64,000 nucleotides of DNA, taken from Acetobacteraceae bacterium (GTDB lineage Bacteria; Pseudomonadota; Alphaproteobacteria; Acetobacterales; Acetobacteraceae). Below, piece after piece: positions 1 to 64,000 of this stretch; the first letter of the stretch is position 1; each line of letters begins with the position of its first letter. The position numbers and the translations under genes are program-made. The notes beneath the pieces were generated by a model, which worked only from the letters and a program-made list of their open reading frames with translations, ran no database searches and was not told the DNA's origin. The DNA is taken from positions 10,922 to 74,921 of the forward strand of contig JBIKOJ010000002.1 in assembly GCA_044358135.1 (NCBI GenBank). Reading direction: 5' to 3'.

Positions 1-106
1 GCATCGCGCGCATTTCCTCGCGCAGCAGGAAGTCGCTGTCCTGGGCGGGCAGGCGGTAGCTGGGCGAGCGCAGCTGCGGGCTGTCGTTGGGGTCGATCGG
101 GTCCAT
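1..106 (-). CDS. 5' end of a gene running off the window (MDPIDPNDSPQLRSPSYRLPAQDSDFLLREEMRAM...); possibly LOG/TIGR00730-type protein
   Basis: ATG at 106-104 (minus) preceded by a GGAGGAG SD (rc of 111-120). Open to the window edge. The N-terminal pattern resembles LOG-family N-termini, from recollection only. Confidence 0.45.
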   Translation of the reverse strand, partial: MDPIDPNDSPQLRSPSYRLPAQDSDFLLREEMRAM

Positions 107-206
107 GCGGGTCTCCTCCCGTGCAACGTTGTCCGGCGCGGCCAAGCGCGCAACCCACGGCCACACCCCCGCGTTGACCCGCCATGCCGCCAAACAGGAG
201 GATGCA

Positions 207-1256
207 ATGACCCGCACCGGGCGCTGGCTCCTCGCCGCTGGCGGCGTTGTGGCGCTGCTGGGAGTCGGCGTGGCCACGGCGCCGCACTGGTTGCGCCCCA
301 TCCTGGCCGCCCGCGCCTCCGCCGCGCTGGGCCGCAACGTCACCATCAAGCGGCTGGAAATCCGCTCCTGGCACCCGCCGCACGTGGTGCTGCACGACCT
401 GCGCATCGCCAGCCCGCCGGAGCTCGCCGCCCTCGCCCCCGATTTCGCCACCGCGCGCGAAGTCGCCCTCACGCTCGATCTCGCGCCGGTCTGGCGCGGC
501 GGCCTGGCCAACCTGCCGGAGGTCGCACTCGCCGGCCTGCACGTCACCGCCGTGGAAGCGCTGGATGGCGCCAACAACTACACCTTCACCGTCTCCGGCA
601 CGGGCGGCGGCGGCCTGCCGCGCATCGGCACGGTGCGGATCGCCGACAGCACGGTGCAGCTCAACCTCGCCCGCCGCCAGGTGCAGGCCCAGGTCGCGCT
701 GGCAACGGAGGCCGATGGCGCCATCGTCGCCGAGCTCCAGGGCCAATACGCCGGCCAGCCCGTTACCGGCCGCATCCGCGGCGCGCCGGCCACTGCCCTG
801 ACCGACGCCACCCTGCCCTACGCCGTGGAAGCGCAGCTGGACAGCGGCAGCGCCCGCCTACGCGCCACCGGAACCATCGCCGGCCCGCTGCAACCGGCCG
901 CGGCCCAGCTCCGCCTGGAACTCTCGGGCACCGACCTGCAGGGCCTGCAAGCGCTCACCGGCATCCCCTTCCCGCCCACGCCCCCGTTCAGCCTCGCCGG
1001 CGCCGCCACCTACGAAGGCGGCATCGCCAAGCTGGACGGGTTGCAGGGCCGCCTCGGCAGCAGCGACCTGGGCGGCGACCTCGCGCTGGATCTCCGCGCC
1101 GAACGCCCCATCCTCTCCGGCACGCTGGCCTCCGCCCGGCTCGATCCGCAGGACCTCGCCGGCTTCATCGGCTCCCAGCCCGGCCGCGCCACCACGCCCG
1201 GCATCACCCCCGCCCAACGCCAGGCCATCGCCCGGGCAGAGGCAAGCCGCGCCTGA
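207..1256 (+). CDS. AsmA family protein, N-terminal fragment (frame-shifted gene)
   Basis: ATG at 207 after a CAGGAGGA SD. Signal-anchor RWLLAAGGVVALLGVGVA followed by an AsmA-like N-domain (LGRNVTIKRLEIR...). The reading frame continues in another frame at about 1253. Confidence 0.75.
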   Translation: MTRTGRWLLAAGGVVALLGVGVATAPHWLRPILAARASAALGRNVTIKRLEIRSWHPPHVVLHDLRIASPPELAALAPDFATAREVALTLDLAPVWRGGLANLPEVALAGLHVTAVEALDGANNYTFTVSGTGGGGLPRIGTVRIADSTVQLNLARRQVQAQVALATEADGAIVAELQGQYAGQPVTGRIRGAPATALTDATLPYAVEAQLDSGSARLRATGTIAGPLQPAAAQLRLELSGTDLQGLQALTGIPFPPTPPFSLAGAATYEGGIAKLDGLQGRLGSSDLGGDLALDLRAERPILSGTLASARLDPQDLAGFIGSQPGRATTPGITPAQRQAIARAEASRA

Positions 1257-1270
1257 TCCCCAACATCCCG

Positions 1271-2116
1271 ATGGACCTCCCGCGCATCCAGGCCGCCGAC
1301 TTCCACATCGCCTACCGGACGGAGCGCGTCCTCGGCAACTGGATGCCGTTCGATTCCATCGGCCTGAAGCTCGACATCGAACAGGGCCGCATCCGCGTCT
1401 CCGACCTCCGCCTCGCCGTCGGCCGCGGCGCCATCGCGGGCCAGATCGACATGACCCCAGGCGAGGGCGGCATGCGCACCCGCGCCGACCTCCGGCTCCA
1501 GCGCCTGGAGGTGCGCCGCCTGCTCGATTCCGCCGGCGAGATCTTCCAGGGCAACGGCCTGATCGGCGGGCGCATCGAGGTCGATTCGGTCGGCCGCTCC
1601 CTGGCCGAGATCCTGCAGCAGGGCACCGGCCGCCTCACCTTCGTCATGGCCGGCGGCTCCATGAGCCAGATGATCGTTGACCTCTCCGGCCTGCAACTGG
1701 GCGAGGCCCTGCTCTCCAGCCTCGGCCTGCCGGCGCAAACCCGCGTCCGCTGCCTGATCGGCGACCTCGCCCTCGGCCGCGGCGCCCTGGCCACCCGCAC
1801 CCTGCTGCTGGACACCGAGGGCGACCGCACCACCGTCCAGGGCAGCCTGGACCTGCGCACGGAAACCCTTTCCGCCGTGCTGCGGACCCAGGCAAAGCGT
1901 TTCACCATCGGAACACTCGCCACGCCGATCCTGGTCAGCGGCACACTCAAGAATCCGCAATTCGCACCGGAGGGCGGGGAGCTGGCGCTCCGCGGCGCCG
2001 CCGCCGTCGGCCTCGGCCTGCTGCTCGCCCCCGCCGCGCTGCTGCCCACCATCCAGCTCGGCATCGGCGAGGACAATGCCTGCGCCGCCATCGCCCGCGA
2101 ACCCGCCGCGCGCTGA
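1271..2116 (+). CDS. AsmA family protein, C-terminal fragment
   Basis: AsmA C-terminal-like sequence (IPNIPMDLPRIQAADFHIAY... LVSGTLKNPQF). The frame is open upstream of 1271 back to about 1200, consistent with a split gene. Confidence 0.7.
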   Translation: MDLPRIQAADFHIAYRTERVLGNWMPFDSIGLKLDIEQGRIRVSDLRLAVGRGAIAGQIDMTPGEGGMRTRADLRLQRLEVRRLLDSAGEIFQGNGLIGGRIEVDSVGRSLAEILQQGTGRLTFVMAGGSMSQMIVDLSGLQLGEALLSSLGLPAQTRVRCLIGDLALGRGALATRTLLLDTEGDRTTVQGSLDLRTETLSAVLRTQAKRFTIGTLATPILVSGTLKNPQFAPEGGELALRGAAAVGLGLLLAPAALLPTIQLGIGEDNACAAIAREPAAR

Positions 2117-2141
2117 ATCCCGGCGCCGGCACACGCCCGCA

Positions 2142-2166
2142 GGAACCCGCGCGCCGAAGCGCCGTT
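2142..2166 (+). promoter_or_regulatory. EcfG-type (general stress sigma) promoter GGAAC-N16-CGTT
   Basis: GGAAC at 2142-2146, a 16-nt spacer, CGTT at 2163-2166. It lies about 55 nt upstream of the GTG(2221)/SD of the first YsnF-domain gene. Confidence 0.6.
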
Positions 2167-2220
2167 CTCTCCCTGGCACCGCCGCCCGGGGTGCCTCCCC
2201 GCACAACCCAAGGATCGCCC

Positions 2221-2670
2221 GTGGCGCACCCGCCCGAGGACACGTCGCCAGACCCGATCCCGCTGCTGGAGGAGCACGCCCGCATCACCACGCGCGACGT
2301 CGTCACCGGCCGCGTCCAGGTCCGCCTCGCCACCGAGGAGGTGGAGGATGTGGTCCACGCCACCCTTGCCGGCCGCCGCGCCACCGTCGAGCGCATCGCG
2401 ATGGATATCGAAGTCACCGAAGCCCCCGCCGTACGCCAGGAGGGCGACACCATCGTCGTGCCGGTGGTGGAGGAGGTGCTGGTGGTGGAACGCCGCCTGC
2501 GCCTGCGCGAGGAAATCCGCCTTCACCTCGTCCCCACGCAGGAGGAGGTCGCACTGCCGGTGCGCCGGCGCGTCCAGCACGCGGAGGTGCATCGCCTCCA
2601 CGGCACACCGCCGGCGGACGACCCCACCCCGTCCCGTGCCGGAAAAGGCTATCAGGAGAACCACGAATGA
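2221..2670 (+). CDS. YsnF/AvaK (DUF2382) domain stress protein, small
   Basis: Two DUF2382-like repeats (IPLLEEHARITTRDVVTGRVQVR; VPVVEEVLVVERRLRLREEIRL). GTG at 2221 has an AAGGA SD 6 nt upstream. The track ORF starts at GTG 2191. Confidence 0.8.
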   Translation: MAHPPEDTSPDPIPLLEEHARITTRDVVTGRVQVRLATEEVEDVVHATLAGRRATVERIAMDIEVTEAPAVRQEGDTIVVPVVEEVLVVERRLRLREEIRLHLVPTQEEVALPVRRRVQHAEVHRLHGTPPADDPTPSRAGKGYQENHE

Positions 2671-3797
2671 CCCGCATGATCACCGCGATGTTCGATACCC
2701 GCGCCGAAGCCGATGCCGCCGCCGACCACCTGGCCCGCGACATCGGCATCCAGCGCTCCGCCGTGCAGGTCCATGGCGGCGAGGCAGCCGCAGGAACGTC
2801 GCGCACCCCCGCCAGCGCCGCCGCCGGGGCCGAGGATGTCGGCTTCTGGAGCGCGCTGCGCGACCTCTTCGTGCCCGACGAAGACCGCCCGACCTACGCC
2901 GAGGGCATCCGCCGCGGCAGCTTCCTCGTGACCGCCGAAGTGGACGACACCGCGGTGGATCGCGCCATGGACCTGCTGGAATCCCACGGCGCCGTGGACC
3001 TGGACACGCGCGAGGCGCAGTGGCGTGCCGGCGGCTGGTCCGGCCAGGAGAGCATGGGCACCGGCACCGTCGCCTCCCTGCCCACCTCGCCCGAACTCGG
3101 CGTGGCCGGCACCACCCGTGAGACGATCACCGAACGCCCCGGCGGCGCCGGCGGCGACTTCACCACCAACCCCGCCCCGGGCCAAATGGACAGCGCGTCC
3201 GATGCCACCCGCCGCACCGGCACGGCCGGCACCACCACGGGCCGCACCACCGACGAAGTGATCCCGGTGGTGGAGGAGCACATCCAGATCGGCAAGCGCG
3301 ACGTGGAGCGCGGCCGCGTCCGCGTGCGCTCCTACATCGTCGAACGCCCCGTCAGTGAGCAGGTCACCCTGCGCGGCGAGCACGTGGAAGTGCAGCGCCG
3401 CCGCGTGGACCGCCCCGCCACCGCCAACGACGACCTGTTCCGCGAACGCACCATCGAGGCGGTGGAACGCGGCGAGGAAGCGGTGGTGGCGAAGGAAACC
3501 CGCGTCACGGAGGAGGTTGTGCTGCGCAAGGATGCCACCGAGCGCACCGAAACCGTCACAGACACCGTCCGCCACACCGAGGTGAAGGTGGAAGACGACA
3601 CCACCACCAAGGGCACCCACACCGATGCCCGCCTCGGCACCCGCCACGGCTCCGCGCCAGACGGCACCCCCGGCAACCCGCCCGGCACCATGGCCAGCCG
3701 CGGGATGGACAAGACGCTGGGCACCAACGTCAGCGGCGCCAACCCGCAGGGCGAAAACCTCGCCAGCCGCGCCAAGGACAAGACCACCAAGCCGTAA
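2667..3797 (+). CDS. General-stress protein with N-terminal GsiB/17M-like domain and C-terminal YsnF/AvaK (DUF2382) domain
   Basis: ATG 2667 overlaps the upstream TGA (ATGA). Motif IPVVEEHIQIGKRDVERGRVRVRSYIVERPV...VTLRGEHVEVQRRRVDRP. The Arg/Pro-rich 5' part of track ORF 2076.. is discarded. Confidence 0.85.
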   Translation: MTRMITAMFDTRAEADAAADHLARDIGIQRSAVQVHGGEAAAGTSRTPASAAAGAEDVGFWSALRDLFVPDEDRPTYAEGIRRGSFLVTAEVDDTAVDRAMDLLESHGAVDLDTREAQWRAGGWSGQESMGTGTVASLPTSPELGVAGTTRETITERPGGAGGDFTTNPAPGQMDSASDATRRTGTAGTTTGRTTDEVIPVVEEHIQIGKRDVERGRVRVRSYIVERPVSEQVTLRGEHVEVQRRRVDRPATANDDLFRERTIEAVERGEEAVVAKETRVTEEVVLRKDATERTETVTDTVRHTEVKVEDDTTTKGTHTDARLGTRHGSAPDGTPGNPPGTMASRGMDKTLGTNVSGANPQGENLASRAKDKTTKP

Positions 3798-3896
3798 TCA
3801 TCCCCCCACGGCAAGGGAACCATGAAGGCGAGGCCGGCATTGCCGGTCTCGTCGGCGTTTCAACCCGCGTAGCAACGCGAAACCGGAGTGCGCAGC

Positions 3897-4316
3897 ATGA
3901 GCGACAACAAATCCCAGGGCAGTGCCGGCAGCGCGCTCGGCGCCCACAGCAAGGACAGCCCGCAAGGCCAGGGCGCGTCCTCCGCCGCCTCCGGCACGAT
4001 GGGCCAGCACGGCGGCAGCCAGTCCTCGGGCGTCAGCCAGGGCGACGGCAAGAAGGATCGCCGCGACGAATCGTCCTCCGACAACTGGCAGCAGGCCGGC
4101 GCCGAGATGGCCGGCCAGGCCAAGGAAGGCATGGAACGCGTCGCCAACACCGTGCGCGACGCCGCCAGCACCGCCCGCGACACCATCGCCACCCGCGGCA
4201 GCCAGGCCATGGAAAGCACCGGCCAGATGGTGCGCGACCAACCCATGACAGCGCTGGCCGTCACCGGGCTGGCCTGCTTCGCCATCGGCATGATGATCGG
4301 GCGTGGGCGCTACTAA
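3897..4316 (+). CDS. DUF883 (ElaB/YqjD-like) membrane-anchored stress protein
   Basis: ATG 3897 lies 8 nt after GGAG. Hydrophilic Q/S/G-rich body plus a C-terminal anchor PMTALAVTGLACFAIGMMIGRGRY. Confidence 0.8.
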   Translation: MSDNKSQGSAGSALGAHSKDSPQGQGASSAASGTMGQHGGSQSSGVSQGDGKKDRRDESSSDNWQQAGAEMAGQAKEGMERVANTVRDAASTARDTIATRGSQAMESTGQMVRDQPMTALAVTGLACFAIGMMIGRGRY

Positions 4317-4450
4317 GCAAGGACTCTTCTTTTTCTGAAGAAAAAGAAGCAAAAAGACTTTTCTGAATGGCACCCGTCTCTCCAAGGAGAGGCGGGTGCA
4401 AGTTTCAAAAGTTTTTTGGTTCTTTTTTTCAAAAAAGAACCGCTTCCTTA
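4317..4450 (+). repeat. Composite intergenic element, copy E1 (A-hairpin / GC hairpin / B-hairpin)
   Basis: A hairpin: CTTCTTTTTC-TGAA-GAAAAAGAAG (4326-4349). Central hairpin: GCACCCGTCTCTCC..GGAGAGGCGGGTGC. B hairpin: GGTTCTTTTTT-TC-AAAAAAGAACC (4418-4441). Abuts the stops of both convergent genes. Confidence 0.9.
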
Positions 4451-5659
4451 CACTAAGGCGCGCTGCAAACTCTCCACCAGCCGGTCCACTTCCTCCAGCG
4501 TATTGTAGTGCACCATGGAGGCCCGGACCACGCCGTTGCCCTCCAGCAGCCCCAGCCGCTCCACCAGGCGGCGCGAGTGGAAATCCCCGAAGCGGATGCC
4601 GATCGGGTCCTGGTCCACCGCTGCCACGATCGCTGCGGAGTCCTTCCCCGCCACCTTGAAGGCGATCGTCGGCACCCGCACCGCCGCGTCCGAGGTCCGC
4701 TCGCCGATCACCCGGATATCGTTGCGGCTGCGCAGGAAGCCCAGCAGCCGCTCCGCCAGCGCCGCCTCATGCGCCGCGATATCGCCAAAGCCACGCTCCA
4801 GCGCCGCGCGCCCGGTACCGCCGCCCAGCCCTTCCAGGTAGTCCACGATCCCCGCCGCCCCCCAGGCCGCCTCGTAGCTCGGGTTGCCCGGCTCCAGCTT
4901 GGCCGGCACTTTCTCGCGCCCGTAGAACCAGTGGTACAGCCCGTCCAGCTCCAGCAGCTTGTCGTGCTTGCCGTACATCACCGCGAAATGCGGCCCGTAC
5001 GTCTTGTAGAAGCTGAAGATGTAGTAATCCACGTCCCAGCCCGCCACATCCAGCGCCCGATGCGGCGCATAGGCCACCGCATCCACCACCAGCTCCGCCC
5101 CCGCCGCATGCACCCGCCGCGCGATCTCCGCCACCGGCATGATCGTGCCCAGGATGTTGGAGGCATGGGTCACCGCCACCAGCCGCGTGCGCGGCCCCAG
5201 CAGCGCATCAAGGTCCGCCAGGTCCGGCCGCATCGTCTCGGGGTTGATGCGCCACTCCCGCACCACCACGCCCGCCTTCTCCAGCGCGCGCCACGGCCCG
5301 ATGTTCGATTCGTGGTCGAAATCCGTCACCACCACCTCGTCGCCCGGCTTCAGGCGGCCGGCCATGGCCTTGGCCAGGAACTGCGCCAGCACCGTGGTGG
5401 AAGGCCCGAACACCACCTCCTCCGGCCGCCGCGCGCCGATCCACGTCGCCACCCGCGCCCGCGCCTCCGCCAGCCGGGCCGAGGCGCGCTGCGAATGGGC
5501 ATAGCTCGCGCCCGTCTGCACGCTGGTGGTCAGCAGGTAGTCGGCCACCCGCTCCGCCACCCCGCGCAGCACCAGCGATCCGCCGGCATTGTCGAAATAG
5601 GCAAACCCGTCGGCCAGCGCCGGGAAGCAGGAACGCACATGGGCAAGATCAAGCGGCAT
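4448..5659 (-). CDS. Aminotransferase class V / cysteine desulfurase-like PLP enzyme
   Basis: 403 aa from ATG 5659 (AAGGA SD). Class-V features THASNILG and FSFYKTYGP. High GC3. Confidence 0.9.
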   Translation of the reverse strand: MPLDLAHVRSCFPALADGFAYFDNAGGSLVLRGVAERVADYLLTTSVQTGASYAHSQRASARLAEARARVATWIGARRPEEVVFGPSTTVLAQFLAKAMAGRLKPGDEVVVTDFDHESNIGPWRALEKAGVVVREWRINPETMRPDLADLDALLGPRTRLVAVTHASNILGTIMPVAEIARRVHAAGAELVVDAVAYAPHRALDVAGWDVDYYIFSFYKTYGPHFAVMYGKHDKLLELDGLYHWFYGREKVPAKLEPGNPSYEAAWGAAGIVDYLEGLGGGTGRAALERGFGDIAAHEAALAERLLGFLRSRNDIRVIGERTSDAAVRVPTIAFKVAGKDSAAIVAAVDQDPIGIRFGDFHSRRLVERLGLLEGNGVVRASMVHYNTLEEVDRLVESLQRALV

Positions 5660-5713
5660 CGGGAATCCTTTCGCAGGCCGCGCGAAAGGTAGCGCAATGC
5701 AGCCGGGCCGCAA

Positions 5714-5956
5714 TCAGCCCCGTTGCGGCTGCCCCGCGAAGCGCACCGGCGCCCCGGGATAATCCCAATGATCCCAGATCGGCGCCGGCATCACGGGCAT
5801 CTCATGCGCCTCCTCGGCGAACCCGGTCCGATGCTGTCCCCAATCCCAACTGGAACGGTCCTGCCACGACTGCCCCGGCGCCTCCGCCTGGGCCAGCACC
5901 GGCCCTGCCAGCACAACCAAGCCCAGCGCGATCAGTTCGAGGAAGGGTCGGGCCAT
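5714..5956 (-). CDS. Small secreted hypothetical protein
   Basis: AAGGAGA SD before ATG 5956. Signal peptide LIALGLVVLAGPVLAQA. W/D-rich mature part. Confidence 0.55.
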   Translation of the reverse strand: MARPFLELIALGLVVLAGPVLAQAEAPGQSWQDRSSWDWGQHRTGFAEEAHEMPVMPAPIWDHWDYPGAPVRFAGQPQRG

Positions 5957-6040
5957 GGCAGGTCTCCTTGCCGCATGCCCATGGCAAACGCGGCAGGCGC
6001 CATTCCGTTGGCGGCCGTTCCGCCCCCGGCAGGGCCTCCC

Positions 6041-6418
6041 TCACCCGGAATGCGCAGACCGCATCCCCTCCAGGTTCCGGTGCGCCACCAGCACGCCCAG
6101 GAACTCCCCCTCCCGCGCCTGCGCATACAGCCCCTCCGGCAGGCCACTGCCCAGGCCGTCGGCGACGTCCACGATATCCGCCCGGCCACGCAGCCCCGCC
6201 ACCAGCGCCTCCATCTCCGCCCCCTGCGTGCCGAAATAGAAGCGGTGGTTTGGCCAGTCCTCATGCTGCCGCTCGCGCGCGATGGTCGCCTGCGCAATCT
6301 GGTCGGTCAGGTCATGGAACATCCGCCGCGCCGCCAGGTGCGTCCCCTGCGGCAGCCCGGCCGCCTCCGCCTGCGCATCGATCTCCACCGGAGAGGCAGC
6401 CACCAGCATCCTCGGCAT
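6041..6418 (-). CDS. Hypothetical protein
   Basis: AGGAGG SD immediately upstream of ATG 6418. High GC3. I recognise no family. Confidence 0.6.
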   Translation of the reverse strand: MPRMLVAASPVEIDAQAEAAGLPQGTHLAARRMFHDLTDQIAQATIARERQHEDWPNHRFYFGTQGAEMEALVAGLRGRADIVDVADGLGSGLPEGLYAQAREGEFLGVLVAHRNLEGMRSAHSG

Positions 6419-6764
6419 CGCAACCTCCTGCGCCCATACGCCCCACCAAGGCGCAGCCTCGCCCTCCGGTTCCCATCCCGTACGTAGACGCCGCCGTGCC
6501 GGGAGCATCACACACGTGTCACGTTGGCATAACGCTTGCACAGACCCTGGCACCGGCGGATTTCACCCCGGCGCCCAGACGTGACACTGCCTTGCCAAAC
6601 CCTGCCTTTCCGCAACGCTGCGTTTCAGCACCGCCTGTTTGATCCGGGCGACGCCAGGGTGACCCCGCAAGGGGCACCCTGGTTCCCCACCCGGCCCCCC
6701 TTTTCCCCACATCGCCTCGCTTTCACCCCCGCCTTTTCAATGCCTTGTTCCAGAGGATACCCGC

Positions 6765-7022
6765 ATGCGCCGCCTTCCCGCCTCCGCGCTGCCGCCCCCC
6801 GCCGTGCTCAGCCGCGAAATCGCCGACGCCGCCGACGAGTTGGCCTGCCGCATCGACCAGGGCGAGTTCGACGACCTGGAAGAAGGCCAGATGGCCGATC
6901 TGCGCATGCTCTCCGCCCTCATGGCCCAGTGGGCCGAACACGCCCAGGCCATCGAGGAGCGGCTCGCCCTGGCCCACGGCACTGTAACAGCCACCCCCTC
7001 CACGATTGCATTCTGCAACTGA
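6765..7022 (+). CDS. Hypothetical small acidic protein
   Basis: GAGGA SD about 8 nt upstream of the ATG. High GC3 throughout. No family recognised. Confidence 0.5.
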   Translation: MRRLPASALPPPAVLSREIADAADELACRIDQGEFDDLEEGQMADLRMLSALMAQWAEHAQAIEERLALAHGTVTATPSTIAFCN

Positions 7023-7155
7023 GCCAGCGTGAATCCCCGCTGCGCTGATTTGCGTCGCATTTTGCAAGAGTAACCGCACCCCGCATCCACCCGCCAGGGA
7101 TTGCCGCCGCGCCCGCCACGCCCGACACTGGATCGAACTCCAGGAGGAACATGGC

Positions 7156-7938
7156 ATGACCGCAAGCTGGCAGAACCAGGTCGCTCTCGTCACCGGCGGC
7201 GCCCGCGGCATCGGCCGCGCCACAATCCGCCGCCTCGCCGCCGCGGGCTGCGCCGTGGCCATCAACTACACCACCCGGCCCGATGCCGCCGAGGAACTCG
7301 CCGCCGAGGTGAAATCCGCCGGCGCCCGCGCCATCACCGTGGGCGCCGACGTGGCCGACCAGGCCGCCGTCCAGGCCATGGTCGCCCGCACGGAAGCCGA
7401 GCTCGGCCCGCTCACCATCCTGGTCAACAACGCCGGCATCGGCTGGCCCGCCACGCTGGAAAGCTGGGAGCCCGAAGGCTTTGCCCGCCTGCGTGCCGTC
7501 AACGTGGATGGCGTCATCCACGGCGTGCGCGCCGTCATGGCCGGCATGAAGGCCCGCCGCTACGGCCGCATCGTCAACATCTCCTCGGTCGCCTCCTTCG
7601 GCAATACCGGCTTCGTCGGCAACCACTTCTATGCCTCCACCAAGGCCGAAGTGAACCTGCTCACCCGCCGCTTCGCCTACGAGCTGGGCCAGCACGGCAT
7701 CACCGTGAACGCCGTCGCCCCCGGCCTCACCCGCTCCGACATGACGCAAGGCAAGCGCAGCGCCGAGGAATGGGCCGAAACCACCGCCGCCTTCAGCAAA
7801 ATCACCATCCTCGGCCGCGTCGGCGAACCCGACGAAATCGCCGCCGCCGTGGCGTTCCTCGCCTCGCCCGATGCAAGTTTCGTCACGGCGCAAGTGCTGA
7901 CGGCGGATGGGGGGCGGACAGACTACATCGGGCACTGA
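7156..7938 (+). CDS. SDR family oxidoreductase (3-oxoacyl-ACP reductase-like)
   Basis: TGGARGIG Rossmann motif, NNAG, and S...YxxxK (YASTKAEV). Confidence 0.92.
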   Translation: MTASWQNQVALVTGGARGIGRATIRRLAAAGCAVAINYTTRPDAAEELAAEVKSAGARAITVGADVADQAAVQAMVARTEAELGPLTILVNNAGIGWPATLESWEPEGFARLRAVNVDGVIHGVRAVMAGMKARRYGRIVNISSVASFGNTGFVGNHFYASTKAEVNLLTRRFAYELGQHGITVNAVAPGLTRSDMTQGKRSAEEWAETTAAFSKITILGRVGEPDEIAAAVAFLASPDASFVTAQVLTADGGRTDYIGH

Positions 7939-8096
7939 AAGAAAGCGGTTCTTTTTTGAAAAAAAGAACCAAAAAACTTTTATGACTACGCGGCTGAACC
8001 ACCCGGTCTTCCTCACGGAGGACCGGGCGCTCCGCAGCGCAGACGAATAAAGTCTTTTTGCTTCTTTTTCTTCAGAAAAAGAAGACCTTCCTTGCT
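7939..8096 (-). repeat. Composite intergenic element, copy E2 (inverted orientation)
   Basis: B' GGTTCTTTTTTGAAAAAAAGAACC, then GC hairpins (CCCGGTC..GACCGGG; GCGC..GCGC), then A' CTTCTTTTTCTTCAGAAAAAGAAG. Starts directly after the TGA of the SDR gene. Confidence 0.9.
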
Positions 8097-8121
8097 GCCT
8101 AAGAAAATTCTCCAAAACCCC

Positions 8122-8150
8122 TTGCGCCGCCACCGTTGGTGAATTATATT
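8122..8150 (+). promoter_or_regulatory. Candidate sigma70-like promoter TTGCGC-N17-TATATT with embedded inverted repeat GGTGAAT-TAT-ATTCACC
   Basis: -35 at 8122-8127 and -10 at 8145-8150. The ATG at 8158 is only 7 nt after the -10 and has no SD, which suggests a leaderless transcript. The inverted repeat spans 8138-8154. Confidence 0.3.
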
Positions 8151-8157
8151 CACCTTC

Positions 8158-8658
8158 ATGACCCAGGAACCCTCCTCCCTGGCCCAGCACTTCGCCGGCA
8201 TGGCTGCCGCGATGGGCTCGATGGCCCAAGCTCGCGCATGGCGCGGGGAGGTGGCGCACGCCCTGATTCTGGCCTGGATCGCCGCCGTGCTGGGCTGCCT
8301 GACCATCCTGGCCGCCGCGTGGGAAGCCGGCCGCCAGGCCACCCACCCCGAAGGCCGCACCAGCCGCACCCGCCGGGTCCGCGCGGCCTCCCATGGCATC
8401 CCCACACCCGAATTGCGCCCGCAGACCGTTCACCTGCCCGCATTCCGCCCGGCGCCCTCGCGCGCGCCGCCGCATCCCCCACCTCTCGTGCGTCCATCGC
8501 AACCGCCCCACCCATGCGCCGTTCGGGCCTCCTCTGGCCCACGCTTCCGCACGCCCTTATTGTTCCGTTATCGTAATTACCTCGGAACACCCCCGGCTTG
8601 CCCCCCACCGTCACTTCCCATACGAACATCCGCCCACCCGGAGCCTGCCGCCGCATGA
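8158..8658 (+). CDS. Hypothetical membrane protein (uncertain; the 3' third loses coding signal)
   Basis: The first ~80 codons have high GC3 and a TM segment (ALILAWIAAVLGCLTILAAAW). Later codons (tta ttg ttc cgt tat cgt aat tac) look non-coding. Overlaps the next gene. Confidence 0.3.
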   Translation: MTQEPSSLAQHFAGMAAAMGSMAQARAWRGEVAHALILAWIAAVLGCLTILAAAWEAGRQATHPEGRTSRTRRVRAASHGIPTPELRPQTVHLPAFRPAPSRAPPHPPPLVRPSQPPHPCAVRASSGPRFRTPLLFRYRNYLGTPPACPPPSLPIRTSAHPEPAAA

Positions 8659-9401
8659 CCGACCGCCTGCGCATCGCCCATTGCGCCGACATCCATCTGG
8701 ACGCCAGCGGCTACGGCCAGGCCCTGGGTGCCGAGGGCAGCGAATTCCACCGCCAGGCCTTCGCCCACGCGATCGAGGCGATGCTCGCCCACGACCCGCA
8801 GCTCTTCCTCCTGGCCGGCGACCTGTTCGACAGCAACCGCGCCACCCCCGCCACCATCGAATGGGCCATGGCCACCCTCGCCGCCATCCCCATCCCGGTG
8901 CTGATGATCCCCGGCAACCACGATTGCCTGGAAACCGGCTCCGTCTACCACCGCTACGATTTCAACAGCCTGCCCAACGTCCAGATGATCCTCGCCCACG
9001 AAGGCGAAACCGTCCGCGTCCCCCACCTGGACCTCGCCTGCTGGGGCCGCGGCATGGTGGAACACCACCGCCTCTACTCGCCGCTCGGCGGCCTACCCCC
9101 CCGCCCCGCCGGCATGCGCTGGTACCTCGCCATGGGCCACGGCCTCTTCGTGCCCCACGGCGGCGACACCGACCGCTCCTCACCCATCCACGCCCGCGAG
9201 ATCGACGCCAGCCCCTGCGACTACATCGCCCTCGGCCACCACCACGCCGCCATGGAAATCGGCGAGGACCGCACCCTGGCCGCCTTCGCCGGCTCCCCGA
9301 CAGACAAGGTCGGCCGCGGCCCCACCTACATCATCTGCGACCTCAGCGAAGACGCCCCGCCGGCCGTCGTCGTCCACAAGGTGGAGAAGGGCTGGAGCTA
9401 G
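8655..9401 (+). CDS. Metallophosphoesterase family protein
   Basis: Motifs IAHCADIHLD, LLAGDLFD, PGNHD, GHHH. Confidence 0.85.
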   Translation: MTDRLRIAHCADIHLDASGYGQALGAEGSEFHRQAFAHAIEAMLAHDPQLFLLAGDLFDSNRATPATIEWAMATLAAIPIPVLMIPGNHDCLETGSVYHRYDFNSLPNVQMILAHEGETVRVPHLDLACWGRGMVEHHRLYSPLGGLPPRPAGMRWYLAMGHGLFVPHGGDTDRSSPIHAREIDASPCDYIALGHHHAAMEIGEDRTLAAFAGSPTDKVGRGPTYIICDLSEDAPPAVVVHKVEKGWS

Positions 9402-9455
9402 GGAAGGACGGGAACCGCCAAGGCGCCATCCTTCGGCATCAGCCGAACCGAAACG

Positions 9456-9986
9456 CTACCACGGCCCCTCGGGCAGCGAGCAGTTCAGGGTGGTCACCAC
9501 ATAGACCCCCCGGCGCAGCCGGCGCAGCGCGACGACATCGCACCCCTCGCCACCCCACAGCGCGGAGGCGACATCCAGGGTCAGCGCATCGCCGGGGTCC
9601 GACACCAGGAACGCCACGTTCGTCATCCCCGCGATCCCCCACGCGTCCCACTCGCGCAACACCTCCCGCCGGGCCAGGGCCTCCTCATGCCCGAAGGACC
9701 ACAGCAAGAACCAGAGCTGGTCGCGCGGCCAGGCCAGAAGATAACCGGCAGTCGGAATCAGCCCCAGCACCGCCACGACCGCCAGGAACAACGGCAGGTC
9801 GGTGGCGGGCCGTCGACGGATCACGGCAACCAACGTCGCCACGCCCAGGAACAACGCCAGCGGAGAAATCACCAGGATCATCAGCCCGTACAGCAGGAAC
9901 TGCCCGAACCCATTGCCGGCATCGACCATCCCATAGGCGGCGGCGCCCGCCACCACCGCCAGCGGCGCGCGCCACGGGCCGTTCAC
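9456..9986 (-). CDS. Hypothetical membrane protein
   Basis: GTG 9986 overlaps the TGA of the upstream hydrolase (GTGA). Three to four hydrophobic helices, then a soluble tail. An alternative ATG start (MVDAGNG) exists. Confidence 0.6.
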   Translation of the reverse strand: MNGPWRAPLAVVAGAAAYGMVDAGNGFGQFLLYGLMILVISPLALFLGVATLVAVIRRRPATDLPLFLAVVAVLGLIPTAGYLLAWPRDQLWFLLWSFGHEEALARREVLREWDAWGIAGMTNVAFLVSDPGDALTLDVASALWGGEGCDVVALRRLRRGVYVVTTLNCSLPEGPW

Positions 9987-10939
9987 GTCGTGGCGACGCG
10001 CCCCAGCCAAGGCACCAGCGCCGCCAGGAACCCCTTGGTGTTCTGCGAAGGCACCCCGTGCCCCGCCTTCTCCACCGTCACCAGCTCGCCCTTCGGCAGT
10101 GCATCCCGCAGCCGCTCCGCCGCGTCGGGCGCCAGGATGTTGCTCGTCTCGCCCCGCACCACCAGCACCGGCAACTCGAACCTGCCGCAATCCTCCAGCG
10201 TCACGTTGTCCCCGGGCTTCTGGCCCGGCCGCAGCCCCAGCCGGCGCAGGGTGGCGTCGCACTTGCTGATGTACTTGCCGTCCACCCGCTCGAACATGTT
10301 GTACTTCACCGTGCGTTCGATGTGCTCGCGCGGCCGGTACGGATCGTATTTCCGCACGTTCTCGATGAAGTGCTCCAGATTGTCGAACTCGTTGTTGGCC
10401 GCCACGAACCCCGCGATCTGCGCCCGCCCGGCATCCGAGATCTCCGGCCCGATATCCACGATGCACAGCGCCTTCATGCTGCCCGCATGGTCGCGCGCCA
10501 GCAGCATCCCGTTGCGCCCACCCATCGAATGCCCCACCACCACCGGGGAGCCACCACCCACCGCCGCCAGGAACGAAGCCGCATCCTGCGCCATCGCCCG
10601 CCCGGAATAGTCCACGTCCCGCGCCCACTCGCTGTCGCCATGGCCGCGCTGGTCCAGCGCCAGCACCCGATACGTCTTCGCCAGGTGCAAACTCACCAGG
10701 TCCCACGAATGCGCCTGCTGGTGCCCGCCATGCAGCAGCACCACCGTCGGCGCATCGGCCCGGCCCCATTCCAGGTAATGGAAGCGATGCCCCCGCAGCA
10801 CGATGTTCCGCGCCGCATAGGGCACGCTGGGATCATGCTCGATCCCCAGCTCGCCCGCCGATGTCAGCAGGCTGCGGAACTCGTCCGTCCCGGTCATGTC
10901 GAAGGCATCGCTGCCGGGGGCGGAGATGTTGAGATTCAT
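9983..10939 (-). CDS. Alpha/beta hydrolase
   Basis: HGGHQ oxyanion region, nucleophile elbow GHSMGG, and a late His (AGHGV). Confidence 0.9.
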   Translation of the reverse strand: MNLNISAPGSDAFDMTGTDEFRSLLTSAGELGIEHDPSVPYAARNIVLRGHRFHYLEWGRADAPTVVLLHGGHQQAHSWDLVSLHLAKTYRVLALDQRGHGDSEWARDVDYSGRAMAQDAASFLAAVGGGSPVVVGHSMGGRNGMLLARDHAGSMKALCIVDIGPEISDAGRAQIAGFVAANNEFDNLEHFIENVRKYDPYRPREHIERTVKYNMFERVDGKYISKCDATLRRLGLRPGQKPGDNVTLEDCGRFELPVLVVRGETSNILAPDAAERLRDALPKGELVTVEKAGHGVPSQNTKGFLAALVPWLGRVATT

Positions 10940-11049
10940 GCGCGATATCCCGCTGGTCGTTTCCGGGCGAAACCATAGGGCGCGTTCCCAGGGACTGTCA
11001 CGCCACCGCCATTGCGCTAACCTCCGGCCAAAGACCCGGAGACGCCCAG

Positions 11050-12726
11050 ATGACCACCGCCCCCACCGCCGGCCGCCGCCTGTTCCTGGAACTGCTGAAG
11101 CAGGAAGGCGTGCGCGTGATGTTCGGCAACCCCGGCACCACCGAGCTGCCGCTGATGGATGCCTTGGCCGGGGAGGATGAGATCCGCTACGTGCTGGCGC
11201 TCCAGGAATCCCTGGTGATGGCCATGGCCGACGGCTACGCCCGCGCCTCCGGCACTCTCGGCGTCGCCAACGTCCATGTCGCCCCCGGCCTCGGCAACGC
11301 GATGGGCATGCTGTTCGATGCCCACAAGGCCGGCTCGCCCGTGCTGCTCACCGCCGGCCAGCAGGCCCAGGGCTTCGGCATCACCGAGCCCAACCTCTAC
11401 GCCGAACTGCCGCCCATGGCGCAGCCCTTCGTGAAGTATGCCGTCGAAGCCCGCCGCGCCCAGGACCTGCCGCGCCTGATCCACCGCGCCGCCAAGACCG
11501 CCCTCGCCCCGCCCACCGGCCCGGTCTTCGTCTCCCTGCCGGTGGACGTGATGAACGCGGAGGCCACGATCGGTCTCGGCACCCCCAGCCGCGTCGCCCC
11601 CCGCATCGCCGCCGACGCTGCGGAGATCGCGAAAGCCGCCAAGCTGCTCGCCGCCGCCAAGAGCCCGGTGATCATCGCCGGCGACTGCGTGGCCCAATCC
11701 GGTGCCGCCGCCGAACTGGTCGCCCTGGCCGAAGCCCTCGGCGCGCCGGTCTGGCTGGAAGGCGAGCCCACCACCCTGCCCTTCCCGCCGGCACACCCGC
11801 TGTTCCGCGGCCCGATCACCCGCCTGGGTCGCTGGATCAACAATATGCTCAGCCCGCACGACCTGCTGCTGTCGGTCGGCGCGGACATGTTCACCCTCTC
11901 CCTGCCGCCGGAGATCGAGCCGCTGCCGGAGGGCATCAAGGTGATCCACATGGACACCAACCCGTGGGAGCTGGCCAAGAACTTCCCCACCGACGCCGCC
12001 CTGTTCGGCGACCCCCAGCCCACCCTGCCGGCCCTGACCGCCGCGATGAACGCCGCCATGGGGGCAGACGGCATCGCCCGCGCCCAATCCCGCCGCGCCG
12101 AGGTGGCCGCAGCGGTGGCCGCCGACCTCGCCAAGCTCACGGCGCAGGCGGAGGCGCTGATGGACCGCTCGCCCATCCACCCGCTGGCCCTGATGAAGGC
12201 GCTTGGCGACACGCTGCCGGCGGAAGCGGTGCTGGTGGACGAAAGCATCTCCTCCGGCGCCGGCATGTTCCAGTTCCTGCGCAACGCCCAGCCCGGCGGC
12301 CTTTATGGCAATCGCGGCGGCGGCATCGGCTGGGGCCTGCCCGGCGCCGTCGGCGTGCAGCTCGCCCTGCCGGAGCGCCGCGTGGTGGCGGTGATCGGCG
12401 ATGGCAGCGCGATGTATTCCATCCAGGCGCTGTGGACCGCGGCGCATGAGAAGCTGCCGATGGTCTTCGTGATCCTCAACAACCGCTCCTACCGCATCCT
12501 GAAGCAGCGCCTCTCCGCCACCCAGGGCACCGCCGCCCAGCGCGGCCGCTATGTCGGCATGGAGCTGTCGGAACCCGCCATCGACTTCGCCGCCCTCGCC
12601 CGCTCCCTGGGCGTGGCGGCAGAGCGGGTGGAGACGATCCCGGCCTTCATCGCCGCGCTGAAGAAGGGCCTGGCCGGCGATGGGCCGCTGCTGATCGACG
12701 CGGCAACGGAATCGACCTTCCAGTAG
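11050..12726 (+). CDS. Thiamine-pyrophosphate-dependent enzyme, benzoylformate decarboxylase-like
   Basis: N-terminal FGNPGTTELP...ALQESLVMAMADGYA and a C-terminal TPP motif GDGSAMYSIQALWTAA...NN. Confidence 0.9.
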   Translation: MTTAPTAGRRLFLELLKQEGVRVMFGNPGTTELPLMDALAGEDEIRYVLALQESLVMAMADGYARASGTLGVANVHVAPGLGNAMGMLFDAHKAGSPVLLTAGQQAQGFGITEPNLYAELPPMAQPFVKYAVEARRAQDLPRLIHRAAKTALAPPTGPVFVSLPVDVMNAEATIGLGTPSRVAPRIAADAAEIAKAAKLLAAAKSPVIIAGDCVAQSGAAAELVALAEALGAPVWLEGEPTTLPFPPAHPLFRGPITRLGRWINNMLSPHDLLLSVGADMFTLSLPPEIEPLPEGIKVIHMDTNPWELAKNFPTDAALFGDPQPTLPALTAAMNAAMGADGIARAQSRRAEVAAAVAADLAKLTAQAEALMDRSPIHPLALMKALGDTLPAEAVLVDESISSGAGMFQFLRNAQPGGLYGNRGGGIGWGLPGAVGVQLALPERRVVAVIGDGSAMYSIQALWTAAHEKLPMVFVILNNRSYRILKQRLSATQGTAAQRGRYVGMELSEPAIDFAALARSLGVAAERVETIPAFIAALKKGLAGDGPLLIDAATESTFQ

Positions 12727-12737
12727 AGGATCGCGCT

Positions 12738-12769
12738 GGACTCCATACCAACTGGTTGGTATGGAGTCC
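12738..12769. promoter_or_regulatory. Perfect palindrome GGACTCCATACCAAC-tg-GTTGGTATGGAGTCC; probable TetR operator
   Basis: 15-bp arms with a 2-nt spacer. The right arm contains the TetR start codon (ATGGAGTCC). It lies 12 nt after the upstream stop codon. Confidence 0.6.
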
Positions 12770-13372
12770 GCCATGGATGGCACCAACCAACCCGATTCCC
12801 GGACCCGCCTGTTGCAGGCCGCCTTGCGGCTGGTGCGGATGAAGGGGTGGGCCGCGGCCTCGGTGGATGAGCTGTGCCTGGCCGCCGGCGTCACCAAGGG
12901 CAGCTTCTTCCACCACTTCAAGACCAAGGAAGCCCTGGGCGTGGCGGCCGCGGGGCATTGGGGCGAAACAACCGCGGCGATGTTCGCCGCCGCGCCCTAC
13001 CATGCGCCCGCCGATCCCGCCGAGCGCGTGCTGGCCTATATCGATTTCCGCGCCGCCCTGCTGGACGACGACCTCGCCGCCTGCACCTGCTTCGCCGGCA
13101 CGCTGGTGCAGGAAACCTGGGCGAGCAGCCCGGCGATGCGCACGGCCTGCGGCACCGCGATCACCGCCCATGCTGCCACCTTGGAAGCCGACATCGAGGC
13201 CGCCCGGCCTGAAGGTGCCGAATGGGACGCCACCAGCCTCGCCCTGTTCACCCAGACGGTGTTGCAGGGCGCCTTCGTGCTGGCCAAGGCGACCGGAACG
13301 ATCGAGACGGCCCGCGGCCAGGTGGCACATCTGCGGCGGTATGTCGGCATGCTCCTGCAAGGGGAACGTTGA
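12761..13372 (+). CDS. TetR/AcrR family transcriptional regulator
   Basis: N-terminal HTH (LLQAALRLVRMKGWAAASVDELCLAAGVTKGSFFHHFKTKEAL). Confidence 0.9.
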   Translation: MESAMDGTNQPDSRTRLLQAALRLVRMKGWAAASVDELCLAAGVTKGSFFHHFKTKEALGVAAAGHWGETTAAMFAAAPYHAPADPAERVLAYIDFRAALLDDDLAACTCFAGTLVQETWASSPAMRTACGTAITAHAATLEADIEAARPEGAEWDATSLALFTQTVLQGAFVLAKATGTIETARGQVAHLRRYVGMLLQGER

Positions 13373-14556
13373 TGGACAGGTCGTACGGCTGGGTCGTGGT
13401 GGCCGCGGGGATCGCCATCACCTGCCTGGGGATGGGCGGCGTGCTGGCGCTGGGCGTGTTCCTGCCGCCGCTGGAAGCCGCCGAGGGCTGGACGCGCACG
13501 CAGGTGGCCACTGCCTCCATGTTCGCCTTCCTGGCGATGGGGGTGGCGGGGTTCGGCTGGGGCACGCTGTCTGACCGTTTCGGCACGCGGGCGGTGGTGC
13601 TGGCCGGGGGGGCGATCCAGGGGCTGGGCCTGGTGCTCGCCGGGCGGGCCGGGACAGTGCTGGAGCTGCAACTGGCCTTCGGCGTGCTGGGCGGGATCGG
13701 GGCGGGCGCCTACATGGCACCGCTGACCGCCTCCGCCTCGCGCTGGTTCGAGCGCAACCGCGGCCTGGCCGTGGCGCTGGTGACGGCGGGCATGGGGATG
13801 GGCACGCTGGTGACCGCGCCGCTGGCAACCTGGCTGATTGCGGCATACGGCTGGCGCATGGCCTTCACCGTGCTGGGGCTGATGGTGTGGGCGGTGGTGC
13901 TGCCGATGGCGCTGCTGCTGCGCGCGCCGCCGGCGGTGCCCGTGGCCGGGACAGCCGGCGGCGGGATGACGGCCGGGCAGGCGCTGCGCTCGCCGGCGCT
14001 GCTGGCGGTCGCCTTCACCTATTTCTGCTGCTGTGCCGCCCATTCCGGGCCGATCTTCCACATGGTGAGCTATGCCGTGGATTGCGGCATCGCGCCGATG
14101 ACGGCGGCGACGCTGCTGGGCGCGCAGGGCCTGGCCGGCGTGGCCGGGCGGATCGGCGGCGGCATGGTGGCGGACCGGCTGGGCGAGAAGCCCACCATCC
14201 TGATGGCGCTGCTGCTGCAGGCCAGCGCGATCGCCGCCTATGTGATGATCAGCGCGCCGACGCAGTTCCTGGTGCTGGGCATGGTGTTCGGCCTGTCCTA
14301 CGGCGCGGTGATGCCGCTCTATGCCGTGCTGGTGCGCAACTGGTTCGGGCCGGCGGTGATGGGCACGGCCTTCGGCGCGGTGAGCATGGCGGCGACCTTC
14401 GGCATGGCCAGCGGGCCGGTGATCGGCGGCTGGCTGCGCGGCATCGGCGGCGACTACCTGTGGATGTACGCCGCCTCCGCGGCGATCGGGCTGGGCGCGC
14501 TGCTGATCGCCACCACCTTCCGTGCCCCTGCAACCCCGGTGCTGCGCACCGCATAG
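13372..14556 (+). CDS. MFS transporter (oxalate/formate-antiporter-like subfamily)
   Basis: Start overlaps the TetR stop by 1 nt. About 12 hydrophobic helices. Motif GTLSDRFGTR. Confidence 0.9.
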   Translation: MDRSYGWVVVAAGIAITCLGMGGVLALGVFLPPLEAAEGWTRTQVATASMFAFLAMGVAGFGWGTLSDRFGTRAVVLAGGAIQGLGLVLAGRAGTVLELQLAFGVLGGIGAGAYMAPLTASASRWFERNRGLAVALVTAGMGMGTLVTAPLATWLIAAYGWRMAFTVLGLMVWAVVLPMALLLRAPPAVPVAGTAGGGMTAGQALRSPALLAVAFTYFCCCAAHSGPIFHMVSYAVDCGIAPMTAATLLGAQGLAGVAGRIGGGMVADRLGEKPTILMALLLQASAIAAYVMISAPTQFLVLGMVFGLSYGAVMPLYAVLVRNWFGPAVMGTAFGAVSMAATFGMASGPVIGGWLRGIGGDYLWMYAASAAIGLGALLIATTFRAPATPVLRTA

Positions 14557-14569
14557 AGGAACCCCTCCC

Positions 14570-15055
14570 ATGGATATGCCGCACAGCGGCGACGAGGCCG
14601 CGATCCGGGGCCTGGTTGCCGAATGGTCCCGTGCGCTCGAAGCGCGCGATGCCGATGGGCTGGTGGCCCATTATGCCGCCGATGCCGTGATCTACGATTG
14701 CGTCGCCTGGGGCGTGGCGCTGGGGCGGGAGGAACTGCGCGAGATCTGGCGGCGCTGCCTGCCGCATTTCCCGGCCCGGTTCGCAAGCCGGCACCGCGAC
14801 CTGCGCGTGGCGGTGGGCGGCGACGTGGCCTTTGTGCACGGGCTGCACCGCATCGACCCCGAGGAACCGCACCCGGCCGGCCACACCTGGATGCGAGCGA
14901 CGGCCTGCTACCGGCGCATCGAGGGGCGGTGGCTGGCAGTGCATGAGCACGTCTCGATCCCGTTCGACCCGATGACCGGCCGGGCGGTGATGATCGCCGA
15001 TCCGGATGCCCCCTTGCCCGCGATGGGCTGCGCGCCGGAGGAAACCACGCGATGA
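14570..15055 (+). CDS. SnoaL-like / NTF2-fold (DUF4440-like) protein
   Basis: Pattern EAAIRGLVAEWSRALEARDADGLVAHYAADAVIYD...RIEGRWLAVHEHVS, typical of the NTF2-like fold. Confidence 0.75.
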   Translation: MDMPHSGDEAAIRGLVAEWSRALEARDADGLVAHYAADAVIYDCVAWGVALGREELREIWRRCLPHFPARFASRHRDLRVAVGGDVAFVHGLHRIDPEEPHPAGHTWMRATACYRRIEGRWLAVHEHVSIPFDPMTGRAVMIADPDAPLPAMGCAPEETTR

Positions 15056-15525
15056 GCCACGCTCTCGGCGGCGCGCATGCGCTGACCCTGTCCCGCCTGA
15101 TCCCCGCCCCGCGCGCGGCGATCTGGCGCTGCTGGACGGAGCCCGAACTGCTCAAGCAATGGTTCTGCCCGAAGCCCTGGGGCGTTTCCCATGCCGAGCT
15201 GGATGTGCGGCCGGGCGGCAGCAGCCTGATCGTGATGCGCGGGCCGGAGGGGCAGGAGATGCCGAACCGCGGCCTCTACCTGGAGGTGGTGCCGAGGGAG
15301 CGGCTGGTGTTCACCGATGCCTTCACCTCGGCCTGGGTGCCGTCCGGGAAGCCGTTCATGGTCGGCACCATCCTGCTGGCCGATGCCGCCGGCGGCACGC
15401 AGTACGACGCGGTGGTGGGGCACTGGAACGAGGAAGACTGCGCCCAGCACGAGGCGATGGGTTTCCACCAGGGCTGGGGCATCGCAACCGACCAACTCAC
15501 GGAACTGGCGAGGACACTGGGATGA
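15052..15525 (+). CDS. SRPBCC (Aha1/START-like) domain protein
   Basis: ATGA overlap with the upstream gene. Pattern LSRLIPAPRAAIWRCWTEPELLKQWF...GWGIATDQL. Confidence 0.85.
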   Translation: MSHALGGAHALTLSRLIPAPRAAIWRCWTEPELLKQWFCPKPWGVSHAELDVRPGGSSLIVMRGPEGQEMPNRGLYLEVVPRERLVFTDAFTSAWVPSGKPFMVGTILLADAAGGTQYDAVVGHWNEEDCAQHEAMGFHQGWGIATDQLTELARTLG

Positions 15526-16241
15526 ACATGGTGGTGAGCCGCGAGGAATGGCGCGCGGCGCGGATGGCGTTGCTGGAGCAGGAGAAGGCGCTGACGCGGG
15601 CCCGCGATGCGCTGAACGCGGCGCGCGTGGCGCTGCCCTGGGTGAAGGTGGAGAAGCCATACCGCTTCCATACGGAGCGCGGGCCGGAGACACTGGCAGA
15701 CCTGTTCCGCGGGCGCGGCCAGCTGCTGGTGCAGCATTTCATGTTCGGGCCGGACTGGACCGAGGGCTGCGTGGGCTGCTCGCTGTGGGCCGACCATGTG
15801 AGCGCCGCGCTGCCGCACCTGGCGGCGAAGGATGTGACCTTCGTCGCGGTGTCGCGCGCGCCGCTGGAGACGCTGCTGGCGTTCCGCCAGCGGATGGGCT
15901 GGGCGTTCGACTGGGTGTCGTCGCTCGACAGCGATTTCAACCGCGATTTCGGGGTGACGTTCACGGCGGAGGATATGGCCGCGGGGGCGGAGTACAACTG
16001 GCGGCCGGTGCAGGAGACCGGCGAATTGCCGGGGAACAGCAGCTTCTACCGGGATGCCGGCGGGGCGGTGTTCCATACCTACTCCGCCTATGGGCGCGGG
16101 GCGGAAGAGATCGCCTCCACCTACATGCTGCTGGACATTGCGCCGCTGGGGCGCAACGAAAGCGGGCCGCAGCCGATGGCCTGGGTGCGGCACCATGACC
16201 GCTACGCGGAATCGCAGGCCGGGAGCTGTTGCTGCACGTGA
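15522..16241 (+). CDS. DUF899 thioredoxin-like protein
   Basis: ATGA overlap. Motif QLLVQHFMFGPDWTEGCVGCS...RMGWAFDWVSS..DFNRDFGV. Confidence 0.85.
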   Translation: MNMVVSREEWRAARMALLEQEKALTRARDALNAARVALPWVKVEKPYRFHTERGPETLADLFRGRGQLLVQHFMFGPDWTEGCVGCSLWADHVSAALPHLAAKDVTFVAVSRAPLETLLAFRQRMGWAFDWVSSLDSDFNRDFGVTFTAEDMAAGAEYNWRPVQETGELPGNSSFYRDAGGAVFHTYSAYGRGAEEIASTYMLLDIAPLGRNESGPQPMAWVRHHDRYAESQAGSCCCT

Positions 16242-16849
16242 AGACCGTCATTGCTCTGCTCGGCCTGCTGGCCGCGACCTCCCCCGCGCTGGCGCAGGAC
16301 AAGCCCTGCACCGCGCCGCCGGTGCGCAGCCTGCTGCCGGGCGGGCCGGGCTATGTCTATCCGGAGCTGAAGACGCAAACCCTGGTGCTGGGCCAGGGCG
16401 CGGCGCGGGTGCAATGGCTGGCGGCAAGCTGGTTCGGGCCGATGAACGGGCGGCTGATGGCGTTGGATTGCGCGGGCAAGGCGCTGGGTTCGGTGGAGTC
16501 CGGCTATCTGCGGTCGATGAAGCCGGGGCCGGCGGTGCCGGGGGTGGGGGCCACCGTGCTGGTGGAGGCGACCACGGGCACCGGCACCGGATATCGCCAG
16601 GACATGGTGCGGCTGGTGGCGCTGGTGGACGGGGCGGCGAAGGTGCTGTGGGAGCAGGTGTCCCTCACCAAGGACAGTGCCCAGCGCGGGCATGGCTCCG
16701 AGGAGCGGTTTGCCTGGCGCTTCGCCCCTGATGGCACCCGCATCGAGGTGACCGGCACGCGCCAGCAGGACGGCAAGCCGGGGCGGGCCGCCCTGCCGGG
16801 GGCGAGCTTCTGCTGGAAGGCGGGGGAAAGGGCGTTCGGGGGGTGCTAA
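16229..16849 (+). CDS. Secreted hypothetical protein
   Basis: Signal peptide VIALLGLLAATSPALAQ. The likely start is GTG 16238, overlapping the upstream TGA (GTGA). The track gives TTG 16229. Confidence 0.65.
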   Translation: MLHVKTVIALLGLLAATSPALAQDKPCTAPPVRSLLPGGPGYVYPELKTQTLVLGQGAARVQWLAASWFGPMNGRLMALDCAGKALGSVESGYLRSMKPGPAVPGVGATVLVEATTGTGTGYRQDMVRLVALVDGAAKVLWEQVSLTKDSAQRGHGSEERFAWRFAPDGTRIEVTGTRQQDGKPGRAALPGASFCWKAGERAFGGC

Positions 16850-16981
16850 GGAAGAAAGGCGTTCTTTTTTGAAAAAAAGAACCAAAAAACCGTTCCATGC
16901 TTGATGCGGCCCTGCCGCATCAAGCCACAAAAGTCTTTTTGCTTCTTTTTCTTCAGAAAAAGAAGAATCCTTGCTTTCTTC
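16850..16981 (-). repeat. Composite intergenic element, copy E3
   Basis: B' hairpin, perfect central hairpin GCTTGATGCGG-ccctg-CCGCATCAAGC, then A' hairpin. Bounded by the TAA of the left gene and the TAG of the right (minus-strand) gene. Confidence 0.9.
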
Positions 16982-18679
16982 CTACCGCCCCGGCACCAGC
17001 GCCTGCACCCGCCCGGCCAACACCCCCAGCGTGAACGGCTTGTGCAGCAACTGCGCGCCTTCGGGCAGCGGCCGGCCGGGGCCGAGGGCGGTGCCGGCGT
17101 AGCCGGTGATCAGCAGGATGGGCAGGGCGGGGTGCAGGGCGCGGGCGGCTTCGGCCAGTTGGCGGCCGTTCATGCCGCCAGGCAGGCCGATATCGGCCAC
17201 CAGGATATCCGGCGCGGGGCCGGCGCGCAGCTTCTCCAGCCCCTCTGCCCCGCTGGCGGCCTGCTGCACCTGCCAGCCGAGGTCGCGCAGGGCCTCCGCC
17301 AGGGCGTCGCGCACCTGGGGCTCGTCATCCACCAGCAGGGCGCGCGGGACGTGCGGGCGGGGCGGGGCGGTGGGGATCGCCACGGCGGGGACCGGGGCGG
17401 CGTCGTCGCGCGCGCAGGGCAGATAGAGATGGAAGATTGCGCCCTGGCCCGGGGCGCTGACGGCGCGCAGCACGCCGCCGGACTGGGCGACAAAGCCCCA
17501 GACCTGGGACAGGCCGAGCCCGGTGCCGCGGCCGGCCGGCTTGGTGGTGAAGAACGGATCGAAGGCGCGGGCGAGCACATCCTCCGACATGCCCATGCCG
17601 GTATCGGCCATGGTGATGCAGACGAAGCGGCCAGGGCGCGCCGCGGCGAAGCCGACCAGTTGCGCGGTGGCCAGGTCCATGGTCTCGATGGACACGGTGA
17701 GGGTCCCACAGCCGCGCGGCAGCATGGCGTCGCGTGCGTTGAGGGCGAGGTTGACCAGCGCGCTTTCCAGCTGCTCCCGGTCGCACAGCATCGCCGCGCA
17801 GCCGGGATCGGGGCTCAGCGCCACGGCGATGTCCGGCCCCACCGTCTGGCGCAGCAGGCCGGCAATGTCGTGGAGCAGGGTGCAGGGATCGACGGGCTGG
17901 GGCAGCAGGGTCTGGCGGCGGGAGAAGGCGAGCAGGCGCTGGGTGAGGCTGGCGGCGCGGTCGATGCCGCGCAGTACGGCGTCGAGGTAGCGCAGCGCGT
18001 CCTCCGGCCGGTTCTGCGCCAGGCGGCGGCGCATCAGCTCGATCCCGCTCGCGAAGCCCTGGAGCATGTTGTTGAAGTCGTGCGCGATTCCGCCGGTGAG
18101 CTGGCCGATGGCCTGCATCTTCTGCGCATGGCGCAGCGCATCCTCCGCATGCTCGCGTTCGGCGATCAGCTCGCGCAGGCGCAGGTTGGCCTCATCCGCG
18201 GCGCGCAGGCGCAGCTTGTGCTGGGTGAGGTCGGTAAGCACGCCGCAGAGCAGCTTGCCGCCATCGGCGCCGGCGAGCGGGTTGAGGGAGGCGAAGATGG
18301 GCACCTCCACGCCGTCGGTGCGCTGCAGGGTGAGCTCGCCGCGGCAGCCGATGCGGCCGGCCTGGGCGAGCAGGCGGCGCCAGGCGGGGCCGTCGCGCGG
18401 GACCATGAAGTCGGCGAGGTCCTGGCCGACCACCCGGTCGGGCGGGAGGCCCAGCAGCTCCGCCACGCGGCGGTTGGCGTAGGACAGCACGCCGTCTGGG
18501 GAGAGGGTGACCGCGCCTTCCTGCATCTGCTCGATAAGGTGGCGGAAGGGGGGATCGGGCACCACCGAGGGAAGGGGCGCGGCGGTTGCCGTCTCTGCCG
18601 GCGGCGGGCGCGGGCGCGCCGCTGCGGCGGGATCGGCCGTGGGCGTGGCGCACAACGGCATGTCAGTTCCCCGACTCAT
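16982..18679 (-). CDS. Hybrid sensor histidine kinase/response regulator (PAS-HisKA-HATPase-REC)
   Basis: H-box GGIAHDFNNML, N/G boxes (DTGMGM, GTGLGLS) and a C-terminal REC (LLVDDE...DIGLPGGMNG). The start is uncertain: ATG 18679 or 18661, with the track ORF reaching 18865. Confidence 0.88.
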   Translation of the reverse strand: MSRGTDMPLCATPTADPAAAARPRPPPAETATAAPLPSVVPDPPFRHLIEQMQEGAVTLSPDGVLSYANRRVAELLGLPPDRVVGQDLADFMVPRDGPAWRRLLAQAGRIGCRGELTLQRTDGVEVPIFASLNPLAGADGGKLLCGVLTDLTQHKLRLRAADEANLRLRELIAEREHAEDALRHAQKMQAIGQLTGGIAHDFNNMLQGFASGIELMRRRLAQNRPEDALRYLDAVLRGIDRAASLTQRLLAFSRRQTLLPQPVDPCTLLHDIAGLLRQTVGPDIAVALSPDPGCAAMLCDREQLESALVNLALNARDAMLPRGCGTLTVSIETMDLATAQLVGFAAARPGRFVCITMADTGMGMSEDVLARAFDPFFTTKPAGRGTGLGLSQVWGFVAQSGGVLRAVSAPGQGAIFHLYLPCARDDAAPVPAVAIPTAPPRPHVPRALLVDDEPQVRDALAEALRDLGWQVQQAASGAEGLEKLRAGPAPDILVADIGLPGGMNGRQLAEAARALHPALPILLITGYAGTALGPGRPLPEGAQLLHKPFTLGVLAGRVQALVPGR

Positions 18680-18978
18680 GGACCATGGCTGGTCATGCCG
18701 GCGCCGGCTGGCGGGCATGTCGGGCTTTGCGAGAGGGCGGTGTGCACAGGCGGCCGCCATCCGGGAAAGGGCGGGGCATCGGCGTCGGTCGCAGCAGGTG
18801 CAATTGCTTGCGACAGTGTCATGAATACGGACCTTGGCGGGGGACAGGGTGCCGCCGGAATCCAATGCAGACTAAGGCATGATGGCGTGCGCCTCCTTGT
18901 CACGCCTTCGTGATTTCGCTCGCGACTGGCAGGGCGGCCGCAGCCGCCCCGCCAGGGAGAACGGGAGGCGCCGTGGCG

Positions 18979-19464
18979 TCAGGCCGCCAGGGCCGTGCGG
19001 TTGACGGTGACGGCCATCTGGTTGAGCAGCGTGTCGGTCTTCTTCTCCTCGTCCAGGGTTTCCTGCAGGAGCTGGGCGATCTGTTCGTTGCCGAGTGCCT
19101 TGGCCCAGGCAACCAGGGCGCCGTAGCGCGCCATCTCGTAGTGCTCCACGGCCTGGGCCGTGGCGATCAGCCCGGCATCGCGCACCGGGGAGGGCTGGGG
19201 CGACATTTCCAGCAGCTCCTCGCTTTCCTCCATCAGGCCGTTGATCGCCTCGCAGGTCTTGCCCTGGGCGCGCTTGCCGACGATCTCGAAGACCTGGCGC
19301 AGGCGATCAACCTGCTGCTCCGTCTCCTCGCGGTGGTGCATGAAGGCTTCGCGCAGCTTCGGGTCGGACGCAGCCTTGGCGAGCTTGGGCAGCGCCTTCA
19401 GGATCTGGCGTTCGGCGAAGAAGATGTCCTTCAGGGTATCGAGAAACAGGTCTTCCAGGCGCAT
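18979..19464 (-). CDS. DUF892 (YciF/YciE-like) ferritin-like stress protein
   Basis: ATG 19464 lies 6 nt after GGAG. Motif LEDLFLDTLKDIFFAERQILKALPK...HHREETEQQVDRL...AVEHYEMARYGALVAWA. Confidence 0.85.
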   Translation of the reverse strand: MRLEDLFLDTLKDIFFAERQILKALPKLAKAASDPKLREAFMHHREETEQQVDRLRQVFEIVGKRAQGKTCEAINGLMEESEELLEMSPQPSPVRDAGLIATAQAVEHYEMARYGALVAWAKALGNEQIAQLLQETLDEEKKTDTLLNQMAVTVNRTALAA

Positions 19465-19496
19465 GGCGTGCTCCATTGGTTGCCGTTGGCCTTGGC

Positions 19497-19521
19497 AACG
19501 CCGCATGCGGGGGTGGGTTCC
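19497..19521 (-). promoter_or_regulatory. EcfG-type promoter GGAAC-N16-CGTT (minus strand)
   Basis: On the minus strand: GGAAC (19521-19517), a 16-nt spacer, CGTT (19500-19497). It lies about 33 nt upstream of the yciF-like ATG. Confidence 0.6.
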
Positions 19522-19555
19522 GGGGGGAGAGCGTTCGTTCCGGACGTGGAAGACG

Positions 19556-19701
19556 GAAGGAAAGCAAGGATGTTCTTTTTTGAAAAAAAGAACCAAAAAA
19601 CTTTCATCCCTTTGCACCGCATCCATCCGGGAGGGATGGGTGCAAAGGGATAAAGTCTTTTTGCTTCTTTTTCTTCAGAAAAAGAAGATTGCTTTCTTCC
19701 C
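19556..19701 (-). repeat. Composite intergenic element, copy E4
   Basis: B' hairpin, nested central hairpin ATCCCTTTGCACC...GGTGCAAAGGGAT, then A' hairpin. The right end abuts the TAA of the amidase gene. Confidence 0.9.
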
Positions 19702-21090
19702 TTACCCCAAATCCGGCATCGGGAAAGGCTGGGCCACCTCGATCGCCCGGGCGGCGCGCAGGACCATGTCGTCGCGGTACAGGGCGCCGGCGAGCTGGAT
19801 CGAGCGGGGCAGGCCGTTGGGGGAGAAGCCCATCGGTACCGTGATCGCCGGCTGGCGGGTGAGGTTGGCGAAGGCCGTCCAGGGTGCCCAGCTGGACCAC
19901 AGGGCCTCCACCGGGTTGTGCGTGCCGGCCTCGGCCAGCGGGGGCGGGTTGGGGACGGTGGGGCTCAGGATCAGGTCGTAGCGCTGCATGAAGCGGGCCA
20001 TGCGGTGGGCGGCCTGGATGCGGCTGGCCTCGAACTCCATGAAGTCCTCGGCGGAAAGACCCTTGTTGGCGGCGGCAACCTCCAGCAGGCCGGGGTCCAG
20101 CATGTGGCGGCGGGTTTCCGGGAAGGAGTGCACGAGGCGGGTGAGCGCGATGCCCCAGACGCGGCTGAAGATGGCGCGGGTATCGGGCAGGCCGGGATCG
20201 GCTTCCTCCACTTCCGCGCCGAGATCCTGCAGCAGCTGGGCGGCCTGTTCCACGGCGGCGATGCTCTCCCAATCCACCGGGGCATCGAAGCCCGGGCGGC
20301 GCATGACGGCGACCTTGAGGCCGGCGATGCCCTGCTCGATGCCGTCGCGCCGGTCCCGGTTGTCGTCCGGCAGGCTGTAGGGGTCGCGCAGGTCGTGGCG
20401 GCCGATCACGTTCAGCATCAGGGCGCAGTCGCGCACGGTGCGGGTCATCGGGCCGGCGACGGCCACCGCGGCGAAGGCGCCGAGCGGCCATTGCGGCACG
20501 CGGCCGAAGGTCGGTTTCAGGCCCACCACGCCGCACCAGGCGGCGGGCAGGCGGATGGAGCCGCCGGCATCGGTGCCCAGGTGCAACGCACCGAAGCCGG
20601 CCGCCGCGGCAGCCCCGGCCCCGGCGGAGCTGCCGCCCGGGGTGTGGTGGAAGTTCCAGGGGTTGCGGGTGATGCCGTGCAGCGGGCAGTCGCCGGGGGT
20701 TTTCCAGCCGAACTCGGTGGTGGTGGTCTTGCCGACGATCACCGCCCCGGCGCTGCGCAGCGCCATGGCGATCGGCGCGTCCTCCGCCGCCGCGGCGGTG
20801 TCGGACAGGCGGGAGCCGCGGCGGGTGGGCAGGCCGGCGACGTCCACCAAATCCTTGATGGTGACGGGCACGCCATCCAGCTTGCCGATCGGACGGCCGG
20901 CGCGCCAGCGGGCCGCACTCTCGCCGGCCTGGGCCAGGGAGTGCGGGTTCATCACCGCGAAGGCGTTGATGCTGGGGTTGAGGCGGGCCACGCGCTCGGT
21001 CACGGCCTGCAGCACCTCCACCGGGGAGAGGGCGGTGCGGGCATAGGCGGCGAGCAGTTCCTCGGCCGTCATCTGCGTGGGGTCGGACAT
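19702..21090 (-). CDS. Amidase (amidase-signature family)
   Basis: ATG 21090 with an AGGAG SD. Signature GGSSAGAGAAAAAG...GTDAGGSIRLPA. Confidence 0.92.
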   Translation of the reverse strand: MSDPTQMTAEELLAAYARTALSPVEVLQAVTERVARLNPSINAFAVMNPHSLAQAGESAARWRAGRPIGKLDGVPVTIKDLVDVAGLPTRRGSRLSDTAAAAEDAPIAMALRSAGAVIVGKTTTTEFGWKTPGDCPLHGITRNPWNFHHTPGGSSAGAGAAAAAGFGALHLGTDAGGSIRLPAAWCGVVGLKPTFGRVPQWPLGAFAAVAVAGPMTRTVRDCALMLNVIGRHDLRDPYSLPDDNRDRRDGIEQGIAGLKVAVMRRPGFDAPVDWESIAAVEQAAQLLQDLGAEVEEADPGLPDTRAIFSRVWGIALTRLVHSFPETRRHMLDPGLLEVAAANKGLSAEDFMEFEASRIQAAHRMARFMQRYDLILSPTVPNPPPLAEAGTHNPVEALWSSWAPWTAFANLTRQPAITVPMGFSPNGLPRSIQLAGALYRDDMVLRAARAIEVAQPFPMPDLG

Positions 21091-21184
21091 GGGTTCTCCT
21101 GCTGCTCGTGCCATCGCCGCGTGTTGCCCGAAACACGGGTGGGAGGCAGCATAGGGATCACGCCGGCCAAGGAAACCCCGCACG

Positions 21185-22111
21185 ATGGACGAAGAGCTCC
21201 CCGACAACCCGCACGGCGAACCCTGGCAGTGGCCGGAACAGGTGTGGCGCCCGATCGTGGAGCGGGTGCGGGCGGGCCGGAGCCTGGCGCCTTCGTCCTG
21301 GCCCGGCGGGGCGCGCTGCGCGGTGGCGATCTCCTTCGATGCCGACCACGAGACGATCCCGCTGCGCGATTCCGACGAGAGCCCGATGCGGATCAGCCAG
21401 GGCCAGTACGGCTCGCGGCGCGGCATCCCGCGCATCCGCGACCTGCTGCAGCGCGAGGCGATTCCGGCCACCTTCTTCTACCCCGCCGTCTCCGCCCTGC
21501 TGCACCCGGACGAGGTGCGCGGGATCGCGCGCGACGGGCACGAGATCGGCATCCATTCCTGGATCCACGAGCGCAACGCCACCCTGCCCTTCGAGGCGGA
21601 GCGCGACCTGTCGCTGCGCGCGGCGGAGGTGCTCGATACGCTGGCCGGGCGGCCCTGCGTGGGGATGCGCACGGCAAGCTGGGATTTCTCGCCGCACACG
21701 CTGGTGATCATCAAGGAGATGGGGCTGCTGTACGACAGCTCCCTGATGGCGGATGACGAGCCGTACGAGCTGATGAGCGACAACGAGCCGTCCGGCGTGG
21801 TGGAGCTGCCGCCGGAGTGGATCCGCGACGATGCGGTATACTTCAACATGCACCGTTTCAGCGCGCTGCGGCCCTATACGCCCCCGTCCGCGGTGGAGGA
21901 GATCTTCATCGCCGAGTTCGAGGGCGCCTGGGCGGAGGGCGGGCTGTTCCTGCTGACCATGCATCCCCATGTGATCGGGCATCGCAGCCGCATGCCGGTG
22001 CTGCAGCGGCTGGTGGCGCACATGAAGGCGCGCGGCGGGTGCTGGTTCGGCACGCATGAGCAGGTGGCGCGCTGGTGCCTGGAGCAGGCGCCGGCGGCGG
22101 TGCTGGCGTGA
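21185..22111 (+). CDS. Polysaccharide deacetylase family protein (PuuE-like)
   Basis: NodB-type pattern AISFDADHE...HSWIHE. Length 308 aa. Confidence 0.85.
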   Translation: MDEELPDNPHGEPWQWPEQVWRPIVERVRAGRSLAPSSWPGGARCAVAISFDADHETIPLRDSDESPMRISQGQYGSRRGIPRIRDLLQREAIPATFFYPAVSALLHPDEVRGIARDGHEIGIHSWIHERNATLPFEAERDLSLRAAEVLDTLAGRPCVGMRTASWDFSPHTLVIIKEMGLLYDSSLMADDEPYELMSDNEPSGVVELPPEWIRDDAVYFNMHRFSALRPYTPPSAVEEIFIAEFEGAWAEGGLFLLTMHPHVIGHRSRMPVLQRLVAHMKARGGCWFGTHEQVARWCLEQAPAAVLA

Positions 22112-22132
22112 CATCGTGAAGGGGAAGAGCCG

Positions 22133-22378
22133 ATGAAGTCCTGGGCGCAACGCAACCCCTTCCTGGCGCGCGTGCTGCTGCGCTTCGTGCTGCGGCTGGG
22201 GGTGGCGCTGGCGGTGGTGTTCCCGGCGATGCCGCTGGCCGAGCGCTACGGCGTGAGCCCGAACGTGGCCGCGATCGCCGCGGTGGTGATCGGGCTGGTG
22301 TTGGGGGCGAAGCTGGCGGAGATGGTGGCGGCCGCCTGGGGGCTGCCGGACGAGGTGAAGCCCGGCAAGCGTGAGTGA
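22133..22378 (+). CDS. Small membrane protein, hypothetical
   Basis: Two hydrophobic helices. High GC3. About 20 nt after the upstream stop. Confidence 0.55.
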   Translation: MKSWAQRNPFLARVLLRFVLRLGVALAVVFPAMPLAERYGVSPNVAAIAAVVIGLVLGAKLAEMVAAAWGLPDEVKPGKRE

Positions 22379-22405
22379 GGGAAGGCAGGTGAGGAGGATG
22401 GCACG

Positions 22406-22810
22406 ATGAACGACGCTGAAGACATGGCGGGTGCGCGTGCCTGCATGGACGGCTTCATGGAGGCGTTCAACCGCGAGGATCTGCAGGCGCTGCGGGAGAA
22501 GTGGTTCCACTACCCGCATGTGCGCTTCCACAGCGGCAAGGTAACGATCTTCCAGACCGCCGAGGAGCATCGCAACAACCTGGTGTGGCAGCAGCGCGAC
22601 GCTGCCCGCGGGCAATCGGCGGGCTGGGCGCGCACGGCGTGGGACTATGTGGAACCGATCGACGCCGCCGCGGGCAAGGTGCATTTCCGGGTGCAGTTCA
22701 CCCGCTATCGCGCCGATGGCTCGGCGATCGGCAGCTACAAGTCGCTGTATATCGTCACGTTCAAGGACGGGCGCTGGGGAATCCAAGGGCGGTCGAGCTG
22801 GGCCGAATAG
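22406..22810 (+). CDS. NTF2-like fold hypothetical protein (its 3' end is the left direct repeat)
   Basis: Pattern ACMDGFMEAFNREDLQALREKWF...KVHFRVQFTRYRADGS...IVTFKDGRWGIQGRS. Confidence 0.7.
   Translation: MNDAEDMAGARACMDGFMEAFNREDLQALREKWFHYPHVRFHSGKVTIFQTAEEHRNNLVWQQRDAARGQSAGWARTAWDYVEPIDAAAGKVHFRVQFTRYRADGSAIGSYKSLYIVTFKDGRWGIQGRSSWAE
22627..22809 (+). repeat. Direct repeat, left copy (DR-L)
   Basis: Matches 26047-26229 at a constant offset of 3420 bp, with 4 mismatches counted by eye (22639, 22646, 22750, 22786). Confidence 0.95.
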
Positions 22811-22814
22811 GCGG

Positions 22815-25800
22815 TCACTGGCGGGTCGGCGGGACAGGCGGGCAGGCGCGCTCGGGGAAGAAGCCGAGGATCGGGACGGCGTAGCCCCGGCGCAGCTCGA
22901 TGCGCTGGCCTTCGTCGGTCCAGCGCAGCAGGCGAAGGCATTCGTGGCGGTACTCGGTCCAGAGCGAACTGAGGGCGAAGACGCCGAGATAGCCCAGCGA
23001 CTCGCCGGTTTCGGCGTTCCAGGCATCGGTGTGACCGCCGGCGCGTTGCGCCAGGACGAGGCGGTTGTCGTGGCTGAAGTATGTTCGGGTAAGGTCGCTG
23101 AGTGTGGCGGCAGTGAGCAGCGATGCCGTTCCAGCTGAGTGGTCGAGGCGCCAGAGCTCGAACCGGTCGCGGGCGTCGGCACGGACGACAACTGCGCGAT
23201 CGTAGGACTGGGAGAACTGGAGTTCGTCGTTCGATCCCACGCGCAACCCGGCAGCCGCAATGGGTTGGGAGCGCGATTTTGGCCAGACCATCAGATGCCC
23301 GAGGCTCTCATGTGCCCAACTGACATGGGGCGCGCCGCTCCAGTAAGTCGTTCGCGGCGAAGGCCCGAACGGCGTGATCGCATCGCCGAAGCGGCCCACG
23401 GCTAGGTCGAGCGGCCACAGCATATCTCCGACCGGTCGATAGTGGATGAACATCAGCGTGCTGGCACCCGAGAGGTAGGCCCAATCGACACTCACGGTCG
23501 GGGCACCTGGCTGCCCGCGCCCTGTTCCGGCAAGAATGGGGAGTGCGGGGTCGGTCGGTACATGACGGGGTGCAGACACATCGAAACCCGGTGCATCTCC
23601 CTTGGGTCGGTAGCGAATATCCGTGATCGCGATGCTGCCGTCCTGCTTCGACACGACGAGCCACGCCAACTCAGGCTCGGCACCGTGGCCGAACAGGCCG
23701 AGCAGGCGATCGCCATCCGCCAGTTCGCGCTTCAGGACGGTCTTGCCTGTTTGCGGAGACATGAGAACGAGAGTGAGCGTTTCGTCACCCACGAGGACCC
23801 ATCCGCGAAGATAACGGGCAGCAAAAGGACTCCGCTCAACCCCTCCGCCGAAACCGTCTTGTTTCTTCCTTTCAACCGTTTCACTCCAGAATATCCCAGC
23901 GTTATTCTGGAAATTTATTCCAATCCAATTGCCATAATTCACGCCTTCGACTTCGAATTCTATGATATTCGGATCCTTATAATGATCATTATATTGCGCC
24001 GGACTAGAAATCCTTGGCAAGGCCAATAGCCCCCCGAGACGGTACGCGGGATCCGGGTCAATGCGTCTCTCAACATTGGATTTCGGATCCCATCCAACCA
24101 TCCCTTCATGCGGTGCACCGGACCAAAGCGTATCGGAGCGATGGTATCGGAAGAAGCGTTCCCGACGCAGGTGAAGTCTGGCGCCGGAGTCCAGGCTCCA
24201 CACCGACGAGGGGAACTGTTCATTATTCGAGTGGGCGGCGACCATCAGCAGGTGGCGCTCGCTGGCGGCGCCGAAAGGTGTCACGGAAAGGCTATAGGCG
24301 GAACGCCCCGGTTGACCGTCCCAATGGCTGCCCGGCGGATCGACAGGCTGCCACCGGCGCTCCGTCGCAAGAGCGAGAACCCCAACAGTGGCCAAGGTGC
24401 CGATGGCCAGGGTGGTAAGGGCCGGGCGGCCGTAGCCGTACAGCAGGCTGCGCCGCAAAATGGTGCGGGCCTCGGCACGCTGGAGCAGCGCCGGCGGGGC
24501 GTGGCGGCGGATGGTGCGCAGGTTGGCCAACGGGATCAGCTTGCGGCGGCCGGCGCGGATCTCGGCGAGATGGAACTCTAGCTCGTTGGCCGCCGATTCC
24601 GCCTGCGTCGACTGCTCCTCGGTGGCAATGCGGATCGGCTGGACCAGATAGTCGTGAATCAGCGACCAGGCGCGCGACCCGGCAGCGTTGGTGGCAACAA
24701 CCACTCGGCCCTGTTCCAGAAGCTCCATTACGCCGGCCACCTGCGCCTCGGTGACCCTCGGCCCGGGGGCCCCTTCGCGGGCGCGGGCGGCGAGATCGGC
24801 GGCGGCCTGCGGCTGCGGCACCTTCTTGTTGGCCGGCATGTCGCAGAGCTGGCGCAGCAACGCGCGGGTAAGCACCGGCTCGCCGGTGGCTTCGATGATG
24901 GTGCGCAGGTACCGCGAGCGCAGGCCGGGGGCACCGCCCTGGCGGCGGTAGTGGTCGACGGTCAGGGTTCCGTGCAGGGCGCCGCAGACCACCTGGAGGT
25001 CGGCGGGGCGGACCGTGTCCTCCACTGCAAGGTCGCGCGCGATCAGCCCCGGCAGCGCGTCGTCGAGAACCAGCCCGTCGCGCCCGGCGCACTCGCGGAT
25101 CACGTCCTGCGCTTCGCCGGCGGTGAAGTTCGCCACCGCAACCGTGTCCTGCAGGGCGATGCCGGCCGGCAGGCGGGCGGCAACCTCACGCATGTCGGCC
25201 AGGAACTCCTTGCGCATGCCGATCACCAGGCGAACCGGTCGCGCCATCAGGTCGGCCAACAGGGCGCCAAGGGCTTCGCGTTCTGCCGGGGCGCGGAAGC
25301 GCGTCAATGGCTCCTCGAACTGGTCAAGGATCAGGAAGGCGTGCTTGCCGGCTGCCGGCACGAGGGCATCGGCGCTGCGGCGCAGCTCGGCCAGAGTTGC
25401 GGCAAAAGCGTCGGCCGCGGACTGGCCTGGGGTTGGCCGGGCGAAGCGGTACACCAGCGCCGCGGCATGCCCGTCGCGGCGCAGCGCGGCGAGCAGGCCG
25501 CATTCCAGCTGCGAACTCTTGCCGGCGCCGCTTTCGCCGTGCACGACCATGATCGCGCGGTCCGGCTCCAATGCAAGCCGCGCCAGTTCGGCGGTGGCAC
25601 TGCGGCGCTGCGCGCCCGGCAGGGTGTCGCCTTCGCGAAACCGGCTCAGGCCGCGAAAGGCGAGCCCCTCGCGCGCCTGGGGGGCAAGGGCCTCGCGGGC
25701 CTCGGTGCGCACGGCCTCGCGGCTGCGCCGCCGGGCAAGAAGGTAGACGGTCGCCCCAAGCCCGACGGCGAGGAGCGCCCCCGCGACAATCGGGGCCCAT

Positions 25801-25943
25801 TGCTCCGGCAGGCTGAAGCCGGACGCCAAGGCAAGGGCAATGGCCCCAAATGCCGGGCCGAGTTCCCTCTTGGCTCGCTCGGCCAGATCCAGGACCTGGC
25901 GCACCCGATCGAAATAACTGCCAGGCGGCACCGGATCGCTCAT
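22815..25943 (-). CDS. Membrane-anchored STAND-like (nSTAND/NACHT-type) P-loop NTPase with an unassigned ~510-aa C-terminal domain
   Basis: 1042 aa from ATG 25943. Two N-terminal hydrophobic helices (aa ~31-70). FRGLSRFREGD, Walker A VVHGESGAGKSS (nt ~25515-25538) and Walker B AFLILDQFEE (nt ~25311-25340). A third helix at aa ~507-527. The C-terminal region contains a repeated WSGAPH motif. Confidence 0.85.
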   Translation of the reverse strand: MSDPVPPGSYFDRVRQVLDLAERAKRELGPAFGAIALALASGFSLPEQWAPIVAGALLAVGLGATVYLLARRRSREAVRTEAREALAPQAREGLAFRGLSRFREGDTLPGAQRRSATAELARLALEPDRAIMVVHGESGAGKSSQLECGLLAALRRDGHAAALVYRFARPTPGQSAADAFAATLAELRRSADALVPAAGKHAFLILDQFEEPLTRFRAPAEREALGALLADLMARPVRLVIGMRKEFLADMREVAARLPAGIALQDTVAVANFTAGEAQDVIRECAGRDGLVLDDALPGLIARDLAVEDTVRPADLQVVCGALHGTLTVDHYRRQGGAPGLRSRYLRTIIEATGEPVLTRALLRQLCDMPANKKVPQPQAAADLAARAREGAPGPRVTEAQVAGVMELLEQGRVVVATNAAGSRAWSLIHDYLVQPIRIATEEQSTQAESAANELEFHLAEIRAGRRKLIPLANLRTIRRHAPPALLQRAEARTILRRSLLYGYGRPALTTLAIGTLATVGVLALATERRWQPVDPPGSHWDGQPGRSAYSLSVTPFGAASERHLLMVAAHSNNEQFPSSVWSLDSGARLHLRRERFFRYHRSDTLWSGAPHEGMVGWDPKSNVERRIDPDPAYRLGGLLALPRISSPAQYNDHYKDPNIIEFEVEGVNYGNWIGINFQNNAGIFWSETVERKKQDGFGGGVERSPFAARYLRGWVLVGDETLTLVLMSPQTGKTVLKRELADGDRLLGLFGHGAEPELAWLVVSKQDGSIAITDIRYRPKGDAPGFDVSAPRHVPTDPALPILAGTGRGQPGAPTVSVDWAYLSGASTLMFIHYRPVGDMLWPLDLAVGRFGDAITPFGPSPRTTYWSGAPHVSWAHESLGHLMVWPKSRSQPIAAAGLRVGSNDELQFSQSYDRAVVVRADARDRFELWRLDHSAGTASLLTAATLSDLTRTYFSHDNRLVLAQRAGGHTDAWNAETGESLGYLGVFALSSLWTEYRHECLRLLRWTDEGQRIELRRGYAVPILGFFPERACPPVPPTRQ

Positions 25944-26046
25944 GCGGGGCTGATCATTGCCATTGGACCTTCCGCTGAAACAACGAGCGAATACTGCGCA
26001 GGGGCGGCCAGGGGCGCAAGCGGTGGCGCCGGCCGTTCCGCCAGTT

Positions 26047-26230
26047 GGCGCGCACGGCATGGGACGATGTGGAACCGATCGACGCCGCCGCGGGCAAGGT
26101 GCATTTCCGGGTGCAGTTCACCCGCTATCGCGCCGATGGCTCGGCGATCGGCAGCTACAAGTCGCTGTACATCGTCACGTTCAAGGACGGGCGCTGGGGA
26201 ATCCAGGGGCGGTCGAGCTGGGCCGAATAA
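26047..26230 (+). pseudogene. Direct repeat, right copy (DR-R): orphan duplicate of the last ~60 codons of the NTF2-like gene
   Basis: The 61-aa track ORF 26045..26230 is a near-identical copy of the C-terminus of 22406..22810. It has no N-terminal half, no SD and no upstream context. Confidence 0.8.
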
Positions 26231-26325
26231 GCACTTGCCCCGATGGCGGAATAATATAAATCCTCGATCGTCTTGGGGAGAATACGGCAGCGTGCCGCCT
26301 TGGCGATCCGGCCGGGGCGGCTGGG

Positions 26326-26811
26326 ATGTTCCGTGGCCGTACCGCCGGGGCGCAGGGGTCTCTCGTGCATCTTGTCCAGCGGCTTTACCGGAGCGTGATC
26401 CTTCCGGCTGAGATCGACCGCCGGGTTGTGACCGGCATCGTGCCGGCATTGCGGACCCTGCCGGGCTTCATCAGCTTCACCACCGTTGATTTCGGCGGCG
26501 GCCGGTTCGGCAGCTTCACGCTGTATGCCCGCCGGGAGGAGGCGGAACGCGTTTCGGCGGCGGCACCCAGCGTGGTGCGCAACTCGCTGGGCGACCTGAT
26601 CCCGGGCACGGCAGAACTGCGCGGCGGCGAGGTGCTGCGCCGCATGCGGACCGCTGGAAAGGCATCGGTGCTGGTGATGCGGCGCTACGACGGCTGCCCG
26701 GACCCGGCGGAGCTGGACCGGCGGATCGCCACGCAGATGCTGCCCCGCTTCGCCGCGCTGCCGGGCTTCCATGGCTACTGCCTGGTGGATGACGGCGCGG
26801 GGGCCGCGTGA
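26326..26811 (+). CDS. Tandem-repeat small alpha/beta-barrel-like (possibly ABM-type) protein, apparently frame-shifted near its 3' end
   Basis: Two internal repeats (LP..ALPGF....VD.G.G). The second repeat continues in another frame (VSSLNLFGTPEDA..., 26808-26969). An alternative start is GTG 26365. The fold assignment is weak. Confidence 0.5.
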   Translation: MFRGRTAGAQGSLVHLVQRLYRSVILPAEIDRRVVTGIVPALRTLPGFISFTTVDFGGGRFGSFTLYARREEAERVSAAAPSVVRNSLGDLIPGTAELRGGEVLRRMRTAGKASVLVMRRYDGCPDPAELDRRIATQMLPRFAALPGFHGYCLVDDGAGAA

Positions 26812-26985
26812 GTTCGCTGAACCTGTTCGGCACGCCGGAGGATGCCGACATGCTGGGCGTGCTGGCGGGCCCGCTGGTGCAGCGCCACCTTTCGGACCTG
26901 CTGCCGCTGGCGCCGGAGACGCTGGTGGGGCAGGTGCTGAGCGAGACCCTGGCCGCGGAGCCAGGCTGATCCGATAACCGAACGG

Positions 26986-27699
26986 TCAGGTCTGCAGGAA
27001 GCCCATCCTGTCCGCCTCCAGCACCGCGCAGGTGAGCGGGCCGCCGAGGACGGCGCCGGTATCCAGCCCGATGCGGTTGGGCTTCACCACCGGCTGGCTG
27101 TCTTCCGGGGTGTGGCCGTGCACCGCCACCGCCTCATGCGGCGCATCGCTGGAGAGGAAGGGCTCGCGGATCCAGAGCAGGTCCTGCCGGGTCTGGCGCG
27201 CCAGGGGCAGGCCCGGCCGCAGGCCGGCATGCACGAAGACGTAGCCGCCGGCGCGGTGCACCAGGGCGAGGCTGCGCAGGAAGGCGAGGTGCGGCGGGGG
27301 GATCAGCGCCTCCCACTGGCGGATCGGCGTGCGCGGCGGCACGGCCCAGCTGGCCAGGGTGGCGTGGCCGCCATTGGCGACCCAGACCTCCGCTTCCGAC
27401 CGGCGGCCGGCCAGTGCGCCCAGCAGCAAATCCTCATGGTTGCCGATGAGGTTCACCACGCGCACGCCCGGCACGGGGAAGGGGGCGATCAGGCGGCCGA
27501 GCACGCCGGCGCTGTCGGGCCCCCGGTCGATGTAGTCGCCGAGATGGATCACCAGCGGGTTGGCATGCGGGCGCGCGCGGAGGTCCTCGCCGATGGCGCG
27601 GTGCATCGCCTCCAGCTGGTCCAGGCAGCCATGCACGTCGCCCACTGCGTAAACACGTTCACCGGGCGGCAGAGCGGCAGGCGCTAACCTCTCGTTCAT
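26986..27699 (-). CDS. PPP-family serine/threonine phosphatase / ApaH-like metallophosphoesterase
   Basis: Motifs GDVHGC, GDYIDRGPDS, GNHE, HGH. Confidence 0.88.
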   Translation of the reverse strand: MNERLAPAALPPGERVYAVGDVHGCLDQLEAMHRAIGEDLRARPHANPLVIHLGDYIDRGPDSAGVLGRLIAPFPVPGVRVVNLIGNHEDLLLGALAGRRSEAEVWVANGGHATLASWAVPPRTPIRQWEALIPPPHLAFLRSLALVHRAGGYVFVHAGLRPGLPLARQTRQDLLWIREPFLSSDAPHEAVAVHGHTPEDSQPVVKPNRIGLDTGAVLGGPLTCAVLEADRMGFLQT

Positions 27700-27766
27700 C
27701 CCACCCCCTTAGCCTCCGCGATGGGCCGCCACAAGGCATGGCCCAACGCACCAGGAGGGTGACACG

Positions 27767-29245
27767 ATGAGTCTGGCGCTGACGGCCGCGCCCGCGCGGC
27801 CCGTTCCCCTGCCCACCCGCGCCCGCCGTGGCGCCCGCGCCGGCGAATTGCTGCTGGCCGATGTTCTGGACCGCGAGGCGCGCGCGCCGCAAGGGCGCAT
27901 CGCCGTGGTGGTTCGCCTCTCCCGCCTGCCGCCGCCGGGGCCGCGCCCCTATCACCGCCGCGTGGCCCGCGCCCTGCTGGAGGATTGCGCCCAGCGCCAT
28001 GGCGGCCAGGTGCTGCAACTGTCCGCCGGCGACCTGGTGCTGCTAGCGCCGGCCCCACCCGCCGGCCAGGCCGACCCGTCCGGCAGCCCGCTCGCCCTGC
28101 CCGGCCTGATCACCCGGCTGCTGCACATGGACGAACAGGGCGCCGAGCCCGCCGCTTATGCCGTCACGCTGGCCGATGGGGCCGCGCGGCTGCAGGCGCT
28201 GCTGGAGGATACCTCCACCCCGCATGTGGAGGAGGAAGCCGTGGCCCGCCCACGCAACCCGTTCGCCGGCCGGCTTTCCCCCGGATTCGCCCCGCTGGCG
28301 GCGGATGCCGTCTCGCGGCTGCTGTCCGGCAGCATGGCCGAGTTGCTGCAGCGCCGCGCCGTGGCACGCCTGCCCGGCCGCGGCGAGCCTGCCGCGCTGA
28401 TGCACACCGTGCACCAGATGCTGGCGGTGGATTCCGCCCAGCTTGCCGCCCGCCTGGCACATCGCCCGGACGGGACCGCGCAGGCCGGGTCCGATCTGCC
28501 TCACGACCCCTGGCTGTCCCGGCACATCGAGGCCGAGTTGGGCCGGGCCGTGCTCGCGCTGCTGCACCAGGCCTGGGGCAGTGGCACGCCGACCGATGCC
28601 GCGCCGCGGCCGGGGGCGCCGCCGCTGCTGCTGCGCCTGCCGCTGGCGGTGCTGTCCGGGGCGGCGTTCGCCGACTTCGCCGCCCTGCCGCATGGTGCCG
28701 CCAAGCCGGCCATCGCCATCGCCATCGCCGAGGCTGCCGCCGATGCCTCGGCCTTCGCCGAGGTGCGCGCCATGCTGCGCGAGGCGGGGATGATGCTGGT
28801 GCTGGATGGGCTGACCCATCACGCCCTGGTGCTTGCACGGCCGGAGATGCTGGAGCCCGATTTCGTGGCCCTGGCCTGGAGCACCGCCCTGCCCCGCCTG
28901 GCCGATGCAAGGCGCGAGGAGGTGGCCGAGGCCGTGGCGCGCATCGGGCCCGCGCGCCTGGTGCTGACCGGGGCCGACAGCGAACCGGCGCTGCGCTGGG
29001 GCCGGGCGCTGGGCATCCAGCTGTTCCAGGGCACGCATGTGGACGCCATGCTGGCCGCCACGCGCCAGCTTTCCTGCCCGCATGCCGCGGTGTGCGGCCT
29101 GCGCGCCTGCACGCAGCGCGCCATCGCCGCCACCGCCGTGGGGCGGGCCGGCTGCGCCCGGCCAGACCTGCTGGACGGGCTCGGCGTCGCGGGAATGCTG
29201 CTGAAGGCCAGTGCCCACGGCCTTGCGGCGCGTGGCCTGACATGA
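27767..29245 (+). CDS. Hypothetical protein with degenerate EAL-like C-terminal half (paralogue 1)
   Basis: N-domain motif VVVRLSRLPPPGPRPYHRR. The C-terminal pattern ...MMLVLDGL...LVLTGADSEPALRWGRALGIQLFQG follows an EAL scaffold but lacks EAL/DDFG residues. Confidence 0.7.
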   Translation: MSLALTAAPARPVPLPTRARRGARAGELLLADVLDREARAPQGRIAVVVRLSRLPPPGPRPYHRRVARALLEDCAQRHGGQVLQLSAGDLVLLAPAPPAGQADPSGSPLALPGLITRLLHMDEQGAEPAAYAVTLADGAARLQALLEDTSTPHVEEEAVARPRNPFAGRLSPGFAPLAADAVSRLLSGSMAELLQRRAVARLPGRGEPAALMHTVHQMLAVDSAQLAARLAHRPDGTAQAGSDLPHDPWLSRHIEAELGRAVLALLHQAWGSGTPTDAAPRPGAPPLLLRLPLAVLSGAAFADFAALPHGAAKPAIAIAIAEAAADASAFAEVRAMLREAGMMLVLDGLTHHALVLARPEMLEPDFVALAWSTALPRLADARREEVAEAVARIGPARLVLTGADSEPALRWGRALGIQLFQGTHVDAMLAATRQLSCPHAAVCGLRACTQRAIAATAVGRAGCARPDLLDGLGVAGMLLKASAHGLAARGLT

Positions 29246-30393
29246 CCGTGCTGGCACTGCCGCGCCACCTGTCGCCGCCGCCCGAGGAGGCGGCCGGCGC
29301 GCTGGAGGCCCTGGTCCGTGAGGTGGTGGCCACCGGCACGCCGCGCCAGGCCCTGCTGCTGCGCCTGTCCCGCCTGCCCCGCGCGCTGCCGCACCATCTG
29401 CGCCTGGCGATGGAGGCCCTGGAGCCGCTGACGGCGGCCGACCGCGCCCGGATGTTCCTGCTGCCGAACGGTGACGCCGCCGTGGTGTGGCGCGGCCCCG
29501 CCGCCGCCCTGCTGGCCGAGACGCGCTCGCGGCTGGCCATGCTGTTCGCCGGGACCGACGACGGCGAGGCCGGCGCCTCGTCCCCGAAGACGGCGCTGGC
29601 CCTGCATCTCGGGCTGCCCGAGGAAGCCGACCTGCTGCTGGCCGCCGCCACCGCCAGCCTGCAGCCACCGGTGACCACGGCGCCCGCCGCGCCACGTGCC
29701 CCACTCGACCCCGCCACGCTCGGCACGCTGGAGGAAGCGCTGGGCAGCGCCGACCTGTCGCGCTTCGCCCGGCGCCGGCCGGTGTGCTCGCTGGTGCCCG
29801 GGGAGGGGATGAAGCTCGCCTGGGAAACCCGCGTGCTGTCGTTGACCGAACTGGCCGACACGCTGGTGCCGGGCTTCGACCTGGAAGCCGCACCCTGGCT
29901 GTTCCGGCGGCTGACCCGCATCCTCGATCTGCGCATGATGGCGCTGCTGTCGGCGCCGCAGGAGCTGGACCGGGCGCGGCCCTTCGCGCTGCGGCTCAAC
30001 ATCGCCTCCATCCTGTCGCCGGCCTTCCTGCGCTTCGATGCCGCCCTGCCGTCGCGCCTGCGCGGGCGGGTGGTGATCGCGCTGCGGCCGGAGGATGTGC
30101 TGGCCGACCCGCCGGCCTTCCTGTTCGCACGCGGCTTTGCCCATGCGCGCGGGTTCAAGCTGCTGCTGGGCGGGCTGACCAAGCTGCTGGCGCCGGCTTT
30201 CCCCGCGGAACAAGGCGGGTTCGACCACCTGGAGCTGGCCTGGGACCCCGTGCTGGCCGGCACCTCGCTCTCGCGGCTGGGATTGCAAGCGGAGCACATC
30301 GTGCTCTCCGGCGTGGATGGCGCGGCGGCACTGGATTGGGCGCGCAGCCAGGCGATCCCGCTGGTGACAGGGCCTTTCGCGCGCCCGGCCTAA
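29242..30393 (+). CDS. Hypothetical protein with degenerate EAL-like C-terminal half (paralogue 2)
   Basis: ATGA overlap with paralogue 1. N-domain LLLRLSRLPRALPHHLR. C-terminal pattern ...FKLLLGGL...IVLSGVDGAAALDWARSQAIPLVTG. Confidence 0.7.
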   Translation: MTVLALPRHLSPPPEEAAGALEALVREVVATGTPRQALLLRLSRLPRALPHHLRLAMEALEPLTAADRARMFLLPNGDAAVVWRGPAAALLAETRSRLAMLFAGTDDGEAGASSPKTALALHLGLPEEADLLLAAATASLQPPVTTAPAAPRAPLDPATLGTLEEALGSADLSRFARRRPVCSLVPGEGMKLAWETRVLSLTELADTLVPGFDLEAAPWLFRRLTRILDLRMMALLSAPQELDRARPFALRLNIASILSPAFLRFDAALPSRLRGRVVIALRPEDVLADPPAFLFARGFAHARGFKLLLGGLTKLLAPAFPAEQGGFDHLELAWDPVLAGTSLSRLGLQAEHIVLSGVDGAAALDWARSQAIPLVTGPFARPA

Positions 30394-30439
30394 GGCGGCC
30401 CCTTGGCGCCGCCGCCGCGCCCCCCTACACACCGCGGCC

Positions 30440-31177
30440 ATGAGCGACGCCATCCGCGTGAGCGGCCTGACCAAGCGCTACGGGGACACCCTGGCTGTCG
30501 ACGACGTTTCCTTCGCCGCCGCGCGCGGGCAGACGATCGGGCTGCTGGGCGGCAACGGCGCGGGCAAGACCACCACCATCGCCATGCTGATGGGGCTGCT
30601 GATCCCCACCGCCGGCAGCATCCACGTGCTGGGCCACGACATGGCGCGCGACCGCTTCGCGGCCCTGGCGCGGATGAACTTCTCCTCGCCCTACGTGGCG
30701 CTCCCTGCCCGCCTGTCCGTCGCCGAGAACCTGCGCGTGTACGGCCATCTCTACGGCGTGCGCGGGCTGGAGGCGCGCATCCGCGAGGTGGCGGCGGAGC
30801 TGGACCTGGTGGACCTGCTGGAACGCCCGGCGGGTCAGCTTTCCGCCGGGCAGAAGACGCGGGTGGCGCTGGCGAAATCGTTGATCAACCGGCCGGAACT
30901 GCTGCTGCTCGACGAGCCCACGGCGAGCCTGGACCCCGATACCGGGGACATGGTGCGCAGCTGGCTGGAACGCTACCGGGCGGCGAGCGGCTGCACGATC
31001 CTGCTGGCGAGCCACAACATGGCCGAGGTGGAGCGCATGTGCTCCCACGTGGTGATGCTGAAACAGGGCCGCATCGTGGACCAGGGCAGCCCCGGGGACC
31101 TGCTGGCACGGTATGGGCGGGATGACCTGGAGCAGGTGTTCCTGGACATCGCCCGGAACCGGAGGGAGTCGAAGTGA
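30440..31177 (+). CDS. ABC transporter ATP-binding protein (ABC-2 exporter type)
   Basis: Walker A GGNGAGKTT, signature LSAGQKTR, Walker B LLLLDEPT. Confidence 0.92.
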   Translation: MSDAIRVSGLTKRYGDTLAVDDVSFAAARGQTIGLLGGNGAGKTTTIAMLMGLLIPTAGSIHVLGHDMARDRFAALARMNFSSPYVALPARLSVAENLRVYGHLYGVRGLEARIREVAAELDLVDLLERPAGQLSAGQKTRVALAKSLINRPELLLLDEPTASLDPDTGDMVRSWLERYRAASGCTILLASHNMAEVERMCSHVVMLKQGRIVDQGSPGDLLARYGRDDLEQVFLDIARNRRESK

Positions 31178-31286
31178 AGAATTCTTCTTTTTGTGAACAA
31201 AAAGAAGCAAAAAAACTTTATTACCTGGCACGCGTGCAAGGTGATAAAAGTTTTTTGGTTCTTTTTTTCAAAAAAGAACCGCTTTC
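31178..31286 (+). repeat. Composite intergenic element, copy E5 (shortest; central hairpin reduced to GGCACGCGTGC core)
   Basis: A-variant CTTCTTTTTGTGAACAAAAAGAAG, then CCTGGCACGCGTGCAAGG, then B GGTTCTTTTTTTCAAAAAAGAACC. It fills the whole gap between the ATPase and permease genes. Confidence 0.9.
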
Positions 31287-31289
31287 TTG

Positions 31290-32087
31290 ATGTCCTCCCT
31301 CCGCCGCATCTGGGGCCTGATGTACCGCCATCTCGCCCTCTATCGCCGCTCCTGGCCGAGGCTGCTGGAGCTCACCTACTGGCCCACGCTGCAGATGTGC
31401 ATCTGGGGCTTCACCTCCAGCTTCATCGCCAGCCGCATGGGCGTGGGCGGGCAGCTGGCGGCCGGGCTGCTGCTGGGCGGGGTGCTGCTGTGGGAGGTGG
31501 CGCTGCGCAGCCAGATGGGCGCGGCGATCTCCTTCCTGGAGGAGATCTGGTCGCGCAACCTGGGCCATGTCTTCGTCTCCCCCTTGCGCCCGTGGGAGCT
31601 GGTGGCGGCGCTGATCGCGATGAGTGCCATCCGCATGGCGATCGGCGTGCTGCCGGCGGTGCTGCTGGCCTGGGGGCTGTATGCCTTCAACCTGTTCGCG
31701 CTGGGGCCGGTGCTGATCCTGTTCACGATCAACCTGATGATGATGGGCTGGTGGATCGCGCTGGGCGTGATCTCCCTGATCCTGCGCCATGGCGCGGGGG
31801 CGGAGGCGCTGGCCTGGTCGGTGCTGTTCGGCATCACGCCGTTTGCCGCGGTGTTCTATCCCGTGAGCGTGCTGCCCACCGTGCTGCAGCCGGTGGCGCT
31901 GGCCCTGCCGGCGGCGCATGTGTTCGAGGGGATGCGCGCGGCACTGGACAGCGGCGTGCTGCGCTGGGACCACCTGGCCTGGGCAGCGGCGCTGAACCTC
32001 GCCTGGGCCGCGGCGGCCGTGCTGCTGTTCGCCCGCCAGTTCCGCGTTGCGCGCGAGCGCGGCGCCCTGCTTTCGATCGGAGAGTAA
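31290..32087 (+). CDS. ABC-2 type transporter permease
   Basis: Six hydrophobic helices. Partner of the upstream ATPase. ATG 31290, with the track's TTG at 31287. No SD; the 5' flank is the repeat element. Confidence 0.88.
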   Translation: MSSLRRIWGLMYRHLALYRRSWPRLLELTYWPTLQMCIWGFTSSFIASRMGVGGQLAAGLLLGGVLLWEVALRSQMGAAISFLEEIWSRNLGHVFVSPLRPWELVAALIAMSAIRMAIGVLPAVLLAWGLYAFNLFALGPVLILFTINLMMMGWWIALGVISLILRHGAGAEALAWSVLFGITPFAAVFYPVSVLPTVLQPVALALPAAHVFEGMRAALDSGVLRWDHLAWAAALNLAWAAAAVLLFARQFRVARERGALLSIGE

Positions 32088-32091
32088 CGAC

Positions 32092-32715
32092 ATGAGCCGC
32101 CCCACCGCCTTCTGGCTGATCCGCCACGCCCTGGTGGAGGAGTCCGCGCGCGCCTTCCTGTATGGCAGCACCGACGTGCCGCTGTGCGAGACCACGCTGA
32201 TGGACCAGGTGCCGATGTATGCCGCGCTGGCCAGCCGGCTGCCGCGGCCGGCGCGCTGGGGCTGCACGCCCCTGTCGCGCACGCGCCGCACGGCGGAGGC
32301 GATCTTCCGGGCCGGCTATCCGGCGCAGGAGATGTTCGTGGTGCCCGGGCTGATCGAGCAATCCATGGGCGAGTGGCACGGCACGCGCCATGCGGAGCTG
32401 CCGGCGAAGCTGGTGGAGCCGGCGCACCCGTTCTGGCCGCTCTCGGGCAGCGAGTGCCCGCCGGGCGGCGAGAGCATGCAGGCGGTGATCGCCCGCGCAG
32501 GCGCCGCGATGGAGGAACTGGCCGTGCGCCATGAAGGCGAGGACGTGGTGATCGTGAGCCATGGCGGCGCCATCCGCGCGGTGGTGGCGCATGCACTCGG
32601 CATCAGCGCCACCAATGCGCTGCATTTGTCGGTGGCCAATCTGGGTCTGACCCGGCTGGAGCGGGAGGCGCAGGGCTGGCGCGTGGTGTGCGTGAACGAG
32701 CTGCCGGGCTACTAG
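32092..32715 (+). CDS. Histidine phosphatase (phosphoglycerate mutase) family protein
   Basis: LIRHA (RHG-type) motif near the N-terminus, then GES...SHGG. Confidence 0.85.
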   Translation: MSRPTAFWLIRHALVEESARAFLYGSTDVPLCETTLMDQVPMYAALASRLPRPARWGCTPLSRTRRTAEAIFRAGYPAQEMFVVPGLIEQSMGEWHGTRHAELPAKLVEPAHPFWPLSGSECPPGGESMQAVIARAGAAMEELAVRHEGEDVVIVSHGGAIRAVVAHALGISATNALHLSVANLGLTRLEREAQGWRVVCVNELPGY

Positions 32716-32724
32716 GCCCCGGCG

Positions 32725-35316
<2,592 letters not shown>

Positions 35317-35317
35317 C

Positions 35318-36226
35318 TCAGCCCCAGCCGCGCGGGTGGTTGGAGAGCTTCGGCGTCGGCTCCACGTTCATGGCCACGCGCAGCGGCGCGACGAAGGCGT
35401 CGATCTTGGCCACCAGCTCCGTGCCGGTCTTGCCGCCATCGCCGGTGAGGCCGGCCTTCACCACCATGGCAATCGCGGTGGCGATCACCTGGATCGCCCG
35501 GGCCAGCTCGGCATGGGAGGAAACGCCATAGGCGCGCGCCTCCCCGGCGCGGCCCAGCAGGTCATCGCCGGTGGTGGCGAGCGTGGTGACGAGGTCGAGG
35601 CCGAAGGTGCCGGCCTGGCCGCGCATGTCGTGCAGCAGGCGGCGCAGGTGGCGCACGGTCTCGCGGTCGTCGTAGCTGGACTGCGCGAAGCGGGTGGCCA
35701 GCTCGCCCAGCAGGGCGAGGTCGGTATCGAGCTTGCTGCGGTAGCGCGCGGCGATCTCGGCCAGCACGCGGTCCGTCTCCGCCTCGGGCATCACCGCCTC
35801 GATGCGCCCGCCGAGCACGGCACCCACCGCCTCGATCAGGCGGGTGCCGGTGATCGGCTTGAACAGCCAGGCATCGATGTGCAGGTCCTTCACGCCCTGC
35901 AGGTGATCCGGCGAGCCGGCCGTGAGCATGATCGCCTTGAAGCGGGTCCGCGGCAGGTCGGCGCGCGCCTGGGCCAGGAAGGCCAGGCCGTCCATCGGCT
36001 CCATCTGCATGTCGCAGATCACGAGGTCCACGGGATGGGTCGCCAGGATCTCCAGCGCCCGGGCGCCCGACCCGGCGGCAAGCACGTGGCGGCAGCCATG
36101 GCGCTCCAGCGTGGCGCGCACCACGGCACGCATGCTGGGGTCGTCATCGACCGTCAGGATGGTCTTGTTGGTCAGATCAGCAGACGGAACGGGCACGAGC
36201 AGCCTCCGCGGGAGACCCAGCGTCAC
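35318..36226 (-). CDS. Response regulator receiver fused to an HPt domain
   Basis: REC (ILTVDDDPSMR...DMQMEPMDG...KP), then HPt-like RRLLHDMRGQAGTFGL. Its stop lies 1 nt from the kinase start. Confidence 0.85.
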   Translation of the reverse strand: MTLGLPRRLLVPVPSADLTNKTILTVDDDPSMRAVVRATLERHGCRHVLAAGSGARALEILATHPVDLVICDMQMEPMDGLAFLAQARADLPRTRFKAIMLTAGSPDHLQGVKDLHIDAWLFKPITGTRLIEAVGAVLGGRIEAVMPEAETDRVLAEIAARYRSKLDTDLALLGELATRFAQSSYDDRETVRHLRRLLHDMRGQAGTFGLDLVTTLATTGDDLLGRAGEARAYGVSSHAELARAIQVIATAIAMVVKAGLTGDGGKTGTELVAKIDAFVAPLRVAMNVEPTPKLSNHPRGWG

Positions 36227-36306
36227 CGCAAGTTCGTCAACAAAACCCTAACTCGCTTCCAGGGGCAAAAAATCGTCCCATGCGGCGAGACTTCAGCAGG
36301 AAATTC

Positions 36307-39300
36307 CTACTCCGCCGCCATCGCCGGGGCATCGCCCTCCACCATCGCCGCCGCGCGCTGGAGATCGACCGACAGCAGGCGGGAGACGCCGCGCTCCTGC
36401 ATCGTCACGCCATACAGCCGGTCCATCCGCGCCATGGTCATGGGGTGGTGCGTCACCACCATGAAACGCGTTCCGGTCTCCCGCACCATGTCGTCCAGCA
36501 GCAGGCAGAAGCGCTCCACGTTGGCGTCGTCCAGCGGCGCGTCCACCTCGTCCAGCACACAGACCGGGGCGGGGTTGCAGCGGAACACGGCGAAGATGAG
36601 CGACAGCGCCGTCAGCGCCTGCTCACCGCCGGAGAGCAGGGAGAGGGTGGAGAGCTTCTTGCCCGGCGGCTGGGCATAGATCTCCAGCCCAGCCTCCAGC
36701 GGGTCGTCGGAGCCGACCAGGCCGAGATGGGCGCGGCCGCCGCCGAACATGCGGCTGAACAGGGTCTGGAAGTGCTTGTCCACCGCCTCGAACACCGCCG
36801 AGAGGCGCTCGCGGCCCTCGCGGTTCAGGTGGCCGATGGAGCCGCGCAGCTTGGCGATGGCGGTGGTGAGTTCGCCGCGTTCCTTGGCAATGAGGTCGAC
36901 CTGCTTGGTGATCTCCTCGGCTTCCACCTCGGCGCGGAGGTTCACCGGGCCCATCTCCTCGCGCTCCTTCTGCAGGCGCTCGAGCTTCCGGCGGGCCTTG
37001 TCCTCCACCGGCTGGCCATCGCCTTCCACGAAGAGATCGGCGGGCGGGTCCGGCAGGGCGGGGTTGGCGCCGAGGCGTTCCACGATGCGTTCGGCCACCA
37101 CGCCCCAGGCCTGCTCCGCCTGGGCGGCCTCGCCCTCCACGCGCACCACGCGCTCGCGTGCGGCGGCCAGCGTGGCCTCGGCGGCGCGGGCGGTGCGGTC
37201 GCTATGCAGGGCGCGGGTTTCCGCCTGGGTCAATGCGTCGGCGATGGCGCGGTGGGCGGCCTCGGCCTGCTCCAGCACGTCGATCGCCGCCGCCCAGCGG
37301 GTGGCGATCTCGTCGGGCGCGGCGGCGAGGCTGTCGCGTTCCTGCTTGGCGGCGGCGGCACGGGCGCGCAGATCGGTCACGCGGCCATCGGCGTCTGCCG
37401 CGCGCATCGCCCAATCCTGGCGCTCGCTGGCGATCAGGCGGCGGCGATGGGCACGGCCGCCGGCCTGGCGGATGAGGGTATCGCGCTCGCTGCGGGCGGA
37501 GGTTTCGTCCTGGCGCAGCCGGGCCAGGGTGGCGCGGGCCTGTTCCATGGCGGCGCGCCCGGCGACAGGGTCGGGCAGGTCGGACAGCGCCTGGCGCGCC
37601 TGGGCAAGCTGGGCCCCGGCCTCCCGCTCTTCGGTGGCGAGCCGGGCGGATTGCTCCTCCACCGCGGCGAGCTTGGCGGAGGTGTCGGCGGCCTGGGCGG
37701 AAAGCTGGCGGGCGGTGGCGGCGGCCTGTTCCACCGCCTGCTCGGCGGCGCGGCGCTCGGCGCGGGCCTGCTGCTCGGCGGCGTTGGCGCTGCGCTCGGC
37801 GGCCTCGGCCTCGGCGCGCAGGCTGCGTTCGGCCTGCTCGGCCTGCTGGCGTGCGGAGTGCTCGGCGCGCTGGGCCTCGGCGCGGGCGGTCTGCGCCTGG
37901 GCCTCCGCCGTCTGGCGCGCGGTGCGGTCGGCCTGCTCGGCGGCCTGCAGCCGGGCGATGGCAGCGGTCGCTGCTTCGGTGGCGGCGGCGAGATGGGTGC
38001 GCAGCCCGGCGAGGCGGTTGCGCTGCTGCAGGCGGATAGCGGCGGCGGTGGGGGTGCCGGCCTTGATCGTGTAGCCATCCCAGCGCCACACGGCACCCAG
38101 GCGGGAGACAAGCATCTGCCCCGGTGCCAGCGCGGGCTGCGCGGCGGCACCCTGTTCATCGGTCTCCACCAGCCCGATCTGGGACAGCGCGCGGGCCAGC
38201 GCGGCGGGCGCCTTCACCAAGGCGGCGAGTGCGGCCACCGGCAGCGCGGCGGTGCCAGAGAGCGGCGGCAATTCACGCCAATGGCGGGCGGCTGCGGTAT
38301 CGGCGGCGGATTCCAGTTCCTCGCCCAGCGCGGCGCCGAGGGCGGCTTCCAGCCCGGCGGGAACCTCCAGCTGGTCCACCATGCGCGGCCACTTTTCGCC
38401 GTCGCGCACGCCCAGCACCTCGGCCAGCGCCTGCACCTCGGCGGCCACGCGGGCCCGGGCGGAACCGGCGGCGGACGCTGCGGCGCGGGCTTCCGACAGC
38501 TCCGCCTGGGCGGAATTCCGCAGCTGTTCGGCCGCTTCCAGCGCGGCGGCGCGGGCGCGAGCGGCTTCGGCCAAAGCGGCATCGCGGGCGGCGCCGATGC
38601 CACGCAGCCCCTCCGTGCGGGCCTTCGTGGCCTGCTCCAGCGCGGCGGCGCGGGCCTGCTCGGCGGCGGCGAGCGCAGCGGCGGCAGCTTCCACGCGGGC
38701 CGTCGCGGCTTCCTGCGCGGCGCGGGCCTGCTCCAGCCGGGCGGGATCCACGCGCAGCCCGGCCAGGCGCGCGGCCTCCGTTTCCAGCCGCGTGCGCTGG
38801 TCGGTCAGGCGGCGGGCACGCTGCTCGGCCTGGGCCAGGGCCTCCGACAAGGCGCGGTGGCGGGCAGCCAGGTCGGCGGCATGCTCCGTGGCGCGATTGG
38901 CCTCCGCCTCCGCCGTCCGCACGGCATCCTCCAACTCGCTCGCACGAGCCTCCGCGGCGGCGAGCCGGGGCGGGTGGGCGGCCTCCTCCTCCGCGAGCCG
39001 GGCATCCTCGGCGGCGAGGCGTTCCACCGCGGCGGTGGCGTCGCGCTGCTGGGTGGTGGCGTGGGCGAGATCGCGCTCGATCGTCTCCAGCCGCGCGGCG
39101 GCGCCGGACAGCGCCTCGCGGGCCCGGGATTCCTCGGCCGCCAGCTGTTCGCCGGCGATGCGGTGGCGTTCCAGCCCGGTGCGGGCCTCGCCCTCGCGGG
39201 AGCGCAGGTCCGGCAGGGCGGCGGCATCGGTGGCGGCCTGGGCGGCGCCGGCGGCCGCGGCGGCGGTGGCTTCGGCCACGGCCACGGCGGCGGCATGCAT

Positions 39301-40071
39301 CGCGGCCTGCGCCACCGCCCGCACCCGGTCCACCCGGGCACGCTGGATCGCCAGCAGCTCGGCCTCCGCCGCGCGCACCAGGCCCGAGATCGCGCGGTAG
39401 CGGTTGGCCTGGCGCACCTGGCGCTTCAACGAGTCAAGCTGCCCTTCCAGCTGGCCCCGCAGGTCCTCGGCGCGGGCCAGGTTGTTCTCGGCGGCGCGCA
39501 GCTTCAGCTCCGCCTCATGCCGGCGGGAATGCAGGCCGGTGATCCCCGCCGCCTCCTCCAGCAACTGGCGCCGCTCATCCGGCTTGGCATTCACCAGCGC
39601 ACCGACGCGCCCCTGGCTCACGAGCCCCGAGGAATGCGCCCCGGTGGCAAGGTCGTTGAACAGCGTCTGCACGTCCCGCGCGCGCGCCTCACGGCCGTTG
39701 ATGCGGTACTGGCTGCCGTTGCCGCGCTCGATCTTGCGGCTGATCTCCAGCTCCGGCGCCTCATGGAAGGGCGGCGGCGCGATGCCGGCCGTTTCTTCCA
39801 GCGTCAGCGTCACCTCGGCCAGGTTGCGCGAGGCGCGGGCGGCGGTGCCGGCGAAGATCACGTCGTCCATCTCGCCGCCACGCAGGGACTTGGCGGAGGT
39901 CTCGCCCATCGCCCAGCGCAGCGCCTCCACCACGTTGGACTTGCCGCAGCCATTCGGGCCGACAATGCCGGTGAGCCCCGGCAGGATATGCACCACCGCC
40001 GGTTCGGCGAAGCTCTTGAACCCGGCGATGCGCAGGCGGCTGAAGCTCACAGGCAATGCGGTGGTTCCCAA
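36307..40071 (-). CDS. smc: Chromosome segregation protein SMC
   Basis: N-terminal FKSFAEP...GIVGPNGCGKSNVVEALRWAMGE, long coiled coils, C-terminal LSGGEQALTALSLIFA...LDEVDAPLDD. Confidence 0.95.
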   Translation of the reverse strand: MGTTALPVSFSRLRIAGFKSFAEPAVVHILPGLTGIVGPNGCGKSNVVEALRWAMGETSAKSLRGGEMDDVIFAGTAARASRNLAEVTLTLEETAGIAPPPFHEAPELEISRKIERGNGSQYRINGREARARDVQTLFNDLATGAHSSGLVSQGRVGALVNAKPDERRQLLEEAAGITGLHSRRHEAELKLRAAENNLARAEDLRGQLEGQLDSLKRQVRQANRYRAISGLVRAAEAELLAIQRARVDRVRAVAQAAMHAAAVAVAEATAAAAAGAAQAATDAAALPDLRSREGEARTGLERHRIAGEQLAAEESRAREALSGAAARLETIERDLAHATTQQRDATAAVERLAAEDARLAEEEAAHPPRLAAAEARASELEDAVRTAEAEANRATEHAADLAARHRALSEALAQAEQRARRLTDQRTRLETEAARLAGLRVDPARLEQARAAQEAATARVEAAAAALAAAEQARAAALEQATKARTEGLRGIGAARDAALAEAARARAAALEAAEQLRNSAQAELSEARAAASAAGSARARVAAEVQALAEVLGVRDGEKWPRMVDQLEVPAGLEAALGAALGEELESAADTAAARHWRELPPLSGTAALPVAALAALVKAPAALARALSQIGLVETDEQGAAAQPALAPGQMLVSRLGAVWRWDGYTIKAGTPTAAAIRLQQRNRLAGLRTHLAAATEAATAAIARLQAAEQADRTARQTAEAQAQTARAEAQRAEHSARQQAEQAERSLRAEAEAAERSANAAEQQARAERRAAEQAVEQAAATARQLSAQAADTSAKLAAVEEQSARLATEEREAGAQLAQARQALSDLPDPVAGRAAMEQARATLARLRQDETSARSERDTLIRQAGGRAHRRRLIASERQDWAMRAADADGRVTDLRARAAAAKQERDSLAAAPDEIATRWAAAIDVLEQAEAAHRAIADALTQAETRALHSDRTARAAEATLAAARERVVRVEGEAAQAEQAWGVVAERIVERLGANPALPDPPADLFVEGDGQPVEDKARRKLERLQKEREEMGPVNLRAEVEAEEITKQVDLIAKERGELTTAIAKLRGSIGHLNREGRERLSAVFEAVDKHFQTLFSRMFGGGRAHLGLVGSDDPLEAGLEIYAQPPGKKLSTLSLLSGGEQALTALSLIFAVFRCNPAPVCVLDEVDAPLDDANVERFCLLLDDMVRETGTRFMVVTHHPMTMARMDRLYGVTMQERGVSRLLSVDLQRAAAMVEGDAPAMAAE

Positions 40072-40113
40072 GGCAATGTCCCGCGGGCGGGGCGCCCGCG
40101 GGGTCGGCCGGCC

Positions 40114-40809
40114 CTATCCTGCGGCCTGCTGCACGAGTCGCGCGAAGTCTGAATACGGGCGTGCGCCGGCCACCTTCTGGTTCTGCTGGGCGGGGCCGCT
40201 GAAGACGAAGCTGGGCGTCGAGTCGATGCCGTAGATGCGCGAGGAGTCGTCGCGCGCCTTCAGCAGGGCAGCGCGCGTGGCCTCATCTGCCACCGCGGCA
40301 TCGAATGCGGCGCGGGAGAGGCCGGCGAGGGCGGCCATCTTGGCCAGCTCGTCCGTGGTGTTCACCCCGCGCGCGAAGGCCCAGCGATCCTGGGAGGCGA
40401 GCAGCGCCGTCACGAACGGATCATAGCTCGCCGCCGGCAGGTGGCGGGCCACCACGGCGGCGGTCAGCGCCACCTGGTCCAGCGGGAAATCGTGGAAAAT
40501 GAAGCGCACCTTGCCGGTTTCCACCAGCTCCTTCTTCACCTGCGGCATGGTGTCGCGGTGGAAGGCGGCGCAGTGGCTGCAGGTGAGCGAGAAGAACTCC
40601 CGCACCACCACGGGGGCATCGGCGCGGCCGATGGCACGCTCGCCCATGATGCCCTCGGCCGTGGCGGCCAGCGCCGGGGCAGGGCCACCGCCGGGCGGCG
40701 GGGCGGCAACGGTCTGGTCCGGCCTGCGGGCAAGCCACAACCCGCCCGCGGTGGCCGCAACCACCACACCTGCCCCAATCCCTAGTAGTGCACGCCGTGA
40801 AAACGCCAT
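40114..40809 (-). CDS. DsbA-family thiol:disulfide oxidoreductase (Tat/Sec-exported)
   Basis: SRRALLGIG signal, CSHC active site, thioredoxin-fold length. Confidence 0.88.
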   Translation of the reverse strand: MAFSRRALLGIGAGVVVAATAGGLWLARRPDQTVAAPPPGGGPAPALAATAEGIMGERAIGRADAPVVVREFFSLTCSHCAAFHRDTMPQVKKELVETGKVRFIFHDFPLDQVALTAAVVARHLPAASYDPFVTALLASQDRWAFARGVNTTDELAKMAALAGLSRAAFDAAVADEATRAALLKARDDSSRIYGIDSTPSFVFSGPAQQNQKVAGARPYSDFARLVQQAAG

Positions 40810-40881
40810 CGGAACCTCTACATGTTGTGTTCTAGCGCGCGGCCGCGCCGACGTCCAGACTCGCCCCCGAACGGCGCCAGT

Positions 40882-41358
40882 CTAGCCTCCCCGGCTCGCC
40901 AGCACAGCCCGGCCCAGCTTTTCCAGCGCATCGCGCAACTCGCCCTCCGGCAGGCCTTCCACCGCAGCGCGGGCCTGGGCCACGGCGGCGGGGCGCGGCG
41001 GGCGCGGGGCCGGGCGCAGTGCCGGGGCATCCTGCACGAAGCGCAGCCGGGTGACGGTGATCTTGCCCAGGTGGCGGTTGATGCGCTCGATCAGCTGCGG
41101 CGCCAGGTGCTGCAGCTCCATCGCCATCGGGCCGGAGCACGCGATGGCCAGGGTGCCGGAGAACAGCTTGCGCGGCACGCTCACCGCGGCGATCGCCGGG
41201 CCCACGATCGCCTCCCAATCCGCCAGCACCTGCGCGGTGGCCGGCGCACGCTTGCCGAAGGCCGGCTTCACCAGCCCGGGCACCAGCGCGCCCACCGCGC
41301 GCGGCCCATAGACGTGCCGGCCAGCCACCGGCTTGTCGCTGTCGTCCTCTGTCGCCAT
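40882..41358 (-). CDS. DUF721 domain protein (DciA-like)
   Basis: ATG 41358. Pattern QVLADWEAIVGPAIAAVSVPRKL..GTLAIACSGPMAMELQHLAPQLIERIN. Divergent from mutY, as is usual in alphaproteobacteria. Confidence 0.75.
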   Translation of the reverse strand: MATEDDSDKPVAGRHVYGPRAVGALVPGLVKPAFGKRAPATAQVLADWEAIVGPAIAAVSVPRKLFSGTLAIACSGPMAMELQHLAPQLIERINRHLGKITVTRLRFVQDAPALRPAPRPPRPAAVAQARAAVEGLPEGELRDALEKLGRAVLASRGG

Positions 41359-41367
41359 ACCCGTGGA

Positions 41368-42405
41368 ATGCCCCGCGCTGCTGCCTTGCTGACCTGGTAC
41401 GACCGCCATCGCCGCGCCATGCCCTGGCGCGCCCTGCCGGGCGAAATGCCCGACCCGTACCGCATCTGGCTCAGCGAGATCATGCTGCAGCAGACCACGG
41501 TGGCGGCGGTGGCACCCTACTACGAACGCTTCCTGGCGCGCTTTCCCGATGTGCAGGCCCTGGCCCGCGCGGAGGAGGAGGCGGTCATGCAGGCCTGGGC
41601 GGGTCTGGGCTACTACGCCCGCGCCCGCAACCTGCACGCCTGCGCCAAGGCGGTGGCGGCGGCCGGCGCGTTCCCCACCACGCTGGAGGGTCTGCAGGCA
41701 CTGCCAGGGATCGGGCCCTATACGGCGGCGGCCATCGGCTCCATCGCCTTCGGCATCCCCGTGGTTCCCGTGGACGGCAATGTGGAGCGGGTAACGTCGC
41801 GCATCTTCGCCATCGCCGCCCCCCTGCCCGCCAGCCGCCCCGAAATCGCCGCGGCGGCGCAGCGCCTGGGCGACGACCCCGATGCCCACGCCCGCCCATC
41901 CGATTTCACCCAGGCGCTGTTCGACCTCGGCGCCACGATCTGCACACCGACCTCGCCCGCCTGCGTGCTGTGCCCGTGGCAGCAGGGCTGCGCCGCCCGC
42001 GCCCAGGGCATCGCGGCGGACCTGCCGCGCAAGGCGCCGAAGAAAGCCCGCCCGCTGCGCCACGGCGCCCATTTCTGGCTGACGGATGCCCAGGGCCGCG
42101 TGCTGCTGCGCCGCCGCCCGCCGCGCGGCCTGCTCGGCGGCATGACGGAACTGCCCGGCACCCCCTGGCGCGACACGCCGTGGTCCGAGGCCGACGCACT
42201 GGCCCACGCCCCCCAACCCGCCACCTGGCGCCGGGCCGGCACCGCCAGCCACGGCTTCACCCATTTCGAACTGGCGATCACGCTCTATGCCGCCGAGGTC
42301 CCGTCGATCAGCGCCGAAGGCTTCCTGCGCCCCGCCGGCGCCCTGGCCGATGAGGCGTTGCCCTCGGTGATGCGCAAATGCCTCGCCGCGATGGGGGTGG
42401 CTTAA
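41368..42405 (+). CDS. mutY: A/G-specific adenine glycosylase
   Basis: Motifs WYDRHRRAMPWR, PYRIWLSEIMLQQT, GLGYYARARNL, LPGIGPYTAAAI, 4Fe-4S Cys cluster C..C..C, NUDIX-like C-terminus. Confidence 0.92.
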   Translation: MPRAAALLTWYDRHRRAMPWRALPGEMPDPYRIWLSEIMLQQTTVAAVAPYYERFLARFPDVQALARAEEEAVMQAWAGLGYYARARNLHACAKAVAAAGAFPTTLEGLQALPGIGPYTAAAIGSIAFGIPVVPVDGNVERVTSRIFAIAAPLPASRPEIAAAAQRLGDDPDAHARPSDFTQALFDLGATICTPTSPACVLCPWQQGCAARAQGIAADLPRKAPKKARPLRHGAHFWLTDAQGRVLLRRRPPRGLLGGMTELPGTPWRDTPWSEADALAHAPQPATWRRAGTASHGFTHFELAITLYAAEVPSISAEGFLRPAGALADEALPSVMRKCLAAMGVA

Positions 42406-42530
42406 GGCAAGGCTGGGCTCTGCCCAGACCCGCCAGGGGCCGAGCCCCTGGACCTCATCCTCTTCAATGAATGGGATCAAAGGGCCGCCGGCCCTTTGCG
42501 GGTCCAGGGCAGAGCCCTGGCCTTCCTTCG
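42406..42530. repeat. GC-rich inverted-repeat element, family C copy C1
   Basis: Left arm AAGGCAAGGCTGGGCTCTGCCCAGACCCGC against right arm GCGGGTCCAGGGCAGAGCCCTGGCCTTCCTT. Inner hairpins CAGGGGC-cga-GCCCCTG and CAAAGGGCC-gcc-GGCCCTTTG. Starts at the mutY TAA. Confidence 0.8.
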
Positions 42531-42547
42531 GCTCTATCAGTCAGAGC

Positions 42548-43369
42548 CTACGAGGCTTGGTACTGGCCTCCTGGTCGTTCGCCGCGCGCCAGCCGCGCCT
42601 CGATCGCCACCAGCGCGCGAGGCAGGTCGGCAATGCTGTCGATCACCATGTCCGCCCCCGCCGCGCGCATCTCCGCCTCCGCCCGCGCTCGCACCGGCGC
42701 GCGCTCCGCCTCCGGCAGCACCGCCAGCTCGGCGGCAGACAGCCCGCAGATATTGCCTGTGAGGGCGAGCCCGATGGTCCAGGTGCCGGCGTTCACGCCC
42801 TCGCCGATCCCCGGCGGCGTATCGTCCACCTTCACCACCGTGTGCGCCGGCCAGACGCCCAGCGCGGCCATGGCGTGCCACATCATCAACGGCCCCGGCC
42901 GCCCCTCCGCCAGGTCGCCGGCGCACACCACGTGATCCGGCGCATAGCCCGCGGCAGCGGCGAGCGGCATCAGCTCGGCCATGATCGGGCGGGTATAGCC
43001 GGTGGTGGAGCCGATCTTCATGCCGCGCGCCCGCGCCCAGGCGATGGCTTCCAGCGCGCCCGGGATGATGTCGGCGTGGTCGCGGATGGCGGCAATGTTC
43101 ATCGGTTCGAACACCGCCAGCAGCTTGTCGATCGCCGCCTCATCGGGCGCGCTGCCCTGGGCTTCCTGCCAGGCAGCGGCGACATGCGGCAGGGCCATCA
43201 GGGTCGCGATATGGTCGCGCTTGGCCATGCCCATCGGCCCGCGGGCATCGGCGATGCTCACCGTCACGCCAAAATGGGCGAAGGCGCGCACGAATGCGCC
43301 CATCGGCGCGCGGCTGCCGTGGTCCACCACGGTGCCCGCCCAATCCAGAACCAGGGCCTTGAGCATCAT
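42548..43369 (-). CDS. phnX: Phosphonoacetaldehyde hydrolase (phosphonatase)
   Basis: HAD motif LDWAGT, GPMGMAKRDH, GRPGPLMM, KVDDTPPGIGEGVNAG. Confidence 0.9.
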   Translation of the reverse strand: MMLKALVLDWAGTVVDHGSRAPMGAFVRAFAHFGVTVSIADARGPMGMAKRDHIATLMALPHVAAAWQEAQGSAPDEAAIDKLLAVFEPMNIAAIRDHADIIPGALEAIAWARARGMKIGSTTGYTRPIMAELMPLAAAAGYAPDHVVCAGDLAEGRPGPLMMWHAMAALGVWPAHTVVKVDDTPPGIGEGVNAGTWTIGLALTGNICGLSAAELAVLPEAERAPVRARAEAEMRAAGADMVIDSIADLPRALVAIEARLARGERPGGQYQAS

Positions 43370-44511
43370 GCTTCCTCCATCGCATGGGAAGGCGGCGGCG
43401 CGCCGAGCAGGTCGGCGACGGTTTCCTCCCCGATGGCGAACGCCGTACTGGCGCCAGTGCCGGAGGTCACCATCACCAACCTTACCCCGTCGGCCACTGT
43501 CTCAGTGAACGCTGTATCCGGCCCGGAGGGGTAGATGCCAATCCAGCGTTCGATCACCTCCGGCGCAGCAAGGCCGGTGACGGCGATGTATTCCTCCAGC
43601 ATGCGGTCATCCACCGCGCGCGGCTGGAACGGATCGGGCGTGGGGTCGTAGTGATGGCTGTCGCCCACCACCAGCGAGCCGTCCTCGTGCTGCACAGCGA
43701 TCAAATGGATGCCATCGGCCAGATGCGCCGCCTGCTCTGCCTTCAGCCGCGCCCGCAACGCCGGCAGGCGCGGGCCCTGGTAGCCGAGATAGCGCACCAG
43801 GCCGAGATCGCTCATCAGCGGCGCAGGGAAGCGCACGCCGGGGTCGGCCAGGCGCAGCATGTGCAGCTTGCACAGCGTGATGCCGCGCCGGGCCATCACG
43901 TCCGGATACAGCGTCACAAGATCCGGCCCCGGGCACACCACCACATGGCGGGCACGAACGCTGCCGCCGGCATGGTGCACCGCCCCCGGCTCCACCCCCC
44001 GCACCGCGGTCCGCGGCAGGAACGCCACGCCCTGCCCAGCCAACCAGGCGGTCAGCCGCGGGATGGCATCGCGGCTCTCCACGCGCAATTCGTGCGAGGA
44101 ATGCAGCGCGCCCAGCAACCCCGGCGCCAGCATCGGCGCCTCCGCGCGCAGCCCCTCCGCCCCCATCAGCCGGCAGCCCCCACCCATCGGGCCGGCAGCG
44201 AAATCCTCCAGCACCGCCATCGCCTCCGCCCGGCGCGCCACCATCAGCAACCCGCGCTGGTGCACCGCGATCCCGGCCTGCGGCGCCACCTCGGCCCACA
44301 CATCGCGCGCGCGCCGCGCCCGGCGCCAGGTGATCCCTTCCTGCTGGCCGGTGACCGTGACGAAGCCGAAATTGCGCACCGAAGCCCCGGCGGCCCGCGC
44401 CTCCCGGTCGATCACCGCCACGCGCAGCCCATGGCGCAGCGCCGCCAGCGCATGGCCAAGCCCGACAATGCCGGCGCCGACAATGGCGATATCAAAGGGT
44501 GTGTCACTCAT
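43366..44511 (-). CDS. FAD-dependent oxidoreductase, phosphonate-cluster-associated type (TIGR03364-like)
   Basis: ATG 44511 overlaps the upstream stop. Dinucleotide fold DIAIVGAGIVGLGHA. 4-nt overlap with phnX. Confidence 0.85.
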   Translation of the reverse strand: MSDTPFDIAIVGAGIVGLGHALAALRHGLRVAVIDREARAAGASVRNFGFVTVTGQQEGITWRRARRARDVWAEVAPQAGIAVHQRGLLMVARRAEAMAVLEDFAAGPMGGGCRLMGAEGLRAEAPMLAPGLLGALHSSHELRVESRDAIPRLTAWLAGQGVAFLPRTAVRGVEPGAVHHAGGSVRARHVVVCPGPDLVTLYPDVMARRGITLCKLHMLRLADPGVRFPAPLMSDLGLVRYLGYQGPRLPALRARLKAEQAAHLADGIHLIAVQHEDGSLVVGDSHHYDPTPDPFQPRAVDDRMLEEYIAVTGLAAPEVIERWIGIYPSGPDTAFTETVADGVRLVMVTSGTGASTAFAIGEETVADLLGAPPPSHAMEEA

Positions 44512-45548
44512 GCAGCAGGGTCCGGCTGGCGGGTGCGGGTCAGGCGGGGCGCCAGTTCCTCGCTGAAATGGCAGGCCACGTGCTGCTGTGGCGCCACTTC
44601 GCGCCAGGCCGGCACCTCGCTGCGGCAGCGATCCTGCGCGAAGGGGCAGCGCGTGTGGAAGCGGCACCCCGGCGGCACGTTGGCGGGGCTGGGGATCTCC
44701 CCTTCCAGCCGCTGCGCCCGCCCGCGGTCATCCGGGTCCAGCGACGGGATCGCCGAGAACAGCGCGCCGGTATAGGGGTGCCGCGGCTGGGCGAACAACC
44801 GGCGCGAGGGCCCCACCTCCACGATGGTGCCCAGGTACATCACCGCCACCATGTCGCACACATGCGCCACCACGCTCAGATCGTGGCTGATGAACAGGAT
44901 CGTCAGGCCCAGCTCGTCGCGCAGCGTCTTCAGCAGGTTCAGGATGTCCGCCTGAATCGAAACGTCCAGCGCCGCCACGCTCTCATCAGCCACCACGAAG
45001 CGCGGCCGCGCCGCCAGCGCGCGGGCGATGGAAATGCGCTGACGCTGCCCGCCGGAAAAAGCATGCGGGAAGCGCCGCAGATGCTCCAGGTTCAGCCGGC
45101 AGCGCGCGGCGATGTCGCGCACCCGCTCATCGGTCTCCTCGCGCGAGCTCGTGAGCTTCATCACCTCCAGCGGCTCGGCGATGATGTCCCGCACCGTCAT
45201 GCGCGGGCTGAGTGCCGCATAGGGGTCCTGGAAGATCAGCTGGGCCCGGGTGCGGTAGTCGCGCAGCCCGGCCTTGTCGAGCGTGCCGACCTCATACTCC
45301 ACCGCCTCGTCGCGATAGGTGATGTGCCCGGCGGAAACCGGCGCGGCACGCAGGATGGCGCGCCCCAGCGTGGTCTTGCCGGAACCGCTTTCGCCCACCA
45401 GCCCGAAGAAGGCGTTGCGCGGAATATCCAGCGACACATTGTCCACCGCCCGCACCGTGGGCGGCGTGCCGAACAGCGTGCGGCCGAGCGCGTAGTGCAC
45501 CGAAAGCCCAGCGAGCGAGACATGGATCGGGTGCGCGGCGCCCGTCAT
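44508..45548 (-). CDS. Peptide/nickel-type ABC transporter ATP-binding protein (DppF/OppF-like)
   Basis: GESGSGKTT, FSGGQRQR, VVADE, and the C-terminal oligopeptide-type extension (CRFHTRCP). Confidence 0.92.
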   Translation of the reverse strand: MTGAAHPIHVSLAGLSVHYALGRTLFGTPPTVRAVDNVSLDIPRNAFFGLVGESGSGKTTLGRAILRAAPVSAGHITYRDEAVEYEVGTLDKAGLRDYRTRAQLIFQDPYAALSPRMTVRDIIAEPLEVMKLTSSREETDERVRDIAARCRLNLEHLRRFPHAFSGGQRQRISIARALAARPRFVVADESVAALDVSIQADILNLLKTLRDELGLTILFISHDLSVVAHVCDMVAVMYLGTIVEVGPSRRLFAQPRHPYTGALFSAIPSLDPDDRGRAQRLEGEIPSPANVPPGCRFHTRCPFAQDRCRSEVPAWREVAPQQHVACHFSEELAPRLTRTRQPDPAA

Positions 45549-46558
45549 GCCGGCACCCCCGCCAGCGCGAAGCAGGCGGCCATGTGGCCAGCCTCCACCT
45601 CAAGGGCCGGCGGCACCGCGGTATCGCAGGTCCCGGGCATCACCTTCGGGCAGCGCGTGTGGAACACGCAGCCCGGGGGCCGTTCCAGCGGGCTCGGGAT
45701 ATCGCCCGCCACCGGTGTCAGCGGCGCATCGGGGTCGTCCACCTTCGGCAGGGCATTCAGCAGCCCGGCCGTATAGGGATGCGCCGGCCGGCGGATCACC
45801 TGGCGCACCGCCCCGGTTTCGGCCACGCGGCCCAGATACATCACCGCCACCCGGTCGGCCATCTGCGCGATCACGCCGAGATCGTGGGTGATGAACAGGA
45901 TCGCCATGCCGTATTCCGCCACCAGCCCGCGCATCAGGTCCAGCACCTGGGCCTGGATCGTCACGTCCAGCGCCGTGGTCGGCTCGTCCGCGATCAGCAG
46001 CCGCGGCCGGGTGGACAGCGCCATGGCGATCATCGCCCGCTGGCGCATGCCGCCGGAGAATTCGAAGGCGTATTGGTCAATCCGCGCCGCAGGGTCGGAG
46101 ATGCCCACCCGCGCCAGCATGTCGATGGCATGCGCGCGCGCCTGGCGCTTGGTGAGATCGGTATGGAGCAGCAACTGCTCCACCATCTGCGCGCCGACGG
46201 TCAACGCCGGGGCAAAGCTGGCCATCGGCTCCTGGAAGATCATCGAAACGCGCCCGCCGCGCACCACCATCATGTCGCGCGCACGCTTCAGCGCCAGCAC
46301 GTCGATCGCCCGCCCCTCGTCGTGCAGCACGATGCGGCTTTCCGGCGCATAGACGGTGTTGCCGGGGTTGAGCCGCATCAGCGCCTTGGCGGTAACGGAT
46401 TTGCCCGACCCGCTCTCCCCCACCAGCCCCAGCACCTCGCCGGGCGCGATGTCGAACGACACGCGGTCCACCGCGGTGATCAGCCCCTCATCGGTGCGGA
46501 AGCGGATGGAAAGGTCCTGCACGGAGAGCAGCGGCGTCTCTGGAAGCGGGGGGGCCAT
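45545..46558 (-). CDS. Peptide/nickel-type ABC transporter ATP-binding protein (DppD/OppD-like)
   Basis: ATG 46558 overlaps the permease stop. GESGSGKSV, FSGGMRQR, LIADEPTTALD, CVFHTRCP. Confidence 0.92.
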   Translation of the reverse strand: MAPPLPETPLLSVQDLSIRFRTDEGLITAVDRVSFDIAPGEVLGLVGESGSGKSVTAKALMRLNPGNTVYAPESRIVLHDEGRAIDVLALKRARDMMVVRGGRVSMIFQEPMASFAPALTVGAQMVEQLLLHTDLTKRQARAHAIDMLARVGISDPAARIDQYAFEFSGGMRQRAMIAMALSTRPRLLIADEPTTALDVTIQAQVLDLMRGLVAEYGMAILFITHDLGVIAQMADRVAVMYLGRVAETGAVRQVIRRPAHPYTAGLLNALPKVDDPDAPLTPVAGDIPSPLERPPGCVFHTRCPKVMPGTCDTAVPPALEVEAGHMAACFALAGVPA

Positions 46559-47736
46559 CAACGGTGGTCCGAATAGGGGTCGGCAGCATCGCGCAGCCCG
46601 TCGCCCACGAAGACGAAGGCGAGCACCAGCACCACGAAGAAGATCACCGGGATGAAATACCACTGGTAGTTCAGCAGCACGTCCGCACTCGTCACGTTCT
46701 GCAGCATCACGCCCAGCGAGTTCACCGGGTCCTTCAGCCCCAGCCCGATGAAGCTCAGCGCGGTTTCCGACAGCACCATGTAGGGGAACGAGATCACGAG
46801 ATCGACGATGATGTAGCTGGTGAAGCTCGGCAGCAGATGGCGCCGGATCACATGCCCGCCGCTGGCCCCGCACAGTTGCGCCGCCAGAACGTATTCCTGG
46901 TTGCGCTCCGTCAGCAGGTGGGTGCGCACCCGCCGCGCCAGGGTGGGCCAGCTGATCAGGCCCAGGATGGTGGCGATGAAGAAGAAGCGCCGCTCCGGCG
47001 ACCATTCCGCCGGCATGAAGGCGGCCAGTGCCATGAACAGCGGAATCGCCGGAATGGTGCGCACCGCGTCGGTGGCCATCTGCAACGCGCTGTCGATCCA
47101 TCCGCCGCGATAGCCGGAGATGCCGCCGATCACCAGCGCCAGAACGAAGCCGATCAGCACCCCGATCGTGCCCACCGCCAGCGAGGTCCAGATCGCATGC
47201 AGCGTGCGCGAGAAGATGTCCTTGCCGGCGCTGTCGGTGCCGAACAGGTGGATCGAGCCCTGGTCCACGCCGAACAGGTGCGTGGTGAACGGAATGCCCG
47301 GGATGTTCACCCGCATCTCCGTGCCGGGGATCTCGAAATCCAGCGACAGCAGCCGGTATTCCCAGCCCTGCACGAAGAACTGCACGTAGCGCCGCTTCTC
47401 CATGTTCACGGTGGTGACCCAGCGGAAATTGGTCTGGATCGAGCGCGTGCGCTCCAGCGTGTAGAGGAAGGGCCGCCAGGAACAGCCATTATGGTCGCAG
47501 AAGCGCGGGATCTGCGGCGCGCCGTTCATGTAGTCGCGGTTGCGGCCGTTGATGGTGGGGTCGTAGGGCGACAGCACCGGCGCGAACAGCCCCACCAGCA
47601 CCATGAAGGCCAGCACGGCGCCTGCCACCATGGCGGCGCGGTTGCGGCGGAAGCGCGCCCAGATCAGCTCGCCCTGGCTGGCGGTGAAATAGGCCTCGCG
47701 GGATTTGCGGTCCGGGGCCGCGGTGGCGGTGGCCAT
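46558..47736 (-). CDS. ABC transporter permease (DppC/OppC-like)
   Basis: Binding-protein-dependent transport inner-membrane pattern. Long N-terminal periplasmic loop. Confidence 0.9.
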   Translation of the reverse strand: MATATAAPDRKSREAYFTASQGELIWARFRRNRAAMVAGAVLAFMVLVGLFAPVLSPYDPTINGRNRDYMNGAPQIPRFCDHNGCSWRPFLYTLERTRSIQTNFRWVTTVNMEKRRYVQFFVQGWEYRLLSLDFEIPGTEMRVNIPGIPFTTHLFGVDQGSIHLFGTDSAGKDIFSRTLHAIWTSLAVGTIGVLIGFVLALVIGGISGYRGGWIDSALQMATDAVRTIPAIPLFMALAAFMPAEWSPERRFFFIATILGLISWPTLARRVRTHLLTERNQEYVLAAQLCGASGGHVIRRHLLPSFTSYIIVDLVISFPYMVLSETALSFIGLGLKDPVNSLGVMLQNVTSADVLLNYQWYFIPVIFFVVLVLAFVFVGDGLRDAADPYSDHR

Positions 47737-47739
47737 GCC

Positions 47740-48750
47740 CTAGCCCCCCATCACGCTGCGGCGCACGCGCGGATCGGCCAGCGCGAGCAGGATGTCGGTG
47801 AGGAAGTTCAGCGCCACGATGGAGCCCGTCAGCAGGAAGATGATGGCGCCGGCCAGCTGCTGGTCGTTCGATCGCGCCAGCGCCTCCAGCAGCAAGGCAC
47901 CGGATTCCGTCAGCACCAGGATCACCGCCACGATCGGCAGCTGGTTGAACACGCGGTTCAGGTCGAAACCCAGCGAGTTGATGATCGGCCCCAGCGCATG
48001 CCGCGCGGGATAGCGCCACAGCAGCGCCGCCCCGTGCACGCCACGCGCCCGCGCCGCCATCACATACAGCTTGCCGTACTCGTCCGACACCAGGGCGCGG
48101 ACGGACTGCATGGCGAACGCGGTGGCCGACCAGCCCAGGATGAACACCGGCAGCCAGGCGCGCGACAGGAAGTCCATCGCCTTGTCCCAACTCCACGGCG
48201 CATCGCGCATCTCGCGCGAGAACAGCCCGGTCATGGAATCGCCGAATACGATCGTGGAAACCAGCATGATCATCAGCGCCAGCAGGAAGTTCGGCAGCGC
48301 CAAGCCGAGATAAGACACCAGCCGCAGCACGTTGTTCAGCACCGGGCTGGAGGCGGTGGCGGAGAAGATGCCCACCGGCAGCGCGATGGCATAGGCGAAG
48401 ATCAGCGCGGCGGCGCAGATGCCCAGGCTCAGCAGGAACTTGTCACCCACCAGCTGGCTCACCCGCACGCGCAGGATGCAGGATTCGCCGAAATCGCCTT
48501 CGATGAACACATTGCCCACCCAACGCACCCAGCGCTCCACATAGGGCTTGTCGAGCCCCAGCCGCCGCTCCTCGGCGCGGATATCGGCGATGGTGATCTG
48601 CTCGCCCTGGGTGGTCTTGTAGGCAAGGTAGCGCTCGGCGCAGTTCGCCGGCACCAGCGCCATCAAGGAGAACACGATGAAGGAGACGGTCAGCAGGGTG
48701 ATCAGCGCCATGGCGGCGCGCATCACGGCAAAGCGCAGGAACAGGATCAT
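47740..48750 (-). CDS. ABC transporter permease (DppB/OppB-like)
   Basis: Likely ATG 48750 (MILFLRFAV...). The track ORF begins at 48774. C-terminal LLALADPRVR is typical of DppB-type permeases. Confidence 0.9.
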   Translation of the reverse strand: MILFLRFAVMRAAMALITLLTVSFIVFSLMALVPANCAERYLAYKTTQGEQITIADIRAEERRLGLDKPYVERWVRWVGNVFIEGDFGESCILRVRVSQLVGDKFLLSLGICAAALIFAYAIALPVGIFSATASSPVLNNVLRLVSYLGLALPNFLLALMIMLVSTIVFGDSMTGLFSREMRDAPWSWDKAMDFLSRAWLPVFILGWSATAFAMQSVRALVSDEYGKLYVMAARARGVHGAALLWRYPARHALGPIINSLGFDLNRVFNQLPIVAVILVLTESGALLLEALARSNDQQLAGAIIFLLTGSIVALNFLTDILLALADPRVRRSVMGG

Positions 48751-48826
48751 GGGATGAGGCGGGCCTCCGTCCACGCCCCCCGGTCACCCGCCGGGGGGCG
48801 GTTGGCCGGGGCGGCGCGGATGGCGG

Positions 48827-50890
48827 CTACTTCCCGTCCGACAGGAACCACTGCTGCGGCCGGTAGGGGTAGGTGCGGTAGTAGTCGGCCGACCAGGTCT
48901 TGAATTCCGGGAAATTCTTCACCCGGTTGCGGTGATACACCGGCGCCGGCGCCTGCACCGTGCCGATCCACAGCAGGCTCTCGGTCATCGTCTTGGCCAG
49001 GCGCGCGCCGAGGTCGCTGGCTTCCTTGCTGCCGGGGGCGGCGGACTGGAAGGCGGTGATGTCGGCCATCATCTGCTCCACGAAGGCCGGCGGCTTCTCG
49101 CCCTTGGCGCCGTTGGATTCCACGTATTCGGCCCAGAGCATGCCGATGCGCCCGCCGAAGTAGTTCTCGAACGGCGGCATGAACAGCTCGGCATTGCCCT
49201 GGATCAGCGCCAGCGGCTGGCCCTTCAGCCACGGCACCACATCAAGCTGATTGGCGGACTGGGCAGAGCGCAGCTCGTCCGGCGTGATCTCCTTGATGGT
49301 GGTGCGCACGCCCACCGCACTCCACTGCTGCGCCACCAGCTCGGCCACCTGGGCGGGCATGCCCTGGGTGGCGAACTGGATGTTCAGCGTGAAGCGCGCG
49401 CCGTTCGGCAACTCGCGCGCGCCGTCGTTGTCGCGGTCGCGCATGCCGATCTCGTCCAGCAGGCGGCGCGCCATGGCGGGGTCATGCTGGATCAGGTGGC
49501 CCTGCAGCGCCGCCGGCACGAAGGGCGGCAGCGGGCTGAACGCGGTGTACTGCCGCGGCTCGCCCAGGCCGAAGAAGGCCACCTCGTTGATCTCGGCCCG
49601 GTTGATCGCCACCGACATCGCCTGGCGGAAGCGCAGGTCGGCGAACAGCTTGCGCTTCTCGGGGTCCGGCGAGGTCACATTGAAGCCGAAGGTCGGCATG
49701 GCGATGGTGGGCCGCAGGTCCACGCTGTAATCGCCCTTCTGGCGATGCTCCAGCAGCATGGGTGCGGCCGGCAGCTGCACCGACTGGCTCTTGTAGTCGA
49801 ACTCCGCGTTGATCGCCTTCAGCAGGCGAACCTCGTTCTCCTTCACATAGTCCTCGCTGAACCGGCTGATATAGGGCAGCTGGTTGCCGGCGGTATCGAC
49901 CATGTGGAAATACGGGTTGGCCACGAAGCGCCGCCCGTCCGCCGTCTCGGTGATCGTGATGAAGGATTCCAGCGTCGGCGCAGTGGCCTTGGGCAGCCGC
50001 GCCACCTTGTCCGGATGCGACAGCATCGGGGTGGGCACGTCCTTCCAGTCCGAATTGGCGTAGTAGGCCGATACGGCGGCATAGGCATTGGCAAAGCCCA
50101 AAGACTTCGCCAGCGTCTCCGCATCCTTGTTGTGCCTGGGATGGAAGCGGCCGATGAACGCCACCGGCTGGAACGGCTGCGAGTAGTGGGAGGCGAAGAA
50201 GGCCAGCAGCCCCGGCTTGGGCGCCGGCAGCTTGAACTTCACCGTCTGGGCGTCGATCACCTCCACGGTCATCGCCTTGCCACCGACCAGGATGTAGTCC
50301 CGGGCCTTCTTCGTCACGTTCTCGTCGTGCATCAGGTCGTCGTGCCAGAACTTGATGTCCGCGGCCGTGAACGGCGTGCCGTCAGACCATTTGTGCCCGC
50401 GGCGCAGGAAGAAGGTCAGCTCGGTGAAATCCTTGTTCCACTCCCAGCCCTTGGCCACGTTCGGCACGATCGTCGCCAAATCGTCGGCATAGCGCACCAG
50501 GCTCACATGCCGGAACGACAGCAGGTCGGAGGTGCCAGCCTCCGGCGCCTCCGACAGGCCAACGAAGGTGCCGCCGTAGCGGCCGATCGACTCATACGGC
50601 ATCACCACCAGCGGCTCCGCCGGCAGCCGCTCGGCCAGCGGCGGCAGCGCGCCGTTGCCGGCGATCCGGGCATTGAGCTGCTCGATCTCGGGGTTGGCTT
50701 TGAAGGCCAGCTTGCAGTTGGCCGCCTTCTCGAATTCCGAAAGCTCGAATTGCTGCGGAAACGCCCCGCGCAGGCCACCGCTGCTGGCCACCGTCGCCGG
50801 CGGGCAGGCCCCCTGCGCCAAGGCGGAACCAGAAGCCAGGACATAGGCCAGGCCTGCAAACATCACGCGGGCCATCGTTCGTTCGGTCAT
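48827..50890 (-). CDS. ABC transporter substrate-binding protein, family 5 (peptide/nickel type), unusually long (~687 aa)
   Basis: ATG 50890 with a purine-rich SD. Signal peptide MFAGLAYVLASGSALAQG. Family-5 SBP-like body. Confidence 0.88.
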   Translation of the reverse strand: MTERTMARVMFAGLAYVLASGSALAQGACPPATVASSGGLRGAFPQQFELSEFEKAANCKLAFKANPEIEQLNARIAGNGALPPLAERLPAEPLVVMPYESIGRYGGTFVGLSEAPEAGTSDLLSFRHVSLVRYADDLATIVPNVAKGWEWNKDFTELTFFLRRGHKWSDGTPFTAADIKFWHDDLMHDENVTKKARDYILVGGKAMTVEVIDAQTVKFKLPAPKPGLLAFFASHYSQPFQPVAFIGRFHPRHNKDAETLAKSLGFANAYAAVSAYYANSDWKDVPTPMLSHPDKVARLPKATAPTLESFITITETADGRRFVANPYFHMVDTAGNQLPYISRFSEDYVKENEVRLLKAINAEFDYKSQSVQLPAAPMLLEHRQKGDYSVDLRPTIAMPTFGFNVTSPDPEKRKLFADLRFRQAMSVAINRAEINEVAFFGLGEPRQYTAFSPLPPFVPAALQGHLIQHDPAMARRLLDEIGMRDRDNDGARELPNGARFTLNIQFATQGMPAQVAELVAQQWSAVGVRTTIKEITPDELRSAQSANQLDVVPWLKGQPLALIQGNAELFMPPFENYFGGRIGMLWAEYVESNGAKGEKPPAFVEQMMADITAFQSAAPGSKEASDLGARLAKTMTESLLWIGTVQAPAPVYHRNRVKNFPEFKTWSADYYRTYPYRPQQWFLSDGK

Positions 50891-51099
50891 GAGCCACCCT
50901 TCCCCTTGCGCCGGACGCGGGTCGTCGCGCCAACACCTGCTGCGGGCCGTATGAAGTGCCTCTACCCCGGTCCTGCGCGGCATCTTTGCGCCGTCTGTCG
51001 TCAAGATGCAGGACCTGCAACGAGAATAGGGTGACAGTTTTGCGATTGTCGATTGGTTTCTTCACCAACCGCCAGCGCCACCGCCACGAACGACAGCAG

Positions 51100-52335
51100 C
51101 TAGGGCCGGCCCGGCAGCAGATCCCGCAGCATGATGTCAAACGCATATGTGGCGGCGTAGTCGTGCACCAGGAACAGCGTCACATCCGGCCGGTACTCCT
51201 CCAGCAGCGCCCGGCGCAACCGGGCACGCTGTTCGCCGGAAAGCTGCGGCAGGTTGTTCAGCGACACCTGCACCACCTCCCTGAAATACGGGGTAAAGCC
51301 CGCGGCCACGAAGGCGCCGAAACTGTCGGTCAGCAACAGCAACCGCCCCTCCTGGCCCGGTCCTTCGTAGCGGGCAAGCTCATCCATCAGCACCGCGGCC
51401 TCCGCCCCCAACGCCGCCTCGAAGCATCTCGGGCCGAGGCACGTTGCCACCCCGGCCCGCCCCTCGTCGGCCTCGGTTACGTCAACCGAAAGCCGCAGGC
51501 CGGGATAGAACCCCTTGAGGTCGGAACGCTTGCGCACCACCCGCGTCGGCAGGATGAACCCCGCCCGGCGCCCCAGCTGCGTCTCGGCCATCCACGCGGC
51601 AGCCCGCAGCGGGCCGATGCCGTCCCAATGGAAATTATACCGCGGAATCGCCGGCGTCGCCGGGTCCAGCGCCGCCAGCACCGGGCGCAGGTTCAGCACG
51701 CGCGGCGGCATCGCAGCCGGCAAGGCGGCGGTGATGCCCTCGATCAGCGGCGTGGCAGACCGGCACTGGCGCTCCAGCCAGGCTGGCAGCTGCGACGGAT
51801 AGAGCACCGAGGCACTCGGTACCAGAACCGCCATGCTCCTGCCGGCACCGGCCGCATCGCTGCGTTCCAGCACCGCGGCGAGTGCTGCGGCAATCTGCGC
51901 CGTCTGCCCCGCCGGCACCCCGGCGCCACAGGCCACCCGGATCAGGCTGTTGCGGTAGCGCTCCCGCGCATCATGGGAGGCAAGGAAAATCCGGCCCTCC
52001 CGCCCCATCAGGATCTGCGGCGAGGTGAAGGCCCGAAAAACCTGGAACTGCACCTGGTCCAGCGCATCGAGGGCACGGTTGCGGAACCCGAAATGGTCCC
52101 GCAACCAGGCATCCATCCCCGCCGTCCAGGCCGGCAGCCCGCCGATCGATGCCGGCCAGGCCGGCCGAGCAGCCGGCGCCCGGTTCTCGCCCCGCCGCGG
52201 CTCGCTACGCACGGCGAACTGCACAATCATCGGCGCGGCCAGGATCACCAGCGCCGCCAGAACGAACAGGCGCTGCAGCCACGCGCCCACACGATGGTCC
52301 CGCCTGCGGGCAGAGTCTTGAGGTGCCGCGCGCAT
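51100..52335 (-). CDS. AlgX/AlgJ-like SGNH-type protein (polysaccharide O-acetylation partner)
   Basis: N-terminal anchor. The NFHWDGIG motif resembles the DxHW motif of AlgJ/AlgX. Immediately downstream of an MBOAT gene. Confidence 0.65.
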   Translation of the reverse strand: MRAAPQDSARRRDHRVGAWLQRLFVLAALVILAAPMIVQFAVRSEPRRGENRAPAARPAWPASIGGLPAWTAGMDAWLRDHFGFRNRALDALDQVQFQVFRAFTSPQILMGREGRIFLASHDARERYRNSLIRVACGAGVPAGQTAQIAAALAAVLERSDAAGAGRSMAVLVPSASVLYPSQLPAWLERQCRSATPLIEGITAALPAAMPPRVLNLRPVLAALDPATPAIPRYNFHWDGIGPLRAAAWMAETQLGRRAGFILPTRVVRKRSDLKGFYPGLRLSVDVTEADEGRAGVATCLGPRCFEAALGAEAAVLMDELARYEGPGQEGRLLLLTDSFGAFVAAGFTPYFREVVQVSLNNLPQLSGEQRARLRRALLEEYRPDVTLFLVHDYAATYAFDIMLRDLLPGRP

Positions 52336-52345
52336 CGCCCCGCCC

Positions 52346-53764
52346 TCAGAACCGATAGTAGATGAAGGGGCTGTAGGTCGTGCCGCTCACCACCGCCAAG
52401 GCCAGCAGGAACAACGCCAGAAACCCCGCATACACCGCCGCATCGCGCCCGGCCTGCCACGCAACGCCACCGCCCGGGCGCACCACCCAGCCCCGCCCCT
52501 TCGGCATCGCGCAGGCCGACAGCACCGCGCCCGCCACCAGCGCCGCCGCCACCCTGATATCCAGGAACGCCGCCACCGGTGCCTCCACGCCGCCGCCCTC
52601 GCCCAGCCCCACCATTGCCGCATAGAAATGCCCGGCCTGCGCCAGCGTCTCCGCCCGGAACAGCACCCAGCCCAGCACCACCATCAGCATCAGGTAGCCA
52701 TGCCGCAGCGGCCGCCACAGCCGCGCCACCACGTCCCCCAGCCCGGCCCGCTCGGCGATCAGCAACGCCCCGTGCCACAGCCCCCAGGCCAGGAACGTCC
52801 AGCTCGCGCCATGCCAGAACCCGCACAGCACGAACACCAGCAGCAGGTTGCGGAACGTCGCCGCCGCCGAGCCCCGGTTGCCGCCCAGCGGAATATACAG
52901 ATAGTCCCGGAACCACCCGGAAAGGCTCATGTGCCAGCGCCGCCAGAACTCCGTCACCGATTGCGCGATGTACGGCCGGTTGAAATTCGCCGGGAACCGG
53001 AAGCCCAGCATATGCGCCAGCCCGATCGCCATGTTCGAATAGCCGGCGAAGTCGAACAGGATCTGCACCGTATAGCAGCCCGCCCCCAACCAGGCGGTCG
53101 CCAGGGTCAGCTCCCCCGCCGGCAGCGCGAAGATCCGGTCCGCCGGCAGCGCCACGGTGTCCGCCACCAGCACCTTCTGCGCCAGCCCCAGAATGAACAC
53201 CTGCAACCCCACCCGGAACCGCAGCATCGAAACCCGCCGCCCCGCGATCCGCCCCGCGATCATCCGATAGCGCACGATGGGCCCGGCGATCAGCTGCGGA
53301 AACATCGCCTTGTACATCCCGAACGCCACCAGGCTGCGCTGCGGCACCACATCCCCGCGCCAGATGTCGATCAGGTAGGAGATGCCCTGGAACGTGAAGA
53401 ACGAGATGCCAAGCGGCAGCCCGATCTCCGGCACCGGCACCGCCGGCAACCCCAGCAGCCCGCCCGCCACGTTCACCTGCGCCCCCACGAAGCCGGCATA
53501 CTTGAACACCAGCAGCAGCCCGAGATTGGCCCCGATCCCAAGCACGGCAACAGCCCCCCTGCGCCGCGGATCGGCCATCGCCAGCCCCGCCGCCCAGTTC
53601 ACCACGATGTACACCAGCAAAATCGGCAGGTGGGCCAGGTCGCCCCAGGCATAGAAGGCCAGGCTGGCCAGCAACAGCACCGCATTGCGCCACGGCAACA
53701 CGAAGTAAAGCAGCAGCACCACCGGCAGAAAGTAGAACAGGAAGGTGATCGAGCTGAAAACCAT
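52346..53764 (-). CDS. MBOAT family O-acyltransferase (AlgI-like)
   Basis: ATG 53764 (MVFSSITFLFYFLP). Motif FWRRWHMSLSGWFRDYLYIPLGGNR, conserved His in GFWHGASW. Confidence 0.9.
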   Translation of the reverse strand: MVFSSITFLFYFLPVVLLLYFVLPWRNAVLLLASLAFYAWGDLAHLPILLVYIVVNWAAGLAMADPRRRGAVAVLGIGANLGLLLVFKYAGFVGAQVNVAGGLLGLPAVPVPEIGLPLGISFFTFQGISYLIDIWRGDVVPQRSLVAFGMYKAMFPQLIAGPIVRYRMIAGRIAGRRVSMLRFRVGLQVFILGLAQKVLVADTVALPADRIFALPAGELTLATAWLGAGCYTVQILFDFAGYSNMAIGLAHMLGFRFPANFNRPYIAQSVTEFWRRWHMSLSGWFRDYLYIPLGGNRGSAAATFRNLLLVFVLCGFWHGASWTFLAWGLWHGALLIAERAGLGDVVARLWRPLRHGYLMLMVVLGWVLFRAETLAQAGHFYAAMVGLGEGGGVEAPVAAFLDIRVAAALVAGAVLSACAMPKGRGWVVRPGGGVAWQAGRDAAVYAGFLALFLLALAVVSGTTYSPFIYYRF

Positions 53765-53918
53765 CGGAAACGCCAGCCATGCCTGCCAAGGCCATAAACC
53801 AGCACCGCCAGCCTGTATACCAACGTATTCACCCGCCGCCGCCCCGCCGTTGACCGGCCGCACCACCTATGGCCTGCTCCCCCGAGCAAGCAGTGCCAAC
53901 GGCACCAGCGGAGGAAGC

Positions 53919-55565
53919 ATGTCCCAGGCAGCAGCGCGCGGCACCGTGCCCGATGCAACAGACGTGGTGGTGGTCGGCGCAGGCTTCGCCGGCCTCTATA
54001 TGCTGCACCGCCTGCGCAACCAGGGCCTGTCGGCCATCGCCTTCGAAGCCGGCGAGGATGTCGGCGGCACCTGGTACTGGAACCGCTACCCCGGCGCCCG
54101 CTGCGACGTCGAAAGCGTCCAGTATTCCTACGGCTTCTCCAACGAGATCCAGCAGGAATGGCACTGGCCGGAACTCTACTCCGCCCAGCCGGACATCCTG
54201 CGCTACGCCCGCTTCGTCGCCGAAAAACTCGACCTCCGGCGAGACATCCGCTTCTCCACCCGCGTCACCGAAGCCCACTTCAACGAAACCACCCGCCGCT
54301 GGACCGTCCGCACCGACCAGGGCGACGAAGTCTCCGCCCGCTATTGCGTCATGGCCACCGGCTGCCTCTCCACCACCCAGCTCCCCGATTTCCCCGGCCT
54401 CGAAGGCTTCCGCGGCGCCACCTACCACACCGGCCACTGGCCGCACGGCGGCGTGGACTTCACCGGCCAGCGCGTCGCCGTCATCGGCACCGGCTCCTCG
54501 GCCATCCAGTCCATCCCCGAGATCGCCAAGCAGGCCGCCCACCTCACCATCTTCCAGCGCACCCCCAACTTCTCCCTGCCCTCCCGCAACGCCGCCATGC
54601 CCGCCGAGTACGAGCAGGACTGGAAAACCGACTACCCCGCCCGCCGCGCCGCCCAGCGCTGGACCATGAAGGGCGTCGTCGGCGCCCCCGCCGAGCGCTC
54701 CGCCCTCGAAGTCTCCGCCGAGGAACGCACAAGCGTCTTCGAGGAACGCTGGAAACTCGGCGGCGCCGCGCTGATGACCTCCTTCACCGACCTGCTCACG
54801 GTCAAGCAGGCCAACGACCACGTCGCCGAGTTCGTGCGCAGCAAGATCCGCCAGATGGTGCAAAACCCCGCCACGGCCGAAGCCCTGCTCCCCACCAGCT
54901 ACCCGATCGGCACCAAGCGCATCTGCATCGATTCCGCCTATTTCGAAACCTACAACCGCCCCAACGTCACCCTGGTCGATATCCGCACCACCGCGATCGA
55001 CCGCATCACCGAACACGGCGTGGTCGCCAACGGCACCGAACACGAAGTCGATGCCATCGTCTTCGCCACCGGCTTCGATGCCATGACCGGCACCCTCACC
55101 CGCATCAACATCCAGGGCCGCGGCGGCCAAACCCTGAAGCAGAAATGGGAGGCCGGCCCCCTCACCTACCTGGGCCTCATGACCGCCGGCTTCCCCAACC
55201 TCTTCATGGTCACCGGCCCCGGCAGCCCCTCCGTGCTCTCCAACATGATCGTCTCGATCGAGCAGCACGTGGAATGGATCAGCGATTGCCTCACCGCCGT
55301 CGCCACCCGCCAGGGCGACTGCATCGAAGCCACCCCCCAGGCCGAGCAGAACTGGGTGCAGCACGTGGCCGAAGCCGCCGACCGCACGCTCTTTCCGCTC
55401 GCCAACAGCTGGTACATGGGCGCCAACATCCCCGGCAAGCCACGCGTGATCCTGCCCTACGTCGCCGGCGTCGGCCCCTACCGCAAAATCTGCGACGAAA
55501 TCGTGGCCGACAACTACCGCGGCTTCAGCATCACCGGCGCAGAGGCACGGGCGGCGGCCGAATAG
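53919..55565 (+). CDS. Baeyer-Villiger (cyclohexanone-type) flavin monooxygenase
   Basis: GGAGGAAGC SD before ATG 53919. GAGFAG, BVMO fingerprint FRGATYHTGHWP, GTGSSA. Confidence 0.9.
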   Translation: MSQAAARGTVPDATDVVVVGAGFAGLYMLHRLRNQGLSAIAFEAGEDVGGTWYWNRYPGARCDVESVQYSYGFSNEIQQEWHWPELYSAQPDILRYARFVAEKLDLRRDIRFSTRVTEAHFNETTRRWTVRTDQGDEVSARYCVMATGCLSTTQLPDFPGLEGFRGATYHTGHWPHGGVDFTGQRVAVIGTGSSAIQSIPEIAKQAAHLTIFQRTPNFSLPSRNAAMPAEYEQDWKTDYPARRAAQRWTMKGVVGAPAERSALEVSAEERTSVFEERWKLGGAALMTSFTDLLTVKQANDHVAEFVRSKIRQMVQNPATAEALLPTSYPIGTKRICIDSAYFETYNRPNVTLVDIRTTAIDRITEHGVVANGTEHEVDAIVFATGFDAMTGTLTRINIQGRGGQTLKQKWEAGPLTYLGLMTAGFPNLFMVTGPGSPSVLSNMIVSIEQHVEWISDCLTAVATRQGDCIEATPQAEQNWVQHVAEAADRTLFPLANSWYMGANIPGKPRVILPYVAGVGPYRKICDEIVADNYRGFSITGAEARAAAE

Positions 55566-55701
55566 GAAGAGTCTTCTTTTTTCTGAAGAAAAAAGAAGCA
55601 AAAAAGACTTCCTGACCTTGCGCGCGTGCCGGCCACCCAGCACGCGTGCAAGGTCATAAAAGTTTTTTGGTTCTTTTTTTCAAAAATGAACCGCTTGCCT
55701 T
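55566..55701 (+). repeat. Composite intergenic element, copy E6
   Basis: A hairpin, 17-bp central stem TGACCTTGCGCGCGTGC...GCACGCGTGCAAGGTCA (1 mismatch), B-variant GGTTCTTTTTTTCAAAAATGAACC. Bounded by the TAG and TAA of the convergent genes. Confidence 0.9.

Positions 55702-64000: not shown

Follow-up and report, generated by a model that had tools for sequence, protein, structure and literature searches.

The 64,000-nucleotide stretch of Acetobacteraceae DNA analysed here, which we call the window, contains at positions 4317 to 4450 a palindromic element that lies between two convergent genes and adjoins the TAA stop codons of both. It belongs to a dispersed repeat family. A preliminary description had placed eight copies in the window, in both orientations, and our arm searches and alignment agree with it: reading and aligning every copy gave seven full elements and one that retains arm B only, in both orientations, within 64 kb (Table 1). 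Arm B, GGTTCTTTTTTTCAAAAAAGAACC, was matched at eight sites with at most three mismatches and arm A, CTTCTTTTTCTGAAGAAAAAGAAG, at six, with no match to either in shuffled sequences. A seventh arm A, that of the copy at 55566, was missed by the ungapped search because its T- and A-runs are one base longer; it was seen by reading the sequence.

Table 1. Copies of the repeat in the window, with strand, gene context and component parts (window coordinates).
Copy	Strand	Gene context	Parts
4317..4450 (full)	+	convergent genes: 3888-4316 (+) / aminotransferase 4448-5659 (-)	outer flank 4317-4325; arm A hairpin 4326-4349; A-run/CTTT tract 4350-4362; GC hairpin ~4363-4406; AAAG/T-run tract 4407-4417; arm B hairpin 4418-4441; outer flank 4442-4447
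7939..8096 (full)	-	3' of short-chain dehydrogenase gene 7156-7938 (+)	arm B 7947-7970; tract to 7980; long centre 7981-8049; tract from 8050; arm A 8061-8084
16850..16981 (full)	-	convergent genes: 16229-16849 (+) / PAS histidine kinase 16982-18565 (-)	arm B 16860-16883; centre 16894-16930; arm A 16942-16965
19556..19701 (full)	-	tandem minus-strand genes: amidase 19702-21090, DUF892 18979-19476	arm B 19571-19594; centre 19605-19652; arm A 19664-19687
31178..31286 (full)	+	within ABC-transporter pair: ATPase 30440-31177, ABC-2 permease 31290-32087	arm A variant CTTCTTTTTGTGAACAAAAAGAAG 31184-31207; centre 31219-31246 (shortest); arm B 31257-31280
55566..55701 (full)	+	convergent flavin-monooxygenase-like genes: 53919-55565 (+) / 55700-57496 (-)	arm A (longer runs) 55573-55598; centre ~55611-55658; arm B 55669-55692, 1 mismatch
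58966..59047 (half)	+	adjoins TAA stop of HpcH/HpaI-like gene 59046-59795 (-)	centre remnant 58966-59000; AAAG/T-run tract 59001-59010; arm B 59011-59034; outer flank
63540..63676 (full)	+	convergent genes: 62238-63539 (+) / 63675-63998.. (-)	arm A 63548-63571; 16-bp GC hairpin in 63583-63631; arm B 63642-63665

As a whole the element is a palindrome, typically about 130 nt long, with a range of roughly 110 to 160 nt. A full copy runs from a short purine-rich flank through an arm, an A-run with CTTT, a GC hairpin of variable sequence, and AAAG with a T-run, to a second arm and its flank. Each arm is an AT-rich, self-complementary sequence of the form (C/G)TTC-T5-7-TGAA/TTCA-A5-7-GAA(G/C), which on its own makes a perfect 10-bp hairpin. 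The two arms are inverted relative to each other and usually comprise one of the CTTC type and one of the GTTC type; the distance between them has its mode at 68-70 nt among 96 full copies, and the ~13 nt outside each arm follow a weaker consensus, GAAS-N-S-CTT-N-CYT. When arm A with its tract is set against the reverse complement of arm B with its tract, the inverted match covers about 45 nt and is perfect in some copies (e.g. L045 and L046). To that extent the arms are terminal inverted repeats, as first described, but what evolution keeps is the pairing within each arm, rather than that between the two arms.

The AT-richness ascribed to the arms was borne out by a scan of the window for islands of at least 70% AT per 30 nt: all are element arms, except two at 23890-23997, in a genome of 65-76% GC. 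The recurrent peptides of the open reading frame track are, as supposed, mere translations of the arms. The open reading frame at 60339-63539 had no homologues in a protein search and is probably spurious.

Folded as RNA, the full copies in the window have minimum free energies of -39.9 to -69.1 kcal/mol, with z-scores of -5.6 to -9.2 against shuffles. The copy at 31178 lies at one end of the energy range (-39.9 kcal/mol, z -5.7) and that at 63540 at the other (-69.1 kcal/mol, z -9.2); the copy at 4317 has -60.3 kcal/mol (z -7.8). Folding as DNA gave z-scores of -8.8 and -9.9 against shuffles, and the centre alone gave a median z of -4.2 across 93 copies. The minimum-energy structures include a cloverleaf-like four-way fold, to which a long-hairpin fold is nearly equal in stability.

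The family is apparently undescribed, and the preliminary description had likewise failed to recognise it. Rfam returned no match in the window at the gathering threshold, and in E-value mode only generic hairpins (miRNA precursors) at no more than 29 bits, against gathering scores of 37-245 bits; ARAGORN found no tRNA or tmRNA. Literature searches with the sequence itself and for REPIN, MITE and REP in Acetobacteraceae genera found no description of the family. Further copies do occur in relatives. We found the repeat in at least 118 genomic stretches, nearly all from Acetobacteraceae, including Gluconacetobacter, Acidiphilium, Roseomonas, Pseudoroseomonas and many metagenome-assembled genomes (MAGs), with one copy in every 8-10 kb or so. 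Sequences of relatives totalling 132 kb, which had been retrieved by protein homology and independently of the repeat, held 15 full or half copies, or about one per 9 kb. The repeat was present in viral contigs in 37 stretches, and also in a prophage. In pL11-B of Pseudoroseomonas cervicalis, which is cultured and annotated, an unannotated copy occupies the gap between convergent genes. A plasmid BLAST gave just two Pseudoroseomonas records, a search in which low-complexity filtering probably masks the arms.

Copies are concentrated at gene ends. At least one gene end precedes 55 of the 60 copies for which both flanks could be called (92%), in 27 convergent, 28 tandem and 5 divergent contexts, which agrees with the proposed location between convergent or tandem gene ends. 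In the window, half of the ten convergent junctions hold a copy, and four of the five remaining junctions have gaps of just 4-54 nt. The exceptions to this placement are the five divergent contexts and the intra-operon copy in the ABC transporter (31178). Placed between the two genes of that transporter, ATPase and permease, a strong terminator would do harm, and between divergent genes it would serve no purpose.

Bidirectional intrinsic (Rho-independent) terminators consist of an A-run, a GC-rich hairpin and a T-run, and lie between convergent genes or after a gene. The repeat resembles them in its position at gene ends and in its layout, with an A-run and CTT on the 5' side and AAAG and a T-run on the 3' side, the T-run directly following the hairpin base on both strands, in 165 of 186 strand-directions. 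The preliminary description had called the centre exactly a bidirectional terminator. Its layout is that of one, but it is not canonical: the T-run stands 7-13 nt from the GC stem and meets the hairpin only via a weak, conserved CTTT/AAAG lower stem, so that the stem has an AU-rich base and an internal loop before its GC portion. This is why a simple terminator scan does not call the element centres. Unlike ordinary intrinsic terminators, moreover, the core forms part of a repeat that is dispersed and has additional hairpins on its flanks, and some copies of the repeat are intra-operon or divergent. A weak lower stem followed by a T-run on either strand nevertheless amounts to the core geometry of a bidirectional intrinsic terminator, and termination in both directions is the activity we would predict from the sequence.

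The idea that tandem or operon centres are weaker was not upheld, as no difference in centre stability was found between convergent and tandem contexts. Among tandem copies the sense strand folds more stably in 13 and less stably in 15, and each strand has 58 G.U pairs; orientation relative to transcription is also without bias (12 versus 9). Given this lack of strand asymmetry and of orientation bias, there is no specific sign of selection on the RNA, an idea that we set aside.

The arms show a clear signature of base pairing. Among 343 arms, which were detected without using the stem ends, the outer 4-mers are perfectly complementary in 314; shuffles averaged 161 such arms and never exceeded 183. 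Complementarity extends over several types: GTTC/GAAC (208 of 216), CTTC/GAAG (89 of 95), GTCC/GGAC (7 of 9) and CTGC/GCAG (5 of 5). The arms keep their own pairing via double changes, of which the compensated C>G/G>C pair change in arm A of the copy at 31178 is an example. They also evolve far more slowly than the neighbouring genes: in orthologous copies, arms and tracts are identical at 349 of 352 positions (99%), compared with 226 of 292 in the centre cores (77%) and 1330 of 1500 in flanking DNA (89%). The copy at 7939 has orthologues in L126, L129 and L130 with 70/70 identical positions in arms and tracts, 53-58/67 in the centre and 267-274/300 in the flanks. A near-invariant arm sequence is common to different genera. 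Changes in the centre are compensatory; at its base, the centre stem of the copy at 55566 differs from that of its orthologue in L132 by three pair changes (GAC/GTC to TCA/TGA), each fully compensated. The constraint on the arms may stem from host function or from homogenisation among copies: gene conversion among ~500 copies, rather than function, could keep them nearly invariant.

Comparison of orthologous sites shows that copies are both retained and lost or gained. The comparison that the preliminary description had proposed shows presence/absence polymorphism among close relatives, at five sites between relatives with 84-96% protein identity. The copy at 4317 has an intact orthologue in L130, and in L129 its arm A is precisely deleted between AAGCAA direct repeats, as expected for slippage over a hairpin. 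At the 16850 site the element is missing from L126, L129 and L130, which carry additional genes there (Hint_2, 366 aa). Here the element provides the TAA stop of the left gene, which ends in TGC TAA immediately before GGAAG in the window and in TGC GGC TGA/TAG in the relatives. L129 has the gene order of the 19556 site without the copy, whose position is taken by ~200 nt of unrelated GC-rich sequence that includes a perfect hairpin of 16 bp; in L126 the site holds an additional gene (367 aa). L133 lacks the copy at 55566. At the junction that matches the half copy at 58966, L132 carries a whole element, and ~580 nt of other sequence replace arm A in the window, which indicates that the half copy descended from a full element.

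At each site without a copy, either the spacer has been swapped for unrelated sequence or gene content has changed. With no clean empty site, gain and loss could be recombinational and not transpositional. The earlier argument that shared orthologous copies speak against mobility is too simple, as old copies persist with near-invariant arms and copies are also gained and lost. Two observations resemble amplification. A terminase-encoding phage region (L145) holds two copies 5.5 kb apart that are 100% identical over ~122 nt and have unrelated flanks, and centre subfamilies are genome-specific, with a median centre identity of 0.70 within OZ240673 against a background of ~0.55.

We favour, with a probability of roughly 0.55, the reading that the repeat is a REPIN/MITE-like non-autonomous element, specific to the Acetobacteraceae, with a bidirectional terminator core, and that it is selectively retained. 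On this model the arms would form hairpins in single-stranded nucleic acid and be recognised by whatever copies the element. Copies would survive almost solely at gene 3' ends, where the core may stop transcription from both sides and shield mRNA 3' ends. A copy, once fixed, would be kept for long, with its arms near-invariant and its centre constrained just to pair. Such an element unites two things that are usually treated apart, a dispersed and probably mobile palindromic repeat and the design of a bidirectional terminator.

A bolder proposal, which we advance tentatively, is that the arms are more than transposon ends, namely the recognition hairpins of an ancient, vertically inherited partnership, spanning the family, with a putative host-encoded enzyme or DNA-binding factor other than a RAYT. 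The element might then be a replicator of a new class that persists within genomes, or might punctuate the genome as a terminator plus a topological site, selection on each copy having kept its arms almost unchanged across Acetobacteraceae genera.

The arms could instead serve the host directly at the DNA level, a reading we regard as unlikely. The AT palindromes would be protein-binding or cruciform sites where transcription converges, used by a nucleoid-associated protein, gyrase or a GapR-like factor, and would punctuate supercoiling or chromosomal domains, as proposed for E. coli BIMEs, and spread by recombination. BIMEs, and the RIMEs of Rhizobium/Sinorhizobium, are mosaic intergenic elements of several palindromes at operon ends, and BIMEs have been suggested to serve gyrase, IHF and Pol I as sites of action. 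The present repeat shares the mosaic of palindromic modules with them but no sequence relationship, and its modules are AT-rich. Consistent with a host site are the arms' near-invariance across genera and at orthologous sites while neighbouring genes diverge, their standing as the AT-rich islands of a window of ~70% GC (bar the two noted above), the symmetry of the copies, their independence of orientation, their lack of strand asymmetry and their enrichment at convergent junctions; that gene content often differs where a relative lacks the element also fits recombinational turnover. Covariation in the arms, however, indicates base pairing over protein contacts, although a cruciform would satisfy it too; the identical phage copies and genome-specific centre subfamilies resemble amplification, and our analysis yielded no candidate protein.

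A further alternative is a true REPIN, whose arms would be REPs mobilised by a single-copy RAYT (an HUH Y1 transposase) and inherited vertically as in Pseudomonas and enterobacteria. REPINs are paired inverted palindromes at fixed spacing, extragenic, present in hundreds per genome and often at convergent gene ends; single palindromes are their decay products, and they persist for long, with vertical inheritance and no target-site duplication (Bertels & Rainey 2011, PMC3116915; PMC3337134). The present family is like them in its inverted palindromes at a tight modal spacing, extragenic position, frequent siting at convergent gene ends, high copy number, long and vertically inherited persistence at orthologous sites and lack of a visible target-site duplication, and many single arms resemble decay products. 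It differs in having AT-rich arms in a 70% GC genome, arms within one copy that are usually of unlike type (CTTC and GTTC), a GC hairpin with terminator tails in the spacer, and an exact arm sequence common across genera. One end of a REP palindrome bears a conserved tag of four nucleotides, GTAG or CGTC, and CGTC repeats are stated to be missing from Acetobacteraceae (PMC3733652); neither tag is present in the arm consensus or flanks here.

RAYTs do exist in the family: tblastn with E. coli RayT found one, 50% identical, at 2587-3081 of L025. This gene, the sole one met and in a single genome, is flanked by perfect inverted, GC-rich, GTAG-tagged REPs (2513-2543 and 3140-3170) that are unrelated to the AT-rich arms, and so the suggestion of a RAYT as cognate enzyme fails for it, as it belongs to a separate GTAG REP system. 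Across ~1 Mb of sampled loci no RAYT-like open reading frame recurs beside the arms, and the IS630-like or other cognate transposase that had been envisaged was not found. An all-versus-all comparison of open reading frames from 118 loci returned only ABC ATPases and other paralogous families as recurrent neighbours, and the open reading frames between distant inward-facing arm pairs, where an autonomous parent might lie, are ordinary genes (again in ~1 Mb of sampled loci). We consider a RAYT-driven REPIN unlikely. Other HUH-mobilised elements, such as the palindrome-associated elements (PATEs) derived from IS200/IS605, are defined by hairpins, have differing ends and make no target-site duplication. 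The repeat resembles PATEs in its hairpin ends, the difference between left and right hairpins and the lack of duplication, but it has no conserved target tetranucleotide at one end, TnpA/TnpB was not found, and it is globally palindromic.

Less probable still is a cut-and-paste MITE of the classical kind, descended from a DDE insertion sequence such as an IS630/Tc1-like element that duplicates TA. The long terminal inverted repeats (~45 nt), small size and high copy number would suit it, as would the TA-containing stop codons at the edges of many copies; a TAA stop closes 7 of 13 element-adjacent genes, compared with 6 of 46 other genes (p=0.004). The TA duplication hinted at by the adjoining TAA/TAG stops is, however, ruled out by the boundaries of identical copies and by relatives: neither of the two L145 copies is bounded by a direct repeat, comparison with relatives shows no duplication at the boundaries of 16850 and 19556, one TAA/TAG belonging to the flank, and TGA-bounded copies occur. 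In the sampled DNA there was no parent insertion sequence with such ends. Of the earlier idea of a MITE- or REP-like mobile element there remain the inverted arms, the copy number and the polymorphism, but neither a target-site duplication nor a cognate transposase. The MITEs of other bacteria are similar in part. Correia (CREE/NEMIS, Neisseria), ERIC/IRU, RUP and BOX-type elements are ~100-160 bp long and intergenic, with terminal inverted repeats and long hairpins, and are co-transcribed with their neighbours, with reported effects on termination and mRNA stability. Correia elements have a TA duplication, an IHF site and outward promoters, none of which was seen here. Whereas those families are confined to the level of the genus, the present repeat spans a taxonomic family, and each of its terminal repeats is a perfect hairpin kept by covariation.

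Least probable is a structured RNA, either a small RNA or a 3'-UTR cis-regulatory cloverleaf acting in the transcript, for although the cloverleaf-like fold, the compensatory changes that keep pairing and the copies directly 3' of stop codons would fit one, the long hairpin is almost as stable, strand and orientation are unbiased relative to transcription, no promoter-like site was found, Rfam gave only generic hairpins far below threshold, and ~500 copies per genome are atypical of a regulatory RNA. Recombination sites were also considered. The attC sites of integrons lie in one orientation, 3' of consecutive cassettes beside an integrase, with RYYYAAC/GTTRRRY cores; they are ruled out by the occurrence of both orientations, the housekeeping genes around the copies and arm ends that read GTTCTTT, not GTTRRRY. 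Xer/dif-like and invertase (hix-like 12-2-12) sites are disfavoured by the stem covariation, which signifies base pairing, and no recombinase was found.

With a copy every 8-10 kb or so, this family would make up roughly 1-1.5% of such genomes and tag a large proportion of gene ends, yet it is unannotated. Its copies provide stop codons and alter the 3' ends of genes, and they may seed spurious open reading frames. Metagenome assemblies are broken by the repeat, with contigs ending within copies; two contigs (L123 and L124) both terminate within the copy at 16850. The arm sequence is a simple taxonomic marker of Acetobacteraceae DNA in metagenomes. The repeat also offers a way to a putative factor that recognises AT-rich hairpins in this GC-rich alphaproteobacterial family, to which industrial acetic acid bacteria belong. 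Its unusually sharp pattern of constraint makes it a good system in which to ask whether repeats of this kind live as parasites, have been domesticated as punctuation, or combine the two.

The AT-armed family is a bacterial interspersed palindromic repeat. Reading and aligning every copy upheld the eight copies of the preliminary description, in both orientations: seven full (starting at 4317, 7939, 16850, 19556, 31178, 55566 and 63540) and one, at 58966, consisting of arm B only. A search of the window for the arm palindromes gave eight sites for arm B, GGTTCTTTTTTTCAAAAAAGAACC, and six for arm A, CTTCTTTTTCTGAAGAAAAAGAAG, against 0 for either in dinucleotide-preserving shuffles. A seventh arm A (55573-55598), seen by eye, was missed by the ungapped search because its T/A runs are one base longer. 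GC content across the window is 65-76%, and every AT-rich island is an element arm, bar two at 23890-23997. As RNA, full copies fold far more stably than shuffled sequences (z -5.6 to -9.2), and DNA folding gives z -8.8 and -9.9; a cloverleaf with each arm folded on itself is about as stable as a single long hairpin. The repeat is real and non-trivial.

The outermost part of a copy is a purine-rich flank (consensus ...AAGNAAGSN) that fades about 13 nt beyond the arm. The arm is a perfect 10-bp hairpin, (C/G)TTC-T5-7 pairing with A5-7-GAA(G/C) around a TGAA or TTCA loop. Inward lie an A-run, (G)ACTTT and a GC-rich hairpin that varies in both sequence and length; beyond it the order is mirrored: AAAG, T-run, second arm and outer flank. 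Most copies combine one CTTC-type and one GTTC-type arm, and arm-to-arm distance peaks sharply at 68-70 nt, with a wider range among the window copies. When arms were picked by T-run, A-run and inner tract only, their outer 4-mers were perfectly complementary in 314 of 343, compared with a mean of 161 and a maximum of 183 after random re-pairing of left and right halves. Some minority outer pairs need a two-sided change (GTCC/GGAC, CTGC/GCAG, TTAC/GTAA, GCGC/GCGC), and the window arm at 31184-31207 has undergone a compensated C>G/G>C substitution beside its loop. Where arm A and the arm B reverse complement disagree, each arm compensates the change internally; thus, the preserved pairing is intra-arm. 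The 4317 copy in the relative L129 shows a precise deletion of arm A, bounded by two AAGCAA direct repeats, the mark that slippage across a hairpin leaves and an illustration of how half copies originate. Two other carrier stretches have back-to-back arms, an outward-facing arm followed at once by the inward-facing arm of the next unit (L011:2173-2215, L011:4244-4298 and L095:6043-6100), so whole or half elements can directly adjoin one another head to tail.

Orthologous copies, taken from genomes with 78-95% identity in the flanking DNA, are conserved in a pattern opposite to that of a decaying repeat. Arms and inner tracts are identical at 349 of 352 positions, flanks at 1330 of 1500 (88.7%) and centre cores at 226 of 292 (77%). 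Changes in these centres preserve pairing; at the stem foot of the 55566 copy, all three base pairs differ on both sides between the window and L132 (GAC/GTC to TCA/TGA). The median folding z of the centre, taken over 93 copies, is -4.2. Centre-core identity within the window's genome, 0.53, is no more than background, so the window copies are old; a value of 0.70 within the metagenome-assembled genome (MAG) OZ240673 indicates a subfamily amplified more recently in some other genomes.

The inner tracts form a 4-5-bp CTTT/AAAG stem at the foot of the centre hairpin, with an A-run before it and a T-run directly after it in 165 of 186 strand-directions, both strands alike. Judged by its sequence, this layout is that of a putative bidirectional intrinsic terminator. 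An internal loop and the weak stem part the strong GC stem from the T-run, and a simple scanner did not call the centres as terminators. Nothing in folding stability, G.U counts or orientation pointed to selection acting on the RNA in particular. Between tandem genes the two strands fold equally well, the sense strand having the greater stability in 13 copies and the lesser in 15, and each strand has 58 G.U pairs; element orientation is unrelated to transcription direction (12 against 9). Such strand symmetry is predicted for a two-way terminator and equally for a function at the DNA level. The main alternative is a host DNA-level site; it and a mobile element that carries a terminator core are not mutually exclusive.

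Among 60 full copies with both flanking genes strand-assigned, 27 are convergent, 28 tandem and 5 divergent. Copies occupy five of the window's ten convergent junctions; four of the remaining five have gaps of 4-54 nt, and the tenth, at 42403-42548, holds a different, GC-rich palindrome instead. Elements take up the whole gap between genes and sit directly against stop codons. TAA ends 7 of 13 element-adjacent genes versus 6 of 46 others (Fisher p=0.004), and the 16850 copy itself provides a gene's stop (window ..TGC TAA|GGAAG versus ..TGC GGC TGA/TAG in relatives). The copy with the shortest centre, 31178, lies between ABC transporter ATPase and permease genes.

Presence of the element varies among relatives. 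At the 19556 site, L129 keeps the gene order with an unrelated GC-rich spacer bearing a 16-bp perfect hairpin, and L126 has an extra gene in place of the element; at the 16850 site, relatives have extra genes and lack it. Both sites (16850-16981 and 19556-19701) are hot spots of gene-content change relative to L126, L129 and L130, and relatives carry Hint_2-domain genes or an uncharacterised 366-367-aa gene exactly there. Upstream of a TPP-enzyme gene, L127 has a full copy, L126, L128 and L130 a partial or full one, and the window none. A metallophosphatase/hydrolase junction holds the element in L128 and a GC-rich hairpin in L126, L129 and L130; the 55566 copy is absent from L133. None of these cases is a clean filled/empty pair, and they are thus silent on insertion chemistry. 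The best evidence for copying comes from the viral contig L145, which has a gene for a large terminase subunit and, within a 6-kb stretch, three copies of the element. Over about 122 nt, CTTCTTTTTC... to ...AAAAAAGAACGA, two of these copies show 100% identity; their flanks are unrelated, and neither is bordered by a direct repeat. Three related prophage-like IMG/VR contigs from isolate genomes (L140, L147, L162) have in common a solo arm B with a conserved AT-rich stretch (GGGAGTATTCCTAAAAATCCATAG...) about 90 nt upstream of it, apparently an orthologous half copy carried by a phage lineage.

The preliminary description was largely right on architecture and plausible function; its suggested transposase types, IS630-like or RAYT (REP-associated tyrosine transposase), proved wrong as far as could be tested. 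In the sampled arm-carrying loci, no protein family recurs beside arms and no transposase-like gene is bounded by inward-facing arms. A RAYT gene 50% identical to E. coli RayT does occur in a carrier, L025 (PKZM01000204.1, Acetobacteraceae MAG bog_908), at 2587-3081. It is flanked (2513-3170) by GTAG-tagged GC-rich REPs, GTAGGGTGGGGTGCTCTTCCGCACCCCACCC, in perfect inverted orientation, and we rejected it as the mobiliser because these mark a separate system. The locus shows that at least one genome of the Acetobacteraceae has a GTAG REP/RAYT system of the classical kind; a third, diverged GTAG REP (3548-3576) adjoins a solo AT-rich arm. Because its ends are hairpin-defined, its arms unlike and duplication absent, the element is most reminiscent of HUH-type mobilisation (IS200/IS605 or RAYT-like), a suggestion drawn from resemblance.

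A scan for the 22-nt arm core in one genome per species found at least 118 stretches, nearly all from Acetobacteraceae or 'Rhodospirillales' MAGs, with others in Gluconacetobacter liquefaciens, G. tumulicola, Acidiphilium sp. PA and Roseomonas sp. GC11. Most of the matches listed have the same three-part architecture, and their arm A variants are always self-complementary. In Pseudoroseomonas cervicalis replicons, the element fills, unannotated, the gap between convergent oxidoreductase genes. The window organism, an uncultured Acetobacteraceae lineage, has matches of 99.5-100% identity in several metagenomes. Two independent metagenome assemblies of it (L123 and L124) end at window position 16885, in the 16850 copy and inside its arm, where a repeat would be expected to stop them, and the closest relatives of the 55700-57496 protein lie mostly on 2-7 kb contigs; both fit the idea that the repeat breaks assemblies. 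Over 132 kb of relatives' DNA obtained through a neighbouring protein, and so unbiased toward the repeat, full copies number 11 and half copies 4. This density agrees with the window's 8 per 64 kb and implies that a genome carries several hundred copies.

Other palindromes and open reading frames seen in the window
Feature	Position	Strand	Remarks
Second palindromic element, GC-rich, low-copy	42403-42548		At gene ends
Second palindromic element, GC-rich, low-copy	58378-58470		At gene ends
Large ORF, about 1040-1080 aa	22815-25943	minus	Window's lowest-GC part (0.65)
1066-aa ORF	60339-63539		Probably a spurious GC-rich open frame over two real genes
Real gene	60490-62229
Real gene	62238-63539

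The second palindrome reads TAAGGCAAGGC-(T/C)(A)GGGGCTCTGCCC...GGGCAGAGCCCTGGCCTTCCTT and shares the purine-rich outer flank motif with the AT-armed family. Similar GC-only hairpins with like flanks replace the AT-armed element in L129 (about 19200-19440), and those at the metallophosphatase/hydrolase junction of L126, L129 and L130 have such flanks too. The large minus-strand ORF contains the window's only non-arm AT-rich islands and may be a recently acquired gene. The 1066-aa ORF has no homologue at E<=1e-150 among 5.8 billion proteins.

Neither Rfam nor literature searches returned a match to or description of the element. Unlike a classical MITE, the family lacks a target-site duplication, and unlike a REPIN (paired inverted REPs) it lacks the tag and, in the one genome where a RAYT was found, an association with that RAYT. 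In its working it is closest to a REPIN or a Correia/ERIC-type MITE, with a putative terminator role in addition. Three things set it apart: AT-rich arms that pair with themselves although the genome is GC-rich, an arm sequence invariant across the family, and a predicted built-in bidirectional terminator core. We give somewhat better than even odds, about 0.55, to the combined explanation that the AT-armed family is a mobile palindromic element with a terminator core, retained by selection.

Follow-up and report, generated by a model that had tools for sequence, protein, structure and literature searches.

The island at 22813..26046 of the window (the whole stretch of 64,000 nucleotides analyzed here) carries one gene, whose 1042-aa product combines an N-terminal two-helix hydrophobic hairpin, an nSTAND1 STAND NTPase, a third hydrophobic helix, and a C-terminal β-propeller. 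It is a candidate immune or stress receptor that would watch the cell envelope, probably through a periplasmic sensor. We see about an even chance that it is a self-contained inner-membrane switch of the Apaf-1/NLR-like nSTAND1 type, with a periplasmic sensor and a hairpin output, acting in defense. The original prediction of an undescribed system was overstated, as the protein is a rare sub-architecture of the described nSTAND1 family, although absent from PADLOC (no PADLOC-DB v2 family at E≤0.1).

The complete gene (22815..25943, minus strand) was identified from the ORF list, metagenome gene calls, and full-length homologues with the same architecture, and occupies nearly the whole insert between two direct repeats. 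An ATG at 26060 is a possible upstream start; the start at 25943 is preferred because of homologue alignments and independent gene calls in three metagenomes. The same 1042-aa product was called in three JGI metagenomes, and an identical protein occurs in at least three metagenomes besides the window. The single ORF and every motif quoted in the original prediction were present at the positions checked, namely FRGLSRFREGD (aa 96-106), the Walker A motif VVHGESGAGKSS (aa 133-144), the Walker B motif AFLILDQFEE (aa 202-211), AWSLIHDYLVQPI (aa 425-437), and two occurrences of WSGAPH (aa 607-612 and 868-873). Additionally, the Rfam scan gave no match, NCBIfam provided no useful name for the protein, and a promoter and terminator scan found no terminator and a single promoter-like site, which lies within the gene on the opposite strand.

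The NTPase module (aa 96-435; 24639..25658, minus strand) matched the Pfam nSTAND1 family PF20703 over profile positions 2-342 of 379, at 99.1 bits (E=5.3e-28; gathering cutoff 27.1), and also gave weak matches to NACHT, AAA_22, and AAA_16. Its Walker A and Walker B (DQFEE) motifs lie at 25512-25547 and 25311-25340, respectively, on the minus strand. Across 27 sequences, G136, G139, G141, K142, S144, D207, Q208, E210, and E211 were invariant, together with about 40 more positions beyond Walker A/B, and the AF2 model was confident over the module (pLDDT ~90). PF20703 was also found in 13 of the 14 homologues recovered and in the ParA-like variant P0142. With a Pfam score well above the cutoff, the STAND assignment made beforehand holds, and by its sequence the protein is a genuine member of the nSTAND1 STAND NTPases, its catalytic site intact and its activity predicted. 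Searches of aa 1-95 with Pfam, NCBIfam, and PADLOC yielded no TIR, caspase, EAD, or other effector or adaptor domain, leaving the hairpin only, in line with the earlier remark that no enzymatic effector was recognizable.

The C-terminal domain (aa 531-1042; 22818..24353, minus strand) had been regarded as unassignable and devoid of a WD40 signature. No Pfam WD40 model reached E≤0.1 on it, but profile searches, AF2, and Foldseek assigned it to WD40-type propellers. The AF2 models of this domain were all-β propellers with ~39 strands in roughly ten blades, and the full-length model had a pLDDT of 78. Foldseek matched the propeller to tandem WD40 proteins at E~1e-11, and the best PDB match of the full-length model was Apaf-1 (E=4e-16). 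The family profile hit WD40 chains in the PDB at 1e-23 to 1e-13, and at E≤0.001 it matched 34,506 proteins of the library; among the matches listed, the best beyond the full-length members were multi-stretch WD40 arrays. Blades at aa ~870-990 (profile positions 340-460) matched classical WD40 repeats. These results indicate that the C-terminal 510 aa, as modeled, are a divergent WD40-type propeller and not a novel fold. A word-indexed search with the propeller profile recovered almost nothing, and an exhaustive HMMER search was needed; no plasmid-borne propeller copies were found in PLSDB.

Kyte-Doolittle hydropathy in 19-residue windows picked out three hydrophobic segments and no others (aa 28-46, 48-71, and 507-528), of 19-24 residues each, with hydropathy of 1.5-2.2 and means up to 2.2-3.2. 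Their positions are conserved among sequences merely 23-36% identical, which bears out the three helices originally proposed. The first two form the hairpin (25731..25862, minus strand), which is followed by the Arg-rich stretch LLARRRSRE (mean K+R after TM2 of 5.8), and AF2 modeled them as helices at aa 10-42 and 50-84 with a confidence of 50-67. The hairpin was kept in all 26 homologues with a classical Walker A NTPase domain and sits at the position usual for an effector or adaptor domain in nSTAND1 proteins. A SLATT-like or known pore-forming hairpin was rejected, as Pfam gave no match and a profile search with 20 hairpin sequences was empty, finding the hairpin in no other proteins. The third helix (TM3; 24360..24425, minus strand), predicted to span the membrane with its N-side cytoplasmic, joins the NTPase to the propeller and was kept in all family members including the ParA-like variants; AF2 modeled it within a long helix (aa 490-526).

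Flank charges of TM3 in 27 members were asymmetric, with K+R of 4.9 before versus 2.5 after and D+E of 0.8 before versus 2.6 after. The sole two cysteines of the propeller, C1002 (22938-22940) and C1034 (22842-22844), were retained by 24 of 28 members, while P0013 and P0044 have lost both; they may form a disulfide. Hydropathy, conservation, the positive-inside rule, and the Cys pair are the basis of a predicted N-in/C-out topology, in which the NTPase and the N-terminus are likely cytoplasmic and the propeller periplasmic. The earlier suggestion of an extracytoplasmic C-terminal domain is thus favored by the positive-inside bias and the conserved, co-lost cysteines. Its description as unusual went too far, since the closest classical nSTAND1-WD40 proteins as a rule have a helix at this place: a hydrophobic helix precedes the WD40 array in 44 of 55 Walker-A-containing WD40-array matches (five confirmed nSTAND1-WD40). 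Periplasmic WD40 arrays had also been predicted for Ser/Thr kinases (PMC11032199). What is specific to the subfamily is the N-terminal two-helix hairpin, the divergent propeller, and the Cys pair.

The nSTAND1 clade was named by Kaur, Iyer, Burroughs, and Aravind in 2021 and defined in counter-invader systems (PMC8195603). The present protein shares with nSTAND1-WD40 proteins the NTPase family by HMM and the order of NTPase, one hydrophobic helix, and WD40-type propeller. Classical members combine an effector or adaptor region at the N-terminus with long canonical WD40 arrays (7-17 matches). In the subfamily, a membrane hairpin replaces the N-terminal domain, and the one compact propeller, of ~510 aa, is too divergent for Pfam WD40 models; the two cysteines near the C-terminus and a hypervariable patch of low GC are further differences. 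An N-terminal effector or adaptor is frequent among nSTAND1 proteins, yet it is no defining feature of the NTPase clade. Apaf-1 (PDB 3sfz, 5juy) likewise has a STAND NTPase followed by WD40 propellers as ligand sensor, and the family profile matched its WD40 region at E=3e-13; however, its global TM-score to the full-length model was just 0.15-0.19. Apaf-1 is a soluble, cytosolic protein with a CARD and a 7+8 blade pair, whereas the protein described here has no CARD, carries three membrane helices, and is predicted to hold its propeller outside the cytoplasm.

Avs and bNACHT proteins likewise join, in a single gene, an output at the N-terminus, a STAND NTPase in the center, and a repeat sensor at the C-terminus. 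The sensors of characterized Avs proteins are mostly TPR-like and recognize phage proteins inside the cytoplasm, whereas the extra post-NTPase helix would put the present sensor outside the cytoplasm, and no PADLOC model matched. A "TM" effector label for antiviral STANDs appears in the Extended Data of PMC13581612. The Tmn/YobI and KAP defenses (PMC13001434) are also single-polypeptide membrane P-loop NTPases that join sensing to membrane-level output. They belong to unrelated NTPase families, with TM helices within (YobI) or beside (KAP) the P-loop domain and with cytosolic arms as sensors, and no homology to the 1042-aa protein was detected. Ser/Thr kinase-TM-WD40 receptors (PkwA type; Planctomycetota STKs, PMC11032199) have in common with it a cytoplasmic nucleotide-using domain, a single TM helix, and a predicted periplasmic WD40 domain. 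They differ in having a kinase as the cytoplasmic module and no N-terminal hairpin; the family profile matched the PkwA WD40 domain at E=4e-16, and P0041 is an example of this architecture.

The gene and 103 nt upstream make up a segment of 3234 nt (22813..26046) between two direct repeats of 186 nt, 97% identical to each other. Copy 1 (22627..22812, plus strand), recognized by repeat search and empty-site alignment, is the functional 3' end with the stop codon of a 134-aa gene (22406..22810, plus strand), and copy 2 (26047..26232, plus strand) is an orphaned duplicate of this 3' end, followed by native downstream sequence; hence the insert spans 22813-26046. Three syntenic metagenome contigs, L088 (92% identical flanks), L089, and L090, contained a single repeat copy and no STAND gene, and their 134-aa gene runs straight into the sequence found downstream of repeat 2. 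The empty site in three relatives shows that the insertion is real, and the alignments place the gene as a single-gene insertion. These results agree with the repeat-bounded insertion originally proposed. No mobility gene was found in the insert, and no integrase or transposase Pfam family on genes called within ~10 kb. With no recombinase recorded in this range, no tRNA in the 64-kb window, and repeats that are a duplicated gene end, an integrase-borne island was ruled out. A circular excised form was also considered for Logan contig L002, which spans exactly one repeat period; this was judged to be the expected de Bruijn-graph break in a 186-nt repeat.

The propeller contains a hypervariable low-GC patch (aa ~638-705; 23829..24032, minus strand), with GC3 of 42-54% compared with 85-92% upstream. 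It is the sole stretch that did not align between the window and strain L001 (97-98% identical), with a patch identity of 67-73%, dS of ~1.0, and pLDDT below 50, and a low-GC3 sensor patch recurs in four of the six family genes. Between the window and the sister strain, dS rises from 0.03 through 0.23 to ~1.0 towards and within the sensor, while dN/dS stays at 0.14-0.4 in every segment. The gene is therefore under purifying selection, and dN/dS <1 throughout lends no support to positive selection behind the divergence of the sensor. Because dS itself varies ~40-fold, recombination with diverged alleles is indicated, the sensor domain being a recombination mosaic. DGR-type hypermutation was rejected, as there was no second copy of 23701-24150 in the 64-kb window and no RT Pfam family on genes called within ~10 kb. 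In the sister strain (L001, L002, GCA_041447055.1), a +1 frameshift at a C-run splits the gene; the window allele is intact across 1042 codons.

The family is very rare and patchy: a search of 5.8 billion sequences gave 14 matches, and clustering at 50% identity leaves ~30 clusters. Full-length homologues share the hairpin/nSTAND1/TM/propeller architecture. Among the matches listed in the genome-contig scan, there were only generic nSTAND1 genes and none with the subfamily-specific N- or C-terminal regions; the best genome matches for the NTPase region, among those listed, were mostly from cyanobacteria, actinobacteria, and Chloroflexota. P0005 adjoins Septu PtuA/PtuB (E=2e-149 and 9e-76), P0013 lies between EcoEI_R_C and HsdM/S genes of a type I R-M system, and a TPR-CHAT gene is 6.5 kb from P0007. 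Defense adjacency was seen in two of ~7 distinct contexts, the rest being housekeeping, in a sample too small for statistics. No conserved partner or neighbor gene was found across the homologue contexts examined.

A conflict or defense role is, in our judgment, close to evenly balanced. In its favor are the occurrence of nSTAND1 in counter-invader systems, the presence/absence polymorphism, the frameshift in the sister strain, the rise of dS towards the sensor, the recurrent low-GC3 patch, and the adjacency to Septu and type I R-M genes; against it count the missing PADLOC match and the mostly housekeeping neighborhoods of homologues. A periplasmic ligand would bind the variable propeller face; it could come from a phage (an ejection or tail component), be an injected toxin, or result from envelope damage. 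The signal would pass via TM3 and the long juxtamembrane helix to free the ADP-locked NTPase. ATP-dependent oligomerization, as in other STANDs, would then gather the N-terminal hairpins and TM3, and the clustered helices would perturb or permeabilize the inner membrane, leading to growth arrest or abortive infection. To our knowledge, a periplasmic trigger is unprecedented for characterized antiviral STANDs, and it is hypothetical here.

In this mechanism, we are least certain of the pore-type output. We infer a membrane effector in the hairpin from its effector position, from the lack of another effector or conserved partner, and from the pore-forming membrane effectors reported for some bacterial STANDs in the introduction of PMC13001434. 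The hairpin could also be a mere anchor, as it matches no known pore-forming family and occurs on no other proteins.

Somewhat unlikely, in our view, is a non-immune envelope signaling receptor, whose propeller would sense a physiological cue (cell-wall fragments, polysaccharides, and partner proteins are examples), whose NTPase would act as a scaffold or switch recruiting unlinked partners, and whose hairpin would be a second anchor. The architecture parallels the Ser/Thr kinase-TM-WD40 receptors (P0041; PMC11032199), the protein has no effector domain, the neighbors in the window are ordinary metabolic and signaling genes, and in P0009 and P0010 the gene is flanked by nepR on one side and, on the other, by a gene for an EcfG-type general stress response sigma factor. 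However, the absence of the gene from close syntenic relatives, its frameshift in the sister strain, the rarity and patchiness of the family, the lack of conserved neighbors, and the hypervariable compositional mosaic in the sensor are typical of conflict genes, not of housekeeping sensors. Even as a plain envelope-signaling receptor, the protein would document an unstudied receptor class.

Quite improbable is a wholly cytoplasmic or peripheral Apaf-1-like STAND, in which the helices would be buried core, oligomerization, or re-entrant anchor elements and the ligand cytoplasmic, as in Avs. The experimentally characterized antiviral STANDs all sense cytoplasmic proteins (PMC13581612, PMC13001434), and the AF2 confidence of the hairpin is low; but the length, hydropathy, and conserved positions of the segments, the charge asymmetry that fits a membrane span, the co-lost Cys pair confined to the propeller, and the nearly universal presence of this helix where a WD40 array follows an NTPase or kinase domain stand against it. 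A decaying passenger gene without current function, the remnant of a past insertion being lost, is very improbable. The frameshift in the sister strain, the relatives without the gene, and the lack of a recognizable promoter or terminator speak for it; the intact window allele, the identical protein in further metagenomes, the low dN/dS, and the invariant catalytic residues speak against it.

The current picture of STAND/NLR-type immunity in bacteria is one of pattern recognition in the cytoplasm. The present gene and the much larger nSTAND1-TM-WD40 set to which it belongs predict another topology, with the repeat sensor outside and the ATPase switch inside. If the inner-membrane switch is confirmed, more bacterial compartments would be known to be guarded by NLR-like receptors, and the protein (~1040 aa, no partner genes) would offer a minimal single-gene model for transmembrane STAND oligomer activation. 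A bolder and rather doubtful version is an NLR-like immune receptor that surveys the periplasm, kills or arrests the cell via its own clustered TM hairpins, and has its specificity swapped between lineages via a low-GC propeller cassette. If true, no STAND sensor before it would have been shown to detect an invader ahead of its entry into the cytoplasm or without such entry, as with phage ejection proteins, injected T6SS or bacteriocin toxins, and periplasmic predators; by extension, the very large class of nSTAND1-TM-WD40 and kinase-TM-WD40 proteins in multicellular bacteria would act as pattern receptors outside the cytoplasm and not in the cytosol. The compositionally foreign hypervariable patch would, once the switch is confirmed, be a natural handle on the exchange of sensor specificity. 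In the window, 23001-24000 is the 1-kb bin of lowest GC (0.606 versus ~0.70), and within the gene (67% GC overall) this dip is concentrated in the ~200-nt patch of 43% GC.

The 1042-aa ORF on the minus strand of the window (22815..25943) was recovered in the ORF list, in agreement with the original prediction, and each of the motifs quoted for its product was located in the protein in the expected order. An in-frame ATG further upstream at 26060 would lengthen the ORF by 39 residues; the Met at 25943 aligns with the start region of all homologues, and the same 1042-aa product was chosen by the gene callers in three independent metagenomes. Kyte-Doolittle windows gave exactly three hydrophobic segments (aa 28-46, 48-71, and 507-528), corresponding to the helices proposed from the sequence, here called TM1, TM2, and TM3. 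The proposed STAND-type NTPase was also borne out by a Pfam profile search, in which nSTAND1 (PF20703) matched aa 96-435 (E=5e-28, 99 bits against a cutoff of 27), together with weak matches to NACHT, AAA_22, and AAA_16. The PADLOC and NCBIfam models gave no match to the protein.

The protein belongs to a very small family. Among 5.8 billion proteins searched by word index, 14 relatives were recovered, and approximately 30 proteins aligned end to end when a C-terminal profile was run exhaustively with HMMER against 1.84 billion cluster representatives. One plan was common to 26 full-length homologues at 23-36% identity: an N-terminal two-helix hairpin, an nSTAND1 domain with invariant Walker A and Walker B, a conserved HDY motif (AWSLIHDYLVQPI in the window protein, SLIHDYLVEPIKLAT in the family consensus), a juxtamembrane Arg-rich stretch (RRLIRRS), a hydrophobic helix, and about 500 residues that are poorly conserved yet contain several invariant Trp. 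The family proteins are closed by a conserved C-terminal module, Y-D-x-x-C ... W-T-x-E-G ... G-F-x-P-x-x-x-C. Additionally, two variant proteins (P0142 and P0144) carried a ParA-like AAA_31 domain in place of the hairpin and P-loop, with only the C-terminal portion of nSTAND1 left; their TM helix, propeller, and Cys pair were as in the other members, indicating that the TM-propeller unit is a transferable, shuffled module.

The C-terminal domain had been regarded as unassignable, a view that our results overturn. The AF2 model of aa 531-1042 was all-beta with four-strand periodicity, and its Foldseek matches were tandem WD40 proteins, BamB, and designed 8-blade propellers (E down to 1e-11). 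The full-length model, built from 27 sequences, had a pLDDT of 78 (approximately 90 in the NTPase and 70-95 in most blades), and its best PDB matches were full-length Apaf-1 structures (Foldseek, E=4e-16), with low global TM-scores because the domains are flexibly arranged. Among PDB WD40 chains, the family profile matched WRAP-T designs (1e-23), Pwp2 (1e-16), PkwA (4e-16), WDR5 (2e-13), and Apaf-1 (3e-13). The propeller profile matched 34,506 library proteins at E<=0.001, and among the matches listed beyond the full-length family, the blades at profile positions 340-460 were matched 5-26 times per protein, which is the pattern of WD40 arrays. These profile and model comparisons assign the domain as a predicted beta-propeller of WD40 type. 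The window protein thus combines an Apaf-1-like layout of STAND and WD40 with three additional predicted membrane helices. It does not amount to a categorically new protein, and the mystery domain is a propeller. The hexapeptide WSGAPH occurs twice in the protein (aa 607-612 and 868-873; 24108-24125 and 23325-23342), the copies being 261 residues apart; these are encoded by different codons, and the motif is not kept in homologues. The two copies may go back to a duplication of propeller halves within the protein, or their likeness may be mere coincidence.

A single-polypeptide transmembrane NLR-like switch is the best explanation for this protein. A periplasmic propeller would bind a ligand of speculative nature, and TM3 and the long helix of aa 490-526 would pass the signal to an ADP-locked nSTAND1 domain, whose ATP-dependent oligomerisation, as expected for the family, would bring together three helices from each protomer. 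Once clustered, the N-terminal hairpins might constitute the output by perturbing the inner membrane, a pore-type output being speculative; pore-forming membrane effectors are reported for some bacterial STANDs (PMC13001434). The results show the domains and conservation of the protein and the insertion and mosaicism of its gene.

Alternatively, the protein could be a receptor of the envelope with no immune role, its NTPase serving to recruit unlinked partners. The gene neighbourhoods of the homologues showed no conservation, and the window copy was surrounded by ordinary genes. In two related genomes, the homologues P0009 (within contig L172, 6395-11164) and P0010 (within contig L006, 7037-12000) had a nepR-like gene on one side and an EcfG/PhyR-type sigma gene on the other. 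Such genes form the alphaproteobacterial general stress response pair, and a functional link of these two homologues to envelope or general stress signalling is possible. A 218-aa ORF of unassigned function in L006 overlaps the start of P0010. Three other homologues had different neighbours: 367 nt separate P0005 from a complete Septu system (PtuA, E=2e-149; PtuB, E=9e-76), P0013 is flanked by an EcoEI_R_C gene and an HsdM/S gene, and P0007 has a TPR-CHAT gene 6.5 kb away. These results suggest a defence-island association of the family, which is far from proven.

The NTPase must lie in the cytoplasm, and with three spans the N-terminus would then be inside and the propeller outside. This predicted topology, which we strongly infer, is also well supported by four lines that do not depend on this reasoning: charge bias, a Cys pair, the occurrence of the helix in other WD40 proteins, and predictions in the literature. 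In the 27 members compared, the 20 residues ahead of TM3 contained on average 4.9 K+R and 0.8 D+E, those after it 2.5 K+R and 2.6 D+E, and the stretch after TM2 5.8 K+R. Four of the six Cys of the window protein are in the NTPase and two (C1002 and C1034) in the propeller. The propeller pair was found in 24 of 28 family members; in the other homologues, both Cys were gone (P0013 and P0044), one was left (P0161), or the second lay just beyond the 70-residue counting window (P0031). This distribution is as expected of a structural disulfide in an oxidising compartment. The rival reading, in which the protein is cytoplasmic and its hydrophobic helices are not membrane spans, sits poorly with these features, and in the literature, WD40 arrays behind a single TM in planctomycete Ser/Thr kinases (PMC11032199) and sensor domains of some STAND-associated DGR targets (PMC10907252) are predicted to be periplasmic.

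The original prediction considered this topology unusual for a STAND defence protein. That view has to be qualified, since nSTAND1-WD40 proteins appear as a rule to have a TM that separates the NTPase from the propeller: among the matches listed, 44 of 55 WD40-array proteins with Walker A had a strongly hydrophobic helix 330-520 residues after it. The same charge asymmetry surrounded the helix in classical WD40-array proteins (K+R 6.4 vs 3.3), and Pfam gave the order nSTAND1, helix, WD40 in five of the matched proteins (P0032, P0033, P0035, P0040, and P0075) and kinase, helix, WD40 in another (P0041). This helix is not discussed in PMC7159879 and PMC8195603, two papers that define these systems, and its presence implies that the WD40 sensor of many bacterial 'Apaf-1-like' proteins may lie outside the cytoplasm. 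WD40-array matches without Walker A had at least one such helix in 48 of 62 cases, and the one checked, P0041, was a Ser/Thr kinase. What sets the subfamily apart is its compact, highly diverged propeller, the Cys pair, and the absence of a conserved partner gene; furthermore, it has the N-terminal hairpin exactly where other nSTAND1 proteins have TIR, caspase, or adaptor domains. The window protein is a genuine case of an intact, rare sub-architecture of a described family (nSTAND1 plus WD40-type sensor), carried as a lone-gene insertion.

The gene was compared with that of the 97-98% identical sister strain. Nucleotide identity was 98-100% in the hairpin and P-loop, 94-98% in the remaining NTPase, 85-92% in the propeller, and 67-73% in a variable patch (23829-24032, aa ~638-705). 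Synonymous divergence rose along the gene from 0.03 through 0.10 and 0.23 to approximately 1.0 while dN/dS remained at 0.14-0.4 throughout, indicating a recombination mosaic under purifying selection rather than point-mutational positive selection. The patch had 43% GC and a GC3 of 42-54%, compared with 85-92% upstream in the same gene, and coincided with the part of the model with pLDDT <50. A GC3 dip was found at the same place of the propeller in four of six family genes, the window gene included: L006 (~9800-11000) and L172, from a genome of 69% GC, had a stretch of about 500 codons in which GC3 was 22-50%, compared with 84-90% before it, and in the propeller-coding part of L005 GC3 fell from ~70% to 32-36%, whereas the genes of L003 and L171 had no dip. 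A host-like conserved N-terminal machine with a hypervariable sensor of foreign composition is expected of a receptor with horizontally exchanged specificity. The low-GC3 patch could derive from cassette exchange with low-GC donors or from an AT-biased local mutational process; a DGR as its local source was excluded, with no RT Pfam family recorded on the genes called within ~10 kb and no second copy of 23701-24150 in the 64-kb window. Three features merit follow-up: a sensor predicted to be extracytoplasmic, a membrane hairpin that takes the place of an effector, and a hypervariable sensor cassette of low GC that recurs in the family.

In the sister strain, the STAND gene was split by a +1 frameshift, associated with a 31-nt length difference inside the variable patch beside a C-run of 6 in the window and 8 in the sister strain (window ~24020-24030; sister-strain contig L001 3198-3426, reverse complement). 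A JGI contig and a Logan contig agreed fully over the frameshifted sequence, and an NCBI assembly had a gene call for the same 394-aa fragment. The frameshift could represent pseudogenisation or homopolymer phase variation; a decaying passenger gene would suit this split copy and would not suit the intact window ORF or the purifying selection along the gene.

The direct repeats originally reported to bound the STAND gene were both located, at 22627-22812 and 26047-26232 (186 nt, 97% identity), and consist of the final 61 codons and stop of a 134-aa gene (22406..22810). Syntenic loci were obtained by scanning metagenome contigs for relatives of the 134-aa protein. Three of them (L088, L089, and L090) had a single repeat copy and no STAND gene, the 134-aa gene being followed directly by the sequence 3' of the second window repeat; in L088, the flanks on both sides were 92-94% identical to the window. 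The insertion of the STAND gene is real, and it is also present in the sister strain (contigs L001 and L002 and one NCBI assembly, GCA_041447055.1). Alignment with the empty-site relatives placed the junctions exactly at 22812/22813 and 26046/26047, with the left portion of repeat 1 and the right portion of repeat 2 native-like. The insertion may have arisen by a single (Campbell-type) crossover with circular DNA bearing a homologous 186-nt segment, or with a 186-nt target duplication followed by drift. No mobility gene was found inside the insert, no integrase, transposase, or RT Pfam family was recorded on genes called within ~10 kb, and no tRNA was found in the 64-kb window.

The product of the target gene (22406-22810, plus strand) had no Pfam, NCBIfam, or PADLOC match and was widely conserved, occurring at 60-96% identity in at least 80 loci of soil and freshwater metagenomes. 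This small conserved protein has no assigned function, and the insertion duplicated the 3' end of its gene. Just 3' of the insertion, the region 26326-26926, which includes a 161-aa ORF (26326..26811) without a Pfam match, was mostly absent or rearranged in the empty-site contig L088 (2517-2554), indicating that the locus between the 134-aa gene and a metallophosphatase gene is a variable spot independent of the STAND insertion.
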